Under the pieces are notes generated by a model. The model did no database searches and had not been told where the DNA came from. It saw only the letters and a program-made list of their open reading frames with translations. A program made the position numbers and the translations under genes. From a virus: a stretch of DNA of 64,000 nt. The stretch lies in the UHGV virus genome UHGV-0084588. The stretch is one strand, 5' to 3'. The stretch's first letter is position 1; every line of letters begins with the position of its first letter. This document shows positions 1-64,000 of the stretch, piece after piece.

Positions 1-106
1 GTCATGCGTGGCCTGATTACTGTCCCTGGACCACAACCCAGTCGTGGGACTGTGAAGCGTAAAGCTTCGTACAGTAACCTGCCGAGATGGTGGTCGTAGG
101 TATAAT

Positions 107-135
107 AAAAAGGGGTGCACCACCACCCCTTTTCA
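107..135. terminator. hairpin with flanking A-run and T-run (bidirectional terminator candidate)
   Basis: aaaaaGGGGTGcaccaCCACCCCtttt. Confidence 0.4.
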
Positions 136-433
136 TAGCTTTAACTTTTCCAAAGAGAAGTTAAAGCAGCAGAGACTGGCGGAACAGTCTCTGCTGTACG
201 GTGTCAACACATAAAGTTGTTGACGTTTTTACAACATTACGAAAGGTAATGAAAAATGAACGAATATCAAATACAGATGTTCAATACCGCGATGCGAAAT
301 CGTGAAAAACAAATTCAGTTTAACCAACGCATGGACGAATATGTTCGTCTCGGCCTCGTTGCGGCACCGAAAACGGTTAACAACCACAATGTTCAGCAAC
401 CATCTCTAAGGAGATAAGTTACTAACTAATAAA

Positions 434-454
434 GGGGGTGGTGACAACACCCCC
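434..454 (-). terminator. hairpin followed by a T-run on the minus strand, downstream of 559-2121
   Basis: GGGGGTGgtgacaaCACCCCC with aataaa upstream on plus (T-run on minus). Confidence 0.4.
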
Positions 455-558
455 TACTTAGTTCGGTAGTTGTTTTCCGTTCATAATTAATAGCCTTCTG
501 TTTTTTTTGCTTTTCGAGACGCATAAGGGGTTATAGGGGGAGCCGAAGCTCCCCAGAC

Positions 559-2121
559 TCAAAAGAGTTCGTCACCCATGCCGCCGGTAAATACGTTAAT
601 CGACGAGGCTGTTACAGTTTCTTCTTTATCACAATCCCATGGCAAAATGCCAACATCACGGAAAGGTATTACAGTATAATGATAAGCTTCTTTGGTATCA
701 ATAATGGTACGGTGTTTACCGCGTTGTACTTCTAAATAGCTGTGACCGTTGACGACACGTTTGTTAAAATACATCTCACCGTCAGCTTCGTTGTCTAAGC
801 TAGAGCAGTTGTCGTAAAGACCACGACCAGGTAAGTTCTTACAGAAACTCGCTGGGTCGAGTGCTTTTAATTTTTTGCCTTCTGGTGAGATTTGGTGTGG
901 TGCTAACAGGAAACCACGATTACGTACCACTTGGATGTTTCGTGCGATACGATAAATTTCTTTAATGTCGCTACCCGCAATGCCGTTACCGTGCCCTGCT
1001 TTGCTGATAGTACCGAAATAGTCTCCGCGTATTCCAGCTACATGATAACCTCGACGTTTTAAATCTAAAATCAAATCATTTAAATAGTGAATTTTAAAAT
1101 CGGAGTTTGTGTGTTTTTGGAAAATATACTCCCAACCGTTCGCCCGCATTTTACTACAGAGGTAGTCTGACATTTGTGCATTATGTGACGCTTTTTCTTC
1201 GTCAGTTGCGGTTTCTGGCGCAACCATTACCGGGGCTGTACCTTCAAAGTGTCCGTAAAGTGCCTGATACGCGTAAGCCAAGTTAACATCCAATTCGTTT
1301 TCTAAACTTAAATCTAGAATAACCGGTTGTAGATCACCTTTAACATTCGCCATCACCTTTTCTGGGGTGTTGAAAACAGGAATGCTAATAGAGAGCAATA
1401 AACTGAATAATGACTTACAGTTAAAGGGGAGAGCAGGCATCAGCCAGAGTTCTTCGGTGATCCCTTTGTTACAACCGAGCATCTGGTTAATTGCTTTCCA
1501 ACCTGTACGCAACCCGTTCCCTGCCGCTTTCTTACTGATAGAGTCGAAAACGTGTACGAAAGGTGCTTTATTGTCAGTAATCAATTCCCCTACCAGAGAA
1601 GGAATCTTATTATGAGAGCGTTCACTGAACGTGGATAAGGTATCCTTAAGGTCGTTGAGCGCCGTTTGTAAATCAACGCGCGTTTCGGTACCGTTCAGTG
1701 CGCCTAACGTACGACCCAATTTTTGTTTCAGTTGTACGCCTTGAATAGCTTGACGTAACTGAAAGTAGTATTGTGCTACTTGGCGATTAAGATGCTCGAT
1801 GCGTGCTTCTGGTTCTTCTGGAATATCATCTTCCAGGAATTTGGTAATCGTATCGTATAGAGGACGTATTTGCGTAGTGGCCAGTTTCAAACGTTTCATG
1901 ACGTTTGTGTGGTCGTAAGGCATACCGCCGTCTATGATGGATGTGATGATATCCTTGATTTCGACGAGGGCGGCACGTTCGTCACCTTCCTCTGCGTAAT
2001 CAGGAAGCTTAGCCTCTAACAGCACTTTTCTTATGATGTCGTGGTCCTTTTCAGGATCGGTCAGAAGACTTTCAGCGTATAATGTGGCTAAGGCGGTTAT
2101 CAACATCATTTTGTTATTCAT
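559..2121 (-). CDS. hypothetical protein (520 aa)
   Basis: Long uninterrupted ORF; minus-strand hairpin with T-run lies just downstream (434-454). No motif I can assign. Confidence 0.6.
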   Translation of the reverse strand: MNNKMMLITALATLYAESLLTDPEKDHDIIRKVLLEAKLPDYAEEGDERAALVEIKDIITSIIDGGMPYDHTNVMKRLKLATTQIRPLYDTITKFLEDDIPEEPEARIEHLNRQVAQYYFQLRQAIQGVQLKQKLGRTLGALNGTETRVDLQTALNDLKDTLSTFSERSHNKIPSLVGELITDNKAPFVHVFDSISKKAAGNGLRTGWKAINQMLGCNKGITEELWLMPALPFNCKSLFSLLLSISIPVFNTPEKVMANVKGDLQPVILDLSLENELDVNLAYAYQALYGHFEGTAPVMVAPETATDEEKASHNAQMSDYLCSKMRANGWEYIFQKHTNSDFKIHYLNDLILDLKRRGYHVAGIRGDYFGTISKAGHGNGIAGSDIKEIYRIARNIQVVRNRGFLLAPHQISPEGKKLKALDPASFCKNLPGRGLYDNCSSLDNEADGEMYFNKRVVNGHSYLEVQRGKHRTIIDTKEAYHYTVIPFRDVGILPWDCDKEETVTASSINVFTGGMGDELF

Positions 2122-2134
2122 GGAGCATCCTTAA

Positions 2135-2659
2135 ATGCAAATTCGTTTTAGTCCACCGTGGGAAGTTCAACCTAACATAGATAAAGGCGCTGCCGTTAAA
2201 AGTATAGAATTGCTCCAGGCAGGGTTCTTTAACTGGTTATATGACTGTCCGAATGGTTTCAGTTCTATCATCTTACCTGAAGTAAGTCGTTCTGCTATTT
2301 ATAAAGCACTGATGGCTCCGCCTGTGCTTCCAGGTAAATATTATGATCAGGTGTTACGTCTGGTCGAATCAGGCGAAAAGGTTTCCCTTGACGATTTATA
2401 TGGGGAAACAATTCCTTGTCGCGTACGTTGGGTGTTTACTCAACGTGGTGATACGATTGTGGCGTCATTTGCAGAAGCAAAGTCCGGTTCGGGTTTTTCT
2501 TCGGGTGAAGACCACGCTGCGAAAAAGATGTTCTGCGCAGAACTTTTTAAATATATGCGTACCAAGACTCGCGTCGTGGATGACTGCTTCAGTACCTCAA
2601 CGCAGTTTGCCGCTAACGAAGTGCTGACGCAATTATACGCATGTCATTTATCTCATTAA
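2135..2659 (+). CDS. hypothetical protein (174 aa)
   Basis: ORF whose ATG is 13 nt from the divergent start of 559-2121; sits immediately upstream of the capsid gene. Confidence 0.55.
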   Translation: MQIRFSPPWEVQPNIDKGAAVKSIELLQAGFFNWLYDCPNGFSSIILPEVSRSAIYKALMAPPVLPGKYYDQVLRLVESGEKVSLDDLYGETIPCRVRWVFTQRGDTIVASFAEAKSGSGFSSGEDHAAKKMFCAELFKYMRTKTRVVDDCFSTSTQFAANEVLTQLYACHLSH

Positions 2660-2671
2660 GGTATTAAACAA

Positions 2672-4966
2672 ATGAAAGATACCCGAATCTCTAATCTGGA
2701 GAAACTCGTACAAGCTGGTAACTCGCTGGTACAAAGCGTCATTAGTAACAACAGTGCTGGCGAAATGTGGAACACCATCGTTGCTGGTGAATCTGTACGT
2801 AGCAACACGAAAGTTTTTGGTACCCTGCGTGACGACGCTGCACAGCACTACGCAAACGCGTTTGCTGGCGGTAAGAAAATGTCCCACGCTGCGGAAGTTG
2901 CTTCTGCAATGATTCTGGGTGCTGCTGGTCACGGTATGGACCTGCAAGAAAAAGTAGCGCAAGAATACGCTAAACCAGAATTCCATAGCCGTTTTAACCT
3001 GGACGTTGCGATTCCTGGTTCCCAAGCTGGTAACGGCGACTGGGGCAAAGAGCGTATGGTTGTCGCTCAGGAATACTACACCAACAAAGACTACGACAAA
3101 AACCTGGGTCTGACCTGGACGCTGAACGTACGTGCTCTGGAAACTCAGTCTCGTTTCGCTGAGACTCTGTTCCCGACCATTACCGTTGACACCAACGATG
3201 TTGGTATTACCGTACGTACCAAAGTGACCACCGTTTCTCGCGGTGTAATGAACGCACTGCTGAGCAAAGACGTTGTTGAAGATCATCGTCGTCCGCTGCA
3301 CAACGCACTGACCGACCACACCGTTCTCCAGGACGAAGCGATCAACATCGTTCCTTACGTAATGGAAACCGGTGAAAACGCTGAATACTTCGTAAGCGAA
3401 GATCTGGTGCCGAACGAATCTGTTCGCCTGGGCCGTGTACCTCCGTACCCGACTAACTACCTGAGCTTTGCTAAAGACACTCTGAACCTGTTCCAGCTGT
3501 CTGCGCATCCGGGTATCGTTCAGGAAGGTTACGACGAAACTGATGAAATCGCACCGGGTTGTGCTCTGGGCAGCCTGCTGATTTCTGTACGTAAACCGAC
3601 CGAAGAAGCGAAAGCAGGTAAGTTCATCAAACTGCACGTTCGTGACATGCAGTTCGCAACCTTCCAGCGTCCTGCTGAAGGTGATGGCCGTGAGCTGGTA
3701 CTGCAATTCCGTCGTACTGCGTTCTCTCTGAACGCGAAAACTACCGACTGGACTGGTGCGGCTATTCCGGCACTGCAAGCGCTGGGTCAGAACTCTTACA
3801 CCCTGCGTTATGTGATCACCATCAACATGTCTCTGTTCACTACCGGTCAGTTCGGTGGTAAAGTTGACATCGCTGGTCACAAACTGGAAATCGAAGGTCT
3901 GTACGACGCTACCGGTAACAAAGTTGATACCAAATCTGGTACCGGCAAAGTTATCCTGGACGGTCTGAAACTTGAACTGATGGGCTGGCGCTTCGATGGT
4001 ACTCGTACCAACGAAAACCGTCGTACCCAGGGTCTGCTGCTTGACCCAATCTGGGAACAAGAAAACTACAAACTGCAATACGGTTCTCCGATTCTGACCA
4101 AGTCTCCGGTTGGCGTTGAATACGACGACACCGAACGTCTGGACGACCTGATTTCCGCAGTTAACATCCGTAACGAACAGCTGGCTATCACTCAGACGCT
4201 GTCTTACACCGAAGCGGTACGTAACGCTGCTGCAAGCATGATCACTCCGTGGGACAAACCGGCCATTCGTGGTCTGGGCCGTCACTGGGTTGCTCCGTGG
4301 TTCAAAGAGTCTGACTACAACGTTGATGAAGTTGTACAGTCCCTGGATACCAAAGATGCACTGATCAACGCTCGTCAGGGCCTGGTACAGCGTATCGGTA
4401 ATCAGGTAACTCAGGCTATCCAGGAATCTCGCTTCATTCCTGCGCTGCGTCTGTACACCGCCGATCCGGACATTCTGCCGAAAGTTGTTATTGCAACTGA
4501 CGAACCGACTGCATCTATGCTGCTGCTGGTACAGGGCGACCAACGTCTGCTGGGCGATCGCTACGAATACGAAGTGATCACCACCAACGATGACCGCTGG
4601 CGTATCTACAACGCAGCTGACGGTTCCTGGACTCGTCGTCTGCAATGGTTCCTGAAAGTTCCGACTGCGGACGATGGTTCCTACAACGTGCTGAACTGGG
4701 GTAACCACTTCTGGTCTCCGATCATGGTTACTAACATCAACATTCAGCGTAACGGCTCTACCTCTAAAGAGCTGGCCGTACAGCCGCGCAACGCACACAT
4801 CTGCCACTGCCCGATCACTGGTCTGATCTGGGTTAAAGGCATCACCAAACTGGTTGAAGAAAAACTGGCTTACAATGTTTCTGTTGAACAGAACGGTCAG
4901 AAGCAAACCGACGGTGGTGTAGCAGGTAACGTTGCTGGCGATGGCAAAGCTGCTGCTGGTAAGTAA
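2672..4966 (+). CDS. putative major capsid protein (764 aa, jumbo-phage size class)
   Basis: Strongest codon bias in the window (ctg, cgt, ggt, gaa, aaa dominate), SD taagg upstream, strong terminator directly downstream. Size matches phiKZ-type capsid proteins; homology was not verified. Confidence 0.5.
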   Translation: MKDTRISNLEKLVQAGNSLVQSVISNNSAGEMWNTIVAGESVRSNTKVFGTLRDDAAQHYANAFAGGKKMSHAAEVASAMILGAAGHGMDLQEKVAQEYAKPEFHSRFNLDVAIPGSQAGNGDWGKERMVVAQEYYTNKDYDKNLGLTWTLNVRALETQSRFAETLFPTITVDTNDVGITVRTKVTTVSRGVMNALLSKDVVEDHRRPLHNALTDHTVLQDEAINIVPYVMETGENAEYFVSEDLVPNESVRLGRVPPYPTNYLSFAKDTLNLFQLSAHPGIVQEGYDETDEIAPGCALGSLLISVRKPTEEAKAGKFIKLHVRDMQFATFQRPAEGDGRELVLQFRRTAFSLNAKTTDWTGAAIPALQALGQNSYTLRYVITINMSLFTTGQFGGKVDIAGHKLEIEGLYDATGNKVDTKSGTGKVILDGLKLELMGWRFDGTRTNENRRTQGLLLDPIWEQENYKLQYGSPILTKSPVGVEYDDTERLDDLISAVNIRNEQLAITQTLSYTEAVRNAAASMITPWDKPAIRGLGRHWVAPWFKESDYNVDEVVQSLDTKDALINARQGLVQRIGNQVTQAIQESRFIPALRLYTADPDILPKVVIATDEPTASMLLLVQGDQRLLGDRYEYEVITTNDDRWRIYNAADGSWTRRLQWFLKVPTADDGSYNVLNWGNHFWSPIMVTNINIQRNGSTSKELAVQPRNAHICHCPITGLIWVKGITKLVEEKLAYNVSVEQNGQKQTDGGVAGNVAGDGKAAAGK

Positions 4967-4981
4967 TCTTGCTTAAAAAGA

Positions 4982-5022
4982 GTCTAAGCCCTTCGGGGCT
5001 TAGACCTTTTATTTTTTTTTCT
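4982..5022 (+). terminator. rho-independent terminator after the capsid gene
   Basis: GTCTAAGCCC-ttcg-GGGCTTAGAC followed by ccttttattttttttt. Confidence 0.8.
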
Positions 5023-5149
5023 TTCTATTATTTTTTGGATAGATATTATTAAAGGGAGACAGTCAGTTGGTTTTAAAGGAGTATGTATGGAAAAAATACA
5101 GTTTAAACTAAAGATATGTATCATCATTAAAATTTAGCTTGGGTCACCC

Positions 5150-6160
5150 ATGAAACGTCTTGATATTGATGTGGTGCCCAGTATCTCTGAACGCTCGTTG
5201 TATCAAACGTCAGGATTGAGGAAACTTGTTACGTTTGAAAATAACACTGGCGTACCTATTCACGTCACTGAAACCAGTGGCGGTAGCTTTATTTTAAATG
5301 CTTCGAAAAACCCCGCTGATGAGCATGGGGTTATCGTTTACGTAACGTATCAATCGTACGGAAGATGCGCGAATCTCAATGGGTTTGCTGAGCTGATGCC
5401 GGGAAAACATTTTTCTCGCTTTTGCGACCAATTGAAAGAAAAAGGGGAGGTAACGTTAGAGTATGCAGTAAACGATGTTGGCGCGTTGCTGCGAGGAGAT
5501 TTGGTTGTACTAAAGCAATTAGGGTTTGCTTTCTCAACAACACCTATACGCTTAGATAGTAAACCCCCAACTATGCGCCCTGGAGGTGAGCGCACTGAAT
5601 TTACATTGGGTGTTGTTGTTGTGCAGCGCTACGATGAGCCCGACAATTATCGGTGGCTACGTTTCTACGGTACGAAAATGAAAATCGAACCAATAACGTC
5701 ACGCTATTATGATCCGGGTGTTTACATGATAATAGGAGGTGGTACGAGGGTGGAAGGGAGTCGTATGATTCATTTTGAATTCGACGACATTACTTCACCG
5801 TTTAGATTATTTAAGGATGAGGCATCGGCGGACGCGTTTCGATGGCAAGAAGCAGTTCCCGGTCTTTATGAGATTAAGCAGCGTTTAGAGGAGCAGTACA
5901 AAGAAAAATTAGAAAGCTTGGATTCGGCAAAAGACAAGCTAGAATTGGAACACAAGAAACAACTACAGAGTATGGCTTTAGAAAAGGAGCGATTGACTTT
6001 AGCATTCAAACAACAGGAATTGGAAGCGAAGTCGCGGGCTGAGGCGCGTAAAGAATTCTACGAGACGCGTTCTTACATTCGTAAGGACGGCTCAGACCTA
6101 TTTAAATCTGTCCCTGCGTATTTGGCGGCGGGTGTCGCATTTATAGGGATGCTAACGTAA
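5150..6160 (+). CDS. hypothetical protein with C-terminal coiled-coil (336 aa)
   Basis: ORF after the capsid terminator; C-terminal third is E/K/L-rich heptad-like; ends in a hydrophobic segment. Confidence 0.55.
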   Translation: MKRLDIDVVPSISERSLYQTSGLRKLVTFENNTGVPIHVTETSGGSFILNASKNPADEHGVIVYVTYQSYGRCANLNGFAELMPGKHFSRFCDQLKEKGEVTLEYAVNDVGALLRGDLVVLKQLGFAFSTTPIRLDSKPPTMRPGGERTEFTLGVVVVQRYDEPDNYRWLRFYGTKMKIEPITSRYYDPGVYMIIGGGTRVEGSRMIHFEFDDITSPFRLFKDEASADAFRWQEAVPGLYEIKQRLEEQYKEKLESLDSAKDKLELEHKKQLQSMALEKERLTLAFKQQELEAKSRAEARKEFYETRSYIRKDGSDLFKSVPAYLAAGVAFIGMLT

Positions 6161-6170
6161 GGAGCATGGC

Positions 6171-7946
6171 GTGTTTAAAGATGCAATCAAAAAGCTTAAA
6201 GAGAGTGGTAAAATAGTACCCTTTAACCGTGCGATTGCGGAAGGAGTCGGTTATACGCAAGCCAAAGATGGTATTCATGATCGCGTTCATCGAATCTTGA
6301 AACGTGAGCTAGATTACCATCCTGTAGAGAACCCTCGTGTTCCTGAAGGCTTGGCCGTGTTGGGTGTTCGTTTAATGTCGCCGTTCGAAACTTTTATCTA
6401 TAAGTTGTCTCGCTCAGAGAGCAGCAGAATGGATAAGCGTCGCGGGGTGATGTCTATCGCGAATACCGATGCGTATATGGTCATGTCGTCGTTCCGTATT
6501 CCTGGAGACTCAAGACCAATCTCAAGACCGATTAACTTGCCATTCATTCGTCGTGGTGGGTTGATGAACTATTACGGGACAACGTACCACGTTGCACCTG
6601 TTATTCATCAGCCGGGTATCTGTCGTGAGCATGGCGGGGTGTTTGTTAATTTTGACTTTAAACGTAAAGCGTCATTAAAATTCTGTAAGCATCCAGTACG
6701 TATTTTAGTGAATGGGAAGAAAGAAGAGTTGTTCTTGCCCGGAACAAACAATTTGTTTAAAGCCAAAAACGCCACACATCCTGACACGGACGAAAAACCG
6801 TTAATGTACTGGTTATTCGGACGTTATGGATTTAAGGAAGCCATCAAACGTTATACTGGCGTGGATGTGGAGATATATCCTGCATTCAAAGTACCTGAAA
6901 TCGATCTCGATAAAAAAGTAGTAATCGGTTCAGGTGAGCCTAAACATAATCGGTCGATTATGTACGTAGTGACGGTTCCTGCAGAGGCTTTACCGAATCT
7001 CGATAAAGCAGGATGGGATCAAAACGAGCACTTATTACTCGTGGCGATTTCTGCATTCTTTAAAGCAGCGCACTATTATTGCGGAAAGCAAGCGATTAAA
7101 AACGGCAACGTTGTTCCTTTACCGCCGTTGTTTACCGCTATTAACGAACTTGCAATGGAGGACGATGTTCTAAACCTGAATTCCTCCGCAATTTGGCGGG
7201 AGATTTTGGGGAGAAGTATTGTTGGACTTAAACCGTCTGATATTGAACTGGCACACAGCATGACGAAACACTATACGGAGTGTGAACGCTACGTTAACTC
7301 AACATTCCGTGGCGAGTTAATGATGTCAGATCCCGATATCCCAGACGATATGGATATGTTTGATTTCTTCTGGTACGCGACGAAGTTGATGGTGAGAACG
7401 CGCCTCACGAAACAAGGCGATATTCCGTCAATGTATGGAAAACGTCTGACCGTAACAGATTACCTGTTATTAGGTGAGCGTGGCTTTACACCTACCATTG
7501 CTGCGATTCGTTTTCACTTGGGACAAACGGAGAATAGAACACCGGAGTCTTGTGCGAACATGATACGCAGTGCGTTGAATAAAGACATTGTAACCAGCCT
7601 GGTATTGCGCAACATTACCGGTAACGGCGGTGTAAGTTATTTCAACGCTTCTACAGAGTCTATGGTGCTGGGGGTTTCAACCCATGCTATCAGCCAGACA
7701 GAAACAGAATCAAAACGTAGCAGCAAGGGCGGTAAGACGGTTAACCTTAACGACCGGACAAAACATGCCTCTGCATCTCATCTGGAATGTGGTAACGTGT
7801 ATTACATTCCGAAATCATCACCGTTCAAATCGGGCATTCTCAATCCGTATATGAAGACGAATACCCAACTGGTGATGGTGCGTAATCCAAAACTCAACGA
7901 CTTGATCCAAGCAACTGAAGAAGACATTGCGAAGATTGGCCGTTAA
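6171..7946 (+). CDS. hypothetical protein (591 aa)
   Basis: Long ORF, 10 nt after the previous stop, same strand. Confidence 0.65.
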   Translation: MFKDAIKKLKESGKIVPFNRAIAEGVGYTQAKDGIHDRVHRILKRELDYHPVENPRVPEGLAVLGVRLMSPFETFIYKLSRSESSRMDKRRGVMSIANTDAYMVMSSFRIPGDSRPISRPINLPFIRRGGLMNYYGTTYHVAPVIHQPGICREHGGVFVNFDFKRKASLKFCKHPVRILVNGKKEELFLPGTNNLFKAKNATHPDTDEKPLMYWLFGRYGFKEAIKRYTGVDVEIYPAFKVPEIDLDKKVVIGSGEPKHNRSIMYVVTVPAEALPNLDKAGWDQNEHLLLVAISAFFKAAHYYCGKQAIKNGNVVPLPPLFTAINELAMEDDVLNLNSSAIWREILGRSIVGLKPSDIELAHSMTKHYTECERYVNSTFRGELMMSDPDIPDDMDMFDFFWYATKLMVRTRLTKQGDIPSMYGKRLTVTDYLLLGERGFTPTIAAIRFHLGQTENRTPESCANMIRSALNKDIVTSLVLRNITGNGGVSYFNASTESMVLGVSTHAISQTETESKRSSKGGKTVNLNDRTKHASASHLECGNVYYIPKSSPFKSGILNPYMKTNTQLVMVRNPKLNDLIQATEEDIAKIGR

Positions 7947-7985
7947 CGAATTAAATTATAGAAAAGACGTAACAGGAGTATAATA

Positions 7986-9638
7986 ATGGCAACTGTCAAT
8001 AAAGACGTAATTCGTAATCACATCTATAGCACAATCTCTAGTGGCCGCGACGAACTTTTATCATACCTTTGTAATCAAGCACGTGCTGCCGGATTGAATG
8101 ACGACAAATACATGGATAATGCCGTTACCGTCGCCACGTGGTTTGTATACAACCGTCGTCCAGATAACGAAACTGCATCGGCGATTCTGGCAACATTTAA
8201 ATCGACGCTGTATAGTGACTTACTGGGGCGTGGTATGCAGCCATTGGACCCGCGTATTCACAGCCAGCTGGAACAGGAATTCCGTACGGCGAATCAGTAT
8301 GCGGTACAAGCTAAACAGCTTATGGCGCAATCAAACACATTCGGTGGTCCAGCAATGGGCGGGTCGCCGAGCTTAGCGATGCCCGCGTCTGGCTTTCCAG
8401 GCAACGGCTATGGTAGCCCGCAACCAACGCCTGCGGTACAAGGGGGTTCTATCCCAATGTCAACTTACGATCCGCGCACAGCGGCACAGAAGCAAACAGC
8501 GCAACCGCAAGGTAACTTCGGTCAGCCTGCACAACAGCCTGCACAACAACCCGTGCAACAGGCACAGCCACAACCGACTGTTTCGCAGTCTATGGTGGAA
8601 GCTAACAAGCCGCGTGAGCTCGACGAGAAAACCATCGAAGAACTTGTCGAACGTTACAATAAACCTATCATCGACCATTTCCGGGTAGAAATTGTGGAAG
8701 ACTATTTAGATCACGAACTCAGAGAACAGATTAAGAAAAATATTCTTACGCCAAAAGAACTCAACGAACGCATCAAAAATTCACCGTATTCAAGCCACCA
8801 CAATTGGTCTGAAAAGGTTGACGAAATCATCGATAATGAAGACGTCGATTATTGCGTCTATGATGAAGCGGACGTGATGGTGAAAACCGAAAGTGAGTAT
8901 AAATTGTTCCCGATGGTAAGTACGGACTCGAGCAAAACTTACCTTCAAGAATTTTATACTGCCACCCGCCAGGCAATTGATGGTATTGAAGACATTCGCG
9001 ATATTGACGATCCAGAAGAGATGCTGAAGCGTACGATCGATGAGGTGTTCCGCATCCGTAAAATGTCTGAACGCCTACTGCAATATTTCAATACTCAGGC
9101 AGAAGAGCCGGATACACTGAAACAAAGTTGTGTGGAGTTCTGTCAACAGTTTAACGCAACACTCACTGTTTTGGTTCACAACGCGATTGCTGTTGCGACA
9201 AACTACGGTAAAGGTATTCCAGGTACGAAATTTGTGCAATTCGATTGCAACTTAAGCGATCTCGAATATTTCCGTGACACTCTGTTCCCGCGCACTATCG
9301 GTGAAAATGGCGTAACCACGGCTGCGGATTTCTTCCGCGAACTGTGCTTGCTGGTTGCACGTTCTGTTCGTAAGCTGCATTTCCGTCTGAAATCTAACGA
9401 TCGTGCTATTGAAATTTGCCGCGTAACATACACCATTCAACTGCCTGCGGATTATCCGTCTGCGAAAGGACGCAATATCGTAGAGATTTCCTCATTCGGT
9501 AATGCGTTTGAACCTATCGTCGGTATCTATGAAGCAATTAACCAACGCGCACCTGAAGCTATTGTGAAGCTGGCTACGCCGTCGGCATCGTACACGCTGC
9601 TTAGCAATGGTGAAATTACCGCGCCGGTGCGTTACTAA
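7986..9638 (+). CDS. hypothetical protein with Gln/Pro-rich low-complexity linker (550 aa)
   Basis: Long ORF with SD aggag upstream; internal QPQ/AQQP low-complexity stretch. Confidence 0.65.
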   Translation: MATVNKDVIRNHIYSTISSGRDELLSYLCNQARAAGLNDDKYMDNAVTVATWFVYNRRPDNETASAILATFKSTLYSDLLGRGMQPLDPRIHSQLEQEFRTANQYAVQAKQLMAQSNTFGGPAMGGSPSLAMPASGFPGNGYGSPQPTPAVQGGSIPMSTYDPRTAAQKQTAQPQGNFGQPAQQPAQQPVQQAQPQPTVSQSMVEANKPRELDEKTIEELVERYNKPIIDHFRVEIVEDYLDHELREQIKKNILTPKELNERIKNSPYSSHHNWSEKVDEIIDNEDVDYCVYDEADVMVKTESEYKLFPMVSTDSSKTYLQEFYTATRQAIDGIEDIRDIDDPEEMLKRTIDEVFRIRKMSERLLQYFNTQAEEPDTLKQSCVEFCQQFNATLTVLVHNAIAVATNYGKGIPGTKFVQFDCNLSDLEYFRDTLFPRTIGENGVTTAADFFRELCLLVARSVRKLHFRLKSNDRAIEICRVTYTIQLPADYPSAKGRNIVEISSFGNAFEPIVGIYEAINQRAPEAIVKLATPSASYTLLSNGEITAPVRY

Positions 9639-9653
9639 GGGGCTTCGTGCCCC
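9639..9653 (+). terminator. short GC hairpin after 7986-9638 (weak terminator or RNA-stabilising stem)
   Basis: GGGGC-ttcgt-GCCCC, with only a weak T tract after it. Confidence 0.3.
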
Positions 9654-9682
9654 CTAATCTATAGACACCACAGGACAGTATC

Positions 9683-9931
9683 ATGGCAGCCTATGTTGAT
9701 TATAGTAAAACAAAAATTGAGTTAAAGGAGATTGATACCGCCGCTCGTTTAAAACAACAACTTAATCTGGAGTTATACCAACTCCAAGTTCGGATGCACG
9801 AACGCGAACAGCTCATTGAAAAACGCCCAATTTTCATTGACGAGCGCCAAGTGAAACTGATCACTGCGGAACTGGAGGTAATGGCCGCAGAGAAATTGTT
9901 GTTAGAAGAACGCATTGCCGCTATTGTTTAA
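9683..9931 (+). CDS. small coiled-coil protein (82 aa)
   Basis: ORF flanked by hairpins at 9639-9653 and 9943-9975; heptad-like L/E/K-rich sequence. Confidence 0.45.
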   Translation: MAAYVDYSKTKIELKEIDTAARLKQQLNLELYQLQVRMHEREQLIEKRPIFIDERQVKLITAELEVMAAEKLLLEERIAAIV

Positions 9932-9942
9932 TCGCCCCCACA

Positions 9943-9975
9943 GGAGAGCTTCGGCTCTCCTCCTTTATTTTTATT
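9943..9975 (+). terminator. rho-independent terminator
   Basis: GGAGAGC-ttcg-GCTCTCC followed by tcctttatttttatt. Confidence 0.65.
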
Positions 9976-10019
9976 CCCCAATTTATTATAGCCGCCCACT
10001 ATAGTGAGGGAATGAGGAA

Positions 10020-10319
10020 ATGATTAAATATGTTGTTATTAATGTAAACTACGAACGTAGCCCACGTTTTCGCTTCGAATTACCTGAAACCGAAGCAACC
10101 ATGGAGTTTAATCGCTATTTATTAGAACATTCAAACACCAAAATTAATCACGGTAGATACTGGCTTATCTACTATAATGCCCGTAATGAATTACTGAAAG
10201 CCGTCAAGAAATCAGGTCAGTCGGAGCTGTTAGCGAAACTGATGGCGTACGATAACGATCCCTTAGCAATAGGAGTTATGTTAGACCTTGTTATTAAGAA
10301 AGATGAAATAGCGTGGTGA
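10020..10319 (+). CDS. hypothetical protein (99 aa)
   Basis: ORF with SD gaggaa upstream; ends at a bidirectional terminator. Confidence 0.5.
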   Translation: MIKYVVINVNYERSPRFRFELPETEATMEFNRYLLEHSNTKINHGRYWLIYYNARNELLKAVKKSGQSELLAKLMAYDNDPLAIGVMLDLVIKKDEIAW

Positions 10320-10332
10320 AAAAAGAAAAGCT

Positions 10333-10357
10333 ACTCCGACCCCAGAAGGGTCGGAGT
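10333..10357. terminator. bidirectional terminator between convergent genes
   Basis: ACTCCGACCC-caga-aGGGTCGGAGT flanked by an A-run upstream and ttatttttttttt downstream; lies between 10020-10319 (+) and 10384-13101 (-). Confidence 0.65.
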
Positions 10358-10383
10358 AAGCTCGAATTATTTTTTTTTGCTAT

Positions 10384-13101
10384 TTAGAGGGTTTCATCGG
10401 CGTTGTCGTCTGTACCGGTATCCGTCTCGTCTGTGCCTTCAGCAGAAACGTCTTCTTCCGTTGTCGTATCGGTTTCCGTCGTTTCATCATCAGACATGTC
10501 CAAGTCTTCATCACCGCCCATATCGTCACCTCCTAAGTCCTCATCGCCCCCTAAGCCGCCGTCGTCTTCAGACCCGCCACTGTAGTCACTACCGCCACCG
10601 AAGTTATTGGCGTCCTCAGGATTCAAATCAGCCGCTTTTGCCAAGGTTTCAACTTTACCTGTTGCACGCTTTGCTAACTGAATCAACGTTTTAGATGCTG
10701 ATGCGATTTCATCAGAAATCATCTTGACGTTTTCGCCACGTTTATCTTCGTCGTAGATCAAATCAAACAGATCGGTTTCGATGCCCTGATTGCGTAGCCA
10801 GTTACGCGTATAGAACGATTTAATCATCGTCTTGAGATCATCAGGCTGCATTTCGATACCTTCATTCTGAAGCATATTTGAAATGTCGTCGGTAACAACC
10901 AGATCCGCCAGTTTCTCAATGAACTCATAGCGTTTATCGAACAGATCCGCTTGTGAAGAAGAAGCTGATGTGTCTGGTGGTGGTAAGGTGACTTTCATGC
11001 CATTGATGAACTTCGCCAGATACTCTGACGTTTGCTTGGTCAAGTCTTCACTTGTTACGTTAGGATTTTGATTGCGAATATACTCAACGATAATACGAAT
11101 CAATTCTGCTTGTAACTTAGGAGAGGCTTGCAAACTGTTTGTCACGTAGCGTGTTAACGGCGTAGACAGGATTTCTTGTTTCTTCACGATTTGCTGAGTA
11201 ACCAGCAGTGACTTGGAATAAATCTGCGAAGCAAATTCCAGGTTTTCTGGGGTCAAAACAAGATCCGGGTCTACACACGCGATGTGGCAAGTACGGCGGA
11301 GTAAGTTTTCATCGATTTGCTGATCGGGCACTTTATACTCAGGCGTTGTGTCCGAAACGGACACTTTATGACTGGCGTAGTATTCGTTACCCGTCACGTT
11401 AAATGCAATCCCGGCATTAGCCCCCATTGACCAGGCATCGTTGATATCGCCCCACATCGGTAAACGACGATTATAGGAGTTGAGGATATCCGATTTAACT
11501 TGGTCAACTGTTTTCTGACCGTTCATATCGTCCGGCGATAACTCAATGTCATATTGCATGTGACGCGCTGAGTTCAACACTGAAGAGTTCATTGTTGCGA
11601 ACAACAGCGCCATCCTGACCGTAGAGATGATAAAGGAACGTTCGGTGATAGACACCCCGATACCATCTTCGTTAAAGTCCGTTGCAAAGTAGCATAAGTT
11701 ATTAACCGGGATATAGACAACCTGTGTGTGACGTTTTGCGAGATGACGTGCCAGTAGAATACGACCGAAGGTTTCGGTAATTTTCATGCTGATTTCGGCA
11801 CCACCCAACGCCTGACTTAAAGCGCGGGTAAATTCGTTCTCAGCAATCTCGCTGCAACGTGCGCTTAAACGGTTGGCGATTTCAGGCGTTATACGAGAGG
11901 TATTACCCAAGCCTAAATTAGAGCGGTTGATAATACTGTCTGTCATGCCATCGTTATTAAGGTAGTTCATAAAGTTCGCGTCCCCGTAGAGTGAGGAACG
12001 TGAGTTGATGAAGTTACCCATATCGTCAATAATGGTCAGAAACCCAATAGGGTTACGAACGTCGTCACCAATAACCAACGGGGCGGTAGACTCAGCAGGG
12101 AGTAAGCATTCGAAATAGTCGATCTGGTTGTTTTCATCCATCGAAATAATCGGGATGTTACCATAAAGCTGAGTTTTTGGTGTACTTTTGTACGCTTCGT
12201 TCAGATCACCTAAGTTAATGAAACCTTTTTCAGCCGCATCACGCTGACGATCGTTAAACTGTTGATTAACTTCGTACGGCGCAGCACCTGTCGGTGTGGC
12301 TGGCTTTTCATATGCGGCTTGCTCTAATTGGCCGTAGAGACCAGTACGTGCGTTCTCATGCGCGATTCGACGATAAGCATGGGGCAGTAACGTGATACGT
12401 GGGTTGTCGGTAATCGAGATGTCCATTTCGAACTTATCTGAGAACATCTTATCATGGTTACTGAAATTGATTTTCAGTGATTGTGGTCCTTTAACAGGTC
12501 CACGGACACGGCTCAGAATAGATTCCACACCCACCCGTTGTCCGTCTTCTTGCGCGTTAATTGGGCCGAGAATACCGAGTTGTTCTTCGAAATAGGCGGC
12601 TTGAGAACGACGCATGGATTCGGTAGCGACTTTGGTGTCTAAACCGAATAGCTGGTCAAATCCATTGTCCGAGATTATCATCACTGGACTTGCGCCTTTT
12701 GTTTTTAACGCGTCGTAAATCCACTGATATAATTTCTTAGGTAATTGACGTACGTTATCATGGTAATCGCGCGTTGGCGTCAGTAAGTCATTACGTAAGT
12801 CAATTGGAATGTCTGCGATGTTGTCGTAAATCAACGTGGTGTTGATTAAGTCTTTTGTCGACAGCAAGCTCGAAGTTGCAATGGTAACAATCGTTTCGAG
12901 TTCAGGTAACGCATCAAAGATACGTTCCGCGCTTTTGATAGTACGAATACGCGAACTTACAATTCCTGCAAGTTCTTGACGTGTTGGCGTAGAACCACCC
13001 TCGCTACGCGTACCGCGTTGTTGCTGGGGTGCTGGGCCCGTAGTTTTACGAAGAATTGCAGCTACGGCGGGGTCGCCCGTTAATTTACTAATATCGTCCA
13101 T
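10384..13101 (-). CDS. large hypothetical protein with acidic Gly/Asp/Glu/Thr-rich C-terminal tail (905 aa), possibly virion-associated
   Basis: Long minus-strand ORF; last 90 aa are poly-acidic low complexity. A portal-like role is a guess from size only. Confidence 0.6.
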   Translation of the reverse strand: MDDISKLTGDPAVAAILRKTTGPAPQQQRGTRSEGGSTPTRQELAGIVSSRIRTIKSAERIFDALPELETIVTIATSSLLSTKDLINTTLIYDNIADIPIDLRNDLLTPTRDYHDNVRQLPKKLYQWIYDALKTKGASPVMIISDNGFDQLFGLDTKVATESMRRSQAAYFEEQLGILGPINAQEDGQRVGVESILSRVRGPVKGPQSLKINFSNHDKMFSDKFEMDISITDNPRITLLPHAYRRIAHENARTGLYGQLEQAAYEKPATPTGAAPYEVNQQFNDRQRDAAEKGFINLGDLNEAYKSTPKTQLYGNIPIISMDENNQIDYFECLLPAESTAPLVIGDDVRNPIGFLTIIDDMGNFINSRSSLYGDANFMNYLNNDGMTDSIINRSNLGLGNTSRITPEIANRLSARCSEIAENEFTRALSQALGGAEISMKITETFGRILLARHLAKRHTQVVYIPVNNLCYFATDFNEDGIGVSITERSFIISTVRMALLFATMNSSVLNSARHMQYDIELSPDDMNGQKTVDQVKSDILNSYNRRLPMWGDINDAWSMGANAGIAFNVTGNEYYASHKVSVSDTTPEYKVPDQQIDENLLRRTCHIACVDPDLVLTPENLEFASQIYSKSLLVTQQIVKKQEILSTPLTRYVTNSLQASPKLQAELIRIIVEYIRNQNPNVTSEDLTKQTSEYLAKFINGMKVTLPPPDTSASSSQADLFDKRYEFIEKLADLVVTDDISNMLQNEGIEMQPDDLKTMIKSFYTRNWLRNQGIETDLFDLIYDEDKRGENVKMISDEIASASKTLIQLAKRATGKVETLAKAADLNPEDANNFGGGSDYSGGSEDDGGLGGDEDLGGDDMGGDEDLDMSDDETTETDTTTEEDVSAEGTDETDTGTDDNADETL

Positions 13102-13112
13102 TGGGGTCTCCG

Positions 13113-15296
13113 ATGCAGAGATTTAACATATTTCGTGATCAGAACATCGCGTTGGCGAAATCACTGATTATTAAATCAGAATCAATCGCGCAACAGATGA
13201 ATCTGGCAATAACCGAGAACGGCGGTTTCGTTTCCGATAACCGTAGTACGTGGCGATACTACCTGCATTTAGCAGGACAACGTCACGAAATGGATAAACC
13301 CATTTACATAACGTCGCTCGACACGCAAGAGCAGATAGAATTAACGACAGCCAACCTGTCCCGTCATAAAAAGACCTCTAACGTTTTTCGTTCGAATGCT
13401 GAGTATATTGAGGCATTGATCGCAACTTATCCTGAATACGCGATTTATATTCGCGGCGTCTTTACGCCAATCGATTTAAACTACGCGTTACGTGTAGACG
13501 ACTGTTCTATTTTGTACTACGACAGTTCGTTGGTAGAATCACAAGAGACGTCCTTGATTAGCCGTCTGGAGGCGAGAATTCGTGCAGCCCACGTCCGTTA
13601 CATGGCTGAGGGTTGGAAGGTCCACAACGACGCGTTTGTGTTAGCTTTCTATTGCATGTTGTTTCCGCAGCTACCAGGCATAATTGGCTATATTCGTTCT
13701 TCTTTACAGCATACGACAGAAACACACTCTTTCTTCGTTACCGAATTTTTAGCTTCGCATCAGGAACTGCACGAGTTTATGCCGTACCTGACTCAGAAAC
13801 AAAAATTCATTCTTTATCGAAATATTCGATACTGGGAACGTAACTCAGGGAAAGAAGAGATCTTCGATTGGCAAATCGATGCGCTACTGACAGGTTGGGG
13901 AATGCCTGCGGTCGGGTATAATGTTGCGCAGCAGATTCACGAACCGAAAGATAACGATGATAATTCCTTAACACCGTTGCCTATCGGTTATCAGCAATCT
14001 TTAAACTACACAGAGAAAGACTCTGGACGCGATTTGGATATTGTTACTACTACGGACATAATCCAAAAAGAGGTGGGGTTAGCGTATAATAACCCGGCGT
14101 ACGAACCGGAGTATCAAGAAGACCTAGACACACGGCTGAGTCTGACACAGTATCCCAACTTAACGACGAAGCTCGTAGAAGTAACCGCCGTTGACCCAGA
14201 AGCTATTGAGCGTTTTGAATACACACATAACCTCTTTAATGAATGGGTACATTTGGTAGCGAAGGGAAAATACAGCATCTACCACGAGATTCTTAACCCG
14301 ACAAACGGCGACACGTTAAAACTGAGTTCGAAAGAGCTGTTGGCGCTGTTTTTGTACGCGACGTATAAAGGTTACTCCGATGTTGCACTTGAAGAAATCC
14401 CCGTATTTAACGTTTTTGATGTCTTGATTAAACGTTGGGTTTCGTTCGATGAAATGGAACAACATCTTATCCCGAGTTGGGAACACCGTTTCGACGCACT
14501 GATTAACTATTACACCGACACCCACACCGAAGTGGTCGGAACGATTCTCAGTGCCGATGAACTTTACGACACGGTTAATGAAATTATCTTACAGAAACGC
14601 CGTCGTTGGCGTTATAGTCAAAACCGTCGTAAGATTCCCGACCGTGCTGCGGGTTTAATGTTGTTCGATTACCACTATCGCGATTACCGATGCGATTTAA
14701 AGTTAAAGTATCGTAACTACGACGAGTTCTTTAAGACCTTCGGTTTAGACTACACACTGGTCTCCGCAGAAACGTGGCAAGATATCGCAGTCGATGCATT
14801 GAACACCGCAACAAACCTTGAAACGCGTGCAACTATTTCGCAATCTGAAATACAGCGTGCGATGGTCCGATTAATGACCAAGCTTTCGTCGTATACCGTA
14901 CATTTTGCTGCGCGGATGGGGTCAGATTCTTACGACGTTATGGACCCGCTTTGTCCGATCTTAGGGGATATCCCTATGAGTGGGGAGGGTACAGTTACCA
15001 TCATTGAACCTCTCTTAGGCGTACAGTCAGTTACGCGACACCAATACATGACGACGGACAAAGTGCTCCCCGCAGCGCCGGTGATTAAAGAGCTGTCCAT
15101 GCCGCAACACATCAAACTACGGATGAACATTTACATGGGTATCCGTGTGAGAGTGAATCAGCAAGTCGTGGTGGATATTAATGAACCGACCACCGGGGTT
15201 GTTAAGGTCAAGTCTTCACTTGACGACTGGGCGTTAAACGAACAGGTGAAAATTAACGATCTCGAAGGGTTTACGTTAGACCAGCTACCTAAGTGA
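13113..15296 (+). CDS. hypothetical protein (about 727 aa)
   Basis: Long ORF; I prefer the ATG at 13113 over the TTG at 13101 given by the track. No Walker A motif seen, so I do not call it a terminase. Confidence 0.6.
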   Translation: MQRFNIFRDQNIALAKSLIIKSESIAQQMNLAITENGGFVSDNRSTWRYYLHLAGQRHEMDKPIYITSLDTQEQIELTTANLSRHKKTSNVFRSNAEYIEALIATYPEYAIYIRGVFTPIDLNYALRVDDCSILYYDSSLVESQETSLISRLEARIRAAHVRYMAEGWKVHNDAFVLAFYCMLFPQLPGIIGYIRSSLQHTTETHSFFVTEFLASHQELHEFMPYLTQKQKFILYRNIRYWERNSGKEEIFDWQIDALLTGWGMPAVGYNVAQQIHEPKDNDDNSLTPLPIGYQQSLNYTEKDSGRDLDIVTTTDIIQKEVGLAYNNPAYEPEYQEDLDTRLSLTQYPNLTTKLVEVTAVDPEAIERFEYTHNLFNEWVHLVAKGKYSIYHEILNPTNGDTLKLSSKELLALFLYATYKGYSDVALEEIPVFNVFDVLIKRWVSFDEMEQHLIPSWEHRFDALINYYTDTHTEVVGTILSADELYDTVNEIILQKRRRWRYSQNRRKIPDRAAGLMLFDYHYRDYRCDLKLKYRNYDEFFKTFGLDYTLVSAETWQDIAVDALNTATNLETRATISQSEIQRAMVRLMTKLSSYTVHFAARMGSDSYDVMDPLCPILGDIPMSGEGTVTIIEPLLGVQSVTRHQYMTTDKVLPAAPVIKELSMPQHIKLRMNIYMGIRVRVNQQVVVDINEPTTGVVKVKSSLDDWALNEQVKINDLEGFTLDQLPK

Positions 15297-15303
15297 GAAA
15301 ACC

Positions 15304-15831
15304 ATGGCATATCGTGTCGATTTAACGAAAGCACCTAAACAAATTTTAGTAGACCGGATTAACTACGTATTTAGTCTATCCTATACTGCTGATAACATCG
15401 AGTTTAACGCAAACGGCGTTCAACCACTAACTTTAGCAGAACGTCAACGTTACGGGCTAGAATCAAAGGTTGCTGCCGTCTTCCGTAACGGCGTTGTCGG
15501 AAACCAGGAATTCATTTTAACTCGCGTTGATTTGGCAACGTTCCTGGCCGATGAACCGGTGAGTGTACCGAAAGGCGCAGTAACGTCCAGCGAAGAGTTG
15601 GCCGATTATATCGTTGCGCAAACAGGGATTGACCTGCGTGCCGACGACATTATGATTGAGCCGATTTCAGAGGAGCTGGATTCTTATGATGTTCGTCTCG
15701 TCCCGAATCATTTGTCTTTTAAAGGAACGATTCCGGTCGTATTTACTGATTCCACTCCACGCAAATTGGCGTCTCTTGTGACGAAATTGGCGTTGGATGG
15801 GTTCCGCCCAGGAGAATTAATCAATGTCTAA
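15304..15831 (+). CDS. hypothetical protein (175 aa)
   Basis: ORF 8 nt after the previous stop, same strand. Confidence 0.55.
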   Translation: MAYRVDLTKAPKQILVDRINYVFSLSYTADNIEFNANGVQPLTLAERQRYGLESKVAAVFRNGVVGNQEFILTRVDLATFLADEPVSVPKGAVTSSEELADYIVAQTGIDLRADDIMIEPISEELDSYDVRLVPNHLSFKGTIPVVFTDSTPRKLASLVTKLALDGFRPGELINV

Positions 15832-16711
15832 TGTCAAAGTTTACGACGGTAAACTCTCGACGGTAACGCTTAATGCGATGCGTTTGGCTACCGCATTAAT
15901 TACCGGTGCTGACGTGCAATACCCACAAAAATCCACACTGAATGAGTTCTATAAACTCATGCAAACACCAGTGCCGGACGGTAAAGCGCGTCCTCATTTG
16001 CAGTACATGGCAATTGGTAACCGTGGCCATATGGTCGACACCTCTGATGTGGTGGCTGACGTTGTGCCTGTAGGTAAAGAGCCCATTGCTTCCGGGATGT
16101 TTTCCCGCGTTCCGTTTGTCCTGCGTACAAAAGACAATGATCTGTCTGACGAACAACGTCGAAACTATGCTTTTCGTACTTTGGAAACGTTTAACAAACG
16201 CGAATACTGGGCGTATTACTTAAAACGCATCGATATGCGCGCTGTAAAAACCACCGATTACGATATCAAGCGTGAGAACGGTGTTGAGACTGTCGAAGAC
16301 TTTGTATACACCGACACGGAGTTAAACCCCGTGCCGAAAGTATTGCCTGATTACGATTACGACGACGATGGCACCGTTGCAATTCCAGACGGACGTTATG
16401 TCGAATCGGGTGCTGACCTGGTTATTCCGTGGACAGACTTCGATGTTCAGGAATATATGAACGTAACGAGCATTATGCGTGGCAGCCCGCGTAGTTCAAT
16501 CATCTCTGAACTGGCACTCTGCTCAGGGTTAGACCAGGTAGCGTCCGGGGACTCTGCAACTGGGTCTAAATTCAGTTATAACGAGGCGATTGGGGTCCAG
16601 GCGCTGTACTATATTTCGATGTTTACCAACCTGGCACAGACGAATGACAAACTGTCTTTGACCATTCGCATCGGACAACCTGCGCCGTTCTTCCTGGGGA
16701 CTGCTAACTGA
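15824..16711 (+). CDS. hypothetical protein (295 aa)
   Basis: ORF overlapping the upstream stop by 8 nt (operon-like coupling). Confidence 0.55.
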   Translation: MSNVKVYDGKLSTVTLNAMRLATALITGADVQYPQKSTLNEFYKLMQTPVPDGKARPHLQYMAIGNRGHMVDTSDVVADVVPVGKEPIASGMFSRVPFVLRTKDNDLSDEQRRNYAFRTLETFNKREYWAYYLKRIDMRAVKTTDYDIKRENGVETVEDFVYTDTELNPVPKVLPDYDYDDDGTVAIPDGRYVESGADLVIPWTDFDVQEYMNVTSIMRGSPRSSIISELALCSGLDQVASGDSATGSKFSYNEAIGVQALYYISMFTNLAQTNDKLSLTIRIGQPAPFFLGTAN

Positions 16712-17355
16712 TGTTGATACCCGAGCCGAGACTTCCAGATAAGATGGTAAGAATCGCGGCAATAGACCCCGGTACGAGCCATCTTGGTATGGCAGTATTG
16801 GATTGGGAATACGGCAGCGATCAAGCCGAAGTGGTTTGGGCTGATACCATGCATGTATTAGACCCAACGCATCCAAATGCGTTCGCAGAGTGTGTCGGTA
16901 AACGTGACGATCGTTTAGTTAAGCTCGAAGCTTGTTACCGTGAATTTCTTCGGATTGCCTGCCCAACTTTCGTTGCAACTGAGACACCGTTCATGCGGAG
17001 AGCAAAACTCTCCGCTTATGAATCTGGCGTCGAACTACAATTAATGTTGCGACGTACTTTGTGGGATATTTACCCGGAGAAAATTTTACACGGCTTCAAT
17101 CCTATCATTGTAAAATCATTCGTTGGGGTGGAGGCGAAGGGGACGGATAAAACCGATATGTTTCGGGCCGTGACCAAACTCTACCGTGAACATGCTTTGT
17201 TTGATATTACAACGTTAGATGAGCACAGCATTGATGCTGTGGCGGTGGGAAATATTTTCGTCAGGGTAAATCTGTTAAACTTAAACAGCTTGCTACCGCC
17301 TAAACAAAAGTCGACCAAGACCTCCAGGCGGAGAAGGCGTCGGAGAAAACGTTAA
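16711..17355 (+). CDS. RuvC-like Holliday junction resolvase with poly-Arg C-terminal tail
   Basis: N-terminal IAAIDPGTSHLGMAV resembles the RuvC catalytic Asp motif; later ETPF and HSIDAVAVG acidic motifs fit the RuvC fold; C-terminus KSTKTSRRRRRRRKR. Confidence 0.65.
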   Translation: MLIPEPRLPDKMVRIAAIDPGTSHLGMAVLDWEYGSDQAEVVWADTMHVLDPTHPNAFAECVGKRDDRLVKLEACYREFLRIACPTFVATETPFMRRAKLSAYESGVELQLMLRRTLWDIYPEKILHGFNPIIVKSFVGVEAKGTDKTDMFRAVTKLYREHALFDITTLDEHSIDAVAVGNIFVRVNLLNLNSLLPPKQKSTKTSRRRRRRRKR

Positions 17356-17933
17356 TGGAACCAAGCACACAAGCAATACCCACCGAAATACTTGACTTAC
17401 TGATTCAAGCTGGAAACAGAAAGTTAAGTAAAGAACAGTCTGAACAGTTAACGAAACTCTTGAAAGCGGCGTATGGGGATGAAGTCGATGTTGACGTCAC
17501 CCGTTCGGGAACAAAGATTCTTTCCGATCTACGACCGACGCTAATCGATAATTTAGGCAAAATATCAGAACAATTCCATCAGCAGGCAACCGATGCTGTG
17601 GAATCTCTCGGGGATGAGATTAGCAAAGAAACCATGCTAACCTTGTGGCCGAAATTAGCCGCTCCTCAGAAGTTCATTATTGCCCTCTTGACATTGGCGA
17701 CGGTTATTGTAACCGGATTCTTGGGTTACGACACGCACCAACATTTTCCAGAAGACAGTCTAGACGTTCTGATTGTGACGTTGGTACCGTTCTTTGCATT
17801 GGTTGTTTTTGCGACTTGGCCGATTAAAACGTTGGCTTATAAGTCTCTTGAGATAGCCACAAAAGTTGTTGAGAAGAAGCTTGAGAAATCAGGCCAGCTT
17901 AAGTCGAAGACAGAAAGCCCAGCAACGAAATAA
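17355..17933 (+). CDS. membrane protein (two predicted TM helices)
   Basis: Two hydrophobic segments (FIIALLTLATVIVTGFLGY and VLIVTLVPFFALVVFATWPI); terminator downstream. Confidence 0.55.
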   Translation: MEPSTQAIPTEILDLLIQAGNRKLSKEQSEQLTKLLKAAYGDEVDVDVTRSGTKILSDLRPTLIDNLGKISEQFHQQATDAVESLGDEISKETMLTLWPKLAAPQKFIIALLTLATVIVTGFLGYDTHQHFPEDSLDVLIVTLVPFFALVVFATWPIKTLAYKSLEIATKVVEKKLEKSGQLKSKTESPATK

Positions 17934-17937
17934 TATT

Positions 17938-17977
17938 AACCTCTACCTTCGGGTAGAGGTTACTTCTTTTTATTTTT
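17938..17977 (+). terminator. rho-independent terminator
   Basis: AACCTCTACC-ttcg-GGTAGAGGTT followed by acttctttttattttt. Confidence 0.7.
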
Positions 17978-18023
17978 ACAATTTTTAAACATAGTGTGAG
18001 ACTTAAAAGAAGGAGTGTTAATT

Positions 18024-18677
18024 GTGGAACCGTTACGCTTAATGACCAGAACGTTGCTGATACCTATTCAAGAGCTGAAGGTTGGGCCGTTGGTCGCCTC
18101 TAATGGGGAAATTGTTGATTTCGTTAAAGAAGAAAAAATTGTTACGACCGCTTTCCAAGAGACGGTTCATCGCTATTATCATGCAGTACCCTTATCGGGC
18201 AGTTTAGATTGCCCTGGTGTGGAGGGGAGTACATCTGCGTTAATAGTGGAGCACTTAGAAAAGAAAGGGTTTGGAGTTGGGAAGGGGCAGGTTTTTGTAG
18301 ACATCTCTAAACTGAACGAGTATCAGAAAGACCTAACGTTTCAGATAAGAAGATTACTTACCCGCTACGGTCTTTTCTCGATTAATTGTAAGTTCGACGA
18401 CGTTCGGATGTTAGACCACGGTTTTACTACCGCCCTTAAAATCTATCGCGGTAAAAGATACATTCAGTTTGCTTGGTGGGTGCCGACCCTGCGAGGTGAG
18501 AGAAAAACGGTGGAAGGGTTGTACGGTTGGGCTTTATGGAGCGAAGTTCCAGTAACGAAACTCGATGCAATTATTCCACAACATCGAAACGTTCCACTTA
18601 GCAGTTTATTTACTTCTGGTGGGAACACCACGTGGGATGAATTTGTTAAAAATGTTTTATCGATAGGGGAACAATAA
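18024..18677 (+). CDS. hypothetical protein
   Basis: ORF in track from 18015; GTG at 18024 has better spacing to SD aaggag (18009-18014). Confidence 0.5.
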   Translation: MEPLRLMTRTLLIPIQELKVGPLVASNGEIVDFVKEEKIVTTAFQETVHRYYHAVPLSGSLDCPGVEGSTSALIVEHLEKKGFGVGKGQVFVDISKLNEYQKDLTFQIRRLLTRYGLFSINCKFDDVRMLDHGFTTALKIYRGKRYIQFAWWVPTLRGERKTVEGLYGWALWSEVPVTKLDAIIPQHRNVPLSSLFTSGGNTTWDEFVKNVLSIGEQ

Positions 18678-19153
18678 TGCAACAGCTAGATATCACCGAA
18701 GACAAAATCTCCGCTAAATTTCCTGAATTACGTGAATATGTGAAAGATTTAAATTCGATTCGAGAAACGCCGGTTAGAATCACTTTGGCCGTTGAAGACG
18801 ATATTACACATGGGGTTGCAATCTGGGAACCGGGGAACCTTATTTATCTGGTGGTGGCCGAGGGTTCTCGTCGCAGCGGTGTAGGTTCCTTTTTACTGAA
18901 ATACGTTCAACTCAATTCAGATCGTCAAATGGTGATGTGTCGTGTTCATCCTTCAAACATCGACGGGCTGTGTTTCTTTTCCAAAAAAGGCTTCCAAATA
19001 GACCGATGGTTTATTGCCAGTGACTCCCGTCGGTATTTTCGTATGACGAACAGTAACGTTGATTCGTCATACGCCCCGCCGGAAGAAGGATATTTGGTGG
19101 ATTTTATTGAAAACACCCCCATCTTTCTCTCTGTTGCGGATAAGATTTATTAG
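18677..19153 (+). CDS. GNAT-family N-acetyltransferase (158 aa)
   Basis: Acetyl-CoA binding-like motif RRSGVGSFLLKYV with the expected preceding beta-strand pattern. Confidence 0.5.
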   Translation: MQQLDITEDKISAKFPELREYVKDLNSIRETPVRITLAVEDDITHGVAIWEPGNLIYLVVAEGSRRSGVGSFLLKYVQLNSDRQMVMCRVHPSNIDGLCFFSKKGFQIDRWFIASDSRRYFRMTNSNVDSSYAPPEEGYLVDFIENTPIFLSVADKIY

Positions 19154-19172
19154 AAACAGTTGAGAGCCCAAA

Positions 19173-19649
19173 ATGATTCGTGTCGAATATGAGACGCGGT
19201 GCTTGGAAGGCAATAAAGCAAAAGTGTTACGTTGCGTTGAAGTTATCCCCGCACACGAGGTTGATTTATGTACAGGTCGTGTTCGGGGTGTTCCTGTAAC
19301 GATAATACAGCATAATCCTTGTTCGCAATTTAAAGAGAAGGCAACTCCAGCAGTACGTTCTCGTCGACGAGAGGACTTTTCTGATCTCCGCAAATCTTTT
19401 ACACGGCACTACCGACGCAGTAAATGGAAAGTGCTGGTATTAATTTTAGTGGATGATTTTATTAAAGACCTGGTTTGGGAGGAGGTGCTAAAAGAGCGCG
19501 GTTTTACACCCAAACCTTTCTCGTATCACTGGGAACGTTTCAAAAAGAAATATCGTGAAGCGTTATGGTTTTCGCCTAACACACGGAACATGATTCCGCG
19601 TTTAGAGTCGATGCCATGGCTACGCGATCATCTTGATGAGGTAGACTGA
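19173..19649 (+). CDS. hypothetical basic protein (158 aa)
   Basis: ORF, same strand, Arg/Lys-rich. Confidence 0.5.
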   Translation: MIRVEYETRCLEGNKAKVLRCVEVIPAHEVDLCTGRVRGVPVTIIQHNPCSQFKEKATPAVRSRRREDFSDLRKSFTRHYRRSKWKVLVLILVDDFIKDLVWEEVLKERGFTPKPFSYHWERFKKKYREALWFSPNTRNMIPRLESMPWLRDHLDEVD

Positions 19650-20041
19650 TGAAACGAACTGTCATTACCCTATTTCTAACGTTACTTTCATTTTCCGCGT
19701 TAGCGGAATTTAAACCGCACGATATTAGTCGTTTTGAACCTACGGTGCCAGGCGATAAACCTGTTGTATTTAAACCCACAGACGATCCAGTCGTTGCAGT
19801 TCAAAACGACGAGTTTGCCACGGTAAATTATGGCAAAACCGAACTGTGCCCAGCGGGTGGCTTCTATTTGGTAAATATCAAGCGTCGTACATATCAGTTT
19901 GTTGATCCTGGAAGCTGTTCTGCCAGTGTAAAGGTAACGTTAGAAACTGTACCCTATGCAAATAAAAGTATTAATATTCAACGTTTAACTTTTTATGTTG
20001 GTGATGAGATCACCGCACGCTACCCGTTATACGGGTATTAG
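19649..20041 (+). CDS. secreted protein (signal peptide)
   Basis: N-terminus MKRTVITLFLTLLSFSALA is a typical Sec signal peptide. Confidence 0.55.
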   Translation: MKRTVITLFLTLLSFSALAEFKPHDISRFEPTVPGDKPVVFKPTDDPVVAVQNDEFATVNYGKTELCPAGGFYLVNIKRRTYQFVDPGSCSASVKVTLETVPYANKSINIQRLTFYVGDEITARYPLYGY

Positions 20042-20064
20042 CGATTAACCCCCGCGGAGTTTGT

Positions 20065-20703
20065 ATGTCTTTTGTAATTGATTTTGAAGTTGGCCATAGA
20101 CAGAACTTACTCAACCTCGTCAGTTACTGTAATAGCGGCAGTGTACGTAAAAAGCTTTCGGCTGAGAAAGTGGATGTTTCTTTAATAGGCGCACCCACAC
20201 CGGAAGGTCGGTATCGGGTAAAGTTAACTAACCGCAACGATATTAACGACGCGGTGATGGTATCTTACACGAAGCTTCAATTGAACGACTTTCTTGATAT
20301 TCCCGGTAAGTATCTGGATTGGTTCGATTTCGAAAACGGCCAACCGAAAAATTACGATAAATGGGCAGAGTCCGCGAAAGCGTCAGTAGAGAAGACGTGT
20401 CAGGATCGTGGTATGGTTTTGTCACGTGCATGGGATACTGGCTCGCAGTGCCATGTTGAGTATGATGAAGATCTCGAGCGCTATGCGGTAATTTACGAAT
20501 GTGATTCGTTTATTTATAGCGCACGAAATCGATTTATTCTACCGCTTCATATTGGGCAAATTATTACGAATAAAACCCTTGACGGACTTAACTACAACAA
20601 CGAACTGAATAAACGTCCTTTAGGGAGTGTAGATGGTGAGTTGGATGTCTGGATGGGCAAAGCGTTACTCGAAACTGTTGTTTTAAGTGGTTTAGAAGAG
20701 TGA
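20065..20703 (+). CDS. hypothetical protein (212 aa)
   Basis: ORF followed by a strong terminator. Confidence 0.55.
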   Translation: MSFVIDFEVGHRQNLLNLVSYCNSGSVRKKLSAEKVDVSLIGAPTPEGRYRVKLTNRNDINDAVMVSYTKLQLNDFLDIPGKYLDWFDFENGQPKNYDKWAESAKASVEKTCQDRGMVLSRAWDTGSQCHVEYDEDLERYAVIYECDSFIYSARNRFILPLHIGQIITNKTLDGLNYNNELNKRPLGSVDGELDVWMGKALLETVVLSGLEE

Positions 20704-20716
20704 TGACGTTGGCGAT

Positions 20717-20762
20717 AGGAGAGAACCTTTTCGGGGTTCTCTCCTGCTTTCTTTTTTTTTCG
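20717..20762 (+). terminator. rho-independent terminator
   Basis: AGGAGAGAACC-loop-GGTTCTCTCCT followed by gctttcttttttttt. Confidence 0.65.
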
Positions 20763-20790
20763 CTTCACAACTTCAGTATGGAGGTGACAA

Positions 20791-21339
20791 ATGTATAAAA
20801 TTGCTATTATTGGTTCTCGAGAAACGCCCGAAGACACGATGCAAGAAATGTTGGACGTGTTGCAACGTGGATTCAAAATTCTTCGTAATAAACAGCACAA
20901 TATCGAAACCCGATCGGGGGGTTGTTATAAAGGACCAGACCAATTACAGTTTATGTTAGCACGCACTGAACCAGGTCCACACATTTGCTATTTACCTGAC
21001 GATCGTAAGTTGTGGTTACGTAAGTTACATCCGAACGTGGATTTTCGCGTTATCCCTCAAGACATTCGTTATCGTGGGATTGTGGCATCGCTTCACCCTA
21101 ATCCTGATAAGCTATCGGACATAGCTTGGGCACTGCATGGACGAAACTTAAATATTGTGTCAGGTGATTCTTTGGACGACCATGTAGACGCCGTTTATTA
21201 TTACGCCGAACACGATAAAAAGGGAAATCCAAAGGGTGGGACAGCGATGGGTGTCCGTTATGCGCAGTCGCTGAACATCCCTTGCTACTATCATGTTACC
21301 GACGCATCTAAGTGGTTAGAAGACCTACGCTTATTATGA
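20791..21339 (+). CDS. SLOG-superfamily Rossmann-like protein (DprA/DUF2493-like)
   Basis: IAIIGSRETP followed by a SGG..G.D-like motif and a C-terminal GGTA.G motif resemble the DprA/SLOG nucleotide-binding fold; weak by-eye call. Confidence 0.35.
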   Translation: MYKIAIIGSRETPEDTMQEMLDVLQRGFKILRNKQHNIETRSGGCYKGPDQLQFMLARTEPGPHICYLPDDRKLWLRKLHPNVDFRVIPQDIRYRGIVASLHPNPDKLSDIAWALHGRNLNIVSGDSLDDHVDAVYYYAEHDKKGNPKGGTAMGVRYAQSLNIPCYYHVTDASKWLEDLRLL

Positions 21340-21389
21340 AGTTAGTCAGGGCGGGCTTCTCCCCGCTTTAGCTTAAAATGGGGTAAAGG

Positions 21390-22523
21390 ATGTCAACATT
21401 AGATTCCGATTTAGAAGTCCTTTGCGATGACTACGATCGATTGGTCGCGTTAGAATCGCTTAATGTTAAAGACAATTATCCGACGGTTGTCGCTATCCGA
21501 AAACGGTGGGCTTTAGATGATGTCCACGTTGCGCTGGAGTCTGCAGCGATGATGGAACGCGCGCAATTTGTTGCGGACACCGAGCCTTACGCAGGGGTAG
21601 GTAAAGCGGTCGCACGCGCGACAGGCAGAGCGGTTAAAGGAGTTGGACGCGTTGCTGGAAAAGCAGCGGTGGCAGGAGCCAAAGCGTCTGGAAAAGTCGC
21701 AGGTAAACATTCTAAGCAGCTGGCGTTACGTTTTATCGACTTCGCGGAAGCCGCCGGTAAAGAAGTTATTAATGAACTGAAAGAAGCGACGTCCAAAGCA
21801 TCGTCGTTAGAGCGCAAGCTACAGAAGTTAGAAGCACGTTTAAGTTTACTCGGTATCAAGGACACTTTAAAACCGGTTGACTGTGACACGGGAAGTTGGA
21901 CAACCAAAGTTTGTTTAGAAGACAAACCTAACGTAAAAGCATGTATTGAGTTCAGTAAGAACCTGAGCGCAATGGATGCGATGGTCAACGAGTATACCGT
22001 TAAAACACGTACGTTAATCGGTAAGAGCAAGAAAGTTACCGAAAGCGGTTTGGAGAAAGTGGGTCGGTCAACGAACTGGGCGATTAAACGAAGCGCAGGG
22101 CTGTTCGGTATTATCGATCCGTTTAAAACGGTGAAAGCATATCCGTGGCCAGGTAACGTGGTGGTCGTTGAACACGACAGCGGTAAGATTGAGTGGGCGA
22201 TTGCCCGTGACGGTGATTTTGGTCACACGATCAAATCTCTGAACTTGCACGAAATCGGTTCAGCTCTTGATGCTGTTAGAAACATTATCCGGGCGTTACG
22301 TCAGCGTGGTACGAAACGACGTAGCGTTGGGTATACAGGAATTTATGATGAAATTCAACGTATGCGTAAGGAACTTAAGTCGCTTGAAGGGCGGGAGTTA
22401 CGCGACGCTACCGTACGTTATAAAAACGCACTGCGTTTAGAAGATGCGTTTACTACCTCGTTAGTGCGCGTTGCGGAAGGATTACTGGAATGGTGCAGGT
22501 TGTCGCTGATTGAGGTTAAATAA
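21390..22523 (+). CDS. hypothetical protein with Ala/Gly/Lys-rich repeat region (377 aa)
   Basis: ORF with internal low-complexity segment (GVGKAVARATGRAVKGVGRVAGKAAVAGAKASGKVAGK). Confidence 0.55.
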   Translation: MSTLDSDLEVLCDDYDRLVALESLNVKDNYPTVVAIRKRWALDDVHVALESAAMMERAQFVADTEPYAGVGKAVARATGRAVKGVGRVAGKAAVAGAKASGKVAGKHSKQLALRFIDFAEAAGKEVINELKEATSKASSLERKLQKLEARLSLLGIKDTLKPVDCDTGSWTTKVCLEDKPNVKACIEFSKNLSAMDAMVNEYTVKTRTLIGKSKKVTESGLEKVGRSTNWAIKRSAGLFGIIDPFKTVKAYPWPGNVVVVEHDSGKIEWAIARDGDFGHTIKSLNLHEIGSALDAVRNIIRALRQRGTKRRSVGYTGIYDEIQRMRKELKSLEGRELRDATVRYKNALRLEDAFTTSLVRVAEGLLEWCRLSLIEVK

Positions 22524-22990
22524 TGCGTATCACTATTATTCTCAAACCCGACAGTAAATACGGAAAGTTATATGGCGACCAGGTACTCAAACTGCACAAC
22601 ATGTTGTTCGCAGAAGAGAAGGTTCGTATTAGTCAGTTAACCGGTCGCGACACGTTCAACCCAATTGAGCACCTAGAAGAGATTTGGCCTCAAGATTATC
22701 TCTGTGCGTGTGCGGTGGACGACAACGAACAACTTTTGGGTTTCATGACGTTTTCAATGGGTTCTTGCTCAAAGGACACATTTGTTTATATTGGGAACTA
22801 CTACGTGATTCCCGAAGCGCGTTCTCAAGGAGTAGGACGTGCGCTTATGGACAAAGTCCGTGAATACGGAAAGTCCAAAGGTTGTGGTTGGATGAGTTTG
22901 GATGTGTTAGACAACAACGTTAAAGCTATCTCCTTGTATGAGAAAATGGGATTCCGTACCGAATGCAGGGAAATGATAAAGGAAATCTAA
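22523..22990 (+). CDS. GNAT-family N-acetyltransferase (155 aa)
   Basis: Motif ARSQGVGRALMDKV..G matches the GNAT acetyl-CoA binding loop; start overlaps the upstream stop (TAATG). Confidence 0.65.
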   Translation: MRITIILKPDSKYGKLYGDQVLKLHNMLFAEEKVRISQLTGRDTFNPIEHLEEIWPQDYLCACAVDDNEQLLGFMTFSMGSCSKDTFVYIGNYYVIPEARSQGVGRALMDKVREYGKSKGCGWMSLDVLDNNVKAISLYEKMGFRTECREMIKEI

Positions 22991-22991
22991 A

Positions 22992-23624
22992 ATGGCTGCA
23001 AGATTCGTACCGTTTCACGACGGGTCTAGATATACTTTTGGTGTAGAGCGTTACGCTGTGGGTTTTCGTCCTGGTTGGCGAGTGGTACGAATCGATAAGG
23101 CGTGTTGGTGTTTACCGACGGGCATTTTTGATTACTTTACACCTGAAGCTTTAACGCGGTTTGTTTCTCTGGGTTCGCCCACCCAACGTGCTGCGTGGGA
23201 AAAGAATATTCGTTGTCGTTATTTAGGTAAAACACGAAACGCCACAGCACGGGCTGTTTATCACGTTGGGAGTCGTTGGTTGCATGTCGAACCGACACAC
23301 CCACGATGTGCAGTGACGCCCTTTAATGGGGAGTATAAAGGTCAGGTATACACAGGGTTGCATTTTGCTTTTCCAGACAACCCCGAACTGAATTACTTTT
23401 TAGCCACCCCGAAGGACGTTACGTTAGCTACGTTCTATAAATACCTTTTGTTCTATCCTGCGTATGTCGTTGCAGAATTTGAACACAAAGCATTTCCTCT
23501 GCCATACGGTAGAGACAGGAGATTAGCAGGATGTTCTATCGAGAACTTCAGCAATACACCGACGCTCTCCGAAAAGCGACCATCGATGCAGACAACAACC
23601 TCAGAGATGTCGTTAGCGCTATAG
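22992..23624 (+). CDS. hypothetical protein (210 aa)
   Basis: ORF 2 nt after the previous stop. Confidence 0.5.
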   Translation: MAARFVPFHDGSRYTFGVERYAVGFRPGWRVVRIDKACWCLPTGIFDYFTPEALTRFVSLGSPTQRAAWEKNIRCRYLGKTRNATARAVYHVGSRWLHVEPTHPRCAVTPFNGEYKGQVYTGLHFAFPDNPELNYFLATPKDVTLATFYKYLLFYPAYVVAEFEHKAFPLPYGRDRRLAGCSIENFSNTPTLSEKRPSMQTTTSEMSLAL

Positions 23625-23902
23625 AACAGTGTTCGGATGTATTGTATGCGGAAACGATTGAATCGCCAACTCACGATGGTGTGAAATCGCTCCAGCTACA
23701 CGTTTGTAGTAAGCACGGTAGTCTGTCGTTAAACTTCCGTGTAGGTTTAGATTATTACATGGTTCGTAAGAGCTATTTAAGTTGTGACGGCGACCTCTAT
23801 CCGGTTGTCTGGAACAACGATTATTCTAAGTTTGTTTATCCGCTTGAAGAACACCGACGCACGGTTTACGAATTTGTGAAAGCTGTTCTTGAGGGGTTCT
23901 AA
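23531..23902 (+). CDS. hypothetical protein (123 aa)
   Basis: ORF with SD aggaga before the ATG; overlaps the upstream gene by 94 nt in another frame. Confidence 0.4.
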   Translation: MFYRELQQYTDALRKATIDADNNLRDVVSAIEQCSDVLYAETIESPTHDGVKSLQLHVCSKHGSLSLNFRVGLDYYMVRKSYLSCDGDLYPVVWNNDYSKFVYPLEEHRRTVYEFVKAVLEGF

Positions 23903-23916
23903 GAGAGGGCCTTGTA

Positions 23917-24522
23917 ATGTCAGAGATGATTCTCGATTCATTACTATTGATTACAGTATCGTACATCAACAAAACGGGCAAGTTGCCTAAACGTGGCGTT
24001 ACTATCGAACGTGACGGGTTTAAACACCGCTACCCCTTAACGAAAATTTTGGATTTAGCTGCACGTTTAGCCAAGATGCGTCGACCAAATAGCGAAGCGG
24101 CACCGAAATACGTTTTGCTGGTTTTACAACGTGCGATTTCTGAGGTGCGTCGTAAACGCCGCCGCGCCGCGTTTCGATTTTATCCAAACTCGACGCAACA
24201 AGTGGTGGGGGAATATAACGATATGGTTGTTGATCTTCGTGCAGGTCGGAGTAATGTAACCGGGCTGGCGTATAACCGCCTTAAACGCATTCTGGACGAC
24301 AGTGATGCTTTAACCACACCACAGGAGGGGCAAGCGGCTCTAACGCTTCTACGTGGCGCTGAGCTCGTTATTGTAGACACCGCCGTGCAGGCAGCAAGAA
24401 TGCAACATTATCTTGCTAAACAAGGGCTAGTCTTGCTCTGCGTAACATCCGCACAGGCTGCTAACCTTACCACGCCGGAAACGTCGGAAGTGTGGAGTGA
24501 TCCGATTGTTGATCATCAATAA
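23917..24522 (+). CDS. hypothetical protein (201 aa)
   Basis: ORF followed by a terminator at 24530-24565. Confidence 0.5.
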   Translation: MSEMILDSLLLITVSYINKTGKLPKRGVTIERDGFKHRYPLTKILDLAARLAKMRRPNSEAAPKYVLLVLQRAISEVRRKRRRAAFRFYPNSTQQVVGEYNDMVVDLRAGRSNVTGLAYNRLKRILDDSDALTTPQEGQAALTLLRGAELVIVDTAVQAARMQHYLAKQGLVLLCVTSAQAANLTTPETSEVWSDPIVDHQ

Positions 24523-24529
24523 AACCTTA

Positions 24530-24565
24530 CCCCTACTTAACGGTAGGGGCGGGTTTCTTTTTTAT
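24530..24565 (+). terminator. rho-independent terminator
   Basis: CCCCTAC-ttaacg-GTAGGGG followed by cgggtttcttttttatt. Confidence 0.6.
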
Positions 24566-24614
24566 TGTAAATTATTACAACTGTTACTCTCATTGTGAGA
24601 GGTTTCACTTAACG
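24566..24614 (+). promoter_or_regulatory. promoter-like AT-rich motif plus palindrome (variant copy)
   Basis: aaATTATTACaactgttaCTCTCAttgTGAGAGgtttCACTTAACg upstream of the kinase-like gene at 24637. Confidence 0.35.
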
Positions 24615-24636
24615 TGCGTAAAAAGGTAAAACTATA

Positions 24637-25260
24637 ATGCTTAAGACAGTATCTATTGATGGTCCTGATTTTTCTGGGAAATCAACGTTGTGTAAAATGG
24701 TAAAAGCGATGTTGGAGTCCGCAGGATTAAAAGTGTGTATTCGGAACCATCCGACGTCTGAAACCGAGGCGGGCATTCGTGCACGTAGCTTGGTTGTACA
24801 GTCTGCTTCGAAAACAAAAATTGCTGAAGCAATGTGTGATGATTTCCTTCACACGTTGGACCATGTTGTTGACGAGTACGATGTCGTTATTTTCGATCGC
24901 TTCTGTCCTTCAACGATCGTTTATCAGGGGACAGATGGTAAGGATGTGGTTTTCCAACGTAAACTAACTCGTCATTTCCACACTCCTGACCTTTATGTTT
25001 GGACAGATGTTGATTACCCAACAGCGTTAGCGCGATTTAAGAAACGCGTAGAAGAACAAGGTAAGAATTGGGATGATGAGGTACTTACTGTTAAGTATCT
25101 AAAGGACAACCAATGTTGGGATGGCTTACGCGACCATTATCGTTTCGCACATCACATCTTAACAGAAGGCGGTTGTCTTCACACGTTATTACCGGTAACG
25201 CAGAATGACGATTACCGTTTGAAAGCTGCAGAGATTGTTACGCATATTTTAGCAAACTAA
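24637..25260 (+). CDS. P-loop nucleotide kinase, thymidylate/dNMP kinase-like
   Basis: N-terminal P-loop IDGPDFSGKST and a DRF..ST.VYQG motif reminiscent of the thymidylate kinase DR(Y/F) motif. Confidence 0.5.
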   Translation: MLKTVSIDGPDFSGKSTLCKMVKAMLESAGLKVCIRNHPTSETEAGIRARSLVVQSASKTKIAEAMCDDFLHTLDHVVDEYDVVIFDRFCPSTIVYQGTDGKDVVFQRKLTRHFHTPDLYVWTDVDYPTALARFKKRVEEQGKNWDDEVLTVKYLKDNQCWDGLRDHYRFAHHILTEGGCLHTLLPVTQNDDYRLKAAEIVTHILAN

Positions 25261-25268
25261 CCGCTTAG

Positions 25269-25304
25269 GTACCACCCAACGGTGGTGCCTATATTTTATT
25301 TTTT
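25269..25304 (+). terminator. rho-independent terminator, immediately upstream of a promoter-like element
   Basis: GGTACCACC-caac-GGTGGTGCC followed by tatattttatttttt. Confidence 0.55.
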
Positions 25305-25350
25305 CTCAGATATATATTACTTAAGTGAGAGTTACAATTAACTCTTTACA
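25305..25350 (+). promoter_or_regulatory. conserved promoter-like element with downstream inverted repeat
   Basis: CTCAGATATATATTACttaaGTGAGAGTT...AACTCT, 45-75 nt upstream of the HTH gene. Confidence 0.45.
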
Positions 25351-25379
25351 CTGAGTTGTTAACCTAAAGGAGTATTACC

Positions 25380-25739
25380 ATGGCTTACAATCACAATTCC
25401 ATCGTTCTGACAAAACGTAAATTCGGTCTTCACTTGTCTTACGTAATTCGTCATTTGACCACGAAAGATATTACTCAGCGTGAGCTTGCCCAGCTTGCGA
25501 AAGTTTCACAACCCGTTATCTCATCTATTAAGAACGATCACTCAGAACGTTTAAGCTTACCGATTATGATGAAAGTTGCTGATGCGATTCGTTTGAAGTA
25601 TCAGATTAGTTTTAATTCCGTTAAGGGTCGTTGCTCAGTAACTGTCCACGTAGAGTCCGCATTGGACTACGTTGCAAACACCTCCATTAAACGCACCACG
25701 AAGAATGTGCGTTTTATCACTAACACCGCAGCACACTAA
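25380..25739 (+). CDS. XRE-family helix-turn-helix DNA-binding protein
   Basis: ITQRELAQLAKVSQPVISSIKN matches the Cro/C1-type HTH pattern; a promoter-like element lies directly upstream. Confidence 0.5.
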   Translation: MAYNHNSIVLTKRKFGLHLSYVIRHLTTKDITQRELAQLAKVSQPVISSIKNDHSERLSLPIMMKVADAIRLKYQISFNSVKGRCSVTVHVESALDYVANTSIKRTTKNVRFITNTAAH

Positions 25740-25760
25740 TCAACCTGAAGGAGTATTATC

Positions 25761-26432
25761 ATGCCACCGAAAATTGGTAAAACCGTAATTGAAGAAACTG
25801 TAAAGAACGAGACTAAAGCCAACGAAGTTCAACATGCTGCGAAGGTTGAACTTTTACCCTGCGTTAATGAAATACTCGGGGTGAAATTCTTAACTTTTAG
25901 CCCGTATACTGACCTGGTTTTCGATTTTTATCAAGACCAGCCTTTCAACCTATTCACACTTGTCTGCACTTATAATGGCGATGTTCTGGCAGTTGCTCCT
26001 GGTCTTAATAGAGACAAGTTACTTACAGGTACGGTTATTACTGAAATTCTTCTGCGGTTAATGCATAAGTTTGAAGGACCTGAACTTGACAAAATTGCTG
26101 TTAAGTTAGCTGACTTACTAATCAATGCTGTCACCTGGTTGAGTTTTAACCCTTCTATCTATTTCCATTTCAATACAAATATTCTTCACGCCGTAACAGA
26201 CGATGGTAAAAAGTATCGCATCTTAATTAAGGGTGGGGTGCAACAACCTTTGTTCTCTAGACAAAACTGCCATATTAAGTTTTCGCCTGACTTGGTAGAA
26301 GTTTACGGCCAGCGAGTAGCGGCTGGCCACTACGATACCCATCTCAGATTTTTCAATTACCTGTATGAAAAATTAGGGAAAGCTGGCTTGACACCCAATC
26401 TTGCTTTCACAAGTTCTGCCCCTTTTGCGTGA
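25761..26432 (+). CDS. hypothetical protein (223 aa)
   Basis: ORF with SD gaaggag; terminator downstream. Confidence 0.55.
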   Translation: MPPKIGKTVIEETVKNETKANEVQHAAKVELLPCVNEILGVKFLTFSPYTDLVFDFYQDQPFNLFTLVCTYNGDVLAVAPGLNRDKLLTGTVITEILLRLMHKFEGPELDKIAVKLADLLINAVTWLSFNPSIYFHFNTNILHAVTDDGKKYRILIKGGVQQPLFSRQNCHIKFSPDLVEVYGQRVAAGHYDTHLRFFNYLYEKLGKAGLTPNLAFTSSAPFA

Positions 26433-26444
26433 TGTTTAATAATT

Positions 26445-26478
26445 GGGGAACTTCGGTTCCCCTTTCTTTTTTGTTTTT
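26445..26478 (+). terminator. rho-independent terminator
   Basis: GGGGAAC-ttcg-GTTCCCC followed by tttcttttttgttttt. Confidence 0.65.
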
Positions 26479-26526
26479 ACAGCTTTAGCGTATTGTTTTG
26501 AGACGACCTTTTAAGGAGTAATTAAC

Positions 26527-27525
26527 ATGGCTTTTAGGAAGACTATAGAACGTACCGCCACGGATTTAACAGTAGGTCGGTTGGCACGTAGAGATATTCG
26601 CAACCCTCAACTTCAGGCTTGTTTATCGGGTCCTAACGGTGCGGTGATTCGTGAGGCGTTGTGCAATAGTGAACTGAATACGTTCTCTTTACAAAAAGGA
26701 AAAACAATTCAAGGGTTTATCATCACAAAACACATTTACGGCGACCCAACGTTACACTGCTTGTATATGCATGAGATTGTACCGGGTTGTTTGAACAAAC
26801 TGAACCTACTACTGGTACTCGACTATACCGGTTTTACGTACCTTAACCGAATTGCCAGTGGTGTAGAAGAAATCGCTGAGCTTAATGACCTGGGATTTAG
26901 ACACGCCCACTCTACGTACCGTTTAGGCACACGTAAGTTACTGGATGTCGCACTACCAACGAACGTGAAGAACATCTCTGGCGATTTTTATAAAGAGTTA
27001 ACTGCCACACAACGCGAACAGCTTATGTTGCTTTTGGGTACGAGCGTCGTTGAAAACATCAACGCTGACCCTGTGGGCCGCACACGACAAATCATGCCAC
27101 AAGTCGAAACGTTGGTGGAATTAGTACGTCACGTCAACCACCACACCTACGTTTGGATGGACGGCAACGATGTTGTGGGCGTGGTGCAAGTTAAATTGCG
27201 TAATCTTAACGAGTGTGAATTAAAAGCCATTGCGGTGAGTGAAACACACCGGGGGCGTGGTATCGGACGGACTTTGTTATACCGTGCTCTGCAGATTGCA
27301 TCGACAACAGCGGCACCATTGGAGATAGGGTGTTTCAATAACAACCCTGCATTTAGACACCTGGTCGTCGAATTATTTAAATTTCGGCCCTACGATTACG
27401 AATTTGTTTTAGTGCGCGACGATGACGTCGTCAGTTGGGAGCGTCGGAAAAATCGTGTCGAGTTGGTGTTAGGCGACGAAGTGTCATCGTTACAAGGCGG
27501 ATATAATGCGGAAACCAATTATTAA
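26527..27525 (+). CDS. protein with C-terminal GNAT acetyltransferase domain (332 aa)
   Basis: C-terminal AIAVSETHRGRGIGRTLLYRALQIA matches the GNAT acetyl-CoA binding motif; N-terminal half unassigned. Confidence 0.55.
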   Translation: MAFRKTIERTATDLTVGRLARRDIRNPQLQACLSGPNGAVIREALCNSELNTFSLQKGKTIQGFIITKHIYGDPTLHCLYMHEIVPGCLNKLNLLLVLDYTGFTYLNRIASGVEEIAELNDLGFRHAHSTYRLGTRKLLDVALPTNVKNISGDFYKELTATQREQLMLLLGTSVVENINADPVGRTRQIMPQVETLVELVRHVNHHTYVWMDGNDVVGVVQVKLRNLNECELKAIAVSETHRGRGIGRTLLYRALQIASTTAAPLEIGCFNNNPAFRHLVVELFKFRPYDYEFVLVRDDDVVSWERRKNRVELVLGDEVSSLQGGYNAETNY

Positions 27526-28321
27526 GTGGATGGGTGGGAAAACACGTGTTTTAGGGGAATTACAAAAGGTCTTACCTAAACGTACAACCTTTGTAGAACC
27601 GTTTGTGGGTGCAGGGTCTGTTTTCCTAAATACGAACTACAGCCGGTATATTTTATCGGATTCTAACCCTGATTTGATACGCTTACTTTGCGTTGCGCGT
27701 GAACAGCCTGAAGAACTGATCGCTGCGTCGCAGCCGTTGTTCTTAGACGGTAATACCACTGTAAAGTATATGGAGCGTCGTGAGCTGTTTAATAGCGGTA
27801 AAACAATGTCAGAAGTTGAACGGGCAGCGATGTTTTTATACTTAATGCGTCACGGTTATAACGGGATGTGTCGTTATAACGGTAGCGGTGGGTTCAATGT
27901 TCCGTTTGGACGTTACCCGAATGGGGTTTATTATCCGTTAGAAGAAATTCGGGATTGGGCTAAACGTTGCGCAGAAGTCGACTATCTGGAGATTGTTTGT
28001 GAGGACTTTCGTTCCGTATTAGCACGGACGCCTGAGGATGCTGTGATTTATGCTGATCCTCCGTATATTCCGTTATCGGATACCGCGAAACATGCGCAAT
28101 ACCACCGTAAAGAATTCTCACAAACGGATCATCGAGAATTAGCCAAGTTACTACAGCAGCAGGTGGAACGTGGCAACAGTGTCGTGTTGTCAAATGCAGA
28201 CACCCTGCTCACCCGAGAAATTTATTACGGTTTTGAGTGGCGCAGTATTGAGGTCGGTCGCTATATGGGTGCGTCTGGCGCTGCTCGGAAAACGGTGACT
28301 GAATTACTGGGAGTGCTCTAA
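27506..28321 (+). CDS. dam: DNA adenine methyltransferase (Dam-type, GATC N6-adenine MTase)
   Basis: Near collinear with E. coli Dam as I recall it: KWMGGK, VEPFVGAGSVFLNT..SRYIL, FLYLMRHGYNGMCRYN, catalytic DPPY, TREIY. Confidence 0.95.
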   Translation: MRKPIIKWMGGKTRVLGELQKVLPKRTTFVEPFVGAGSVFLNTNYSRYILSDSNPDLIRLLCVAREQPEELIAASQPLFLDGNTTVKYMERRELFNSGKTMSEVERAAMFLYLMRHGYNGMCRYNGSGGFNVPFGRYPNGVYYPLEEIRDWAKRCAEVDYLEIVCEDFRSVLARTPEDAVIYADPPYIPLSDTAKHAQYHRKEFSQTDHRELAKLLQQQVERGNSVVLSNADTLLTREIYYGFEWRSIEVGRYMGASGAARKTVTELLGVL

Positions 28322-29094
28322 TGCGCATAGTGGATATTCACGATTATCGTAATGACCATTTAGCAATTGGTGTCGACGGGAAAATGGTTTCACTAACCCG
28401 TGTACGGAAAGGGTTACTGGAAAAGGACGTCATTCGCGAGTCTGAAGATCCGACCTTTATCATTCTTTCGAACACGAATCAGCTACAAGGAATCTTCTCC
28501 GGTCGTGTCGATGGTAAGTTTTTCTACATGTCGGCAATCGTTGTGTTTGCGAAGAAGAAAATTAATTTCGCACAACTCAAACGTTTGTTAAAAGTGGAGA
28601 TGTTTGATGTCACATACCCTGCCAACGACCTAAAACGTCGTGACCAGTTAATGGTGTATTTGGGTATGCAGCCGACGTCTATCGACTATGACCTGACGTT
28701 TACTGAAGAACCTGAAGTTCGCACCGATTTACCTGATGTAGATGATATTGAATCTCTAACGTTAGAAGAAACGTTTACGATCCCTAAGGTGGTTAATGTC
28801 AGTTTAGATACATACTGTCTGGGATTGTTAGCTATTGGGGCTGCTGAAGGGCTGTGCTGTCGTAAAGACGGTAAAGTTGAAGGTATCTTAGTCTATTCGA
28901 AAATCAACGAAAAGACGTTTGCAACCGAAGGTTTCTTTTATAACGACTGTACTTACGGGATTGCGCTCTTGACCACATACTACCGTATTGCGTATTTAAA
29001 GGGTGCAACCGTGCGTCTTACTTTTCCATACTCAGCACCTCCAGCAATGTCTGGTGTTGAGGTAGAAGCATTAACTGGCCATTTTATCTTTTAA
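28321..29094 (+). CDS. hypothetical protein (257 aa)
   Basis: ORF start overlaps the Dam stop (TAATG). Confidence 0.55.
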   Translation: MRIVDIHDYRNDHLAIGVDGKMVSLTRVRKGLLEKDVIRESEDPTFIILSNTNQLQGIFSGRVDGKFFYMSAIVVFAKKKINFAQLKRLLKVEMFDVTYPANDLKRRDQLMVYLGMQPTSIDYDLTFTEEPEVRTDLPDVDDIESLTLEETFTIPKVVNVSLDTYCLGLLAIGAAEGLCCRKDGKVEGILVYSKINEKTFATEGFFYNDCTYGIALLTTYYRIAYLKGATVRLTFPYSAPPAMSGVEVEALTGHFIF

Positions 29095-29103
29095 GGACAT
29101 TGA

Positions 29104-29331
29104 ATGGAAATCAAGCGTATTGTAACCAAAGACAAAAAGATTACTTATGTCGCAGGTGATAACGAATTCTCGGCGGTTATTAATGACGAGAACGTGCTGA
29201 TTATCGGTTATCCGGGTAAAGTTATTACCCGCAGTCATCAGCGCGTGATTGACAAGCTTATCGCCAAAGCAAAAGCGCGCGACGGTGTTGGTTCAGTACA
29301 AACCCATACCGGGTTAACGTTGGCTCTCTAG
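29104..29331 (+). CDS. hypothetical small protein (75 aa)
   Basis: Short ORF in operon context. Confidence 0.4.
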   Translation: MEIKRIVTKDKKITYVAGDNEFSAVINDENVLIIGYPGKVITRSHQRVIDKLIAKAKARDGVGSVQTHTGLTLAL

Positions 29332-29369
29332 CCAGCAGGTAATATGACCTCTTAACTGGAGACTTAGAG

Positions 29370-29876
29370 ATGAAAGAGACTCTGGATTTTAATCAGCTGG
29401 AGCAGCACGATTTTGATCTCGGTGTTCGCGACTTAGAAACTGACTACGAAACACGTTGTAAAGAATTCTTTAATCGCTACGGGCAATTGATTACCGGGGC
29501 ATCTGAAGACACCGAATTCTCGTTAGACGATTTCGAAAAGATTCTGTCTTGCTTTATCACCGACAGCTTAGCGAAACAGGCATTGCTGGTAGAACAGAAC
29601 CTGCAAATGGTGGAGCCTACAGATGCTCACGCTGTGCTAAAAGAATCCATTATTCCGAACGACGAAATTATGGATGCGGTAGCAGGTATTCGTGGTACGT
29701 TCGACACAGCCGTAGAAGACTATGCCGAACAGCTTCGTGAGTCTGGGCTAACGTTGTGTGCGCCTGCGGGCGAACAGCTACCTTCTGAAGAAGAAACGGA
29801 AGAAGCACGTAATCGCTTAGCGCGTTATGTGATTACTTCTGTGTTAGTAGACGATCGCGAAGAAAACGTACTGTAA
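29370..29876 (+). CDS. highly acidic protein (168 aa)
   Basis: Asp/Glu-rich throughout; terminator downstream. Confidence 0.5.
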   Translation: MKETLDFNQLEQHDFDLGVRDLETDYETRCKEFFNRYGQLITGASEDTEFSLDDFEKILSCFITDSLAKQALLVEQNLQMVEPTDAHAVLKESIIPNDEIMDAVAGIRGTFDTAVEDYAEQLRESGLTLCAPAGEQLPSEEETEEARNRLARYVITSVLVDDREENVL

Positions 29877-29881
29877 ACCTT

Positions 29882-29918
29882 CCCTCTCTCCGTTTGGAGA
29901 GAGGGAGTATTTATTTTT
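29882..29918 (+). terminator. rho-independent terminator (hairpin copy 1)
   Basis: CCCTCTCTCC-gttt-GGAGAGAGGG followed by agtatttattttt; same hairpin as 30929-30952. Confidence 0.65.
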
Positions 29919-29974
29919 ACGCTTTCGCGTCTAATTATGCACACGTAAACAAAATTAATTGAGGAACAGCTTAA

Positions 29975-30292
29975 ATGTGGTTAAGTGCGATTCACCGTGA
30001 TTTACCAAAACAAGAAATGGTATTTACCGTTGGGGAACCAGCAACTGTAGTAGGTGTTGCTAAGTTCGAAAGGGTGGAAGAAGGTCAATTCGTCGTAGTA
30101 GACGACAACGAGAACGAATTCATGTTGTTCCACCCTGAGGTCGATACCTCTGAAATCTGTGAGGGTTCTCTTCTGTTGTCCTGGCAAAACCCTGAAACCG
30201 GTGCATGGATGTGGTGTGTTGCTAAACCGACAAATGAAGCCGGAACCGCATACGTGTTTGGGGAAACTTATGTCGAGCCAAAACCACACTAA
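29975..30292 (+). CDS. hypothetical protein (105 aa)
   Basis: ORF after a terminator. Confidence 0.45.
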   Translation: MWLSAIHRDLPKQEMVFTVGEPATVVGVAKFERVEEGQFVVVDDNENEFMLFHPEVDTSEICEGSLLLSWQNPETGAWMWCVAKPTNEAGTAYVFGETYVEPKPH

Positions 30293-30578
30293 TACCGACG
30301 AAACGAATTTACAGCGCTTGCAACGGGCACTAACTGCACCGCTAGGTGGCGAGATTCACGAACGTTGGGTAATTGCGAGGGTGGTAGAAATTGACTATTC
30401 TCAGGATCAGTTGCTGTTAAATAACTGCTCGTCGAACGTGCCTTTCACGTTACCGCGTGCTGTATTCCGCCTTACCCCCAACGTTGATGAAATACTGACT
30501 ATTGACAGGAAACTTCTATCGATAGAACTTCAGCATTTCCCGCTACCTGGTAAGTCGGTTAATATTGCGCTGTGTTAA
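30270..30578 (+). CDS. hypothetical protein (about 102 aa)
   Basis: Track ORF 30159-30578 trimmed to the in-frame ATG at 30270, which overlaps the upstream stop by 23 nt. Confidence 0.4.
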   Translation: MSSQNHTNTDETNLQRLQRALTAPLGGEIHERWVIARVVEIDYSQDQLLLNNCSSNVPFTLPRAVFRLTPNVDEILTIDRKLLSIELQHFPLPGKSVNIALC

Positions 30579-30597
30579 TGACAGTCTAAAAAACTTA

Positions 30598-30632
30598 AGA
30601 TATATTTCATCTATGTGAGAATTCTCACTTAA
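30598..30632 (+). promoter_or_regulatory. promoter-like AT-rich motif plus palindrome (variant copy)
   Basis: GATATATTTCATctatGTGAGAattCTCACTTAAC upstream of 30652. Confidence 0.35.
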
Positions 30633-30651
30633 CTAAATGGAGTAATCTAAA

Positions 30652-30921
30652 ATGGCTAAGATTTACATTGTTGAGAAACGTGCGGGTAATGTTCTTTCTT
30701 ATTACGAAGAAGGTAAGCCTGAGAAAATCAAAACACTCAAACTCGACGGGTACGATGTGAAGAGTTTACGTAAGGGTGTGAAGATTACCTTTAAAGGTCT
30801 GGTTCGCGCAGGTAACCTACACATTGTTAAGACTGACGGTACGATGGCTGCGTTAGCACCTGTCAGTGCTGCGAAAACGACAGCAGGTCGTGGCTGCTAC
30901 GGTAGCAGTCGTAAGATTTAA
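30652..30921 (+). CDS. hypothetical basic small protein (89 aa)
   Basis: ORF preceded by a promoter-like element and SD aatggag; terminator downstream. Confidence 0.45.
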   Translation: MAKIYIVEKRAGNVLSYYEEGKPEKIKTLKLDGYDVKSLRKGVKITFKGLVRAGNLHIVKTDGTMAALAPVSAAKTTAGRGCYGSSRKI

Positions 30922-30928
30922 GCAGTGC

Positions 30929-30968
30929 CCCTCTCTCCGTTTGGAGAGAGGGTACTTTTATTTTTCTT
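30929..30968 (+). terminator. rho-independent terminator (hairpin copy 2)
   Basis: CCCTCTCTCC-gttt-GGAGAGAGGG followed by tacttttatttttcttc. Confidence 0.65.
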
Positions 30969-30979
30969 CGAGGTGTGTG

Positions 30980-31468
30980 ATGACAACGGTATTAGTAACA
31001 AAGGATTACATTTTAGCTGACCGACTTGTGGATTATGGTGGCACGGTTAAAGAATTGCCCAAACTGCACAAACACAAAAACAAGTTTGTTTTCTACACGG
31101 GAGAACGTGTACTGGACACCGAATTTTGGAAAATATCGATTACCGCTGCTATAGAAGAATATTTAGACGAGGATAAACGTCAGAAAGTTGAGCCCTTGCT
31201 TGCAGATCTTTTCGAAAAAGAGCGAATATTCGATCAAATCGTCATTTTTACGGCTAGAGAAACACATTGGTTGACATTAGTGGCAGATAAGTTTAAAACG
31301 TTTGTAATAAATAAAAATGCGGTTTGGGCAACGGGTTCTGGTGGAGGATTTGCGCGGGCTGCTTGGGCAACTGGAATATCAGAAAAGAAAATTATGCCAT
31401 TGGTAGGTTCTATTGATCCGTCTAGCTCGACCACTTACGACTTGTTTTACAGGAAGGGTTTACGATGA
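30980..31468 (+). CDS. hypothetical protein (about 162 aa)
   Basis: Track ORF 30866-31468 trimmed to the ATG at 30980, downstream of the 30929-30968 terminator. Confidence 0.5.
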   Translation: MTTVLVTKDYILADRLVDYGGTVKELPKLHKHKNKFVFYTGERVLDTEFWKISITAAIEEYLDEDKRQKVEPLLADLFEKERIFDQIVIFTARETHWLTLVADKFKTFVINKNAVWATGSGGGFARAAWATGISEKKIMPLVGSIDPSSSTTYDLFYRKGLR

Positions 31469-31986
31469 AGATAAATGCGGTTTTAATCGGCGATGAAATA
31501 TTCGTGAATACAAAAACACAATATTTGTATTACGAAGGTATTACTGTAATAGACGATTATTACGGTAAATACGGTTGGTGGATTCCGTCCCCTAACTCTT
31601 TACGATTAGAAGATGCATTAACCGCCGAAAAGAACAAATTGGATACCGATTGGACTTATATCAGTTCCGTAATTGACGCCAGTGGCCGAATTAAAGATGT
31701 CTACTGGACTAAGGAGTCAGGTTGGCGCGTTACGCTTCATCAACCCGCACCGGTAAGAGTGCTGTACGATCACTCGGACAGTTCAGAATTAGCGTTTACC
31801 ATTGAGACGCTCTCGCTACGTAAAGATTTAGATAACGTAGGTAAAGGGAAGTGGTCGATTGAGCGTGTAGAGGAGATTCTCAGTCACTTTAAAGCCAACA
31901 ACAAATTTAAACGTTGGTGTACATTACCTGAGCTAGTAGAGGAGTTGAAAAAGCGGGGTTGCAAGCCGCTACCTTTTAATCCGTAG
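31465..31986 (+). CDS. hypothetical protein (173 aa)
   Basis: ORF start overlaps the upstream stop (ATGA). Confidence 0.5.
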   Translation: MKINAVLIGDEIFVNTKTQYLYYEGITVIDDYYGKYGWWIPSPNSLRLEDALTAEKNKLDTDWTYISSVIDASGRIKDVYWTKESGWRVTLHQPAPVRVLYDHSDSSELAFTIETLSLRKDLDNVGKGKWSIERVEEILSHFKANNKFKRWCTLPELVEELKKRGCKPLPFNP

Positions 31987-32032
31987 TCTTTTTTACAACT
32001 GCGGCTATTCTAATGATTAGGAGAATATAGAG

Positions 32033-32428
32033 ATGACCGCAATATTAGGTATAATGTCAAGAAAAGCTGATGCCATTACGACATTTATTGACCAATATAA
32101 CAACTCACCGTATACACGTCTTAGATTGCGTAAACCCCAGAATAGTACAGAATGGGTTCGCTGGTTTAATATTTGGGATAAAACAATAAGTAAAATCAAT
32201 CCGTTATTCAGAATTAGGGTTGAGCCTGCTTATTGGATTGTAATGGAAATATCGCTATTACGTATTATCGAAAAACGTCCTATAGACGTAAAGACGATGT
32301 TTGGGGTAGATACGTATAAAATGTTGAACAATGGTTTTGTGGGTAATGGGGAACACACGTTGTATCAAGCGATGCTGGAAATGTGTTTGTTCGATTTAGT
32401 TACTTACGAATTGGGGATTTCAAAATGA
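32033..32428 (+). CDS. hypothetical protein (131 aa)
   Basis: ORF with SD aggaga upstream. Confidence 0.45.
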   Translation: MTAILGIMSRKADAITTFIDQYNNSPYTRLRLRKPQNSTEWVRWFNIWDKTISKINPLFRIRVEPAYWIVMEISLLRIIEKRPIDVKTMFGVDTYKMLNNGFVGNGEHTLYQAMLEMCLFDLVTYELGISK

Positions 32429-32889
32429 ATTGCTTCGAATCTAAAGAAATTGTTGAGTTGTTTAAGCAGCGTGAGAAAACCGCTTTCCGTGACCTGTACG
32501 ATTCTGATTATCGTCCACTGTTTGCGGTATTAATGCGACTGGATAAAGAACCCGAAGTCGCGTTAGCAGAGGTACAGCACCACCACGTCAGTTTCGTATT
32601 AACCGAAAACATGAGCCGGTGGGTAGATGCTATGCTGATCCGTATTGGGCTCTTGGAAACACCACACCGTTGGGAAGTGGTTATTCAGAAATCATTATTC
32701 CCACGGGAAGACATTTTCAACAACTATCGTCCGAAACAGTATTACAACCACGACGGGTCGCCGAAACGTGCTTTTCTGGCACCGCAACACTTCGTAACCT
32801 ACGTAACGTTGCGTTACAAAGACACCGTGGTGCCGTTTGACACCTACCTGGAAATGCGTGAGATAATTTTAGGGAAGAATCCGTCATGA
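32425..32889 (+). CDS. hypothetical protein (about 154 aa)
   Basis: Track ORF 32383-32889 trimmed to the ATG at 32425, which overlaps the upstream stop. Confidence 0.45.
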   Translation: MNCFESKEIVELFKQREKTAFRDLYDSDYRPLFAVLMRLDKEPEVALAEVQHHHVSFVLTENMSRWVDAMLIRIGLLETPHRWEVVIQKSLFPREDIFNNYRPKQYYNHDGSPKRAFLAPQHFVTYVTLRYKDTVVPFDTYLEMREIILGKNPS

Positions 32890-33368
32890 TTCAATTTTCC
32901 GTTGATGCAGAAAGATTGGCGTCATTTAAAGAGCGTGCTCAGCTTGCAATCAAAAACGGCTATATTGAAAAAGGAGTTCGTGACACCTGTAAGCTAATCA
33001 ACGACCATCCACATTTGGCGACAATGTGGAGTTGTGAAGGCCACGGTATGTATTCTAAGTCACCTGGAAATCTGCATATCGTTTTTGCAACAGACGCTAT
33101 TGGAAGTCAGATTCCAATGCAGATTATGTCTATACTTGCAAAATCGGATTTACCGAATTTCTGGAATCTTAGTTTGTGTCGTCTTTATATACCAGATGCG
33201 TACACGGATTTGGTATATCTTGAACCTGACTACGGATTAAATACCGACGACACTTCTTACTGGTCTTGGAAAATCGGATACATGTGCTTGATTAATCGCC
33301 CTGCGTTAGTTGAGACACGTCAAGCTCTTTATAAAGCATTTCACACAGTATTAGTTGAGAATAAATAA
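32886..33368 (+). CDS. hypothetical protein (160 aa)
   Basis: ORF start overlaps the upstream stop (ATGA). Confidence 0.5.
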   Translation: MIQFSVDAERLASFKERAQLAIKNGYIEKGVRDTCKLINDHPHLATMWSCEGHGMYSKSPGNLHIVFATDAIGSQIPMQIMSILAKSDLPNFWNLSLCRLYIPDAYTDLVYLEPDYGLNTDDTSYWSWKIGYMCLINRPALVETRQALYKAFHTVLVENK

Positions 33369-34060
33369 TGGCTACCAAACAAAAGAAACCTCGTAACAAA
33401 AAGTATAACCCGAAAGCAGCTGCTAACCGTACCGCGCACACCATCGCTGAAAATGCGTTAAACCGCATTACTTTCGTCGGTAGCTCTATTCGTCCTATCG
33501 GTCCGTACGCAGGTCGTGGTTTCCAGTTTACAACGTCACCGCGTATGCGCATGGCAGCGACTGATATGTTAATCGGTGGTCTGTTTGACGAACCGCGTAA
33601 CTGGAAACTTTGGGTTGCGCATCTCTACGAAACAGATAATGGTGTACAGGCAGAAACCATCGTTGCAACGCTTGACGACTACACGTTAAGTGATTTCTGT
33701 CAGCACGGTGACAAAATCATTAAATCGCTACGTGAGACAGAAGAAAACTACTTCGGTTACGCTTTCGTTGCTGCACCTAACGAACGTTATGATTTTGACC
33801 AGGGAGAAGAACGCTTACTGGAAAACTTCATGCATTCTGGACTGTTAGACAAATCCCTACACTTACCTGAAGAAGAACTGATGGTTACGCGTAAGGATAT
33901 GGTAACGTTGCTGTTAGCCGATCGTGGTCGTTTTGATGTTACCGAATCCCATGTACGTAAAGTACAGAAGCTCGTGGATAAGGTCGACGAAACTGACCTG
34001 GACACTAGTGAAGTCGCAACGCGTATCCAATCGGTAGTCAATCAGGAAGAGGATTACTAA
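33368..34060 (+). CDS. hypothetical protein with basic N-terminus (230 aa)
   Basis: ORF; N-terminus KQKKPRNKKYNPK is Lys/Arg-rich. Confidence 0.5.
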   Translation: MATKQKKPRNKKYNPKAAANRTAHTIAENALNRITFVGSSIRPIGPYAGRGFQFTTSPRMRMAATDMLIGGLFDEPRNWKLWVAHLYETDNGVQAETIVATLDDYTLSDFCQHGDKIIKSLRETEENYFGYAFVAAPNERYDFDQGEERLLENFMHSGLLDKSLHLPEEELMVTRKDMVTLLLADRGRFDVTESHVRKVQKLVDKVDETDLDTSEVATRIQSVVNQEEDY

Positions 34061-34062
34061 AC

Positions 34063-34593
34063 GTGATAGCGCGACTTGCGAGTCGGTTTAAGCAACGTCG
34101 GGCAAAGGCGGTCGAATGGCCGCCTATTACGCATGACGAGAAAGTAGTTTCTTTTTTGGAATATAACAAAGACCTGAAAAGATTAGGTGAGTTAATGCAC
34201 TTAACGGAACGTCAGGTTTTTGCTAAGATTTCAAGTAGTGTTTTACGTAAACAGGTAATTCCACACCTATCCTTTTCAGGGCAGGTTTTTGCAATAGCGA
34301 CAGAGGAATTTTTATCGATAGCGGGGAATGAAACCCCACGTATACGGTACTCAGTTACAGGTTCATCAGATGCGGTTGGTACAGTTGATTTCGGACGGTT
34401 GTATCAGAGCATTAAAAGTACGGGCCATATACATGTTAAACGGGTATCAGAAACTTCTGTAGTGATTTATCACCGTACTGAGAATGATTTGTTCGGGCGT
34501 GTTATAAGGCTAACAAACTTACGCAGTTTTTACGTTGATTTGCTTACAGAGTTTTATCCAGAACCATGGTGCTTTATAGATGAAAATAAATGA
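34063..34593 (+). CDS. hypothetical protein (176 aa, GTG start)
   Basis: GTG start with SD aggaagagg upstream. Confidence 0.5.
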   Translation: MIARLASRFKQRRAKAVEWPPITHDEKVVSFLEYNKDLKRLGELMHLTERQVFAKISSSVLRKQVIPHLSFSGQVFAIATEEFLSIAGNETPRIRYSVTGSSDAVGTVDFGRLYQSIKSTGHIHVKRVSETSVVIYHRTENDLFGRVIRLTNLRSFYVDLLTEFYPEPWCFIDENK

Positions 34594-34792
34594 CGGATAT
34601 ATCATCACGGCAATTGTTTCAACTGCGCTGATTGTAACAATGTTGATGTTCTACGTTAAGACTTCCGACGAATCACGTAAAGAATCTCTTTATCGTGAAT
34701 GTATGGCAGGTACTACGGTAGATAATCCACGCTACGCTGAATTGGTAATGGCGTGTACGGATTACGCTAAACGAATGGGAGGTGGAGGATGA
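34580..34792 (+). CDS. small membrane protein (70 aa, one TM, two Cys)
   Basis: N-terminal hydrophobic helix YIITAIVSTALIVTMLMFYV; paralog of the next ORF. Confidence 0.4.
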   Translation: MKINDGYIITAIVSTALIVTMLMFYVKTSDESRKESLYRECMAGTTVDNPRYAELVMACTDYAKRMGGGG

Positions 34793-34986
34793 AAATTTGG
34801 TTACCGATTCTAGTTTTTATCCTTATCGCAGGAGCACTAGCAAGTGCTGAGTACGATAATCGTGTTCTAGAAACAAAGCGCGAACTGTATCAGGACTGTA
34901 TAAAGGATTACACACCGGGTACAGAGCTTCATGCACAGGCTGTAAAAAGTTGTGCACTGATGGCCGAATCGCAGACTCGTTCCTAA
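34789..34986 (+). CDS. small membrane or secreted protein (65 aa), paralog of 34580-34792
   Basis: N-terminal hydrophobic segment WLPILVFILIAGALASA; shares the LY..C...T......A....C pattern with the upstream ORF. Confidence 0.4.
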   Translation: MKIWLPILVFILIAGALASAEYDNRVLETKRELYQDCIKDYTPGTELHAQAVKSCALMAESQTRS

Positions 34987-35360
34987 TGCGAATCTGGACG
35001 CTACAACTCGCTAAGTGGCGATTAGCTAAGCAGAAAGGATTTCGCGCAGTGGATATCACTGTGAAGTCAGGGCGAAAGGAACTCGCCCCAGACTGGGATT
35101 TCCTAATGGCGTATAAAAACTCTGCCCAAGACGCCGCCGCTGAGCGTGAATACACGATAAAGTATTTGTACAAACTCGAACGACTGTTAGATACCGATGC
35201 CGAAACGTTGGTCTCGTTGCTTAGACACGAAGATTTGGTTTTGATGTGCTATTGTCCCGCAGGTAAGTTTTGTCATCGTCACCTACTGGCGAACAAACTT
35301 CAAGAAGTGGGAATGACGTTCGGTATCGATGTTGAGTTATGTGGAGAACTAACGGTCTGA
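34986..35360 (+). CDS. hypothetical protein (about 124 aa)
   Basis: Track ORF 34950-35360 trimmed to the ATG at 34986 (TAATG overlap with upstream stop); terminator downstream. Confidence 0.45.
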   Translation: MRIWTLQLAKWRLAKQKGFRAVDITVKSGRKELAPDWDFLMAYKNSAQDAAAEREYTIKYLYKLERLLDTDAETLVSLLRHEDLVLMCYCPAGKFCHRHLLANKLQEVGMTFGIDVELCGELTV

Positions 35361-35386
35361 TTTGATATTTAGCTGCAAAATGACCG

Positions 35387-35431
35387 CCTACCGCCCGATT
35401 CTATGGGCGGTAGGTGTTTTTATTTTTTTTT
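35387..35431 (+). terminator. rho-independent terminator before the fibre module
   Basis: CCTACCGCCC-gattctat-GGGCGGTAGG followed by tgtttttattttttttt. Confidence 0.65.
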
Positions 35432-35447
35432 GATCTGGGAGGTTTTA

Positions 35448-36008
35448 GTGACTGCTTACGTACCTGATTTAAGTTTGTCCTCAGCCGAACTAGTGGTCGC
35501 TTTAATCAACCACGATAACGGTTCACGGTTGTCTCTAAGCGAAATCCGTATTAGCAACACTACGGCAAACCCATCCCCGACCACTTCGCGTCGTAACACA
35601 CTGACAGAGATTACAAAAATCAGGAAACCTGATGGTGCTTCTGTAGTTGTTTATTACGACCGTTTGGATGCGGACGAAGTGTTAGCGTCTGAACCTATTT
35701 TGATTTCGTTAGATGGTACTGAAGACAACCTTCGTGACATTTTAGGTGTTGTAAATGAATTCTGCGGAACGAACTTACAACCCGAGGATTTACGTGCTTC
35801 AGATATCACCTTAGGTAAAGAACCCATTGCTGTCAACGTTGCTGACGATTCCCCTGCGTGGATGAATGCGTTTATGGTGACGTTATTTGATACAACCGAA
35901 CGGGCATTGGCAAACGAAGAAGATGCAATCTTCTGTATTGATGATGAGGCCGTTCTTACCTTTGAGGTTCCAGATGACGGTACGGCTGAAGAAAATCCGG
36001 CTATATGA
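35448..36008 (+). CDS. fibre-module accessory protein, member of a six-copy paralogous family
   Basis: GTG at 35448 preceded by gggagg; the track start at 35403 falls inside the terminator hairpin. Paralog of 42163-42678. Confidence 0.5.
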   Translation: MTAYVPDLSLSSAELVVALINHDNGSRLSLSEIRISNTTANPSPTTSRRNTLTEITKIRKPDGASVVVYYDRLDADEVLASEPILISLDGTEDNLRDILGVVNEFCGTNLQPEDLRASDITLGKEPIAVNVADDSPAWMNAFMVTLFDTTERALANEEDAIFCIDDEAVLTFEVPDDGTAEENPAI

Positions 36009-36212
36009 GCTTGACGCTTTTACTGGTAATGGAGGCCAAAGTAAACTTTTATCAAGACTTAGTAAACCCAGATCATGAGAACGCGGAATTGGACATCACT
36101 TTCACGTTAGAAGTTGATGGATTAAAACCAGTATAATAATCCGCTTATAAAAATGTTGGGGAGGTGCTTTACCTCCCCAGATCTTTTAGCTCCAGATAGA
36201 GAATTAAATATC

Positions 36213-39200
36213 ATGGCTAAAGCGGTAAAGAAAATACGTTTACACGATTTGCGTCCATACACCGGGGATATCGGTGAAGGCGTTTTACTTTTTTCGAAAG
36301 ACGAAAAAGATTATAAGTTACCCGTCCGCGAAATCGTTGCGGATATTGACACCGTCAGAAACGCGGTTGCTGATGCACAAACAGCTGCAGCCAAATCGCA
36401 GCAGTCTGCAACAGAAGCTACGCAAGCAAAAAATTTAGCGGAAACCGCGAAGCAACAAACTGACACGTTAGCTTCCACAGTCAGTGAGCAAGCGGGAACC
36501 GTTGCCACTAAAACTGCTGAAGTTAACAAAAAACACGCTGAAGTTTTAGCAGCGAAAACTGCCGTAGATACTGTTTCACAATCAGTAAATGAGAAGGCTC
36601 AAGCTGTCGCCACATCCGAACAATCTGTGACGGCTACGGCGGCTGATGTAACTAAGAAAGCAGAAACGGTTACGCAACAGGCCGGACAAGTTCAACAGAC
36701 GGCTACCAGCGTTGAAAATACCGCAGCTTCAGTCGAGGCCAGTAAAGGTGCAGTGGAGAAAATCGCTGCACAGGTCGCGAAAGATAAAGAAAGCTCAGAA
36801 GGGGCAGCTACGCGTTCGGAGTCAGCTGCCCTACGTGCGGAGAAAATCGCTGCCCAAGGATTAGTTGACGCTACTACAACCGGTAAAGGTATTGTTAAAC
36901 TTAACGATACCCTGACAAGCGATTCCGTGACTGAGGCTGCTACACCGTCCACGGTTAAACAGCTGAACGACGATTTACAGTTAAAAGCCAATAAACATTC
37001 GCCGAATTTTACGGGTAACCCGACATCCCCAAAACCGCCGAAGGACTCGAATGACACGAGTATCTCCACAACGTCCTGGGTGCGTGACGCGATTGCGGAA
37101 TTGGTTGGTTCTTCACCCGAGACGCTAAATACCTTAGCGGAATTAGCTGAGGCGTTAGGTAATGACCCTAACTTCGCAACAACGATCACTGAGGAACTTG
37201 CGCAGAAACAACCTCTCAGCCCGTTACTCACCGCTATTGCCGCAGTCACCACAGCGGCAAACAAACTCATGTATTTCACCGGCAGTAATAAAGTCGGATT
37301 AACAGATTTTACAGAAACGGCCAGATCCTTGTTAGCGAAAGGGTCAACTGCGGATATCATTAACTTCCTGGGTTTGAAACCCACCGTTGATAAAGCAAAC
37401 GGCGCATTACAGAAAAACTCTAACGGTGCTGATATCCCAAATAAAGAAACTTTTGCTCGCAACATCGGCCTATCTCCTGATACCTATCTGCGTTTCCGTG
37501 GCGAAATGCCTGTAGATGCTGATATTAACACATTTGCTCCAGATGCTAATTACACAGGAACATGGTCCAAGTCGACATCAACCAATGCGTCGATGGCAAA
37601 ACACTTCCCAGAAGACGGTGCAGTCGGTTATCTGGAAGTGTATAAAGCGGGCAACTACAGTGGAGCGCAACGTTTTACCTGCCGTAATGGTAACGTGTAC
37701 AACCGTATGTTGTCAGGTGCGTGGAACGGAACTAATGGCCCGTGGTCACCGTGGAGAATGGTAACTACCGGTGTACGTCCGTTATCTACATCGATCGATC
37801 TGAACTCCTTAGGCGGCGCTGAGCACATGGGTAACTGGCGTAACTCGTCCAGTTCGTTAGCGGTGTTCGACAGACATTATCCTGAAGAGGGCGGTAATGC
37901 GCAAGGCGTATTAGAAGTCATGGAAGGCGGTCTTTATGGACGGTTGCAACGATACACCACACGACATGGTACGATGTATGTCCGTGGTTTGACTGCGACT
38001 TGGGATTCTTCTAATCCGCAGTGGGAAGATTGGATTCAGGTTGGGTATCAGGTAGACGGTGCCTACTATAAGGGTAGCTTTAACGACTTAACTAAACCGG
38101 GCCGCTTTAGTGTTACCGGTGAGGCTACAGACAGTCCGTTAACAGACTCTGCTGGCGCAACCTTGCTAGGTGTTTGCGAAGTTACCTTACGCTTAGACGG
38201 TTCAGGCGTTGAACAAAATTATACCACATACGGTACAGGCGCAACTTCGAAAGGTCGCAAGTTCCAACGAATTCGTACAGGAAACGCCTGGAGCGAATGG
38301 CGAGAGATTTTCACATCCTATTCACTCCCGTTGACTTTAGGGATCGGTGGGGTTGCTGCTAAGGTCGATCCGTTAGACTGGCAAACATTCGACTTCGTTC
38401 CTGGCCAGATGATAAGTACACCGTTGAATACCATGAAAAATATTCCTGCGGGAATGGATTGGGGTGTTATCGACGGTAACTTGGTCACTATTCTTGTAGG
38501 GGCGTCGGAGGACACCGGTACTGGCCGGAGTATGTTGGTCTGGCGTGGTACAGTGTCTACTGCTAACTATCGCTTCTTTGCTGTTCGCGTCGCTGGTGAA
38601 AAGGGTAAACGTACTATTACTAGCCGCCAGATGCCCGTATTGAATGCAGCGCATACGTGGGCAGAAAAACAGACCTTTGCAAAAGGGTTATCGGGCGAAT
38701 TGACAGGTAATGCGTCAACGGCAACAAAACTGAAAACAGCCCGTTTAATCGGCGGTGTAAGTTTCGACGGTAGCGGCGACATTAGCCTCCCTGGTGTGAA
38801 CCAACAGGGTAATCAAAACACCTCTGGGAACGCGGGAACCGCAACCAAATTACAAACGGCTCGAAACATCAACGGTGTGAAATTTGATGGGTCTAGAGAC
38901 ATCAATATCAACACGTTGGTAGGACGTGGACGTGTTACTGCACTGTCTGGTTCAAACAAAGGTACACCCGGTATTCAGATGTACGAAGTTTACAATAACG
39001 GTTATCCAACCGCTTATGGTAACTTACTGCATTTGGGTGGCGCTACTGCGCTAGGTGAAGGCGAGCTGTTAATCGGATGGCCGGGGACGAGCGGTGCGCA
39101 CGCGCCTGTTTATATTCGTAGTCGACGTGATACGGCTGATGCACCGTGGTCAGATTGGGCACAAGTTTACACTGCCCGTGACAGCATTCCTGGCGTAAAT

Positions 39201-40655
39201 GCCACCGGTAATCAAGATACTACCGGCAACGCCGCTACCGCGACGAAACTGAAAACCGCTCGCAGGATCGGAGGCGTTACCTTTGACGGTACAGGTGATA
39301 TCAATTTACCGGGCGTTAACCAGCAAGGCAACCAGAATACGACAGGTAATGCAGCGACCGCTACTAAGTTACAAACCGCACGTAAGATCGGCGGTGTGCT
39401 TTTCGATGGGACAAAAGACGTTAATCTTCCTGGCGTAAACCAAACCGGTAACCAATCGACTACGGGGAATGCGGCGACAGCGACTAAGCTCCAGACTGCG
39501 CGAAATATAGGTGGTGTAGCTTTTGATGGTACTAAAGACATCAGTTTACCTGGAGTAAACCAAACAGGTAATCAGGCGACTACCGGAAACGCAGCCACGG
39601 CAACAAAGTTGCAAACCGCAAGAACCATTAACGGTATCGCATTTGACGGCACTAGAAATATATCGTTAGGACCTGCCGATATAGGTTGTCCGGCATCGCC
39701 TAGTGGTTGGTTAGAAACTGGCAAAGATGGCGGCGCAATAACTACAGCACAGCTAGTGACGTTATTGAAAAATAACGGCGCATTTACCACAAGATCGTGG
39801 GTTGCTCGCTGTGCATGGGCTTATGCCGCTAGTGCGTCCATACCACACAGCGAGACGGGTTGTGGTGTTATTCCGTTAGCTGGGGCCGTTATAGAAGTGA
39901 TTAGTAACGGTAATAGCACAAACAACTACACGATCCGTATAACGACTGCCACAACGGCGAGCGTCGGTGGCGCACTCACTAATGCGGAGTTTATCTACGT
40001 ATTTAACGGCGATACATACTCACCAGGCTGGCGTCGTGCTTACAATACGAGAAACAAGCCAACTGCTGCAGAAGTGGGTGCACTACCTTCGGGGGGCGGT
40101 ACTATAGGCGGCGATTTAACCGTTAACGGTAAATTGGCCACTAAATACCCTGATTTTCGAATCGCTTACGGTACCTACGGTTTTATTTTACGTAACGACG
40201 GTGCCAATACCTATTTCTTAGTAACCGACGCCGGACAAGCCGCAACGGGTTCCTGGAACGGATTACGCCCGTTGTCTTTTAATAATTCTAACGGCCAAGT
40301 AAACTTTGGACATAACGTTACTGGCAACGGTAACGGTTCGTTTAACGACGTACAGATTCGTTCTGACCGTCGTAACAAACGTAATCTGGTGAAGCTGGAT
40401 AAAGCTTTGGATCGGTTAGAGTTACTAACCGGTTATTTGTACGAAATTCAGCATCCGGATGACGGCTGGCAGACTTCTGTAGGTCTAATTGCTCAGGACG
40501 CATTAGAAGCGTTACCTGAACTTGTGTCTGAGGATGATGATGCCATTTCAGGCGAAAAACGTTTACGTCTAAACTACAATGGCGTTATTGCGCTGTTAGT
40601 AGAGGGTATGAAAGCGTTGCGTCAAGAGGTTAACGAAATTAAAGGAAGATCCTAA
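36213..40655 (+). CDS. tail fibre protein with Ala-rich coiled coil, 40-aa tandem repeats and C-terminal intramolecular chaperone (S74-like) domain
   Basis: 1480-aa ORF; repeats GNAATATKLQTAR.IGGV.FDGT.DI.LPGVNQ.GNQ.TT; C-terminal SDRRNKRN...GLIAQD...YNGVIALLVEGMKALRQE resembles the self-cleaving chaperone domain of tail fibres and tailspikes. Start moved from 36153 to 36213 by paralogy with 42678. Confidence 0.85.
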   Translation: MAKAVKKIRLHDLRPYTGDIGEGVLLFSKDEKDYKLPVREIVADIDTVRNAVADAQTAAAKSQQSATEATQAKNLAETAKQQTDTLASTVSEQAGTVATKTAEVNKKHAEVLAAKTAVDTVSQSVNEKAQAVATSEQSVTATAADVTKKAETVTQQAGQVQQTATSVENTAASVEASKGAVEKIAAQVAKDKESSEGAATRSESAALRAEKIAAQGLVDATTTGKGIVKLNDTLTSDSVTEAATPSTVKQLNDDLQLKANKHSPNFTGNPTSPKPPKDSNDTSISTTSWVRDAIAELVGSSPETLNTLAELAEALGNDPNFATTITEELAQKQPLSPLLTAIAAVTTAANKLMYFTGSNKVGLTDFTETARSLLAKGSTADIINFLGLKPTVDKANGALQKNSNGADIPNKETFARNIGLSPDTYLRFRGEMPVDADINTFAPDANYTGTWSKSTSTNASMAKHFPEDGAVGYLEVYKAGNYSGAQRFTCRNGNVYNRMLSGAWNGTNGPWSPWRMVTTGVRPLSTSIDLNSLGGAEHMGNWRNSSSSLAVFDRHYPEEGGNAQGVLEVMEGGLYGRLQRYTTRHGTMYVRGLTATWDSSNPQWEDWIQVGYQVDGAYYKGSFNDLTKPGRFSVTGEATDSPLTDSAGATLLGVCEVTLRLDGSGVEQNYTTYGTGATSKGRKFQRIRTGNAWSEWREIFTSYSLPLTLGIGGVAAKVDPLDWQTFDFVPGQMISTPLNTMKNIPAGMDWGVIDGNLVTILVGASEDTGTGRSMLVWRGTVSTANYRFFAVRVAGEKGKRTITSRQMPVLNAAHTWAEKQTFAKGLSGELTGNASTATKLKTARLIGGVSFDGSGDISLPGVNQQGNQNTSGNAGTATKLQTARNINGVKFDGSRDININTLVGRGRVTALSGSNKGTPGIQMYEVYNNGYPTAYGNLLHLGGATALGEGELLIGWPGTSGAHAPVYIRSRRDTADAPWSDWAQVYTARDSIPGVNATGNQDTTGNAATATKLKTARRIGGVTFDGTGDINLPGVNQQGNQNTTGNAATATKLQTARKIGGVLFDGTKDVNLPGVNQTGNQSTTGNAATATKLQTARNIGGVAFDGTKDISLPGVNQTGNQATTGNAATATKLQTARTINGIAFDGTRNISLGPADIGCPASPSGWLETGKDGGAITTAQLVTLLKNNGAFTTRSWVARCAWAYAASASIPHSETGCGVIPLAGAVIEVISNGNSTNNYTIRITTATTASVGGALTNAEFIYVFNGDTYSPGWRRAYNTRNKPTAAEVGALPSGGGTIGGDLTVNGKLATKYPDFRIAYGTYGFILRNDGANTYFLVTDAGQAATGSWNGLRPLSFNNSNGQVNFGHNVTGNGNGSFNDVQIRSDRRNKRNLVKLDKALDRLELLTGYLYEIQHPDDGWQTSVGLIAQDALEALPELVSEDDDAISGEKRLRLNYNGVIALLVEGMKALRQEVNEIKGRS
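38706..38912 (+). repeat. two tandem copies of a 120-bp (40-aa) fibre repeat inside the tail fibre gene
   Basis: Encodes GNASTATKLKTARLIGGVSFDGSGDISLPGVNQQGNQNTS followed by a diverged copy. Confidence 0.7.
39225..39680 (+). repeat. four tandem copies of the 120-bp (40-aa) fibre repeat inside the tail fibre gene
   Basis: Copies begin at 39225, 39345, 39465 and 39585; each encodes GNAATATKLQTAR.IGGV.FDGT.DI.LPGVNQ.GNQ.TT with synonymous codon drift. Confidence 0.8.
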
Positions 40656-41437
40656 TGGCAGTTGTCGGCGTAGGTGGTTGGATTGGTTCTTCAGCAAAAG
40701 CTGAAGCTGGTAACGAATGGATGTCTGGCGCGATGCGCACACTTGGTGTGCCGGTTCCAGGCTGGATGTCGCAATTGGCGGGAAAATCAAAAGAGGTCCA
40801 TTATTCTATTGGTGCTAACCATAGCTATAATAAGGATACTCTTATTAACTATTTACGTTCTTTAGGCTCTACTGCTGTCGTTGTGACTATTACGGGGGAT
40901 TTAGTGTCCCATAGTAGCACGGTTCCTTGTTTAGAATTCCCTAGCAATCTTCCAAATTCGTATATTACCCTCATCATCAATCCTGGGGTTACAGTATACG
41001 GCAGAGGAGGCAACGGCGGTTCTAACTCACCAGGCGGTGCAGGTGGAACCGCAATACAGAACGGAATAGGAAACAGACTGCGTATAACCAACCGTGGCGC
41101 TATTGCCGGAGGCGGTGGCGGCGGTGGCGGCGGTAACAGGGGTAGACTAACATTTGGTGGTGGCGGTGGTCGCCCATTCGGTGCTGGTGGGTCTTCCTCT
41201 CATATGAGTTCCGGTGCGGCTGCTGGTACTATTTCCGCTCCTGGTAGAGGATCTGTTGGTGAGGGGTCTCTTAGTGCATATACAGGCGGTTCGGGTGGTA
41301 ATGTCGGTGCTGCTGGAGGAAGATGTAATACTCATGGTAACGGTACAGAATATAACGGCGGAGCAGCTGGTAAAGCTGTTACTGGTAATGCGCCAAGATG
41401 GGACGCAGTAGGTGCAATATATGGTTCACGTGTTTAA
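40655..41437 (+). CDS. glycine-rich protein (260 aa), likely fibre-associated
   Basis: Start overlaps the fibre gene stop (TAATG); contains GGGGGGGGGNRGRLTFGGGGGRPFGAGGSS. Confidence 0.6.
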   Translation: MAVVGVGGWIGSSAKAEAGNEWMSGAMRTLGVPVPGWMSQLAGKSKEVHYSIGANHSYNKDTLINYLRSLGSTAVVVTITGDLVSHSSTVPCLEFPSNLPNSYITLIINPGVTVYGRGGNGGSNSPGGAGGTAIQNGIGNRLRITNRGAIAGGGGGGGGGNRGRLTFGGGGGRPFGAGGSSSHMSSGAAAGTISAPGRGSVGEGSLSAYTGGSGGNVGAAGGRCNTHGNGTEYNGGAAGKAVTGNAPRWDAVGAIYGSRV

Positions 41438-41497
41438 TTTGAAAAAGTATGGGGGTACTCACTCCCCTCCTCGCATCTTTCAAAAGGTGGGGGTAAA

Positions 41498-42010
41498 ATG
41501 GCGGTAGCATCAGGATGGGTCGGATCTTCAGCTAAGAATGAAACTGGCGAACAATGGATGAGCGCTGCGGGTAGTAAATTAGGATTGGGTAGACCATTTA
41601 TGATGAGTCAAATGGTGGGCCGATCTACGGGTTGTAAAATTGCGACCGCTTACTACAAAGGGAATCCTCCTGATAAAGTTGAAAACTGGGGGGCCGTAGG
41701 TTCAGATTGGCCATTGGCTGAAAAGAACAAAGGCACAATTACTGGTGCTTCGAGCTGTGGTTTAGGTCGTTTAGTGGGGATCGTACTTACGCAAGCTCAC
41801 TACATTTCTGGTGTTCCACCCACTGCGGCTTTATACATCGCAGGAGGAAGGGCAAGTAATATTACAGTAACAGTTGGTGGGGTCTCACAAGTTTTCACCT
41901 ATAATAGTGTTATTAACGGTTTTCACTATTACTGGCAAGGAACACCTAGTTCGGCCTTTATAGCAGCAATGAAGAGAACGGGTGTTACACAAGATTTGAA
42001 AATTAGTTAA
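41498..42010 (+). CDS. paralog of the glycine-rich protein (N-terminal domain only, 170 aa)
   Basis: N-terminus MAVASGWVGSSAKNETGEQWMSAA aligns with MAVVGVGGWIGSSAKAEAGNEWMSGA of 40655-41437. Confidence 0.55.
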   Translation: MAVASGWVGSSAKNETGEQWMSAAGSKLGLGRPFMMSQMVGRSTGCKIATAYYKGNPPDKVENWGAVGSDWPLAEKNKGTITGASSCGLGRLVGIVLTQAHYISGVPPTAALYIAGGRASNITVTVGGVSQVFTYNSVINGFHYYWQGTPSSAFIAAMKRTGVTQDLKIS

Positions 42011-42162
42011 CTAATTGGGGTAAAACGACAACTAATGCTAGTAAAATAAGAGTTAGTGAATTCGTAATTCAATAATTTTTTATAGAAAGGCTGATTTATT
42101 AGAATCGGAGGGGGTAAGATGTTGCTAGAAACATTTCACCCCCTACCATAGGGAGTAAGCTT

Positions 42163-42678
42163 ATGGGGCAATTCGTGCCGGATTTGTCGTTAACTTCACT
42201 TAACATGGTTATTTCACTGGTTAACCATGACCTCCAGCTCGACTTGCAAGAGAACGAGGTTGAAGTCAGCGACGTAAAGACCAGTAACGAAATGGATCGT
42301 GACACCACTGCTGTTGTAAAGATAAAACGTCCGGACAACAGAACGTTGCAGATATATTACAACCGTTTAACCGCAGAGCGGTGGTTAAACCAGCAACCTA
42401 TCCTAGTAAAGGTTTCCGGTAATGGCTTTACCGCACACGATCTAATCGACGGAATTAACGCGGCTTGTGGTTGTAATTTACAACCCGACGATCTTACCGA
42501 CGAATCATTTACCGTAGGGAAAGACGCTGTAACGTTACAGGTTTCACCCAACTCGTTAGGTTATAAAGGCCAATTCTCCGTTCTGGTTTTCGGTAACGAT
42601 GAAGAAGCTGCTGTAGTAAAAGACAACGATTTAATCGTTACCGCAGATAACCGTGTCTTAACATTCGGAGGCCGCTAA
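42163..42678 (+). CDS. fibre-module accessory protein, paralog of 35448-36008
   Basis: Shares PDLSL..., IYYNRLTA and CGCNLQPDDL motifs with 35448-36008; SD gggag upstream. Confidence 0.55.
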   Translation: MGQFVPDLSLTSLNMVISLVNHDLQLDLQENEVEVSDVKTSNEMDRDTTAVVKIKRPDNRTLQIYYNRLTAERWLNQQPILVKVSGNGFTAHDLIDGINAACGCNLQPDDLTDESFTVGKDAVTLQVSPNSLGYKGQFSVLVFGNDEEAAVVKDNDLIVTADNRVLTFGGR

Positions 42679-43298
42679 TGGCTGAACTGGTAGGAAAGGT
42701 GCGCATTCATGAACTGGAGACACTTTCAGAAGACATCACGGGTGTAGTAGTCTTAGCGTCTAAGGAACAAACTGAATACCAACTCCCGATTGAGAAATTA
42801 GGGGGTACCGAGGTTACAGTGAGTCCGTCAGCGAATAACATCCTTAAGTCTAACAACGATGGGTTGTTTGTTGACGGCACTCATCCGATTATACCAAAAA
42901 TGGATGCAAAAACCTTATCGGGAAATATGGTGGTAGAAAAAACGTTGACAGGTGGTGCGGTAATCTGCAAAACAACAGTTGACGTTAATAATAGACTGGG
43001 GGTTTCGCAATTATCTGGAGTGTCAATTTATAGCCAGTGTCTGTTGGAAAATAAATTGGTTTATCTGGGAGAAGACGGCAGTATTATTGATGCGTACTTC
43101 TACATTAGTAATACAAAGACCACAGCCAGTACAATAACCCACACCATTCGTGTTGTTTTAGCGAAGATACCCTCTAAAGTTATCGATATCACCGATTTGT
43201 CTGAAACCGAAGTACAATACGAGAATAGTAATTTACCTGTTAAGATCGTTATTAAACATCTTGCAGGGACAACACTTTCCCAGAACGGAATGAAATAA
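42678..43298 (+). CDS. putative second receptor-binding or fibre protein sharing the N-terminal domain of the 1480-aa fibre (206 aa)
   Basis: N-terminus MAELVGKVRIHELETLSEDITGVVVLASKEQTEYQLPIEKL aligns with MAKAVKKIRLHDLRPYTGDIGEGVLLFSKDEKDYKLPVREI of 36213; terminator downstream. Confidence 0.5.
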   Translation: MAELVGKVRIHELETLSEDITGVVVLASKEQTEYQLPIEKLGGTEVTVSPSANNILKSNNDGLFVDGTHPIIPKMDAKTLSGNMVVEKTLTGGAVICKTTVDVNNRLGVSQLSGVSIYSQCLLENKLVYLGEDGSIIDAYFYISNTKTTASTITHTIRVVLAKIPSKVIDITDLSETEVQYENSNLPVKIVIKHLAGTTLSQNGMK

Positions 43299-43304
43299 AT
43301 TTTA

Positions 43305-43352
43305 GGTAGTAGGGGCTTAAGCCCCTACTACCTTTTCTTTTTTTTATTTTTT
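43305..43352 (+). terminator. rho-independent terminator after the fibre module
   Basis: GGTAGTAGGGGC-ttaa-GCCCCTACTACC followed by ttttcttttttttatttttt. Confidence 0.7.
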
Positions 43353-43398
43353 CTCAGATATATATTACCTAGGGGAGAGTGAAATTTACATTCACTCC
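43353..43398 (+). promoter_or_regulatory. conserved promoter-like element with downstream inverted repeat
   Basis: CTCAGATATATATTACCTAGGgGAGAGTGAAatttacaTTCACTCC upstream of 43426. Confidence 0.45.
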
Positions 43399-43425
43399 AT
43401 TAGTTATAGCCGAAAGGAGGATTAG

Positions 43426-44277
43426 ATGTATCACCCGTATTATCTCCCGCGTATTCTAGCAAATAGGGACCCTGGTTATTACTACGAACAAACAAAGGGG
43501 TCTTTTAATCGACTTTACATTCGTGAATTTAATACCGACGAAATGACCGATGACCAGTATCTGGAGTATCTAAAAGACCTTTACAGTTTTTCAAAATCGA
43601 ATAAAGATGGCTTTGGACGTTCCGCAGTCATTAGAGATGGTGAATATCGCCATTTGGCTAAGCCTGTTACGTACCCTATTGTTACGCGAGCTTATACGTC
43701 GGATAGGCAATATATTGCTGAACTAAAATTTCCTTTACGGATAGACGGGCCTCAAATTAGCGCTATAGAAGTAGAAATTCAACCAATTGCTGAAAACTAT
43801 ATTGAGGACTACTTCAAGAAAGCTAAAGACGTACTCGACGAGGGTTTAAGTTACTCTGAAGAAGGCACGATTTGTCTTCTCTCGTTACTCACGAAGACTT
43901 ACGTCACGGCAAATTTCCGTGTCTCTGATTCCAGTAACTACAATACACTTACTCCCTCTAAGACAAAATCGGTTTATTGGGACGATCGGTTAGTCGACAG
44001 ACAACGCTGGCTTACTATCTTAGATAGAGTAAAATTCGAACCCCCTAAACACACCGAAGACAATTTTATTTTATTGCACAACTTCGAACCAATTTATATT
44101 CCAACGCATTTTGATCAAGCCTTACGTCATCGGTTGAAGTATGTGTTGGAATTACGGTACGGAAAGATAAACGGACTAACCTGTTCCGGTGAATTGGGTG
44201 AAGAAGAACGCGAGAAGATAAAAATCGTGTTTGATAAGTTGGTTGAAGATTACATTAAGAAGGAAGGGCAATTATGA
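43426..44277 (+). CDS. hypothetical protein (283 aa)
   Basis: ORF preceded by a promoter-like element and SD aaggagg. Confidence 0.5.
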   Translation: MYHPYYLPRILANRDPGYYYEQTKGSFNRLYIREFNTDEMTDDQYLEYLKDLYSFSKSNKDGFGRSAVIRDGEYRHLAKPVTYPIVTRAYTSDRQYIAELKFPLRIDGPQISAIEVEIQPIAENYIEDYFKKAKDVLDEGLSYSEEGTICLLSLLTKTYVTANFRVSDSSNYNTLTPSKTKSVYWDDRLVDRQRWLTILDRVKFEPPKHTEDNFILLHNFEPIYIPTHFDQALRHRLKYVLELRYGKINGLTCSGELGEEEREKIKIVFDKLVEDYIKKEGQL

Positions 44278-44717
44278 AACCAAATACTACTAACGGCATT
44301 ATGCTACTTTGTGATTCTGAAACGTTAGCAAATCGCATTCGTGGTTTGATGCAAGTACGTTGGCGGCAGAAAGTTCTCGTGGATTACGATGCACCGTTTG
44401 TTCACATTACCTGGCTGCCAGAAGCTAGTGATTTCAAAGAACGTATAACCACGAGAAGAATTAAAGAATGGTTATCGGCAATCATTAATAAACAGATTAC
44501 CGTTATCAATTTCCAACTTTTCGGTACCGCTGAAGAACATGAAATCTTGAAGCAGTGTTTAAGAGACTTGGGTCTTTCCTCTTCTGTTCGTGGTAGCTGC
44601 TACACGGCTTACTTTATCGGTTCACTTGAACTGTTTAAGAATACACTAATGCTTCAACTAAAAGACGACTACAAACTTTTAGATAAAATCGATTTCGAAT
44701 TCCCAGGCATGATTTAA
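44274..44717 (+). CDS. hypothetical protein (147 aa)
   Basis: ORF start overlaps the upstream stop (ATGA). Confidence 0.5.
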   Translation: MKPNTTNGIMLLCDSETLANRIRGLMQVRWRQKVLVDYDAPFVHITWLPEASDFKERITTRRIKEWLSAIINKQITVINFQLFGTAEEHEILKQCLRDLGLSSSVRGSCYTAYFIGSLELFKNTLMLQLKDDYKLLDKIDFEFPGMI

Positions 44718-44763
44718 GGAATCATAGCTTAATCACCCCACCATTTACCTAAAGGAGCATTAA

Positions 44764-45279
44764 ATGTCAGTAAATATTAACATGAATCTTTATACTAAAC
44801 GTGAACGTCAGATTCTGGCGAATCAACCTGGTGTTACGACTATCGACGGTAAACCTATTGACCGTTTAAAAGTTATCGTTGCGCGAAATTGTCATGAACA
44901 CGATTGGGACATTACCTACTTCCGTTGTTGTTCGGTCGCAAATGCGCTTACTCAACTCTCTAACTACCACTCAGGACCGCTATTAAAAGACTGGGTTTGG
45001 TTAGTGCCAAGAACACCCACAGCAATTGAGTATCCCGCTGGACTAGTTTATATTCGACCTGTCGCTTATCCAGAGCGTCTGAAAGAATATCTTGAAGTTA
45101 TCTGGAACCGTCCTCGTAAAGAGCTGGTGACGATTATTAATTTACTGCAGCAGATCGAAATCCCCGGCGTTTCGAATTTGAAACTCACGTCTCGCGATAT
45201 TAACCAGGCTTACTGGGAACTGGAGTGGACAGAACCGAAATTCGAAAACACTAACCGTATTTTCTTGCACCGGGGGTAA
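44764..45279 (+). CDS. hypothetical protein (171 aa)
   Basis: ORF with conserved leader acctaaaggagcatta upstream. Confidence 0.5.
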   Translation: MSVNINMNLYTKRERQILANQPGVTTIDGKPIDRLKVIVARNCHEHDWDITYFRCCSVANALTQLSNYHSGPLLKDWVWLVPRTPTAIEYPAGLVYIRPVAYPERLKEYLEVIWNRPRKELVTIINLLQQIEIPGVSNLKLTSRDINQAYWELEWTEPKFENTNRIFLHRG

Positions 45280-45281
45280 AA

Positions 45282-45563
45282 ATGTTAGATTGGTTGTTGG
45301 GTTTAATTAACACACGTCAACAGGAGCTTTATAAAGAAAACACGCGATTACGGCAGGAGCTTAGTAACAATCGTCAGACCAAACGACAATTAATTCGGAT
45401 GGTAAAACAACAGGCGCGTTGTATACGTGATATCGATTATCAGTATCACCGTCTGAATACCTTAGACCCAACAACAAAAGCCCTCGGTGGGACAATCGGA
45501 CACGCACGTAAAGTCAGTCACGATGCGTTAGTTCGATTAGATACAATAGAAGAGAAACTGTGA
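45282..45563 (+). CDS. small coiled-coil protein (93 aa)
   Basis: ORF with basic heptad-like sequence; hairpin 45578-45604 downstream. Confidence 0.45.
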   Translation: MLDWLLGLINTRQQELYKENTRLRQELSNNRQTKRQLIRMVKQQARCIRDIDYQYHRLNTLDPTTKALGGTIGHARKVSHDALVRLDTIEEKL

Positions 45564-45605
45564 TATAACCCCTCTCAGGAAATCCTGAGAGGGGGGAGTA
45601 ACGAT

Positions 45606-45980
45606 ATGTCATTACTGTTATACAAATTCAGATGTTGGCTAGACACTTCGTTTAAAACCTGGGCTTGCGGCAAGAATGTCACAACGGTAGTTAAATCGGG
45701 TGACTGGTATACGGAAATTATTACATTAGCAAATGGAGGATTGCAAAACGTACAAGTTCGTAACGTAGTTGTTAGAATAGGACGTGAAGGAGGTGCAATC
45801 TTCAACTCTGAATACTATCAAGTTTCTGCCCTGGAGTTAAAAAACGGTCCGATTTTATTTATCGGTACAGCACAACACCTTTACGATACAGTTGTTAAGT
45901 TTGCTGAAAGGGTAAAACGTTTAAATGATTCGCTTAGTAAGTTTATTAAAGAAACTGAACGAACTACGGTGGAGATTTAA
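45606..45980 (+). CDS. hypothetical protein, tandem paralog A (124 aa)
   Basis: Shares W.CGK.V..VVK.GDWYTE..T..NG.L.NV..R.V.V..GR.GG..F.SE with the next ORF. Confidence 0.5.
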   Translation: MSLLLYKFRCWLDTSFKTWACGKNVTTVVKSGDWYTEIITLANGGLQNVQVRNVVVRIGREGGAIFNSEYYQVSALELKNGPILFIGTAQHLYDTVVKFAERVKRLNDSLSKFIKETERTTVEI

Positions 45981-45983
45981 AAG

Positions 45984-46370
45984 ATGCGTTTATTTTACTT
46001 AAAAAGGCGTTTGTCATTAAAAGCCCAACTGTTTGTTAACGAGAAAGTTAAAAACTGGCTGTGCGGTAAAAGGGTACAATATGTCGTTAAAGAAGGAGAC
46101 TGGTATACGGAGGTTGTGACTTCCCCTAACGGTGAACTTATAAACGTTACTATTCGTGACGTTATGGTTAAGGTTGGTAGGGGTGGCGGTCGGTTGTTTG
46201 AATCGGAAACTATAAGAGTCGCTGCTAAACAATTGAAAGATGGTCGAGTTTTATTCAATGTTACCGCCCAGAAATACTACGACAATTTATTCGAGTGTCA
46301 ACGAGCAATGGACAGAATGACCCGTGAGATGCGAAGAATGCACATTACGGAGATCACAATAGGAGTTTAA
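45984..46370 (+). CDS. hypothetical protein, tandem paralog B (128 aa)
   Basis: See 45606-45980. Confidence 0.5.
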   Translation: MRLFYLKRRLSLKAQLFVNEKVKNWLCGKRVQYVVKEGDWYTEVVTSPNGELINVTIRDVMVKVGRGGGRLFESETIRVAAKQLKDGRVLFNVTAQKYYDNLFECQRAMDRMTREMRRMHITEITIGV

Positions 46371-46681
46371 TGATGGAAAATAAAATCGCGAACACATCGG
46401 CACCTGAGAACATTGTCAATTATATTCTCAGAGGCGGGTTATTAGAAGACAACAAAGAAACGTGCGATAAACTCGTTTCTCAACTACTGCCTATTCGTTC
46501 AGAATACTGCGAAATCGTTATCTTAGGTTCCGAGTATTGTGTACGCTCTTACTGCCGACGTTTCGAAGCCCTACGTGTACCTCGTACGTTAGGTGGTGTG
46601 ATCTTACTGATCTCATCTTTTCAAGACGCCCATGTGCGTGTGGCGACCTGGATTGCCAGAGGAGGTAACAGTGGTTTTTAA
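46370..46681 (+). CDS. hypothetical protein (103 aa)
   Basis: ORF start overlaps the upstream stop. Confidence 0.45.
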   Translation: MMENKIANTSAPENIVNYILRGGLLEDNKETCDKLVSQLLPIRSEYCEIVILGSEYCVRSYCRRFEALRVPRTLGGVILLISSFQDAHVRVATWIARGGNSGF

Positions 46682-46979
46682 ATTGCTAGGTTTCGGAAAA
46701 TGCAAAGAGTGCGCAAAGCACGAAGAATTTATCAAGCTATTAGAAGAAACAGTTGAAACACAACAAGAACTCATTTCTGAATACCGTGCGAAAACTGGTT
46801 CAGTAGAATATCTGACCATCCTTGTTTGTGCTATTGCTGAGTTGGGTTGTGAGGGGGAATTGCCTAAAGAGGAGATATTAAAACTATTAAAAGAAAAAAC
46901 GTCGTTTTACCGTAAAGATATTGAAGCGTGTAAACGTGAGGTTAAAAGAGCTAACTGGGAGGTTATCAATGAAGCGTGA
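46671..46979 (+). CDS. hypothetical protein (about 102 aa, GTG start)
   Basis: Track ORF 46632-46979 trimmed to the GTG at 46671, which has SD ggaggt 5 nt upstream. Confidence 0.4.
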   Translation: MVFKLLGFGKCKECAKHEEFIKLLEETVETQQELISEYRAKTGSVEYLTILVCAIAELGCEGELPKEEILKLLKEKTSFYRKDIEACKREVKRANWEVINEA

Positions 46980-47250
46980 AACTATTGTATTTTGTCAAAA
47001 CGGTGATGTAAAACAATACCGGGGCAAGAAGTTAATTCGTACGTTAGATTATCGCGAAGCAAAACGTTTCGTTGAAGAGTGTGCGTGGTTAATGCATTAC
47101 GAAGGGAACTATCGCGCCATCTTAGAAGCACCGCGTTTAGAACGTGCAGTTGCGCAGATGGCAATAGGTAATCCTAAGAACTGTTACCTGGCCCGTAAGC
47201 CCAAATACCTACAGCGTGTCTCGCTAGGCAGTTTTATTGCGGGTTTTTAA
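46969..47250 (+). CDS. hypothetical protein (about 93 aa)
   Basis: Track ORF 46921-47250 trimmed to the ATG at 46969 with SD gggagg upstream. Confidence 0.4.
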   Translation: MKRETIVFCQNGDVKQYRGKKLIRTLDYREAKRFVEECAWLMHYEGNYRAILEAPRLERAVAQMAIGNPKNCYLARKPKYLQRVSLGSFIAGF

Positions 47251-47260
47251 TAAAAATATT

Positions 47261-47307
47261 TTCAGATATATATTACCTAGGTGAGAGTTCAGTTACTCTC
47301 ACTTAAC
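47261..47307 (+). promoter_or_regulatory. conserved promoter-like element with perfect palindrome
   Basis: TTCAGATATATATTACCTAGGTGAGAGTtcagttACTCTCACTTAACG upstream of 47332. Confidence 0.45.
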
Positions 47308-47331
47308 GAAACCATTTTAGGAGAATATACC

Positions 47332-47826
47332 ATGAACTTCACTAGACTTGATTACACTAACGAATTAGTCGACAAAGAAAAATACAAATTCACGATTGAC
47401 TTGGGTTACGGGCTGTGGGACGTAGAAAAAGATATTCTACACAAAGAATTCCGTGAGCAATTCGGTGCATTATTCTGCGCAGGATTCCGTAGAAATTCTA
47501 TTGATATCGGTTATGGTGCAACACCGTATAGCGACGAAGAAATGTTTACGCTGATAACACAGATTATCGGAACTCGTGTGGCTAAACGTTTTAATTATTC
47601 TAACGAACTTGTTTCGAAAGAACATTACAAGTTCACTGTTAGACTACCTGTTCCTCTCTTTAAAGAAGATAAGAATAGACTCTATAAAGCCCTACAAACC
47701 GAATTCGGTAAAACGCTCAAAATAGGGTTCCGCAGTCGTAGTATCGATATCGGAATTAGCGTAGACGTGTGCAGTGACGATGACCTTTACGAATTAGTTT
47801 CGGAAGTTATCGGAAAACACCTCTAA
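47332..47826 (+). CDS. protein built from two tandem copies of an 80-aa domain (about 164 aa)
   Basis: Halves align (Y.NELV.KE.YKFT..L...L......L.K.....FG.....GFR..SIDIG); track start 47281 lies inside the promoter-like palindrome, so the ATG at 47332 with SD aggag is preferred. Confidence 0.5.
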   Translation: MNFTRLDYTNELVDKEKYKFTIDLGYGLWDVEKDILHKEFREQFGALFCAGFRRNSIDIGYGATPYSDEEMFTLITQIIGTRVAKRFNYSNELVSKEHYKFTVRLPVPLFKEDKNRLYKALQTEFGKTLKIGFRSRSIDIGISVDVCSDDDLYELVSEVIGKHL

Positions 47827-47870
47827 GCGTAAATTAACGCTTCAGCTTGTAAAACCAAAAGGAAAATAAA

Positions 47871-48647
47871 ATGAAAACTATCGAGTTTAAGAATAGTAGT
47901 CTTTGGGCATACACGCACATCATTACGAGTTTCCTGAGAAACGTTACTCCACATCTTGCTTATCAGATTTATGGGAATGAGCTCACTATCGGTGGTTTTA
48001 ACGAGGATGAATTAAAACGAGCAAAAGAGTTCATTGACGATGTTCTTCGTGGTGAAGCAACGTGTTTAGTTGCAAGTTACGTTGCTAAAGACAAAGGAAG
48101 ATTAAACGTCATGGCAATTTTCAGATCGTTCTCCGAAAAAGTATACGAAGTTGAGAAGATTAGTCATACCGTTTATATTGTTTACTTTAAACGTTCGGCG
48201 GAGAAAAACGCTGATAAAATTCTGGAGTATTTCGACTGTAACCCGGGGGAAGGTATGGATGTCTATACGCTCGGTTACGATGGGGTACCTCACCGGAATA
48301 ACCTTATTCGCATTGACGAACCTTTTTCAGTCAATGACGATTCCTCGCCTATAGAGATGGTTCTGGTACACAAAGATCGTTTCGCGCATTACGACTCTGA
48401 TACTATTCAACGTGTCCTGAACAACGTTAATATACAGTTTTCACAAACCGAGCACTTAGTACGTGCATGTCTTAGGTCTAATGGCACAACATCATTTTTC
48501 TTCGAACGTCAAACCGTTTGGCAAACTTATCTGGCTCTGATGGAAGAACTTGATAGGATCGAGCCAGTTCAGGTTGGTGCAAATTGCTTATATTGGATAA
48601 AAACAAAAGGGTTCATGAATGAAAACGCTCAATTCAGATTTGCGTGA
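47871..48647 (+). CDS. hypothetical protein (258 aa)
   Basis: ORF with SD aaggaaa upstream. Confidence 0.5.
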   Translation: MKTIEFKNSSLWAYTHIITSFLRNVTPHLAYQIYGNELTIGGFNEDELKRAKEFIDDVLRGEATCLVASYVAKDKGRLNVMAIFRSFSEKVYEVEKISHTVYIVYFKRSAEKNADKILEYFDCNPGEGMDVYTLGYDGVPHRNNLIRIDEPFSVNDDSSPIEMVLVHKDRFAHYDSDTIQRVLNNVNIQFSQTEHLVRACLRSNGTTSFFFERQTVWQTYLALMEELDRIEPVQVGANCLYWIKTKGFMNENAQFRFA

Positions 48648-49047
48648 TTACATCCGTCAGTACCCAGCCAGTATTCCTGTACTGGCTTCACTTACGCTTT
48701 CAGGTACTGACGTTAACATCTTAACGGTGGAACAGTTCCACGAGATAATAAAAACCGCCTATAACTCCATTACCGCAACGTCAGTACGTAAACGTTGCGA
48801 TTATCCCGACGGGGATTTCGGCACCGAGATGTTTACCGATTACGCAGTTGCGTTTCTGTTAGGACGACACTGCCTCGATAAACTTAACACTGCAGTAGAA
48901 GGGGAAACAGTGACGGAAATAGTCAACGCTTGGCAGCAACGTATTCTGAGCGACCCTTACTGCCGCCAGGCGTTAAAACGAATGTCCACAACGGCGATTA
49001 CAAACGACCAGCGTGCTTTAGAGTTCTTTAAGCACAACTACAGCTAA
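48619..49047 (+). CDS. hypothetical protein, paralog of 49908-50339 (142 aa)
   Basis: N-terminal L.D.IR.YIR..P....VLA.....TD....L...E...EI..T.Y..I shared with 49908-50339. Confidence 0.5.
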   Translation: MKTLNSDLRDYIRQYPASIPVLASLTLSGTDVNILTVEQFHEIIKTAYNSITATSVRKRCDYPDGDFGTEMFTDYAVAFLLGRHCLDKLNTAVEGETVTEIVNAWQQRILSDPYCRQALKRMSTTAITNDQRALEFFKHNYS

Positions 49048-49069
49048 TTTACCAAAAGGAAAAAATGAC

Positions 49070-49831
49070 ATGTTTAATATCGAAATTACCCCGCTCGTTA
49101 AAACTGAAATCCGTCCGGTTCCTGAAGCACAGTTACTCGATCAACTTTATCGCATATTCCTGGATAAAGGTGTACATTTCCGTGTAGAGCAGGTCAACGA
49201 TGAAAGCATCGTATTCTACTGGACTCACTGCAACGATTATCTTTGCGACACTATTGCGAAAGAAATCGGTGAGTTACTCAACTCAGCAGAAGGTACCACG
49301 AACACTCGGGTGGAAACGACCGAGACTGAACAACCGAAAGTAGAAGAACAGCAGAAAGACGAACCACACGTCCTCTGGTACGAAGGTAAGAAGATTAAGG
49401 AAATTAAAGAAGCGTTAGAGACCCTCTATCCCGACGATTTAGGTATTTATTCGGATAACGATAAGATCGTCGTTCGATTGAAGAAAGACGATCGTAATCT
49501 CATGGAAGAAATTAGTTCCATCGCTGAGCTGATCGATAACGATGCCGTTCGACTTATTTCGATTCATGGTATCGGAAAAGATACCGCTGATGAACTCATG
49601 CGTGTGGCTGTGCACGAACACAAGGAGAAAATTCATCAATCCGTTTACAAAGGTGAAACACTCACCGTTTTGATCGACAACGATGTTGAGGTTTTCAAAT
49701 CATTAACGAACTTTTTGCGAATTGTTTCAACGGATTCTTATATCGAAAAAGCACGTGCCTTGGTTCTCGAAAAGCTTTTTAATATTTACAACAAAGATTG
49801 CGATTGTCCTAATTGTCAAAAACGTCGTTAA
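49070..49831 (+). CDS. hypothetical protein with C-terminal CDCPNC motif (253 aa)
   Basis: ORF with acidic mid-region and C-terminal Cys cluster. Confidence 0.5.
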   Translation: MFNIEITPLVKTEIRPVPEAQLLDQLYRIFLDKGVHFRVEQVNDESIVFYWTHCNDYLCDTIAKEIGELLNSAEGTTNTRVETTETEQPKVEEQQKDEPHVLWYEGKKIKEIKEALETLYPDDLGIYSDNDKIVVRLKKDDRNLMEEISSIAELIDNDAVRLISIHGIGKDTADELMRVAVHEHKEKIHQSVYKGETLTVLIDNDVEVFKSLTNFLRIVSTDSYIEKARALVLEKLFNIYNKDCDCPNCQKRR

Positions 49832-49907
49832 TTAACGACATTCTAAATTCAACCAAGGGGTGGTTTACCGCCCCTCTATTATTGTATTTACCTAAAGGAG
49901 TATTAAA

Positions 49908-50339
49908 ATGTTTTTCGTATTAAATGATGAAATCCGTAACTACATTCGTAACAATCCGATTGCTCTGGGCGTTTTAGCAGGTTTCTGTCGCCCAAATACT
50001 GACTTCGATTTAGTTAAGTTAGAAGAATATCAGGAAATTGTGAATACTAACTACATGCACATCTGTAGCTGGGGTAAACGTCCTCGTGAAGAGTACCCTG
50101 TAGGTGAGTTAGGTGACACTATGCATCGTGACCAGAATCTGATGCACGAATTCGTTGAATACACACTGGAAAATCTTAACTATCCGCTTCTGGTCGACAC
50201 TGTACCAGAAATGGTTGACGAATGGTTAAGTCGTGTTTACAATGACCCTACTACCAACAAGTTACTGAGTCAGATGTCGCAAACTTCTCGTGATATCGAC
50301 ACTCGCACCCTAATGTACTTAGCACACAACGTTCGCTAA
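49908..50339 (+). CDS. hypothetical protein, paralog of 48619-49047 (143 aa)
   Basis: See 48619-49047; conserved leader acctaaaggagtatta upstream; terminator downstream. Confidence 0.5.
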   Translation: MFFVLNDEIRNYIRNNPIALGVLAGFCRPNTDFDLVKLEEYQEIVNTNYMHICSWGKRPREEYPVGELGDTMHRDQNLMHEFVEYTLENLNYPLLVDTVPEMVDEWLSRVYNDPTTNKLLSQMSQTSRDIDTRTLMYLAHNVR

Positions 50340-50346
50340 CCTCACT

Positions 50347-50400
50347 CCGCTATAGACCGAAGTCTATAGCGGAATTAATTTTCTTTCCCTTTTCTTTTTT
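50347..50400 (+). terminator. rho-independent terminator
   Basis: CCGCTATAGAC-cgaa-GTCTATAGCGG followed by a T-rich tract. Confidence 0.6.
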
Positions 50401-50505
50401 GTTATTTTGACGCTACGTTACTTACCTTCTACTCGGCTATTCCTATGCTGGCTGAGGGATGTAAAACGACCTCTTAAACCTTTTTACTTATTGTGAGTTA
50501 ACGCG

Positions 50506-51354
50506 ATGTCTCTTACGTCAAAACAGAAACTGCTAAAACTCATCAACACTGAAAACAATATTGTTCCGCCATTGACCTTCAGTGATGTTGATATCGGCGA
50601 ACCTACTGGTACTGGGGTTGATACCCAGGTGGTTCTGACTTCTAAACTCAAAGGCGATGAGTCTACTACTTTAACGGTGACTTACCATCGTCGTAATTTG
50701 CCAGAATACCTAACAGGCGAGTTGGTATTCGGTAACGACGGTGTTGTAACTGCTGCAGATTTGCTTAATGCAATCAACGCAAAATACGATTTAAATATTC
50801 TGCCGTCAGATATCGTTGATGCGAAAGTTGAAGGTAAAACCCACCAACTTGCCGCTAACGAGAAATCCTACGAGTGGTGTGGCGAAGTGACACTTACGCT
50901 ACGCGATCCTATTGATCTGGCTAAACTGCTACCTGTTACTCAATTAGAAAACCTGGTAGAGTATCCGTCCACCAAGAAAGGTAACGCTGCGGTTTATTCT
51001 TATCCGATTGACTTCACCGCAGAAAAAGATTACCTTGATCCGATTACCATTAACGACACCGTAGACTTAGTAGAGTTAGCTACTAAACTGACTAACGTTG
51101 TTGACGAGAAATGGGTAAGCGTACCTAAGAACGCTGCTAATAACTTGTTCGGTGCTAAGGTTATCTACGATGGCCCTACCGCAGGTTTCGAAGGCGCAAA
51201 TGCGAAGTACACGCGTGTGCTGGTACTCGCCCTAAGCGGTATGTGTTCTAACCTGACCGGTAAACTGTTAATTCACTTTAACGGAACCGATCGTCCGAAG
51301 TCGAAGATTGAATTAGCCAAGACTAATTCGGTCTTACCGGGATTCTTAGATTAA
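50506..51354 (+). CDS. member of a six-copy paralogous protein family, possibly structural (282 aa)
   Basis: N-terminal pattern L..LIN..N......T..DV..GEP.....G..T.V.LT.........(Y/H).R shared with 51368, 54511, 55107, 35448 and 42163. Confidence 0.55.
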   Translation: MSLTSKQKLLKLINTENNIVPPLTFSDVDIGEPTGTGVDTQVVLTSKLKGDESTTLTVTYHRRNLPEYLTGELVFGNDGVVTAADLLNAINAKYDLNILPSDIVDAKVEGKTHQLAANEKSYEWCGEVTLTLRDPIDLAKLLPVTQLENLVEYPSTKKGNAAVYSYPIDFTAEKDYLDPITINDTVDLVELATKLTNVVDEKWVSVPKNAANNLFGAKVIYDGPTAGFEGANAKYTRVLVLALSGMCSNLTGKLLIHFNGTDRPKSKIELAKTNSVLPGFLD

Positions 51355-51367
51355 GAGGATTACAGTA

Positions 51368-51844
51368 ATGACCAGTCAAGAAACTATCTTCGACCTTATT
51401 AAAAAGGCTAACCCAGACGCCGAGCTCGACACCGCCAAAGTCACATTGGGTGAGCCCGTCGTAAGTACCGGTACGTACAACACCGAAATTACGGTTGCGC
51501 CGGTGAAGAATCTCGGTTATGTTAATAAGCAAACGTTCCAGTATAACCGCATTGATGCAGGTTTGTATTTCCTCAACGTATTGCCGAAACTGTTAGTTGA
51601 AACAGCCACCACGACTGCGGACTTGCTGCCTGTAATTAACGAGCAGTATGGCTTAACCCTTACCGAAGACGATGTGTGGGTAGAGCAGGTTGGTGCGTTA
51701 CCGCTAGACGGCAGTGCAATCGAGCACGGTATTTTCTTCCGCCCAGAGTGTCTAACCTGGGTCGGTGGTTTTACAGTGCGTGTTGCGCGTAAACCGTCTG
51801 TCGAGACACCGCCAGCTAAGCCATCGCGCGCTAAGAAGAAATAA
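51368..51844 (+). CDS. member of the same paralogous family (158 aa)
   Basis: Family pattern as above; terminator downstream. Confidence 0.55.
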   Translation: MTSQETIFDLIKKANPDAELDTAKVTLGEPVVSTGTYNTEITVAPVKNLGYVNKQTFQYNRIDAGLYFLNVLPKLLVETATTTADLLPVINEQYGLTLTEDDVWVEQVGALPLDGSAIEHGIFFRPECLTWVGGFTVRVARKPSVETPPAKPSRAKKK

Positions 51845-51848
51845 CTAC

Positions 51849-51884
51849 AGGGTGGGGTAATCCCACCCTCTTTTCTTTTTTTGT
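51849..51884 (+). terminator. rho-independent terminator before the lysis cassette
   Basis: GGGTGGGG-taat-CCCACCC followed by tcttttctttttttg. Confidence 0.5.
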
Positions 51885-51906
51885 GTAAAAAGAGGAGTTA
51901 AACAAA

Positions 51907-52497
51907 ATGGCCGAACGTTGGACTAAAGAAGGTATTATTGAATCAAAAACAGATTTAGAGGGTGGGTACGTGAACGACCCTGACGATAAAGGTGGGGAAA
52001 CCTGTCACGGGGTAACACTGACAACTGCACGCGAATACGGGTACAAAGGAAGAATGAAAGATCTGACCCGTGCGCAAGCGTTTGATATTTACGATCGTGG
52101 TTGGTGGAAGAAACTTAAACTCGATGAGATTTTCGCTATCTCGCCGATACTCGCAGACCGGATGTTTGATTTTGGTATTAACTCTGGCCGTGTTAACTGT
52201 GTGAAATCATTACAACGTATTCTCAACGTTTTAAATAACGAAGGGAAACTTTACGCAGATATTGACACCGACGGTGGCATGGGCCCTAAAACGCTAGGTG
52301 CCCTGAATGCTTATCTGAATTACCGTAAAGGCGAGGGATTAGGCATCTTAATCTTTGCGTTAATCTCACACCAGGTAACCTACTACACGGAAATCTCCGA
52401 AAAGCGTAAGAAGAATGAAAAATTCGCTTACGGCTGGTACGGACGCGTGTACAGGGAAATGCCGGATTATGTAGTGAAGGCGGGGTTAGTAAAATGA
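51907..52497 (+). CDS. endolysin, glycoside hydrolase family 108 muramidase with peptidoglycan-binding C-terminal domain
   Basis: N-terminal EGGYVNDPDDKGGETCHGVT is the hallmark GH108 motif; the C-terminal half resembles the associated PG-binding domain. Confidence 0.8.
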   Translation: MAERWTKEGIIESKTDLEGGYVNDPDDKGGETCHGVTLTTAREYGYKGRMKDLTRAQAFDIYDRGWWKKLKLDEIFAISPILADRMFDFGINSGRVNCVKSLQRILNVLNNEGKLYADIDTDGGMGPKTLGALNAYLNYRKGEGLGILIFALISHQVTYYTEISEKRKKNEKFAYGWYGRVYREMPDYVVKAGLVK

Positions 52498-52613
52498 ATT
52501 GGTTTGCTAAACTCTTAGCACTATTGTGGAAAGCGTTAACGTCTGGACGGAAACGTAAAGACGAAAAGCGTGGGTACGAATTTTTCTGGTTTCTATAAGG
52601 GAAGGTGTGGGTA

Positions 52614-53279
52614 ATGGAGAAGCTTCAATATAAACGTTTAGACAATAAGTGGTTTGTATTAACGGAGGATTACCATTATCCGTTTACGTTACGCGAGATT
52701 TATCACGACCACGTACACTTAGACCGTGCGGTTTATTTAACGGGTGTATTGCCTGACACGCAACTGTGGTTAACAGCACCGAAAGGGTTCGTTACCGATT
52801 TAGCGTCAATTCCTGATCACCTCCAGGGAATTTTCCATCCTGACGGACCGTGGGCACCTGCGGCCTGTATTCACGACTTACTCTATCAAAAATGCAACAC
52901 AGAGCGTAGCTATCCCATGACACCGGGTGGTAACGTTTCGCGTTTTATCGATAAAGAGTTCTCTGACTTAACTTTCCTGCGTATTATGCAGTCGTTGGAA
53001 ATCTCGCCTTATATCTGCCAAACATTTTATAAGGCTGTTGTTGAATTCGGCTGGGATGCCTACGTAGATCCTAATGCAAAGCCATCCTACAACACTAACG
53101 CGTTTCGTACGTTAGATTACAATCGAAACTATTTATTCGTTCGCGAGTTTAAGGAACCTGCAATCCCTGACCACGAACGTATTGATATCACCACAGATTG
53201 TCCCGTTAATGTCAAATACCTGAACATCAAACGGGCATTTCTGTCTGGGAGGGAAGATGTTTCATCCAAATCCGAGTAA
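52614..53279 (+). CDS. DUF1353-like phage protein
   Basis: GFVTDLASIP...HD.LY resembles the DUF1353 signature as I recall it; ATG at 52614 preferred over the track start 52605. Confidence 0.4.
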   Translation: MEKLQYKRLDNKWFVLTEDYHYPFTLREIYHDHVHLDRAVYLTGVLPDTQLWLTAPKGFVTDLASIPDHLQGIFHPDGPWAPAACIHDLLYQKCNTERSYPMTPGGNVSRFIDKEFSDLTFLRIMQSLEISPYICQTFYKAVVEFGWDAYVDPNAKPSYNTNAFRTLDYNRNYLFVREFKEPAIPDHERIDITTDCPVNVKYLNIKRAFLSGREDVSSKSE

Positions 53280-53772
53280 CTTTAAACTCAGAGAGTTAGT
53301 ACCACAGTCCTATATTGCCAAATACGGTGATTCCGCAATTCGGTTTATGAATCCGTTGTTAATGATTTCCCTACAACAGATTCGTAACCGTTTCGGTAGA
53401 ATGGTGATTAACTCAACTGCCGCACAACAGCGCGGACTAAGAACCTTAGATTTCTTTATTAATCAAGAAAAGCCTAAGGGTGGTAGTTATAAACAACGTG
53501 CGTTGCAGCTTTACGCCGATTCAGGAAGTCAACACAAATTCGGTAACGCTATTGATGCAACGTTGTTGGATAGCACCGTAAAACAGGTTCACGACTATAT
53601 CGCTGCTAACCCTGACGAGTTTCCGTTCATTCACTTTATTGAATGTGATATCAGTTGGTTACACATCGACGTTCGTAACCAACCTAACATTACTTTCTGG
53701 TCACCAAACCGTGGCACTGTGAAGGTTGTTAAGCAAAAGCCAATCGATTGGAGCGCCTTAGTCGAGATTTAA
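53257..53772 (+). CDS. peptidase M15-like cell-wall hydrolase
   Basis: SQHKFGNAIDA fits the S.H..G.A.D zinc-binding motif and WLHID fits the second His motif of M15/VanY-type peptidases. Confidence 0.55.
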   Translation: MFHPNPSNFKLRELVPQSYIAKYGDSAIRFMNPLLMISLQQIRNRFGRMVINSTAAQQRGLRTLDFFINQEKPKGGSYKQRALQLYADSGSQHKFGNAIDATLLDSTVKQVHDYIAANPDEFPFIHFIECDISWLHIDVRNQPNITFWSPNRGTVKVVKQKPIDWSALVEI

Positions 53773-53855
53773 CTATTTCTAAGGTGTTTATACCTTATTT
53801 TGTATAAAGACGCTTAGAATGCGTTTTACGCACGATTTGGCGGTTAAAATGAATA

Positions 53856-53892
53856 TACCCTACTCCCGTTAAGGAGTAGGGTACTTTTTATT
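53856..53892. terminator. bidirectional terminator between convergent genes
   Basis: TACCCTACTCC-cgttaa-GGAGTAGGGTA with a flanking A-run and ctttttattg; lies between 53257-53772 (+) and 53888-54379 (-). Confidence 0.65.
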
Positions 53893-54379
53893 GTTCCGCA
53901 GGATGGAGCATTGTTCCAGTGTCAGGCGCTACACCTTCTATACAGCGGAAGAAAGTAATGCCTTTACCATCGCCCGTTTTATATTCTAAAGTAGAATACG
54001 CAAATGTTGGTGTTTTTGAAAGCAAACCATTTACACGGTAGTAACGTTGTCCCGTGATAGGATCAATATTCCCATTAACTTTACCTAATAAATCTTTATA
54101 AAGTTGGGGCGACTCAATCTTACCATTTGGCCAAGTGGCTACCCAATTAGCACCAGTATCGACTACGGTTACTGAGCCTAACATTAGATTAGTCGAGCTG
54201 ACGACAGGTTTGTAATTTGCAAAATCTTGCTCTACACCCATGCAGGTGTAAATAACCATGTCGTGTGGCTCCACCGGCACAGTCGAGAATTGGCCGTTAC
54301 CATTTGGTTGTAAGGCACATCCTGCTAATGAAAAAACACCAAGCATAACGATAAGAAAACGCTTTATCATACTTTTCAC
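53888..54379 (-). CDS. lipoprotein (163 aa)
   Basis: Signal peptide with lipobox LAGC (MKSMIKRFLIVMLGVFSLAGCALQ); lone minus-strand gene between plus-strand genes; bidirectional terminator downstream. Confidence 0.65.
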   Translation of the reverse strand: MKSMIKRFLIVMLGVFSLAGCALQPNGNGQFSTVPVEPHDMVIYTCMGVEQDFANYKPVVSSTNLMLGSVTVVDTGANWVATWPNGKIESPQLYKDLLGKVNGNIDPITGQRYYRVNGLLSKTPTFAYSTLEYKTGDGKGITFFRCIEGVAPDTGTMLHPAEQ

Positions 54380-54434
54380 CTTTTTTATAAAAAGTTAAAA
54401 AAAATATTTTTACAGACAACCCTTACTGCCGACT

Positions 54435-54463
54435 GTCATAACAATTAACACCACTTCTATAAT
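54435..54463 (+). promoter_or_regulatory. sigma70-like promoter candidate
   Basis: Perfect -10 TATAAT (54458-54463) with a weak -35 gtcata at 17-bp spacing, about 45 nt upstream of 54511. Confidence 0.3.
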
Positions 54464-54510
54464 CCGAACAATACTATGCAATCCACCCTGCCAACCACGA
54501 GGTAAATACG

Positions 54511-55041
54511 ATGGCTAAAACCTTCCAACAGCAACTTATTGACGCTGTTAATACCAAAAACAGTACCCTGGACCCCGCACTCACCGTAGCTGATGTTGAC
54601 TTTGGTGCTGTTGCTGAGTTCACCGGAGAAGCTGGCCGCAACACTAAAATTACCCTGACCGCCAAGGAAGAAAGCCAGCACTTCAAGGGCGAGAAAGAAT
54701 TCCACTATACTCGTCTTTCATGCGACATCGTTGGTGAAGTTGAAGTAACTGCACCTGCTACCGATTTCGATTCAGCAGCGAAAATCCTGGCGAAAGTTAA
54801 CGCAGCCATGGCTGAGAAAGGGTACACCGATGACGAGTTCGGTGAAAACGACCTGCAAAGTATTTCTCGTGAAGAAGAAGGCAAAACCATTTACGTAGTA
54901 ACTGTTGTGGCCGGACACCTGAAGTTCCTGCCAGGCACTGTTGCAACGTATAAAGTTACTCCTCCGGCTCCTGAGAAAGTAGCACTGGACGGTCTGGAAG
55001 GTGAACTGGATAGCTTCACTGCACCGCTTCCTAAAGAGTAA
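54511..55041 (+). CDS. member of the six-copy paralogous family, codon-biased (176 aa)
   Basis: Family pattern; host-like codon bias suggests high expression; a sigma70-like -10 element lies upstream. Confidence 0.6.
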   Translation: MAKTFQQQLIDAVNTKNSTLDPALTVADVDFGAVAEFTGEAGRNTKITLTAKEESQHFKGEKEFHYTRLSCDIVGEVEVTAPATDFDSAAKILAKVNAAMAEKGYTDDEFGENDLQSISREEEGKTIYVVTVVAGHLKFLPGTVATYKVTPPAPEKVALDGLEGELDSFTAPLPKE

Positions 55042-55106
55042 TTGAACCGGGGGGGGGGTAACCTCCCCCGATATTTCTTTAACCCGCATTTTAAGGATTT
55101 AAGATA

Positions 55107-55637
55107 ATGGCCGCTACTAACCAGATGATGTTGGTCGCGCTTTATAATGCTGCTAACACTGAGCTACCACATCAGATTACTGATAAAGAAGTGTCCTTTG
55201 GTCTCCCTACTGCGCTGGAAGGCAAAAGTAAGAATACCAAAGTTACCATGACTGCACTACCGGGTTCTGAGAATTTCAAAGGCGCAATCGAGCTGCATTA
55301 CGATCGTCTGGAGCCGGGTGTTGTAGGACGTATTGAACTAACTGACGATTTGTCTCGTTGGGAAGATCAAAACGAATTGCGCGCATGGTTACAATATTAC
55401 ATCAACAAAGTAAAACCTGACGACGCTATCGCACCTGGTGACGTTGTGTACAGCACCGAAGACCAGAAAGACGAACATGATAACGTCACACTGCGTACGG
55501 TAACGTGCACCGTTACTGAAAAGAACCTCCGTTATAAACCGGGTGTAATGGCAACTTTCGTAATTACGCCGAAAGTTGTTGACAATCGTATTGACCTGGC
55601 CACTACCAACGGCGAGCTGGACGGCTTTACGTCCTAA
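55107..55637 (+). CDS. member of the six-copy paralogous family (176 aa)
   Basis: Family pattern; bidirectional terminator downstream. Confidence 0.6.
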   Translation: MAATNQMMLVALYNAANTELPHQITDKEVSFGLPTALEGKSKNTKVTMTALPGSENFKGAIELHYDRLEPGVVGRIELTDDLSRWEDQNELRAWLQYYINKVKPDDAIAPGDVVYSTEDQKDEHDNVTLRTVTCTVTEKNLRYKPGVMATFVITPKVVDNRIDLATTNGELDGFTS

Positions 55638-55638
55638 G

Positions 55639-55691
55639 AAAAATAAAAAAATACCTACCTCCCGTAATAGGAGGTAGGTATATCTTTTTTT
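55639..55691. terminator. bidirectional terminator between convergent blocks
   Basis: aaaaataaaaaaa-TACCTACCTCC-cgtaata-GGAGGTAGGTA-tatcttttttt; lies between 55107-55637 (+) and 55701-56372 (-). Confidence 0.65.
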
Positions 55692-55700
55692 CACTGTCGA

Positions 55701-56372
55701 TTACAGCCCTTGCTCTAACGCAAACGCTTTTATCGAATCGTAATCACGCGCCTCAGCCCAAGCCCTGACTTCTTTTTTCTGCTCAGACATTGCGTGGTGT
55801 AGTCTTTGATCACGCGCAACGATTGCTGCCATCAGCGCTTTGCACTGCTCTAACGAAAAAGGTTCGATGCGGGTGTTAGCCGTGTCCAACCAATAACTCG
55901 GTGCTGTTTCAGACTGGATATACTGGCCCAACATTTGACGAGACGTTTCGTCCGCTTGGAAGTAGCGACCATCGACTTCAATATATCCGTGGCGCTGATC
56001 TTCATAACGGTGTTCCATCTCCAACATGATTTTCTGGATATCGAGATAGATGTAACGCGCCGTCGAACGCATATTCGTTCGAATCTCTTCCAGGTTAATC
56101 TCCAGAACGTCAGTAATGAATTCTTTTGCTTTGTTCAGTGTAAACTTCGACTCGATAGGAGACATTTCGTAAGTTTTCATCTGGGCTAAAGCTTCTTCAT
56201 CACTCATCCCTTCAATCAACTTGTAGTGCAGTAATGCACAGAACCCCGTACGTCCACGGTCTTCGTTACCTACACGTTCCATGTAGTTACCATGGCGGTC
56301 AATTGGTAGATCGTGCGCGAAATAACGTGCGCGAATCTCTTCTTTCGTTAAGCTTTTGTTAGAAGCAGACAT
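55701..56372 (-). CDS. hypothetical protein, last gene of the radical SAM operon (223 aa)
   Basis: ORF overlapping the upstream gene; HD..H-like motif near the N-terminus is too weak to call. Confidence 0.5.
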   Translation of the reverse strand: MSASNKSLTKEEIRARYFAHDLPIDRHGNYMERVGNEDRGRTGFCALLHYKLIEGMSDEEALAQMKTYEMSPIESKFTLNKAKEFITDVLEINLEEIRTNMRSTARYIYLDIQKIMLEMEHRYEDQRHGYIEVDGRYFQADETSRQMLGQYIQSETAPSYWLDTANTRIEPFSLEQCKALMAAIVARDQRLHHAMSEQKKEVRAWAEARDYDSIKAFALEQGL

Positions 56373-56938
56373 TCTTCTTCTCCAACCATACCTAATTCTT
56401 GCAGCAAGCCAAAATCAATCAACTGGAAGGTTTCAGAGAGATCGTTTGACCACACCACGTTTGCAATGTCGCGTTCTTCATCGGATAATTGCGGTAACAC
56501 ATTTTCGTTGAACGTCTGATGCTCTACGTAATAAGCATCGTAGATAGACGTAGAACGCAAGCAACGGATTGGCAGTCTTGGGAAAGACACCGCTAATGCA
56601 GCAATAGATGCGCTGCTCGGATTCTCCGCAGAATAGCGAAGCAATTCGATTTTGTGGCGCGGATAGTCCAGTACGCGTTGCTCGAAACCCGGATTACGTT
56701 TTTCGATTTCAACAACGGACTCATGACCTGTTTCTGTACAGTAAACGGGAATCATCACGTTTAGCCCGTACTTAATTAACAGAGGTTTAATCTCATCTGT
56801 AAAGTCTTCGCCAGGGATAATGGCGTGAACGTTATAGAGTTTATGTTTGCGCAGAAAACGCTCAACCAGATGGAGTTTACGCTTCGTAAAATTGTGGATC
56901 AGAATTGATTTCATTATTTGCCTCAGTAGGTTGTGCAT
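56348..56938 (-). CDS. hypothetical protein in the radical SAM operon (188-196 aa)
   Basis: ORF overlapping the rSAM gene stop; an alternative ATG at 56914 has SD gagg. Confidence 0.5.
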   Translation of the reverse strand: MHNLLRQIMKSILIHNFTKRKLHLVERFLRKHKLYNVHAIIPGEDFTDEIKPLLIKYGLNVMIPVYCTETGHESVVEIEKRNPGFEQRVLDYPRHKIELLRYSAENPSSASIAALAVSFPRLPIRCLRSTSIYDAYYVEHQTFNENVLPQLSDEERDIANVVWSNDLSETFQLIDFGLLQELGMVGEEECLLLTKA

Positions 56939-58211
56939 TTAAAGCACGTTTAGCTTGCTCACGCTCACGCGTACATTTCGGACAGTAACAAACAGACGAA
57001 TCGTGCAGTGACGATGCGTGGACGGTACCCGTACGTTGACGCCAGTATTCTGCTGCCATCAGTTTTGCGGTCGTCCAGCCACATTGACGACGTTCAGCGT
57101 GGTACGCCTTACGGTCTTCCAGTGTCCCTTCACCGTTTTCGTAGGAAGCAGCTGCACAGCTGCCACAACCGTGTTTCATCGGACAGCCTAAGCACGTTTC
57201 AGGGTAGTTAGTATATTGCGTCTGAATCTCTTCCAGCAGCTTCCCGTCATCTAAACTAACGAACTCGCGACCAACTAATTCAAACACCGCAGAACGTGAC
57301 GTTACCGTTGACATAAAACGGTTACAACCGTATACCTTGCGGTCAAAACCTAAACAGGTCATGAACGTTAACGTACCACAGAACGGACGTAGGCGATCTG
57401 GGTTATAACGATGCGTGTCGTCATACAGCAGCTTATCGCGCCAATCTGGGTCCCAAATCTGACGGAAATCCAGACCTTCGGGAATGATATGTGACAACAC
57501 GTTACGTGGATTGGTGTGCAACCCTTTCTCAATCCAATAATCCATCACGTCGATCATCTGCAACGCAATATCCGTTGCCATGCTCCGTGGAAGAATATCT
57601 TCGTACGTAACGTTACCTGAAATCGTACCGCCACCGGCAACATCGATTAGCGATTTCATACTCGCTGCATAATGCGGTAACGTTTCGGTCGTAAAGGTTG
57701 CCTTGATACCCAGTTCAGCAATACCGACTTCTTTTAAGTAGTTATAGCCACGAACAGCGGCTTCGTAAGAACCTTGACGCGTCGTGGTAAAGATACGATA
57801 GCGGTCATGGACTTCTGGTAAACCGTCGATAGAAACACCGATGGAGAGTTTGTCTTTCCAACGCTCAACAATCTCACGGTTTAACGGGCGATCTAACAAC
57901 GTACCGTTAGTTGAGATACTGAACATATACGGGCGATTGTGCTCCTTACACAACTGTTCTGCGGTTTCGAACGCCGCTAACAGCAGTTTCGGTTGCATAA
58001 AAGGCTCACCGCCGATGATATCAATAATGACGTCGATGTTCGGAATATCTTTATCGCGCTCAAAACACGCGTGTAAGAAATCCACGATATCCGCCGCTTT
58101 GTTATTACGCGGATACTTACGTTCGTAACAATACTCACAGTCTAAGTTACAAGACAGATTCGTTACCACCTGGTAAGTACGTTGAGAACGTGGTGCTTCA
58201 TTATTGCTCAT
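56877..58211 (-). CDS. radical SAM enzyme with C-terminal SPASM-like Cys-rich domain (444 aa), candidate peptide maturase
   Basis: Canonical CNLDCEYC (CxxxCxxC) near the N-terminus; C-terminal clusters FCGTLTFMTCLG...GCNRF and CLGCPMKHGCGSCAAA fit the auxiliary Fe-S pattern of SPASM/twitch domains. Confidence 0.75.
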   Translation of the reverse strand: MSNNEAPRSQRTYQVVTNLSCNLDCEYCYERKYPRNNKAADIVDFLHACFERDKDIPNIDVIIDIIGGEPFMQPKLLLAAFETAEQLCKEHNRPYMFSISTNGTLLDRPLNREIVERWKDKLSIGVSIDGLPEVHDRYRIFTTTRQGSYEAAVRGYNYLKEVGIAELGIKATFTTETLPHYAASMKSLIDVAGGGTISGNVTYEDILPRSMATDIALQMIDVMDYWIEKGLHTNPRNVLSHIIPEGLDFRQIWDPDWRDKLLYDDTHRYNPDRLRPFCGTLTFMTCLGFDRKVYGCNRFMSTVTSRSAVFELVGREFVSLDDGKLLEEIQTQYTNYPETCLGCPMKHGCGSCAAASYENGEGTLEDRKAYHAERRQCGWTTAKLMAAEYWRQRTGTVHASSLHDSSVCYCPKCTREREQAKRALNAQPTEANNEINSDPQFYEA

Positions 58212-59118
58212 CTTTGCTTATCCTTTTACGCTCTGCATAAATCACGCGTTTAATGTACTCGTAAGCACCTACTCCAATAGAGCAAGCGAGCTGATTGCAG
58301 CCACCGTTTAAGATAGCTGGGGCATTCTGAAGCTGATGTTCTGTTCCATCTGCGTTCAAATACAACTCTTCGCTACAAACATTACACTCGTTTTCGAAAA
58401 TCTTGCTGACAGACACGCCGCACGATTCTCCAGTTTGGACGTTCAACCGTTCCATATTCTCCTGAATTTTTAAATAGCCATAAACGAAGTTCATGACGTG
58501 ATCAGGAGACAATGGTTTTGGCATCTGCGCATCAAACATTAGAGAAAACGCACGGGGACGATAGTGGTACATCGCACGATGCAAATCCACAATATCTTCA
58601 TACCAGCGCTTATCCGCTAACTGGTCACGCGTAATCACAGCCCAGGTTTGGAAATTATCGAGTTCGTATAACGCTTCCAATGCTTCGTGGCTATCCTCTT
58701 CAATAAAGCGCATAAAAGGGCGCTCAGAACGCTTGTAGCCATCAATTGATACAAACACATGCTCAAAGTCTTTTAGCAGCGTAAGATGCGATTTACGCAG
58801 TTTTAAGCCGTTGGTATACAAGTGATGCTCAAGGTGCGGATGAGACACTTTCAATTCGTTAACGAAATCCTCAATCTTACGTTGGACGAGTAGCGGCTCG
58901 CCACCGGTCCAATGTATTTCCTTAATAGCCGGATTCTCTTGTAGTAATTCCAGGATACGTTCGCGTTGAAAAGCACGAGACGAATCTTCACGATTCATGT
59001 AGTAGGCTCCACCGCAGAAACTACAATCTAGGTTACACTTAGACGTCGTAACTACGGACAATATAGTGGGTTTATCGTACAACTTCGTCGAGATCCTGGA
59101 TTCCACATTGTCTATCAT
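58201..59118 (-). CDS. radical SAM enzyme (305 aa)
   Basis: CNLDCSFCGG (CxxxCxxC) motif; GGEPLL glycine-rich SAM motif; C-terminal CNVCSE...GGCNQLACS Cys cluster; overlaps the downstream rSAM gene by 11 nt. Confidence 0.7.
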   Translation of the reverse strand: MIDNVESRISTKLYDKPTILSVVTTSKCNLDCSFCGGAYYMNREDSSRAFQRERILELLQENPAIKEIHWTGGEPLLVQRKIEDFVNELKVSHPHLEHHLYTNGLKLRKSHLTLLKDFEHVFVSIDGYKRSERPFMRFIEEDSHEALEALYELDNFQTWAVITRDQLADKRWYEDIVDLHRAMYHYRPRAFSLMFDAQMPKPLSPDHVMNFVYGYLKIQENMERLNVQTGESCGVSVSKIFENECNVCSEELYLNADGTEHQLQNAPAILNGGCNQLACSIGVGAYEYIKRVIYAERKRISKDEQ

Positions 59119-59138
59119 TGCAGGTTGCTCCAGTATTT

Positions 59139-60026
59139 TTAAATATAATCGATGGCGAATAAAGGATCTTCGTCGAAGTTAACACCTGGTTTTAAAATCA
59201 GTGGTGAATTATACGCTTCCAGTAAACGGTTAAGTTCGTTGTAGCGGCTATTCATCCGTTTGAGGTCTTCTAAGGTTACAACACGGTCCAGCATCGGTTT
59301 AACCGCTGCGGCTTCCTCGTCAGTCAATTTAACTTTCGACAACAGGAAACTGACGAGTTTAGAAATGTCCGCTTCGGTGGCTGGACTCTGACCGAAACGT
59401 ACCTGAACCATGTGCTGCATCCACGGTTTACGAATGCGTTTCGTAATCACGTGTTCGTCAGTAATGGCTTTCCAAACCGAACGCTCACGAATCCATTCAA
59501 ACTTATAGCTGTACGCCATTAAGTCAGCCAGATGCGTAATTCCGAGTTCTTGATAACCTTCAATATCGATATACGGTTCCGTATCAAAATACTCTTTGGT
59601 ATCCTTTTCAACCAAAGCGTAGTAGTTAGGGAACGCACCCAGGTAGTCTGGGCTCCACCAACGACGGGCCATCGGTTTAGCATCGAGTTCTTCAAACGGC
59701 GTGAACATAAGTTCTAAGTCAACTGTATTATTTAACACACCGTCGCTAAAGAAATATTTGCCGTCGATAAGTTTACCGCGTTGTGAGTTATCACCGGTAA
59801 AGACAACAATGCTTTCGCCAACCATATCACGAATTTTAAACGTGTTCTCAACCGTAAAGTTGTCACGATTAGCGATATGACGGCCGCGCACTTTCGGCCA
59901 TTCCCCAGGAATCATGGCAATTAAACGTACGTCGTCGGCAAGATGGTGACGTACCGAATCAGGGGAAGAGATGTGAAGTGGATGATTGAACGTTGTCGTA
60001 TATGCAAGATGTAGATCGTTCTTCAT
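59139..60026 (-). CDS. hypothetical protein between the peptide genes and the rSAM genes (295 aa)
   Basis: ORF in operon; function unassigned (could be a leader-recognition or processing protein). Confidence 0.55.
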   Translation of the reverse strand: MKNDLHLAYTTTFNHPLHISSPDSVRHHLADDVRLIAMIPGEWPKVRGRHIANRDNFTVENTFKIRDMVGESIVVFTGDNSQRGKLIDGKYFFSDGVLNNTVDLELMFTPFEELDAKPMARRWWSPDYLGAFPNYYALVEKDTKEYFDTEPYIDIEGYQELGITHLADLMAYSYKFEWIRERSVWKAITDEHVITKRIRKPWMQHMVQVRFGQSPATEADISKLVSFLLSKVKLTDEEAAAVKPMLDRVVTLEDLKRMNSRYNELNRLLEAYNSPLILKPGVNFDEDPLFAIDYI

Positions 60027-60094
60027 TGATTACTCCAATTATTTCACGGTCAAACGGTCATTCAGGCTATAGAGTCTACCACTGGAGGGTTTAC

Positions 60095-60301
60095 TTACCT
60101 TCCCCCCGCACCTTTACTACAGCTACCACTGCACGCCCAGCTACAACTGCCGTTACAGTTATAGTGGGTTAATGGTAATCCTGCCAAGTTATTCGTCGTG
60201 GACACCGTACCTTGGTTAGCGATGTAGTTATTCGCGTCTGAGGTTTTGATGTAGCCTTCAACCTGACCGATTCTGTCTCGAATATTTTTGAGGGAAATCA
60301 C
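60095..60301 (-). CDS. Cys-rich peptide, short paralog (68 aa), candidate RiPP-type precursor
   Basis: GTG start with SD ggaggt; hydrophilic leader then core CNGSCSWACSGSCSKGAGGR. Confidence 0.55.
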   Translation of the reverse strand: MISLKNIRDRIGQVEGYIKTSDANNYIANQGTVSTTNNLAGLPLTHYNCNGSCSWACSGSCSKGAGGR

Positions 60302-60311
60302 TTCTCACCTC

Positions 60312-60707
60312 CTATCGTCCTGTACACGCTGAGCAACCGCCAGTACAGCTACTGGAACACGATGCTGTGCACCCGCCAGAACAAGTGCCTGAGCACAGGT
60401 TAGCACACCCACCTGAACAACTCCCCGAGCACCCTGAACACGAAGTGGAACACCCTGACGTACAGTTTGCAGAACATGAGGAACCACAACCGCCGGACGC
60501 GTTCCCAGTACACCCACCAGAACAACTCGAACAGGTAAACGAACACGTACCCGCACAGTCGTAATGCGCACGATTCTGACCGCCGAACAGGTCTGCGTTA
60601 TTCGTACCTTTATTGCGGATATAGTTCTGTACACCCGTGGTATTTTTCAGTGCGATACTATCGACGTTATTAAGACGTCTTACTAATTCAGATAAACCGA
60701 CTGCCAT
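60312..60707 (-). CDS. Cys-rich CXXX-repeat peptide (131 aa), candidate RiPP-type precursor
   Basis: ATG with SD gggggaag; about 50-aa leader then an 80-aa core with roughly 22 Cys at mostly 4-residue spacing in a Gly/Ser/Thr matrix. Confidence 0.6.
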   Translation of the reverse strand: MAVGLSELVRRLNNVDSIALKNTTGVQNYIRNKGTNNADLFGGQNRAHYDCAGTCSFTCSSCSGGCTGNASGGCGSSCSANCTSGCSTSCSGCSGSCSGGCANLCSGTCSGGCTASCSSSCTGGCSACTGR

Positions 60708-60716
60708 TTCTTCCCC

Positions 60717-61109
60717 CTATCGTCCAGAGCATCCGCCGGAGCAAGCACCCGAACAGTTATGCGAACAACGTCCAGTACAACTTCCGGTACAGGTACTTGT
60801 ACAACTGCTAGAACAACCGCCAGAACAGCCAGAGCATCCTGAACAGTTACCCCCACAGGACGAAGAACAGCTACCCACACAAGCGGCTGAACAGTTACCT
60901 GAACAGCTAGAGCAACCGTGACTACATCCGTTAGAACATGTCCACGAACACGTTCCTCCGCAGTCTAAACGTGAAGGTGTCCAACCAGAAAACGAATCTG
61001 CCGCGTTATGCGCTTTCGATGCGACCTGCGCATCGACACGAGGGCCGGTAGCGACTGTATTTTCTACTACGGTTAACCGATCGCGCATTTGTTTAACACT
61101 AATCGCCAT
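60717..61109 (-). CDS. Cys-rich CXXX-repeat peptide (130 aa), candidate RiPP-type precursor
   Basis: ATG with SD aggaag; leader then core CGGTCSWTCSNGCSHGCSSCSGNCSAAC... with roughly 21 Cys, ending GR. Confidence 0.6.
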   Translation of the reverse strand: MAISVKQMRDRLTVVENTVATGPRVDAQVASKAHNAADSFSGWTPSRLDCGGTCSWTCSNGCSHGCSSCSGNCSAACVGSCSSSCGGNCSGCSGCSGGCSSSCTSTCTGSCTGRCSHNCSGACSGGCSGR

Positions 61110-61174
61110 TACGCTTCCTTAAAATTAAAATAGAGGAGGAACCAGCCATAAGCATAGTTCCTCCTGTAATAAAA

Positions 61175-62374
61175 TTATCTCGTACCTGCTTCTGCCTGAA
61201 CGTCATCACGGGACGTCAAGTTAGCGTTAACGTGCACTGAAGCCTGAACCACACCGCCGTATTTCTTGTGCAGGTAACCTGTGTGTGGGTTATCCGCCGC
61301 AATATGGTTTTGTAGGTTCTGATTCGCCTGACTGATTGCGTTCGTGTTATTCGCAACCTGTTGTTTAAGCGCATCCAAGTTTTGTTGCAGATTATCAATT
61401 TTCTGATCGGTCTCATTACCCCGCTGTTCTAACGCAGCAATGCGCTGAATCGCTTGGTTGAGCTTGGTGTTCAGATCGTTGATATTTTTCTGTAACTGTA
61501 ACACTAACGAGTTTAGGTTCGCCAGTGCCAGTGCCATTTTCTGGTAGTTTTGTGCAACGACGTTAAGTTGGTCGTTCCACGCTTCCAGAGATTTGACAAC
61601 AGCATCAATACGTTTTCCTAACGCTTCGTCCGCTTTCTTCAATGCGTTGATTTCAGTAATCGTTGCATCAATGGCAGACTGCACGTCGCGGATAAGCGCA
61701 CGGATTTCCGTTTCCGTTAACCCGTTAACCTGATGAATATCCAGATGGTGGACATTACCAGTGGAGTTAATGTGCGCGTTCAGCGCGTCCAGGAAATCGT
61801 TTTTCAGGCTATCGAGAATCGCTTTGATGTTCTCAAGCTGTACAGCATCGCCCGCAGTTATCGCATCTTTAATACCGGCGAGCACTGTAATGATGTATTC
61901 GAAGCCGTAGATATCGCCGACGTCTTTATACGTTGGTGCCGAAGGAAACGTGTCCGGCACATTTCGCAAGTCTTTAAAGCCAACAGTTCGATTATCGAGA
62001 TTCAACTCGGCAATCGCTTGCTCAATCGCGGTCACAACTGCAGACTGTGGACCACCAACTACTTGCGCCGATACCGTGATATCGGTCGGAATCGCGGTGT
62101 TCGTTACAACAACCGCCATTACTACTTCCCGGTTCTTCGTCAATTTCTCGTAAGCCGGGTGTGCAAAAATCAGCTCATAGTCCGTTCCACGCTCATACGT
62201 CGCTCCAGGTCGATTGGCAACCCGCAAGCGGAACGTATCGGCATAAAACGGGCCATCAGGGAAAGCAAACGCACGGTTAACTTTACCTGTACCTAACGTA
62301 ATCTGACGCTCCACGGCGTTAGAGGTTAGGGTTCCCGTTAAATCTAAAGGGTATTGGTATACAATGGAGGCCAT
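61175..62374 (-). CDS. fibre-like protein with long coiled-coil segment (about 400 aa)
   Basis: Track ORF 61175-62482 trimmed to the ATG at 62374 (SD aaggagag); central Q/N/L/A-rich heptad region typical of fibrous phage proteins. Confidence 0.55.
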   Translation of the reverse strand: MASIVYQYPLDLTGTLTSNAVERQITLGTGKVNRAFAFPDGPFYADTFRLRVANRPGATYERGTDYELIFAHPAYEKLTKNREVVMAVVVTNTAIPTDITVSAQVVGGPQSAVVTAIEQAIAELNLDNRTVGFKDLRNVPDTFPSAPTYKDVGDIYGFEYIITVLAGIKDAITAGDAVQLENIKAILDSLKNDFLDALNAHINSTGNVHHLDIHQVNGLTETEIRALIRDVQSAIDATITEINALKKADEALGKRIDAVVKSLEAWNDQLNVVAQNYQKMALALANLNSLVLQLQKNINDLNTKLNQAIQRIAALEQRGNETDQKIDNLQQNLDALKQQVANNTNAISQANQNLQNHIAADNPHTGYLHKKYGGVVQASVHVNANLTSRDDVQAEAGTR

Positions 62375-62414
62375 GGCCACTCTCCTTAATCCGAGACGTC
62401 CTTGTCTCGTGGCG

Positions 62415-64000
62415 TTAAGATGTAAACATAAGATTGAACTGGAGCTTATCGATATCGCGAGTTTGTGCTGGGTTAACCGCATCGTACGTGGTTGCCACGT
62501 AGACCGTTAACGTGCCGTCAGAAAACGCGGTTTTCACCGGTGGTGTAGTCCCTGTCTGTCCATCAGTTACAATGACGACAGGTTGAGCCGGGAGTTGACG
62601 AAACTGACTCTTAACCGCTTTATACACCAAACCAGATTGTGCCGCTTGCTCTGTGGCGGTGTACACGATAAACGGTGTGTCGATATCTGTCTGTTTAATG
62701 ACAGTGTTCGTCTCAACGTCAATCAGCTGAACAGCACCAAATTTGGTCCGGTAACTATCGTATTCATTTTTTGGAATGACAAACGTAGCATGAAGGCGGA
62801 CTTCGGCGGCTGGCTTAAATCCCGCGTGTTCTTTTTCCAGGTAACTGTTAGCAGTTAGCGTTACTGTCTGTTCAGTCATCGTACCGCCAGACTGATTTAG
62901 CCCGTAACGAACTTGAGTTATACCTGTCGGGGCCGCAAGCCTGATTTTCAGTCGACGATTAGTAGTACCAGGATCGCCAGGTACTTTAACACGCAGACTC
63001 AATGCCAGATATGCATACTCGCCGGTAGTCGGTTTCGTATACGCACCCAACCACTTCATGTTCGCGGTTGCTGCTTGTTTGTTCTCAGAAGCAGTAGCCG
63101 CTGCAACGTTCGCAGCAACCGCTTTCTGCCAGAACTGGTCAGCGCAGTTCTCATACGCCACCCTGCTGATACTTTTATAACCTGAATAGGTTTCCTGTAC
63201 CGGCAACCTGGGCCGCGTTGCAATCCCGGACAACGTATTCCATTTCTGGCCATCGACATACCCAGCACCCTTGCTCGCAGATGCTGTAATGGCTTTAACG
63301 GGTTTATTAACCACTGTTAATAGTGGACCAGTTTTCCTGTCGAACGCCTGCGCCACATCGTGCTGATCAACAACCGAGGCATGATTTTCCAGCTCTTTTA
63401 CACGACCTAACCGTTTTACTTTATCGATACTGATATCCGTAATACGGTTCGAATCAGTGGTTACTGTCCCAACAAACAGTCTCGACGAGGTATCAGCTAA
63501 CTGCTCTAAACCGATGCGGTATTGGGCAGTAGAACCGACCACTTCAGCATAAACGTAGAATGTCTGGTTAGCGTGATTAGTCGGGAATTCATCGCTTAAA
63601 TCAACGGACCATCTTGGAACGGTATATCTTTTATTTCCAAAACTTAACTCGGTTTCCTCCGTCAGATAGAAATTCCAACCGCTCTGTGTTTGTACGCCGC
63701 CAATAATAATCTTATCGATAACAGTATATTTTTTGTTAAACAAATCAGAGATTCTATACTGTTCGCCACCGAGATACAACTCGTTTAAATCTTCCGAGTT
63801 ACAAGTCAATAGCGCGATGCCCGAGAGATCGGGTATATAGACTTCAGATGTATTATTCAGCGTATACGTATAGCCCCACGCCCGATGAATTTCGCCGGTA
63901 AACCATTCTCCTTTTTTAGTCAAGTTTATCCCAAAAGCAAAAGAAATCTCTGATCCTACAAGATTCCCGCCAACCAGGTTATGTATTGAGAATCTGAACT
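62415..64000 (-). CDS. large structural-type protein, 5' end outside the window (partial)
   Basis: Reading frame stays open from 62415 to the window edge; the TTG at 63923 given by the track is probably not the true start. Confidence 0.5.
   Translation of the reverse strand, partial: FRFSIHNLVGGNLVGSEISFAFGINLTKKGEWFTGEIHRAWGYTYTLNNTSEVYIPDLSGIALLTCNSEDLNELYLGGEQYRISDLFNKKYTVIDKIIIGGVQTQSGWNFYLTEETELSFGNKRYTVPRWSVDLSDEFPTNHANQTFYVYAEVVGSTAQYRIGLEQLADTSSRLFVGTVTTDSNRITDISIDKVKRLGRVKELENHASVVDQHDVAQAFDRKTGPLLTVVNKPVKAITASASKGAGYVDGQKWNTLSGIATRPRLPVQETYSGYKSISRVAYENCADQFWQKAVAANVAAATASENKQAATANMKWLGAYTKPTTGEYAYLALSLRVKVPGDPGTTNRRLKIRLAAPTGITQVRYGLNQSGGTMTEQTVTLTANSYLEKEHAGFKPAAEVRLHATFVIPKNEYDSYRTKFGAVQLIDVETNTVIKQTDIDTPFIVYTATEQAAQSGLVYKAVKSQFRQLPAQPVVIVTDGQTGTTPPVKTAFSDGTLTVYVATTYDAVNPAQTRDIDKLQFNLMFTS

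Follow-up and report, generated by a model that had tools for sequence, protein, structure and literature searches.

In Salmonella phage S16, gp37 autocleaves at DLNVS^SDRRIKK and thereby exposes the docking surface for gp38, and the corresponding site in gp37 of the Yersinia fPS phages is DVYIR^SDGRLK (PMC7917993). Mass spectrometry has placed gp90 of Escherichia phage Goslar in the virion (preprint 10.64898/2026.04.21.720040), and the C-terminal region of phage L Dec has been modelled only speculatively as a triple beta-helix (PMC6449081). We compared these systems with a tail-fibre locus in UHGV-0084588, using a stretch of 64,000 nt (the window). The DNA comes from a chimallivirus-like jumbo phage of Enterobacteriaceae, and the genome closest to it has been deposited as an Enterobacter ludwigii "plasmid". 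The fibre under study is long, mosaic and trimeric, about 1480 aa, and of an ordinary kind. We consider it probable that this jumbo-phage fibre joins a repeat shaft of the P1 gpS/Goslar type, whose fold we infer, to a predicted self-cleaving S74 end and a tip presumably capped by an adhesin.

The fibre gene and its repeat units

The fibre ORF (36153-40655, + strand in the ORF list) encodes 1480 to 1500 aa depending on the start. It matches PHROG tail-fibre families with E values down to 1e-286, in agreement with a first-pass annotation of the same DNA that had called the gene a tail fibre. The longest version opens at ATG 36153 and gives 1500 aa, and all residue numbers below are counted from this ATG. 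The true start is probably ATG 36213: the gene call in relative L004 begins at the equivalent position, ORF 42678 has an N-terminus that aligns with the one read from 36213, and ATG 36153 is disfavoured because a terminator-like hairpin sits in the 5' extension. The region 38706-40655 makes up the distal 650 residues of this one long chain. Two relatives carry frameshifts in the fibre gene, which may be assembly errors or may mean that the fibre is dispensable. AlphaFold2 monomer models of the two fibre halves were of too low a confidence to use (pLDDT 42.6 and 41.7).

36156..36180, + strand: terminator-like hairpin (11-bp stem, 6 GC pairs, T-rich tail) between the upstream DUF7941 gene and the fibre start
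36213..40655, + strand: tail-fibre gene (ORF list; PHROG tail-fibre families), probable start ATG 36213 (MAKAVKKIRL..., 1480 aa)
36873..36992, + strand: Phage_fiber_2 (PF03406) unit, the sole one in the fibre (aa 241-280; Pfam E 1.7e-09, 37.6 bits)
38706..38909, + strand: proximal repeat run, with unit 1 (aa 852-891, full 40 aa) and unit 2 (aa 892-919, core only)
38910..39224, + strand: non-repeat insert between the runs (aa 920-1024), homologous to P1 gpS aa ~520-623
39225..39668, + strand: distal repeat run, with units 3-5 full (aa 1025-1144) and unit 6 core only (aa 1145-1172)

Six copies of a 40-aa unit, arranged as 2 + 4, had been proposed from the letters alone, and this layout was reproduced exactly, with starts at nt 38706, 38826, 39225, 39345, 39465 and 39585 (aa 852, 892, 1025, 1065, 1105 and 1145). 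Each unit consists of a GNAATATKLQTARxIGGVxFDGxxDIxL core and a PGVNxxGNQxTT linker; neighbouring units inside one run are spaced by exactly 40 aa (120 nt), and the terminal copy in each run is a core of ~28 aa only, finishing INGV.FDG..I.L. The 105-aa stretch between the runs ends with a W-S-D-W motif and a 12-aa lead-in, 'PGVNATGNQDTT'; it had no match in Pfam and no sequence match in PDB, and we infer that it is "knob-like", or globular. No further copies of the repeat were found on either strand of the whole window. The pattern is beyond chance, since the exact 40-aa spacing recurs in 120/120 best homologues (281 of 507 spacings are exactly 40, and the 133-aa inter-copy spacing is found 106 times).

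The synonymous drift described in the first-pass annotation is real: full copies share 72-88% protein identity against 64-75% DNA identity, and repeat pairs differ by 16-27 synonymous versus 5-11 non-synonymous codon changes. The longest exact nucleotide run between any two copies is 11, and because of this drift Tandem Repeats Finder undercounts the array, reporting only 2.3 copies at 74%. The protein is under strong purifying selection and synonymous divergence is saturated, which together show that the copies are old and structurally constrained.

Regarding relatives of the repeat, a profile matches P1 gpS (1e-19 and 2e-24) and 11 copies in Goslar gp90, and within PDB its sequence matches were confined to two proteins, phage L Dec at the C-terminal spike (8.5e-05) and the fibre gp47 of PhiM1 (0.0025). 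The profile gave HMM scores below 3 bits and hhalign probabilities below 1% against T4 gp34, gp35, gp36 and gp37 and lambda Stf and J, so the supposed resemblance to lambda Stf was not supported. When the repeat block was scanned by itself against Pfam, no family passed the threshold; Phage_fiber_2, suggested earlier as the family to look for, was rejected for the repeats because its only match (aa 241-280) lies outside 38706-40655. Judged by these sequence matches, the 40-aa units are shaft modules of the P1 gpS/Goslar gp90 type, set in runs split by globular inserts, with a fold that is predicted by likeness.

Copy number and possible roles of the repeats

The first-pass annotation had also named repeat number as a likely source of fibre-length variation through recombination. 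Copy number does vary: the distal run has three units in relatives L005 and L006 versus four in the window, L005 being without unit 3 and L006 without unit 2 of that run, so at least two copy-number events must have occurred. These relatives differ from the window by exactly one 120-nt unit, register switches fall near unit borders, and run length ranges from 1 to 6 units within the family, all of which would fit an array that is an active recombination substrate and whose length is readily altered by unequal crossing-over. In this allele, however, no two units have an exact run of more than 11 nt in common, so recombination between them is not a ready source of length variation. Efficient homologous recombination usually needs an exact match of roughly 20-30 nt, and 11 nt is far below this. 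Moreover, three relatives at 84-93% nucleotide identity retain the 2 + 4 layout, and the synonymous divergence points to long-term stability, possibly with selection against recombining copies. We therefore regard ready unequal crossing-over as unlikely. Judging from the 64-75% identity and the short exact runs, recombination between present-day units cannot be frequent in this allele, and changes in unit number are only occasional, with units lost or gained in register close to unit borders.

Somewhat more plausible, and still tentative, is the idea that the motif serves mainly as a homology "linker" for swapping fibre modules between phages, with length as a side effect. Blocks of tblastn similarity start or stop on the repeats (Cyrano from aa 845, CMS-2020a from 851, 569R9 to 879, Goslar to 1172), the domain after the last unit is not the same in the window and L008, and only 13 of the 120 best repeat-bearing homologues end in S74, which implies that shaft and tip assort independently. 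Set against this, BLASTP block ends are confounded by register shifts between differing copy numbers, and between units the motif shows no special conservation at the nucleotide level. The C-terminal spike of phage L Dec carries the motif, and carbohydrate binding has been put forward for it as a speculation by the authors of the Dec study (PMC6449081); by extension the units could bind a surface glycan, giving a lectin-like shaft for reversible primary adsorption. We consider this improbable, as fibres that differ in tip and host carry highly conserved units, a pattern that fits structure better than specificity.

The C-terminal end and the downstream adhesins

39696..40127, + strand: domain related to the phage Mu tail-fibre S/S' fusion protein (aa 1182-1325; PDB 8ju3_A)
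39978..40277, + strand: T4 gp34-type trimerisation domain Gp34_trimer (PF21446) (aa 1276-1375; Pfam E 1.3e-19, 71.2 bits)
40347..40361, + strand: predicted mature C-terminal strand DVQIR, presumed gp38 docking surface (aa 1399-1403; alignment with S16 and fPS sites)
40362..40655, + strand: Peptidase_S74 intramolecular chaperone domain plus stop codon (aa 1404-1500, 97 aa; coding 40362-40652; Pfam, PDB 6f45_A)
40655..41437, + strand: gp38-type adhesin, 260 aa, with an N-terminal attachment domain and a polyglycine receptor-binding domain (GP38 2.2e-70, Gp38_N 5.2e-14)
41498..42010, + strand: second, alternative adhesin, 170 aa, with a Gp38_N attachment domain (8e-21) and an unrelated C-terminal domain

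Beyond the repeats, the chain continues with a Mu-like domain (PDB 8ju3_A matches the whole fibre protein at E 2.3e-38 and aa 1182-1325 alone at 8e-28) and with a region matching PDB 4uxe/5nxf/5yvq (aa 1313-1394). A relationship to T4 gp34 therefore exists, but at the Gp34_trimer domain and not in the repeat, for which the first-pass annotation had proposed it and which is undetectable in gp34. The proposed C-terminal chaperone was borne out by a Peptidase_S74 match over the last 97 aa (E 5.1e-10; 39.9 bits against a Pfam cut-off of 22), with profile position 1 falling on Ser1404, and by a match to S16 gp37 (PDB 6f45_A) at 1e-13. Ser1404, Arg1407 and Lys1409 are invariant across 15 aligned S74-bearing homologues. 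The motif DV[YQ]IR^SDxRxK is present in 13/13 S74-ending homologues among the best 120, as DVYIR^SDRRSK or DVQIR^SDRRNK, and the window's DVQIR^SDRRNK aligns with DLNVS^SDRRIK of S16. By analogy with endosialidase and S16 gp37, we predict that Ser1404 is the nucleophile, Lys1409 the base and Arg1403-Ser1404 the scissile bond.

Directly 3' of the fibre lie two gp38-type genes that were absent from the first-pass annotation and that alter the role of a processed tip. The 260-aa product matches S16 gp38 (PDB 6f45_D) at 2.7e-50, the 170-aa product matches phrog_1121 "tail fiber adhesin" at 3e-54 and 6f45_D at its N-terminus, and both N-termini align with S16 gp38, two Trp residues included. The 170-aa type is the sole adhesin after the S74 fibre in plasmid p09EL50, and the pairing of an S74 fibre with Gp38_N recurs in relatives L004, L005, L006 and L008 and in the E. 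coli phage-plasmids L007 and L009. The presence of two gp38-family adhesins after the fibre gene makes it most likely that the fibre is of the T2/S16 type and would be capped by a separate adhesin once the chaperone leaves. Receptor recognition would then most likely reside in the downstream adhesins, not in the fibre protein itself.

Shaft, Mu-S'-like domain, T4 gp34-type trimerisation domain and terminal S74 chaperone follow one another along the chain. In the mechanism we propose, the three S74 domains would nucleate trimer folding. Ser1404, activated by Lys1409, would then cut the Arg1403-Ser1404 bond, and departure of the 97-aa chaperone would leave a mature terminus ...FNDVQIR, whose flat DVQIR tip could serve as the docking site for the Trp-bearing Gp38_N of either downstream adhesin. 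Alternatively, S74 might be vestigial or unreleased, with the C-terminal fibre domains binding the receptor and the gp38-like proteins acting as assembly chaperones in the style of T4 gp38, which is itself annotated as an assembly factor. This is highly improbable. Both the Ser/Lys dyad and the DVxIR strand have been conserved, and the S74 and Gp38_N pairing is kept across unrelated phage backbones. The protein encoded downstream, moreover, belongs by its matches with the T2/S16 adhesins (PF05268, 2e-70; solved structure of S16 gp38, 3e-50) and has no match to the unrelated T4-type chaperone.

Comparison with described fibres

Goslar gp90, a "tail fiber repeat protein", occupies the same genomic slot (DUF7941 gene, then long fibre) and has the same 40-aa repeats, its 11 copies arranged as 1+6+4. 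It differs in having no S74 at its end and a Caudo_TAP tail-fibre assembly protein next in place of gp38 adhesins, and its tblastn similarity is confined to aa 268-1172 of the window fibre. P1 gpS shares the repeat core and the insert, with 2 copies 133 aa apart (aa 491 and 624), and the window fibre likewise carries the P1 'a' (Phage_fiber_2) and 'b' elements close to its N-terminus. However, P1 S has single repeat copies and no runs, has a Mu-like tip requiring the separate assembly protein U, and is located in a Cin-invertible segment, whereas the fibre locus in the window has no inversion system. P1-like and Cyrano-like phage-plasmid fibres supply thousands of homologues with 4-9 copies, mostly from E. 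coli contigs about 100-110 kb long.

The T4 gp34 C-terminal region (PDB 4UXE / 5NXF) shares Gp34_trimer with the window fibre, about 77 aa being alignable at 1e-13, but gp34 lacks the 40-aa repeat. On our reading of PMC5537660, the mixed alpha-beta repeats of gp34 may correspond to the Phage_fiber_2-type element at aa 241-280. The S74 chaperones of endosialidase and T5 pb1 have in common the Ser-x4-Lys dyad and an extreme C-terminal place in a trimeric fibre, with no sequence relation to the window fibre beyond the roughly 100-aa domain; release here would presumably uncover a docking site for an adhesin, and would not serve to complete a receptor-binding tip that is self-contained. With the S16/T2-type tip (PDB 6F45), the window fibre shares the C-terminal S74 chaperone, the SDRRxK cleavage motif after a five-residue strand, and a gp38 adhesin gene immediately downstream that encodes Gp38_N and a polyglycine domain. 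In contrast to S16, the carrier is a chimallivirus-like jumbo phage and not a member of the Straboviridae, the fibre is one 1480-aa chain instead of a gp34-35-36-37 assembly, the part upstream of the tip is of P1/Mu/gp34 type, and the window encodes two adhesins, the second with an unrelated C-terminal domain.

The fibre gene and its repeats

The region 38706-40655 makes up the last 650 codons of a single forward-strand open reading frame (ORF), 36153-40655, of 1500 amino acids. The encoded protein matches tail-fibre PHROGs and trimeric-fibre chains in the PDB, in agreement with the first-pass annotation of it as a tail fibre. We rejected the ATG at 36153 as the true start and placed it, probably, at the ATG at 36213 (MAKAVKKIRL...), which gives a protein of ~1480 aa, because the gene call in a 93%-identical relative (L004) begins at the equivalent of 36213, the N-terminus from this methionine aligns with that of a second fibre-like ORF beginning at 42678, and the 60 nt before 36213 hold a hairpin with a GC-rich stem of 11 bp and a T-rich tail behind it (36156-36180), most plausibly the terminator of the gene upstream. 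Residues are numbered here from 36153; in the shorter protein each number is lower by 20. A megablast search of deposited phage genomes with the fibre gene gave no match, and NCBIfam returned only coiled-coil noise from the Ala/Gln-rich N-terminal rod of the fibre.

Features of the fibre gene and the two adjoining adhesin genes
38706 and 38826 (aa 852 and 892), + strand: starts of repeat units 1 and 2, the proximal run, located by motif search
39225, 39345, 39465 and 39585 (aa 1025, 1065, 1105 and 1145), + strand: starts of repeat units 3 to 6, the distal run, located by motif search
aa 1182-1325 of the fibre: domain like the Mu S/S' fibre (PDB 8ju3_A; E = 2.3e-38 with the whole protein, 8e-28 with this stretch alone)
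aa 1276-1375 of the fibre: Gp34_trimer (PF21446; E = 1.3e-19, 71.2 bits against a cut-off of 27)
aa 1404-1458 of the fibre: Peptidase_S74 (PF13884, profile positions 1-57 of 58; E = 5.1e-10, 39.9 bits against a cut-off of 22)
40655-41437, + strand: first adhesin, 260 aa (Pfam GP38, PF05268, 2.2e-70; Gp38_N, PF21721, 5.2e-14)
41498-42010, + strand: second adhesin, 170 aa (Gp38_N, 8e-21; C-terminal domain unrelated to that of the first)

The motif search reproduced the six 40-aa repeats in the positions and the 2 + 4 layout first proposed for them. Copies within each run are spaced by exactly 40 aa, and the two runs are separated by a 105-aa non-repeat stretch (aa 920-1024). The final copy of each run consists of a ~28-aa core only, in which IGGV has become INGV or INGI. 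Full copies are 72-88% identical in protein and only 64-75% identical in DNA; any pair differs by 16-27 synonymous and 5-11 non-synonymous codon differences, bearing out the synonymous drift remarked on in the first pass, and the longest exact nucleotide run common to any two copies is 11 nt. Because the copies have diverged to this degree, Tandem Repeats Finder recovered only 2.3 copies at 74%. No further copies were found on either strand of the whole window.

Several other aspects of the gene were observed in passing. A W-[SE]-x-W motif closes four globular segments (aa 531, 624, 713 and 999), which span 37500-38300 (aa ~450-720) and 38910-39190 and have the appearance of a knob-type domain recurring along the shaft; Pfam and PDB sequence searches gave a match for none of the four. 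PDB searches with the inter-repeat insert and the three upstream W-x-x-W domains gave nothing usable, so we did not class them as pyocin-type knobs. Two antisense ORFs within the gene, 36692-37465 (- strand, 257 aa) and 39212-39541 (- strand, 109 aa), face the Ala/Thr/Gln-rich rod and the repeats, respectively, and are most simply composition artefacts. In two relatives the gene is split by a frameshift, in L004 at ~7930 (window aa 919/920), right after unit 2, and in L005 (2777-5001) around aa 566-629; either split may stem from faulty sequence assembly or mean that the gene is truly inactivated.

Family and copy number of the repeat unit

The repeats had been likened to Phage_fiber_2 and to the fibres of T4 gp34 and lambda Stf, and our searches contradict each of these assignments. 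Phage_fiber_2 (PF03406) matches the fibre once, at aa 241-280, far outside the repeats, and when aa 840-1196 were scanned by themselves at E<=1, neither this family nor any other fibre-repeat family came up. A repeat profile built from 24 diverse units scored below 0 bits in hmmsearch on T4 gp34, gp35, gp36 and gp37; hhalign gave probabilities of 0.08% for T4 gp34 and 0.25% for T4 gp37, and full-length gp34 in the PDB (9x3r_M) had no match to the profile at E<=10. Against lambda orf401, orf314 and J, the best domain reached 2.9 bits over 11 residues. We therefore rejected Phage_fiber_2, T4 gp34/gp37 and lambda Stf as the repeat family. The same profile finds the unit core in P1 gpS at aa 491-523 (1.2e-19) and aa 624-661 (2.5e-24), two copies 133 aa apart, which is the spacing of window units 2 to 3, and gp90, the long repeat fibre of Escherichia phage Goslar, carries 11 copies in runs of 1+6+4. 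From these matches, and the lack of any in T4 or lambda, the unit is by its sequence a shaft module of P1-gpS/Goslar-gp90 type.

In the PDB, the profile matched the C-terminal spike of phage L Dec (8.5e-05) and the PhiM1 gp47 fibre (0.0025), both of which carry the motif with a 7-residue insertion; the paper on PhiM1 says nothing about the stretch of gp47 that holds the motif, and literature searches with the motif as a text string produced noise only. A PDB sequence search with the four-unit run found only designed 'Cake' beta-propellers, which likewise have a 40-residue period; we judged this likeness spurious because each matching stretch has E>1.

It had also been proposed that repeat number is a source of fibre-length variation through recombination. 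Repeat number does vary: the window and its relatives L004 (93% nucleotide identity) and L008 (84%) carry 2+4 units, and the relatives L005 and L006 carry 2+3. Counting within the distal run, L005 is missing unit 3 and retains the orthologue of unit 2 (88% nucleotide identity), whereas L006 is missing unit 2 and retains unit 3 (90-92%); in both, the register switches near unit borders and a 120-nt offset is visible. Because the two relatives miss different distal units, at least two independent one-unit changes have occurred within this phage's lineage. On recombination between copies, the proposal went too far. With exact runs of at most 11 nt, the present-day units are poor substrates for homologous recombination, and changes in unit number by this route must be rare; divergence among units may even be favoured as a stabiliser of the array. 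Among the best 120 of >7700 homologues, mostly E. coli fibres on ~100-110 kb contigs, each has 4 to 9 copies, and the distances between units fall into discrete classes of 40 aa (281 cases), 133 aa (106) and 256 aa (87); unit runs are therefore broken up by two standard inserts.

Homology blocks shared with other fibres tend to begin or end on the repeats, with Cyrano matching from aa 845, CMS-2020a from aa 851, 569R9 up to aa 879 and Goslar up to aa 1172. This pattern suggests that the repeats have a second role as junctions for module exchange. A BLASTP histogram of block ends is confounded by repeat register shifts and adds a weak hint.

The C-terminal chaperone and the gp38 adhesins

The Gp34_trimer region also matches T4 gp34 (PDB 4uxe/5nxf, 1e-13) and Mu S structures. 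The S74 domain lies at the extreme C-terminus of the fibre, running from aa 1404 to the stop codon. In the motif S1404-D-R-R-N-K1409, a serine occupies the predicted cleavage site and a lysine lies five residues downstream. The Ser, Arg and Lys of the motif are invariant in 15 S74-bearing homologues, and DV[YQ]IR|SDxRxK is present in all 13 S74-ending proteins among the best 120 homologues. The last 140 aa align with gp37 of Salmonella phage S16 (PDB 6F45) at 1e-13, which sets the window's ...DVQIR-SDRRNKRNL opposite ...DLNVS-SDRRIKKDI. Given the Pfam profile match, the S16 alignment, the invariant residues and the conserved motif, the first-pass reading of the C-terminus as an S74 intramolecular chaperone is well supported at the sequence level. 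S16 gp37 autocleaves between the two serines of DLNVS-SDRRIKKDI, which frees a 113-residue chaperone and exposes the gp38 docking surface, and fPS phages have a DVYIR^SDGRLK site (PMC7917993). For the window's fibre we infer autocatalytic cleavage, with Arg1403|Ser1404 as the predicted scissile bond and a released domain that would comprise 97 aa.

AlphaFold2 monomer models built from homologue alignments were too poor for fold searches, both for aa 840-1196 (pLDDT 41.7) and for aa 1180-1500 (pLDDT 42.6), as would be expected for obligate trimers. In the latter model, at that pLDDT, the S74 region (aa 1406-1499) has the order H-E-E-H-E-E-H, compatible with a helix, beta-hairpins and a long C-terminal helix.

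The ATG of the first adhesin overlaps the fibre stop codon, and this protein matches the solved S16 gp38 adhesin at 2.7e-50. The tandem adhesins have the Gp38_N docking domain in common and differ in their C-termini, which are of the polyglycine GP38 type and the 170-aa type, respectively. Their N-termini (GGW-IGSS...NEW-MS and SGW-VGSS...EQW-MS) align with that of S16 gp38 (GPW-VGSS...QNW-AS), and each retains both Trp residues. The N-terminal Trp pair of gp38 forms the prongs that insert into the gp37 tip, and DVQIR in the window corresponds to the DVYIR docking strand (PMC7917993). An S74-ending fibre is paired with a Gp38_N protein in all four relatives examined (L004, L005, L006 and L008) and also in two unrelated E. 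coli phage-plasmids, one with a 260-aa GP38-type adhesin (L007) and the other with the 170-aa type as its sole adhesin (L009, p09EL50). On the strength of the adjoining gp38 genes, the Trp residues and this recurrent pairing, the fibre is most likely of the T2/S16 type, with a separate adhesin as its cap, and the two small adhesins are the most likely seat of receptor specificity. Neither tandem gp38 genes nor the 170-aa family is unprecedented, as some T4-like phages (e.g., PEi26 and KLB31) have annotated tandem gp38 genes and, in Stx phages, the 170-aa family already bears the annotation Gp38 adhesin.

The adhesin genes also vary among close relatives. The window, L005 and L008 have a 260-aa GP38 protein in the slot of the first adhesin; L006 has a protein of 175 aa there and L004 a protein of 181 aa. 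The tandem pair resembles an exchangeable adhesin cassette. The homology of the window to 93%-identical L004 ends at 40637, 18 nt before the fibre stop, and resumes at ~42178, which places the cassette boundary at the very end of the S74 domain. The stretch 41479-42010, which holds the 170-aa adhesin gene, has 91-92% DNA identity to ~108-kb phage-plasmids of E. coli O104:H4 and Shigella sonnei (e.g., p09EL50), a match that does not extend to the rest of the locus and that points to a recent horizontal exchange of the gene between a jumbo phage and phage-plasmids.

A probable adhesin-capped fibre in a chimallivirus-like jumbo phage

Other ORFs of the window match phiKZ-like structural and replication families, and the major capsid protein shares 81% identity with its counterpart in Erwinia phage Asesino, which two papers describe as a nucleus-forming Chimalliviridae phage. 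The nearest DNA belongs to an Enterobacter ludwigii isolated from a gull cloaca and is filed as a circular "plasmid" of 222,441 bp (NZ_CP134650.1), in which a "tail fiber domain-containing protein" is annotated ahead of a "receptor-recognizing protein". The closest DNA relatives are deposited as E. ludwigii 'plasmids' of 222 kb and 114.5 kb, which suggests that the phage persists in a carrier state or that a phage genome was mis-filed.

In Goslar, the equivalent slot runs from a DUF7941 gene through the long repeat fibre to a Caudo_TAP assembly protein, whereas the window has the S74 domain and gp38 instead; from this difference in gene content, the distal fibre module has been swapped between chimalliviruses. 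The two genes that share the fibre N-terminus (36213 and 42678) are each immediately preceded by a DUF7941 paralogue (35403-36008 and 42163-42678, respectively); according to a proposal in a 2026 preprint on Goslar, DUF7941 proteins form long head-to-tail filaments on the baseplate periphery (10.64898/2026.04.21.720040). The second of these genes, 42678-43298, encodes 206 aa in the window, as in L005 and L006, and the L004 protein in this slot has 706 aa, including a SASA (sialate O-acetylesterase-like) domain, which makes it a second receptor-binding slot that varies.

Of the 721 phage records that match gp38, 40 were sampled evenly, and all 40 are 178 kb or shorter. A gp38 tip in a jumbo phage appears to be absent from deposited phage genomes and present in "plasmid" and metagenome records. 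Our joint reading, which we put forward as possible rather than probable, is that a chimallivirus-type (nucleus-forming) jumbo phage acquired a T2/S16-type capped tip with two interchangeable gp38-family adhesins that share a docking domain and have unrelated receptor-binding domains, such that one scaffold could show two specificities per burst, with shaft units gained or lost singly to tune reach. If true, this would be the first T2/S16-type adhesin-capped system described in a jumbo phage, a claim that draws on the sampled gp38 records. Apart from this reading, the analysis provides a correct and testable annotation of the host-recognition apparatus of an uncultured Enterobacter/Enterobacteriaceae jumbo phage, in which the two small adhesin genes, and not the 1480-aa fibre, should guide any engineering or prediction of specificity.

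None of these results overturns current understanding. Three modules, namely the shaft of repeats, the S74 tip and the gp38 adhesin, travel as separate cassettes among T-even phages, Stx phages, P1-like and Cyrano-like phage-plasmids and chimalliviruses, a mobility of use for those receptor-prediction models in which gp38 at present counts as a feature of Straboviridae. The modules themselves (a P1-type shaft, a gp34-type trimerisation domain, an S74 chaperone and gp38 adhesins) are known ones recombined, and the novelty is the chimallivirus-like jumbo-phage backbone on which this combination is found.

Follow-up and report, generated by a model that had tools for sequence, protein, structure and literature searches.

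The perfect palindrome at positions 47281-47302 of the viral genome UHGV-0084588 lies immediately behind an early promoter of the phiKZ type, and is one of a set of inverted repeats that begin at or within two bases of the predicted transcription start of this promoter class in a group of jumbo bacteriophages. Hairpins at this position are strongly enriched over controls, and the arms of the repeats covary. We consider it somewhat better than an even chance (a probability of about 0.55) that the repeat encodes a small 5′-terminal hairpin of early mRNAs and that this hairpin protects these messages from RppH and RNase E. Both parts of the arrangement, a phage early promoter and a 5′ stem-loop, are of known kinds; in the searchable papers, a body of literature that excludes most subscription journals, no description of either the hairpin or the motif in SPN3US-like phages was found. 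The early genes of jumbo phages in this group are transcribed by a polymerase carried in the virion, and how the first messages survive and are translated inside a still fully active host is poorly understood. If the proposal is correct, the linkage of a covarying 5′ hairpin to the early promoter would solve the problem of early-message survival simply and in cis, and the promoter and leader together would offer a compact cassette for the engineering of jumbo phages of this group.

Early promoters and the palindromes behind them

The window (the whole stretch of 64,000 nucleotides that was analysed) is, as judged from its gene content, part of a jumbo phage that is phiKZ-like and belongs with SPN3US and Asesino. 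The major capsid protein is encoded by the ORF at 2672-4966 (match to PF25620, PhiKZ_MCP, E 1e-208) and is approximately 80% identical to the capsid proteins of the Erwinia phages Asesino and phiEaH2 and of Salmonella phage SPN3US. The gene order of the window parallels that of the annotated SPN3US genome from approximately 68 to 145 kb, including a thymidylate kinase gene followed by a gene for a helix-turn-helix (HTH) protein. SPN3US encodes several RNA polymerase beta-like subunits outside the region that corresponds to the window. Metagenomic relatives are present in IMG/VR at 81-97% nucleotide identity. When positions 46000-49000 were compared with known phages by megablast the sole match was to 47249-47307, the 59 bp that comprise the promoter and hairpin, in jumbo phages of Erwinia and Salmonella at 86-97% identity.

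The palindrome itself, GTGAGAGT-tcagtt-ACTCTCAC, is a perfect 8-bp inverted repeat with a spacer of 6 nt. It had been reported in a preliminary description of this DNA together with four variants, all of which are indeed found in the window. The same description placed the repeat just downstream of a ‘promoter motif’ whose identity was not recognised; by consensus match this motif is the early promoter of the phiKZ-like virion RNA polymerase. The core, CAGATATATATTAC at 47263-47276 on the plus strand, is an exact 14-mer that matches the published consensus, a phiKZ-type TATATTAC element with its centre near -10. The early consensus of phiKZ is TATATTAC and in related jumbo phages it extends to ...TATTAYnnnnGTG (PMC7058600). 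AT-rich early elements of this kind are centred near -10 (PMC7598289) and are ascribed to the multisubunit RNA polymerase carried in the virion (PMC7598289; PMC8244752). Exact copies of CAGATATATATTAC occur in the window at 25307, 43355 and 47263, each behind T-rich sequence; all three are 58-60 nt upstream of a plus-strand ATG with a Shine-Dalgarno (SD) sequence, and two of the three stand behind intrinsic terminators. Judged by its sequence and its context, the motif belongs to the phiKZ-type early promoter class. A host sigma-70 promoter was rejected as the identity of the motif, a scan having returned 10 sites against 12.8 expected, with the motif only a 9/12 match at 47247-47274.

Between the core and the predicted start lies a 6-nt spacer, CTAGGT (47277-47282, plus strand), and the form YTAGGT is nearly invariant among the copies of the family. 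The consensus of phage AR9 is AAATATATATTAT-N6-G(+1), and transcription in phiKZ and phiR1-37 likewise starts 6 nt downstream of the element (PMC5312081). Applied to the position of the core, this rule would put +1 at G47283, G25327 and G43375, so that each palindrome would begin at +1, and the RNA initiated at G47283 would open with GAGAGU. The start predicted here relies on the precedent of phiKZ, phiR1-37 and AR9 and could be off by 1-2 nt; the searchable papers yielded no mapping of 5′ ends for SPN3US-like phages.

The hairpin predicted at the 5′ terminus of this transcript is GAGAGU-ucaguu-ACUCUC (47283-47300, plus strand), the DNA palindrome being 2 bp longer on each side. It has a minimum free energy of -8.4 kcal/mol (z -2.9) and accounts for 95% of the ensemble. 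In orthologues of the 47263 copy on IMG/VR contigs the stem is kept (with a change of U-A to U.G), the loop is changed and the motif CACTTAAC is retained. This motif lies directly 3′ of the hairpin, at 47300-47307 on the plus strand, and is kept in the orthologues L093, L134 and L143. It recurs at 24606 and 30626, and the earlier remark that the repeats are often followed by it is borne out at three of the five sites. The promoter at 47263 serves a gene of 164 aa (47332-47826), the SD sequence AGGAG and the ATG (47332) of which occupy 47319-47334 on the plus strand, and the 5′ UTR of this gene would be approximately 49 nt long from the predicted start.

The second copy (25307-25346, plus strand) has its core at 25307-25320 and the spacer TTAAGT. 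The repeat at 25327-25346 reads GAGAGTTA-caat-TAACTCTT as DNA and GAGAGUUA-caau-UAACUCUU as the predicted RNA hairpin (-6.5 kcal/mol), and the site scores 60.5 bits with the covariance model described below. It sits behind a terminator hairpin (25267-25290) with its T-run and upstream of the HTH gene (ATG at 25380), and the same arrangement also precedes the orthologues of this gene in SPN3US (gp165) and Asesino (gp118). The third copy (43355-43398, plus strand) has its core at 43355-43368, the spacer CTAGGG and a hairpin at 43375-43398, and is found upstream of the gene at 43426-44277. Its stem is GAGTGAA-atttaca-TTCACTC (43377-43397; GAGUGAA/UUCACUC in the RNA), with a predicted energy of -7.6 kcal/mol and a z of -3.3. 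This copy follows a terminator at 43304-43333, and its orthologue L145 has the same stem with a different loop.

According to the preliminary description every promoter-like copy is followed by such a repeat. This holds as it stands for the three plus-strand sites just described, in which the repeat lies 6 nt behind an exact CAGATATATATTAC, whereas the repeats at 24587 and 30615 lie behind degenerate versions only and their membership of the family is uncertain. The former site (24571-24613, plus strand), upstream of the thymidylate kinase gene (24637), consists of a degenerate ATTATTAC, the repeat CTCTCA-ttg-TGAGAG with its arms in reversed order (24587-24601; -7.0 kcal/mol) and CACTTAAC. It was not recovered by the covariance model, and in SPN3US and Asesino the sequence ahead of the thymidylate kinase gene contains neither a promoter-like motif nor an inverted repeat. 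The latter site (30598-30628, plus strand), upstream of the gene at 30652-30921, pairs the degenerate promoter-like AGATATATTTCAT with the palindrome GTGAGAA/TTCTCAC (30615-30628; -5.9 kcal/mol). It was not recovered by the covariance model at E<=1, and a similar degenerate motif, CAGATAGATGTTAT, is present in those intergenic gaps of SPN3US and Asesino that would, going by gene order, correspond to it.

Individually the hairpins of the window are modest (-5.9 to -8.4 kcal/mol, z -1.6 to -3.3). A single palindrome of this kind is within chance, a search for its sequence that tolerated 3 mismatches or fewer having been matched in 22 of 100 shuffles, and perfect 8-bp hairpins are present at approximately 30 loci in the window, mostly GC-rich terminators (65 nested hits compared with 9.4 expected). 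The significance of the palindrome at 47281-47302 rests on the set of copies and not on the lone repeat. A search of the whole window against Rfam gave no match at the gathering score. An intrinsic terminator or attenuator was rejected as an explanation, as the stems are AU-rich and have no U-tract and the true terminators are upstream of the promoters; in a terminator scan 47281-47302 was not called, and 43377-43397 was listed but with the tail CATTAGTTAT.

Enrichment and covariation of the hairpin among related phages

Copies of the promoter were collected from the whole genome of SPN3US, 50 kb of Asesino, one locus of Huxley and the promoter-carrying loci of IMG/VR, and a hairpin was counted where a helix starting at +1 to +3 had a dG of -5 kcal/mol or below. 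By this criterion 32 of the 50 distinct promoter copies of the phage group have a hairpin, compared with 10 of 91 chance matches to the 14-mer in unrelated viral contigs (Fisher p ~9e-11), 3 of 85 look-alikes within coding sequence and 6.7% of shuffles in which the first five bases were kept. The helix begins exactly at the predicted +1 in 38 of the 50 copies and at +2 or +3 in another seven. All three consensus promoters of the window and all seven of SPN3US have a hairpin at the predicted +1 to +3. The remaining 18 of the 50 family copies have no strong hairpin, and the feature is common without being universal. Two of the sequence sets were kept as negative controls: the harvest from IMG/VR with the 14-mer alone, which consisted mostly of chance matches, and the matches of AGATATATATTACNTNNGTGA, which came from more than 100 marine contigs and lie in coding sequence. 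Counting of perfect stems with G.U pairs admitted gave too high a background (18 of 93 controls with at least 6 bp), and the criterion of energy and position was used instead.

The seven stems of SPN3US are unlike one another in sequence, and complementarity is kept in every one of them: AGATGAG/CTCATCT, AGATTGC/GTAATCT (with a G.U pair), TGATAGA/TCTATCA, GAGAGTT/AACTCTC, AGAGTTAA/TTAACTCT, GAGTTAA/TTAACTC and AGCGTTA/TAACGCT. The family set as a whole includes 18 distinct 5′ arms and loops of 3-11 nt (0-7 nt at the five sites of the window), with weak predicted hairpins of -4 to -9 kcal/mol, and the distance from the 3′ end of the hairpin to the SD-like motif is 14-25 nt. The promoters share with the early promoters of phiKZ-like phages (phiKZ, AR9, 201phi2-1, OBP, N1M2) the AT-rich core, the T-rich sequence upstream and the conserved G approximately 6 nt downstream, as well as their occurrence in multiple copies before operons and often just behind a terminator. 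Unlike in phiKZ, the conserved block of the present family extends to CAGATATATATTAC-YTAGGT-GAGAG and usually comes with a complementary segment that would give rise to the 5′ hairpin, whereas the phiKZ copies mostly do not have one: in the first 50 kb of that genome a hairpin was found at only 1-2 of 7 early promoters.

A covariance model built from nine copies recovered 69 sites, 60 of them distinct in sequence. On these 60 sequences 93% of cells are paired, compared with 75% after shuffling, and changes on both sides are seen at 6 of the 8 pairs, with 56 compensatory cells; these pairing counts are inflated, since the covariance model had itself aligned the sequences to the structure, and the copies are related paralogues and orthologues rather than independent events. 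The covariation score is 0.281, against 0.094 for shuffled alignments (none of 500 reached the observed value) and 0.006-0.054 when the partners were slid. Cells with G.T outnumber those with A.C by 60 to 9, and by 19 to 9 when the first pair is excluded, a modest excess that tends to favour pairing within the sense strand, that is, as RNA. The stem differs between copies and yet remains complementary, and this maintenance of pairing fits an RNA structure on the sense strand. At the base of the stem the sequence is conserved, with G1 A2 G3 A4 paired with Y-U-C-U, and the conserved initially transcribed bases GAGAG coincide with the left arm. The hairpin is followed by a semi-conserved motif (CACTTAAC, TTAAC or AATCGAC). 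[quoted passage not shown]

Proposed protection of the 5′ end and its alternatives

We propose that the virion-packaged multisubunit RNA polymerase would recognise TTT-CAGATATATATTAC-YTAGGT and initiate at the G six bases downstream, as expected from the rule established in phiKZ, phiR1-37 and AR9. The first bases, GAGAG..., may be conserved as initially transcribed sequence, the segment downstream having evolved to pair with them. The transcript would then open with a hairpin of 6-9 bp preceded by 0 to at most 2 unpaired nucleotides, and the palindrome would be the DNA image of the first 18-20 bases of the early mRNA, folded as a small 5′ hairpin. A base-paired 5′ end of this kind would block RppH and the 5′ sensor of RNase E, and early messages would last longer in the enterobacterial host. 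A single-stranded 5′ end is a requirement of RppH and equally of the RNase E 5′ sensor, and this is the accepted reason for the stabilisation of messages by 5′ stem-loops (PMC3997798); a paired end should therefore lengthen the life of early messages. Since the hairpin ends well before the SD-like motif the ribosome-binding site is left free, and direct occlusion of that site is, from the spacing, unlikely. The scarcity of the hairpin in phiKZ and the family copies in which no strong hairpin is present indicate that it is not required for initiation, and an accessory, post-transcriptional role fits better than a role in initiation. The free ribosome-binding site, the requirements of RppH and RNase E and the dispensability of the hairpin for this class of polymerase together favour protection of the 5′ end as its probable function. 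The CACTTAAC or TTAAC-like sequence behind the hairpin is left unaccounted for by protection of the 5′ end.

Stabilising stem-loops at the 5′ terminus are represented in E. coli by those of the ompA and papA mRNAs (work of Emory, Bouvet, Arnold, Bricker and Belasco as cited in PMC3997798). The hairpins described here resemble them in being short, in starting at, or within a few unpaired nucleotides of, the 5′ terminus and in being separate from and upstream of the ribosome-binding site. They differ in that the predicted stems are AU-rich and weaker and in that they form a recurring family with covarying stems. A further parallel is found in phage T7, the class III transcripts of which (for example the leader of gene 10) start with a stem-loop that incorporates the conserved initially transcribed bases of the promoter. 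Here too the hairpin takes in the conserved initially transcribed bases of a promoter for a phage polymerase, although the polymerase would in this case be the multisubunit virion enzyme. A circumstantial point in favour of protection is that homologues of the phiKZ degradosome inhibitor gp37 (Dip) are limited to Pseudomonas phiKZ-like phages.

The hairpin might instead act during transcription itself, formed either by the nascent RNA or by the non-template DNA strand, with an effect on promoter clearance by the sigma-less virion RNA polymerase, on displacement of the RNA from the template or on a promoter-proximal pause. The hairpin keeps a fixed relation to the start site and occurs with a single class of promoter, its left arm is the conserved initially transcribed GAGAG, and in the case of the non-virion polymerase of phiKZ the sequence downstream of the start has been reported to matter (PMC7598289). 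Set against this, early promoters of phiKZ with the same core mostly have no hairpin, the 18 family copies that are without a strong one argue that it is no obligatory step of initiation, and the length of the loop and the sequence of the stem vary freely. On balance a transcriptional role appears unlikely. The hairpin promoters of the virion RNA polymerase of coliphage N4 (PMC4496689) also combine an inverted repeat with the early promoter of a virion polymerase and tolerate changes at some bases of the stem so long as these are paired. In N4 the hairpin is formed by DNA, is centred at -11 and has a fixed loop of 3 nt, and a single-subunit polymerase recognises it on the template strand (PMC4496689). 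A promoter of the N4 type was rejected for the present repeats, which extend from +1 to about +20 and have loops of 3-11 nt.

A second alternative also accepts the RNA hairpin and assigns it a different purpose, that of a recognition tag on early mRNAs for an RNA-binding factor of phage or host, which would lead to their selective translation or to their handling in, or export from, the early infection compartment. The limitation of the hairpin to one temporal class of transcripts, the conserved base of the stem and the semi-conserved motif behind it are all consistent with such a factor. The hairpin would then be a cis-acting mark of identity rather than a passive stabiliser, with the base of the stem and the CACTTAAC/TTAAC-like tail as the surface that is recognised; we regard this version of events as rather improbable. 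Neither the loops, which are 3-11 nt long and of varied sequence, nor the upper stems are constant, unlike in typical hairpins recognised by proteins, and within the first 50 kb of phiKZ most of the early promoters are without the hairpin. A recognition tag as such is thus given a similarly low rating.

It is highly improbable that the repeat is in essence a DNA element, either a cruciform or a cassette for recombination and mobility like the PeSL elements of T4-type phages, to which the RNA hairpin would be incidental. The conservation of the 59 bp of promoter and hairpin at 86-97% between genomes that otherwise show no nucleotide similarity in the 3-kb query would be in keeping with a mobile cassette, as would the near-identical whole leaders shared by paralogous sites of SPN3US, and PeSL elements provide a precedent as units of promoter and stem-loop that mediate shuffling (PMC2839356). 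Recombination, however, needs identity and not complementarity, which leaves the compensatory changes and the fixed start at +1 over, and the stems, being short and AT-rich, would be poor formers of cruciforms. The likeness to PeSL lies in the repeated intergenic combination of early promoter, stem-loop and Shine-Dalgarno sequence and in its conservation between diverged genomes (PMC2839356). In PeSL elements the promoter is of the sigma-70 type and the stem-loop, a GC-rich terminator, is found inside the promoter, upstream of it or immediately ahead of the start site (PMC2839356). Here, in contrast, a separate GC-rich terminator stands upstream and the AU-rich hairpin would be transcribed from +1 and has no T-run. 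A PeSL cassette proper was rejected, given that the sigma-70 scan was not above chance and that the hairpin is AU-rich and downstream of the start.

The HTH gene and the operator reading

The gene at 25380-25739 (plus strand), behind the second copy, encodes a protein of 119 aa with matches to the Pfam families HTH_37, HTH_26 and HTH_3. It is a genuine XRE-type HTH gene, with orthologues at 38-43% identity across the SPN3US-like phages, and a copy of the palindrome does lie directly upstream of it; both points had been made in the preliminary description, which went on to suggest that the repeats are operators for the dimeric HTH protein and that the gene is autoregulated. On this reading the dimer would bind the repeat as DNA and repress these promoters together with its own gene. 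Apart from the conservation of the HTH domain in the clade and the copy that precedes the gene, the overlap of the repeat with the start site would be a classical position for a repressor, and an inverted repeat over the transcription start with an XRE-type gene nearby is also the arrangement of XRE/Cro-type operators. Unlike in those operators, the sequence, spacing and orientation of the half-sites differ between copies. Only the first 4-5 bases of the half-site are conserved, there are 18 different arm sequences, the two arms are 0 to 11 nt apart and at 24587 they stand in the opposite order. Even the hairpins before the HTH genes themselves have loops of 4 nt in the window, 7 nt in SPN3US and 8 nt in Asesino. 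With loops, arms and orientation all variable, one dimeric protein cannot read the whole set. Where copies differ, the changes compensate one another instead of preserving a sequence, with G.T tolerated more than A.C, and the sole invariant part is the left arm (GGTGAGAG), which is common to the promoter and the initial transcribed sequence. An operator for the HTH protein is accordingly very doubtful.

The suggestion of autoregulation fares no better, for the HTH gene has in front of it the general early promoter, which is found before many unrelated genes, and its position there means ‘early gene’ and not ‘autoregulated gene’. Going by the sequence comparison, the HTH gene would simply be an early gene behind the second copy, as are its orthologues, with no sign of a partnership with the palindromes. 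For annotation, the palindrome provides no basis for a repressor-operator circuit of the HTH gene. Likewise the GTG-initiated ORF listed from 47281 begins inside the palindrome, is an artefact of ORF listing and should not be called.

Conservation of the cassette and of the motif behind it

When the region 46000-49000 of the window was compared with the phage collection, a 59-bp promoter-plus-hairpin cassette was the sole stretch conserved at the DNA level with Machinavirus and Seoulvirus genomes. At the paralogous sites of SPN3US entire leaders are near-identical and, taken with the restriction of DNA-level conservation to the cassette, this hints that promoter-plus-hairpin cassettes undergo homogenisation or exchange.

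The motif CACTTAAC lies immediately 3' of three palindromes in the window (24606-24613, 30626-30633 and 47300-47307), at two of the three in the form TCTCACTTAAC. It is kept in the IMG/VR contigs L093, L134 and L143, which carry orthologues of the copy with its promoter core at 47263, while in other family members TTAAC-like or AATCGAC motifs occupy its position. The presence of this motif after the palindromes is unaccounted for by protection of the mRNA 5' end, the favoured role of the hairpin. A tblastn search with the degradosome inhibitor Dip of phiKZ (gp37; L262:30298-31119) found homologues in 45 Pseudomonas phage records only, with none among the SPN3US-like enterobacterial jumbo phages.

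In the ORF listing the 181-aa frame behind the 47263 copy (47281-47826) begins at a GTG at 47281, inside the palindrome. The true start is almost certainly the ATG at 47332, with the Shine-Dalgarno sequence AGGAG at 47319-47323.

Degenerate promoter variants and a look-alike

A degenerate promoter variant, AGATATATTTCAT, is present in an intergenic gap of the window at 30598-30616, and the form CAGATAGATGTTAT is found in intergenic gaps of SPN3US (about 100810-100830) and Asesino (L126, about 41955-41975). Gene order suggests that these gaps correspond across the three genomes. Further variants of TATTAT type received weak scores from the covariance model, and the degenerate and TATTAT-type variants may represent a second, weaker class of promoter.

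The promoter has a chance look-alike in the 21-mer AGATATATATTACnTnnGTGA, carried by more than 100 small marine and environmental IMG/VR contigs (L155-L261). There it sits within conserved coding sequence (T-E-D-P-N-F-E-D-I-Y-Y-V-G-E-V-K), no hairpin lies 3' of it, and these contigs served as a negative control.

Terminator-like hairpins

At 165686-165757 of SPN3US (L124:15686-15757) an early promoter and its 5' hairpin run straight into a strong intrinsic terminator with a GC-rich stem (GGCTACCTTCGGGTAGCC and a T-run). Such an arrangement would yield a short early RNA, ~50-60 nt long, or serve as an attenuator. Across the whole window, perfect 8-bp hairpins with loops of 3-10 nt far exceed the expected number of 9.4, with 65 nested hits that fall at ~30 loci. 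Most of these hairpins have intergenic GC-rich stems, many with TTCG-type loops, and these are presumably intrinsic terminators. The terminator-like hairpin CCCTCTCTCCGTTTGGAGAGAGGG is present twice, ~1 kb apart, at 29881-29906 and 30929-30952 of the window.

What the first reader, a model, noticed from the sequence alone, without database searches (positions are those of the whole stretch)
51907..53772. Lysis cassette with two different peptidoglycan hydrolases and no obvious holin
A GH108 muramidase (51907-52497) is followed by a DUF1353-like gene and an M15-like peptidase (53257-53772). Two enzymes with different bond specificity in one cassette is unusual. No classical multi-TM holin is evident nearby.
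Basis: partly seen in the sequence, partly recalled or inferred. Interest (0 to 1): 0.45.

Follow-up and report, generated by a model that had tools for sequence, protein, structure and literature searches.

The report
Jumbo-phage lysis operon with a phospholipase
In a giant Salmonella-type phage, a small operon pairs two different cell-wall-cutting enzymes with a phospholipase-A2-like enzyme and a tiny cationic membrane peptide, which suggests the phage breaks host membranes enzymatically instead of with the usual holin and spanin proteins.

Summary
51907-52497 is a GH108 + PG_binding_3 muramidase. 52614-53279 is a DUF1353 protein. 53257-53772 is a divergent M15/LAS zinc peptidase with its H-x6-D...H triad invariant. 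No multi-TM holin lies within 5 kb.

The arrangement is not new. The window is an SPN3US-like jumbo phage, and the cassette matches SPN3US gp156-gp158, which some records already label "endolysin" twice.

- A 34-aa cationic amphipathic mini-gene (52494-52598) lies inside the cassette and is under purifying selection.
- Across related jumbo phages the DUF1353 gene is constant, while its partner is GH108, M15 or both.

Terminator-like hairpins bracket the four genes. Published SPN3US proteomics place gp156-159 in envelope debris, not in the best-purified virions.

Best reading: an envelope-demolition operon in which the lipase and/or the peptide supply the membrane-breaching steps. That role is inferred, not shown.

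The parts
51849..51869 (+). Terminator-like hairpin plus T-run that closes the upstream DUF7941 head-protein gene and marks the 5' boundary of the cassette.
   Evidence: 9-bp stem, 6 GC pairs, CTTTTCTTTT tail; sequence read. An AAGAGGAG ribosome-binding site lies before the ATG at 51907.
51907..52497 (+). GH108 muramidase with a C-terminal PG_binding_3 domain (TtsA type). It is soluble, with no signal peptide or SAR segment.
   Evidence: Pfam. PHROG 315 'endolysin' at 6e-43. Best solved relatives are 6V3Z Sen1395 and 6V40 TtsA, E~1e-44, with EGGY aligned. Weak, below-cut-off hit to NCBIfam 'holin-associated N-acetylmuramidase'. No hydrophobic segment.
52494..52598 (+). 34-aa mini-gene, MNWFAKLLALLWKALTSGRKRKDEKRGYEFFWFL: an amphipathic helix followed by a basic cluster. 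Its start overlaps the GH108 stop (ATGA).
   Evidence: Conserved in SPN3US and in Erskinevirus (NWF..L......AL..RRKR; PHROG 25143). Net charge +5, hydrophobic moment 0.45, 0 of 2000 shuffles reach it. Against close relatives: 9-10 synonymous vs 2-4 non-synonymous changes (pS~0.45, pN~0.02-0.05), like the neighbouring GH108 gene.
52614..53279 (+). DUF1353 protein (221 aa), a TtaP-type phospholipase-A2-like enzyme with extra N- and C-terminal beta-rich extensions. It is soluble, with no signal peptide.
53257..53772 (+). Divergent M15/LAS zinc metallopeptidase (171 aa). It overlaps the end of the DUF1353 gene by 23 nt.
   Evidence: H93-x6-D100 aligns to the VanX H116/D123 zinc ligands (which VanX residues bind zinc is from my own knowledge). 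H136-x-D138 is invariant.
53856..53883 (.). Bidirectional terminator-like hairpin that closes both the cassette and the convergent lipoprotein gene.
   Evidence: 11-13-bp stems with T-runs on both strands.
53888..54379 (-). Outer-membrane-type lipoprotein (lipobox LAGC, Ala at +2). It is convergent with the cassette and is the only lipobox ORF in the 64-kb window. It is a conserved neighbour; whether it belongs to the system is uncertain.
   Evidence: PHROG 9559, function unknown. Homologues with a lipobox sit at the same place in SPN3US, Stratton and Wellington. Lipobox scan. SPN3US gp159 was detected only in debris-rich fractions, alongside gp157.

Best explanation
This is a late-expressed envelope-demolition (lysis) operon of an SPN3US-like jumbo phage, with four tightly packed genes. 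A soluble TtsA-type GH108 muramidase cuts the glycan strands. A soluble M15 zinc peptidase cuts a peptide bond in the stem or cross-link. A DUF1353 phospholipase-A2-type enzyme hydrolyses membrane phospholipid to lysophospholipid plus fatty acid. A 34-aa cationic amphipathic peptide inserts into membranes. None of the three enzymes has an export signal, and no holin or spanin pair is encoded nearby. The lipase and/or the peptide are therefore the candidates for the two membrane steps: giving the wall enzymes access across the inner membrane, and finally rupturing the outer membrane. Canonical phages use holins and spanins for these steps.

Shown here: gene identities, conserved catalytic residues, fold similarity, operon structure, synteny, and purifying selection on the mini-gene.

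Inferred: late timing, actual PLA2 activity of this protein, which membrane is attacked, and that the unit acts in lysis rather than entry.
For: 1. Identity of the parts.
2. A DUF1353 family member, TtaP, has demonstrated PLA2 activity that depends on D85, and it lies in the same 5-gene islet as the muramidase TtsA (PMC11525133). Here the closest solved relative of the adjacent GH108 enzyme is TtsA itself.
3. Operon structure: terminator-like hairpins on both sides and overlapping or abutting genes.
4. Synteny. Erskine-, Machina- and Wellingtonvirus have GH108, a mini-ORF and DUF1353. Derbicusvirus has DUF1353 and M15. Seoulvirus and the window have all of these. A more distant jumbo contig has DUF1353 next to GH108. 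Unrelated phages place DUF1353 beside an endolysin or holin: Fusobacterium FNU_1P and Fnu1, and Pseudomonas Cygsa01.
5. SPN3US mass spectrometry. gp156-159 peak in crude, debris-rich fractions. gp157 and gp159 give 0 spectra in the buoyant-density-purified tailed particles and DNA-full heads; gp156 gives 0 and 2 spectra there and gp158 gives 2 and 4 (PMC7411985 Table S2). gp158 was judged not to be a true virion protein (PMC5694885).
6. No TM or signal segment in the three enzymes, no multi-TM ORF within 5 kb, and only one lipobox ORF in 64 kb.
7. The mini-gene is real and resembles an antimicrobial peptide. A 56-aa cationic amphipathic peptide, phiKT gp28 'disruptin', is a proven spanin substitute (bioRxiv 10.1101/515445).
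Against: - No expression-timing or genetic data exist for these genes in any relative.
- The window covers only about a quarter of a ~225-240-kb genome, so a holin or spanin pair could lie elsewhere.
- gp157 was listed as a low-abundance 'Head' protein in one SPN3US virion preparation: 9 spectra after a CsCl step gradient only.
- In 28 representative small-phage loci, DUF1353 neighbours are as often tail-fibre genes as lysis genes. Lysis-type Pfam hits: 7. Tail-type Pfam hits: GpU x3, DUF4376 x3, plus single tail-fibre and minor-tail hits. This is out of 108 ORFs.
- Many DUF1353 genes are ordinary chromosomal genes in alphaproteobacteria.
- Two long-form jumbo lineages have no recognisable wall hydrolase next to DUF1353.
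- No toxin-secretion or envelope phenotype has been found for a ttaP deletion in Salmonella.
Confidence: 0.55

Rival explanations
1. This is an ordinary endolysin locus. The two wall hydrolases are redundant or complementary endolysins released by a holin, with spanins encoded elsewhere in the large genome. The DUF1353 protein and the mini-peptide are accessory or unrelated passengers, for example membrane remodelling during infection.
For: Only 64 kb of a ~225-240-kb genome is visible. A two-TM protein (17355-17933, PHROG 8722, function unknown) and two small N-terminal-TM proteins (34580-34986) exist elsewhere in the window. NCBIfam's nearest model for the GH108 enzyme is 'holin-associated N-acetylmuramidase'. 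A ttaP deletion has no secretion or envelope phenotype.
Against: DUF1353 is translationally coupled to the wall hydrolases and is the one constant member across six jumbo genera or lineages. The catalytic residues are invariant. None of the TM ORFs in the window matches a known holin or spanin family. Only one lipoprotein is encoded in 64 kb, and it has no i-spanin partner.
Confidence: 0.22
2. These are entry enzymes. The lipase, and perhaps the M15 peptidase, are low-copy virion proteins delivered at infection to breach the wall or remodel membrane. In nucleus-forming jumbo phages that could relate to the early membrane vesicle around the injected DNA.
For: SPN3US gp157 appears in the wild-type virion list as 'Head' (4 peptides, 9 spectra). 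gp158 gives 2-4 spectra in purified tailed particles and heads. The cassette is embedded among head-protein paralogue genes (DUF7941). The M15-like family lies between the head and tail-tube genes in VP2-like Vibrio podophages. The early infection vesicle is described in PMC13282480.
Against: gp157 gives 0 spectra in the better-purified tailed particles and DNA-full heads, but 14 and 25 in debris-rich fractions, alongside the lipoprotein gp159. The SPN3US authors regarded gp158 as non-specifically associated. gp156 gives 0 spectra in the wild-type virion preparation and in the buoyant-density-purified tailed particles, and only 2 in purified heads.
Confidence: 0.13
3. The database label is right: the DUF1353 protein is a tail (fibre) assembly chaperone with no enzymatic role.
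For: PHROG 1158 and RefSeq call it 'tail assembly chaperone'. A DUF4376 or tail-fibre gene sits immediately upstream of DUF1353 in Burkholderia FLC6, a Helicobacter prophage and Derbicusvirus. Tail-fibre families are common among its neighbours.
Against: The catalytic His/Asp/Asp are invariant across the 24-sequence family alignment, which includes short non-jumbo members. A family member is a proven PLA2. The best structural match is a PLA2. No experimental basis for the chaperone label was found. In many phages the lysis genes simply follow the tail-fibre genes, which would explain the adjacency (own knowledge).
Confidence: 0.05

Closest known systems
Salmonella phage SPN3US gp156-gp157-gp158, with gp159 (genus Seoulvirus)
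   Same: Same gene order, strands and flanking genes: DUF7941 head-protein paralogues, a convergent lipoprotein, DUF4376, and a radical-SAM pair. About 70% nucleotide identity over the aligned parts of the region (30-36% of the query). Protein identity 58% for DUF1353 and 78% for M15.
   Different: The window has a 116-nt gap between GH108 and DUF1353 holding one mini-gene. SPN3US has 288 nt holding the NWF-type mini-ORF, a GFFKLLRAIF-motif ORF and a 30-aa TM ORF. No megablast-level match exists, so this is a different species or genus.
TtsA muramidase and TtaP phospholipase A2 of the Salmonella Typhi typhoid-toxin islet (holin/peptidoglycan-hydrolase-type secretion)
   Same: GH108 + PG_binding_3 enzyme with E~1e-44 to the TtsA and Sen1395 structures. 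DUF1353 protein with the same catalytic H-D...D. The two families are co-located in one small gene cluster in both systems.
   Different: TtaP is 125 aa. The phage protein is 221 aa with extra N- and C-terminal beta-rich parts. The islet serves toxin export without lysis. A TtaP sequence could not be retrieved here for direct alignment. TtsA is specific for LD-crosslinked wall; that was not tested for the phage enzyme.
phiKT gp28 'disruptin'
   Same: A small cationic amphipathic peptide encoded in a spanin-less lysis context. It associates with membrane and disrupts the outer membrane. The window peptide has net charge +5 and hydrophobic moment 0.45.
   Different: 34 aa versus 56 aa. Sequence similarity was not tested because no gp28 sequence was available. 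The function of the window peptide is untested; it could equally be a holin-like or regulatory peptide.
Mycobacteriophage LysA/LysB
   Same: A wall hydrolase paired with a dedicated lipid-ester hydrolase that deals with the outer lipid layer at lysis (established knowledge; not examined here).
   Different: LysB is an alpha/beta-hydrolase (cutinase-like) mycolyl-arabinogalactan esterase. That is an unrelated fold acting on a different substrate in a different envelope type.
Canonical lambda-type holin-endolysin-spanin cassette
   Same: Clustered genes for envelope destruction, with a soluble endolysin lacking an export signal.
   Different: No TM holin, and no i-spanin/o-spanin pair or unimolecular spanin. 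The single nearby lipoprotein has no C-terminal TM and no partner.
M15/LAS zinc peptidases (Streptomyces albus DD-peptidase 1LBU, VanXYc, LdcB; Pfam Peptidase_M15_3)
   Same: H-x6-D...H-x-D metal-site motif and fold. Family members hit Peptidase_M15_3.
   Different: The window protein itself is below Pfam detection. It has a ~50-residue N-terminal helical part and an insertion after R62. TM-score to 1LBU is only 0.42. The bond it cleaves is unknown.

Membership tests
GH108 N-acetylmuramidase (Pfam PF05838 + PF09374) | Pfam domain hits above the gathering scores. | tested here: met
   82.3 bits (cut-off 21.2) and 59.0 bits (cut-off 24.6).
GH108 N-acetylmuramidase (Pfam PF05838 + PF09374) | Conserved N-terminal EGGY motif carrying the catalytic Glu. 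The role of this motif is from my own knowledge. | tested here: met
   DLEGGYVNDPDDKGG aligns to the same motif in the Sen1395 and TtsA structures.
GH108 N-acetylmuramidase (Pfam PF05838 + PF09374) | Muramidase activity on peptidoglycan. | not testable with these tools
   Needs a zymogram and muropeptide analysis.
M15 / LAS zinc metallopeptidase | Zinc-ligand triad H-x6-D ... H. | tested here: met
   H93, D100 and H136 (plus R62, D138) are invariant in 24 homologues. H93/D100 fall on VanX H116/D123 in the profile alignment.
M15 / LAS zinc metallopeptidase | Significant match to a curated M15 profile. | tested here: inconclusive
   The window protein has no Pfam hit even at E<=1. However, 16 of 24 homologues hit Peptidase_M15_3 (best 6.8e-08) and 12 of 24 hit M15_4.
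M15 / LAS zinc metallopeptidase | Hedgehog/DD-peptidase fold. | tested here: met
   Model pLDDT 94.3. The six best Foldseek PDB hits are all M15 enzymes, followed by Hedgehog N-domains. The statistics are weak: best E=0.027, probability 0.94, TM 0.42..
DUF1353 / TtaP-type phospholipase A2 | Pfam PF07087 hit above the gathering score. | tested here: met
   53.6 bits against a cut-off of 22.5.
DUF1353 / TtaP-type phospholipase A2 | Catalytic His/Asp dyad plus the Asp adjacent to His (TtaP H70, D71, D85). | tested here: met
   H87, D88 and D118 are invariant in 24 sequences. In the alignment, short family members such as P0081 show the TtaP-like 15-residue H-to-D spacing, and the phage form carries an insertion between them. 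No direct alignment to TtaP was possible because its sequence was not retrievable.
DUF1353 / TtaP-type phospholipase A2 | Structural similarity to group XIII/XIV secreted PLA2 core. | tested here: met
DUF1353 / TtaP-type phospholipase A2 | sn-2 phospholipid hydrolysis. | not testable with these tools
   Shown for TtaP only (PMC11525133).
Holin | Small protein with at least one TM helix encoded with the endolysin. | tested here: not met
   No ORF in the cassette reaches hydropathy 1.6 over 19 residues. The 34-aa peptide is amphipathic rather than a classical TM and matches no PHROG. Relatives do carry small TM ORFs at this position (SPN3US, Caitlin, Wellington).
Spanin (two-component or unimolecular) | An OM lipoprotein with an adjacent or embedded i-spanin, or a lipoprotein with a C-terminal TM. 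| tested here: not met
   There is a single lipobox ORF in 64 kb. It is 163 aa, has no C-terminal TM, has no TM partner, and lies on the opposite strand.
Disruptin (phiKT gp28-like) | Short cationic amphipathic helical peptide in a lysis cluster. | tested here: met
   34 aa, net +5, hydrophobic moment 0.45, under purifying selection.
Disruptin (phiKT gp28-like) | Complements a spanin defect or disrupts the outer membrane; homology to gp28. | not tested
   No gp28 sequence was available and no experiment was possible. This is a 'works-like' resemblance only.

The most novel reading that the evidence does not exclude
The DUF1353 phospholipase-A2-type enzyme, alone or with the cationic mini-peptide, is a new class of phage lysis protein. 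It would be an enzymatic membrane disruptor that replaces the spanin, and possibly the holin, in SPN3US-like jumbo phages. The TtsA-TtaP pair of the typhoid-toxin islet would then be a domesticated copy of this phage module, which would finally assign a role to TtaP: breaching the outer membrane after wall cleavage.
Probability: 0.3. Interest if true: 0.8.

Novelty: new variant of a known kind. Interest (0 to 1): 0.58.

Why it matters
How jumbo phages lyse their hosts is almost unstudied. A 2026 review of jumbo-phage biology never mentions holins or spanins. In the phiKT study, bioinformatic analysis found about 15% of the phages examined to lack spanins, and only one substitute, the disruptin, has been described.

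A phage-encoded phospholipase acting with wall hydrolases would be a third way to open the outer membrane. It would also explain why a PLA2 sits beside the TtsA muramidase in the typhoid-toxin islet. TtaP currently has an activity but no known function.

There are two practical consequences:
- The widespread 'tail assembly chaperone' label on these proteins is probably wrong.
- A muramidase, peptidase, lipase and peptide set that works on Gram-negative envelopes is of interest for enzybiotic design.

Tried and rejected
- Megablast of the region against 50,697 phage records: no match. Only blastn and tblastn found relatives.
- The M15-like and DUF1353 proteins, singly and as profiles, against PDB sequences: nothing meaningful.
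- I tried to obtain the TtaP sequence through a profile search of the 5.8-billion-protein collection. The family has at least 5,696 members and TtaP was not among the 120 listed, so the catalytic-residue correspondence rests on motif, spacing and the paper's description.
- Neighbour census of short DUF1353 genes in IMG/VR (28 loci, 108 ORFs). I expected clear enrichment for endolysins or holins, but found only modest numbers mixed with tail-fibre genes. I therefore dropped the general claim that 'DUF1353 = lysis gene' and restricted it to the jumbo-phage clade and a few other phages.
- Alphaproteobacterial DUF1353 copies lie in housekeeping contexts, which also argues against a family-wide lysis role.
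- NCBIfam gave no model for the lipase, the peptidase, the lipoprotein or the peptide. PHROGs gave none for the window mini-ORF.
- I considered the lipoprotein as an o-spanin or unimolecular spanin and rejected it on architecture.
- I considered the two small TM proteins at 34.6-35.0 kb as a holin/antiholin pair. They match no family and have no relatives by blastn, so this is left open.
- The sigma-70 promoter scan found fewer sites than in shuffled sequence. That is uninformative, because phiKZ-like phages use their own RNA polymerases (own knowledge).
Full report
**What the window is.** The region has no near-identical relative among 50,697 phage records. At blastn and tblastn level it matches the SPN3US group of jumbo Salmonella, Erwinia and Cronobacter phages, with about 70% nucleotide identity over the aligned parts (30-36% of the query). 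Gene order around the finding is that of SPN3US gp150-gp165: head-protein paralogues, gp156, gp157, gp158, a convergent gp159, gp160, a DUF4376 gene and two radical-SAM genes. IMG/VR holds ~225-kb contigs encoding 95-96% identical proteins.

**Checking the observation.** The three genes exist as described.
- 51907-52497 encodes a 196-aa protein with Glyco_hydro_108 (E=3.7e-23) and PG_binding_3 (E=5.2e-16) domains.
- 52605-53279 carries DUF1353 (E=1.8e-14). The ATG at 52614 is the likely start.
- 53257-53772 has no Pfam hit of its own. Three lines show it is a divergent M15/LAS zinc peptidase:
  - Sixteen of 24 homologues hit Peptidase_M15_3.
  - R62, H93, D100, H136 and D138 are invariant, and the H-x6-D segment aligns with the zinc ligands of VanX.
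  - A confident model (pLDDT 94.3) has 1LBU, VanXYc, LdcB and VldE as its top PDB matches, followed by Hedgehog N-domains, though with weak statistics.

**The middle gene is a phospholipase-A2-type enzyme.** Databases label the DUF1353 protein 'tail assembly chaperone'. A 2024 study showed that the DUF1353 protein TtaP of the typhoid-toxin islet is a phospholipase A2. It has a catalytic His70/Asp85 dyad and an adjacent Asp71, and the D85A mutant is inactive (PMC11525133).

- In an alignment of 24 homologues of the window protein, H87, D88 and D118 are invariant, as is a GFVTDLASIP motif.
- Short family members have the 15-residue His-to-Asp spacing of TtaP. The jumbo-phage form carries an insertion there.
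- The AlphaFold model (pLDDT 91.7) found nothing by Foldseek or by sequence profile against the PDB.
- The closest solved relatives of the neighbouring GH108 enzyme are TtsA and Sen1395, at E~1e-44. TtsA is the muramidase encoded in the same islet as TtaP.

The phage cassette and the toxin islet therefore share a muramidase-phospholipase pair.

**A fourth gene.** A 34-aa ORF starts on the stop codon of the GH108 gene (52494-52598): MNWFAKLLALLWKALTSGRKRKDEKRGYEFFWFL.
- The motif NWF..L......AL..RRKR recurs at the same position in SPN3US and in Erskinevirus phages.
- Net charge is +5, and it forms a strongly amphipathic helix with hydrophobic moment 0.45, reached by none of 2000 shuffles.
- Against four close relatives it shows 9-10 synonymous and 2-4 non-synonymous differences (pS~0.45, pN 0.02-0.05). 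The adjacent GH108 gene shows the same pattern. It is therefore a real gene.
- Other genera carry a different small ORF at this position, with an acidic N-terminus and a C-terminal TM helix. SPN3US has both types.

**Operon structure and synteny.** Terminator-like hairpins lie at 51849-51869 and 53856-53883. The genes overlap or abut.

| Lineage | Arrangement at the locus |
|---|---|
| Erskinevirus, Machinavirus, Wellingtonvirus | GH108, mini-ORF, DUF1353; no M15 |
| Derbicusvirus (Phobos, CR5) | DUF1353, M15; no GH108 at this locus |
| Seoulvirus and the window | GH108, mini-ORF, DUF1353, M15 |
| A more distant 178-kb contig | DUF1353 beside a GH108 gene |

The lipase-like gene is the constant member and the wall hydrolase is interchangeable. 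Outside jumbo phages, DUF1353 lies between an L-Ala-D-Glu peptidase endolysin and a holin in Fusobacterium phage FNU_1P. It lies two genes from an amidase in Fnu1, and it overlaps an endolysin gene in Pseudomonas phage Cygsa01.

**Limits of the association.**
- In 28 representative short-DUF1353 loci from IMG/VR, the 108 nearest ORFs gave 7 lysis-type Pfam hits: holin x3, M15_4 x2, lysozyme and amidase. A similar number were tail-type hits.
- DUF4376 or tail-fibre genes often precede DUF1353.
- The family has at least 5,696 members, and alphaproteobacterial copies sit in housekeeping contexts.
- Two jumbo lineages show no recognisable wall hydrolase nearby.

The family is therefore a general lipid-hydrolase family. 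The lysis link is specific to some phage lineages.

**Virion or not?** SPN3US gp157 is listed among 86 virion proteins as a low-abundance 'Head' protein, with 9 spectra from a CsCl step gradient. A later data set from the same laboratory gives spectral counts across nine preparations (PMC7411985 Table S2):

| Protein | Debris-rich preps (two counts) | Buoyant-density tailed particles | Buoyant-density DNA-full heads |
|---|---|---|---|
| gp156 (GH108) | 3, 2 | 0 | 2 |
| gp157 (DUF1353) | 14, 25 | 0 | 0 |
| gp158 (M15-like) | 8, 11 | 2 | 4 |
| gp159 (lipoprotein) | 8, 13 | 0 | 0 |

The two debris-rich preparations were differential-centrifugation and lower-band fractions containing cellular debris and flagella. 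The authors judged gp158 to be non-specifically associated. I read this as follows: the four proteins are made late in infection, they are not stable structural components, and the lipase and lipoprotein track envelope fragments. This is my inference from published tables.

**Holin and spanin search.**
- None of the three enzymes has a hydrophobic N-terminal segment.
- Within 5 kb the only convincing hydrophobic segment is the signal peptide of the lipoprotein. The other hits lie in overlapping or antisense frames.
- That lipoprotein (53888-54379) is the only lipobox ORF in the whole window. It is conserved at this position in four lineages.
- It has no C-terminal TM and no i-spanin partner, so it does not fit either spanin architecture.
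- TM proteins elsewhere in the window match no holin or spanin family.
- The window covers only about a quarter of the genome, so absence from the genome is not shown.

**Mechanism.** The most economical reading is an envelope-demolition operon.
- Two cytoplasmic wall hydrolases with different bond specificities, one glycosidic and one peptide, degrade the sacculus.
- The phospholipase-type enzyme and the cationic peptide attack membranes.

One plausible order is this. The peptide and/or an unlinked holin compromises the inner membrane. The enzymes then reach the periplasm. There, millimolar Ca2+ would activate a PLA2 of this class; the calcium dependence of group XIII/XIV PLA2s is from my own knowledge and was not tested here. 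Hydrolysis of the inner leaflet of the outer membrane would then complete lysis in place of a spanin.

Three precedents exist for the individual ideas:
- the phiKT disruptin peptide;
- the patatin-based cassette proposed for phage WO;
- LysB esterases of mycobacteriophages (own knowledge).

None of the membrane steps is demonstrated for this system.

**Novelty.** The cassette itself is already present and partly annotated in known phages, so the original finding is ordinary on its own terms. Three readings are not described in the literature I could search: that the constant partner of the wall hydrolases is a PLA2-type enzyme, that a selected cationic mini-gene sits beside it, and that the pair mirrors TtsA-TtaP. 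'DUF1353' plus 'phage' returned three papers and 'TtaP' plus 'phospholipase' returned one relevant paper. None of them links the family to phage lysis. I class it as a new variant of a known kind, a lysis cassette, with moderate-to-good interest because it is directly testable.

Noticed in passing
window 50506-51354, 51368-51844, 54511-55041, 55107-55637 (+): Four DUF7941 paralogues flank the cassette. Their SPN3US counterparts belong to 'paralog family B' head proteins, and gp160 is present at more than 300 copies per capsid. A non-structural operon is thus inserted within a run of capsid-content genes.
   Followed up: partly
L001 (SPN3US) 7101-7286 and 7250-7342; L020 2906-2992; L021 2865-2993: The longer GH108-DUF1353 spacer of SPN3US and Erskinevirus phages holds further conserved mini-ORFs absent from the window. 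One carries a GFFKLLRAIF(L/C)RRV amphipathic motif in a different frame that overlaps the NWF mini-ORF. In SPN3US there is also a 30-aa TM peptide, MQYDNDDWPKGLMPILLGLMVLTMLVRYMT. The C-terminal GYEFFWFL of the window peptide may be a remnant of the first motif.
   Followed up: partly
window 34580-34792 and 34789-34986 (+): Two overlapping small paralogous genes of 70 and 65 aa. Each has an N-terminal TM or signal segment and two conserved cysteines in the C-terminal part. They match no PHROG and have no blastn relatives in the phage collection. They could be membrane or periplasmic proteins of unknown role.
   Followed up: partly
window 17355-17933 (+): A 192-aa protein with two predicted TM helices (residues 101-119 and 136-154), PHROG 8722 of unknown function. 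It is the only multi-TM candidate in a plausible gene in the window and a possible unlinked holin candidate.
   Followed up: no
window 53888-54379 (-): This is the only lipoprotein in 64 kb. It has conserved YTC and FFRC cysteines and Ala at +2, which suggests outer-membrane sorting, and it is convergent with the cassette. In SPN3US it was detected only in debris-rich fractions, together with the lipase homologue. It could be a superinfection-exclusion protein, a regulator or a partner of the cassette.
   Followed up: partly
window 55701-56372, 56348-56938, 56877-58211, 58201-59118 (-): A minus-strand block: a DUF4376 protein, an unknown 196-aa protein, and two overlapping radical-SAM-like proteins (labelled as such by the SPN3US annotation). 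The block is conserved next to the cassette in all related genera, and in Derbicusvirus it lies directly upstream of DUF1353.
   Followed up: no
window 36153-40655 (+): A 1500-aa tail-fibre-like protein with tandem ~30-aa repeats (GNQ.T.GNA.TATKLQTAR.I.GV.FDG..D). Its C-terminal segment resembles an auto-cleaving intramolecular chaperone domain. This was read from the translation only.
   Followed up: no
window 48619-49047 and 49908-50339 (+): Two ~142-aa paralogues with similar N-termini (LRDYIRQYPASIPVLASL and IRNYIRNNPIALGVLAGF). The second hits PHROG 8484 of unknown function.
   Followed up: no
L097 and L098 (Vibrio phages J2 and K227): In ~40-kb VP2-like podophages, the M15-like family sits between the major head protein and the tail tubular protein genes rather than in a recognisable lysis cluster, yet it is labelled 'endolysin'. 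Its role there, virion lysin or endolysin, is unclear.
   Followed up: partly
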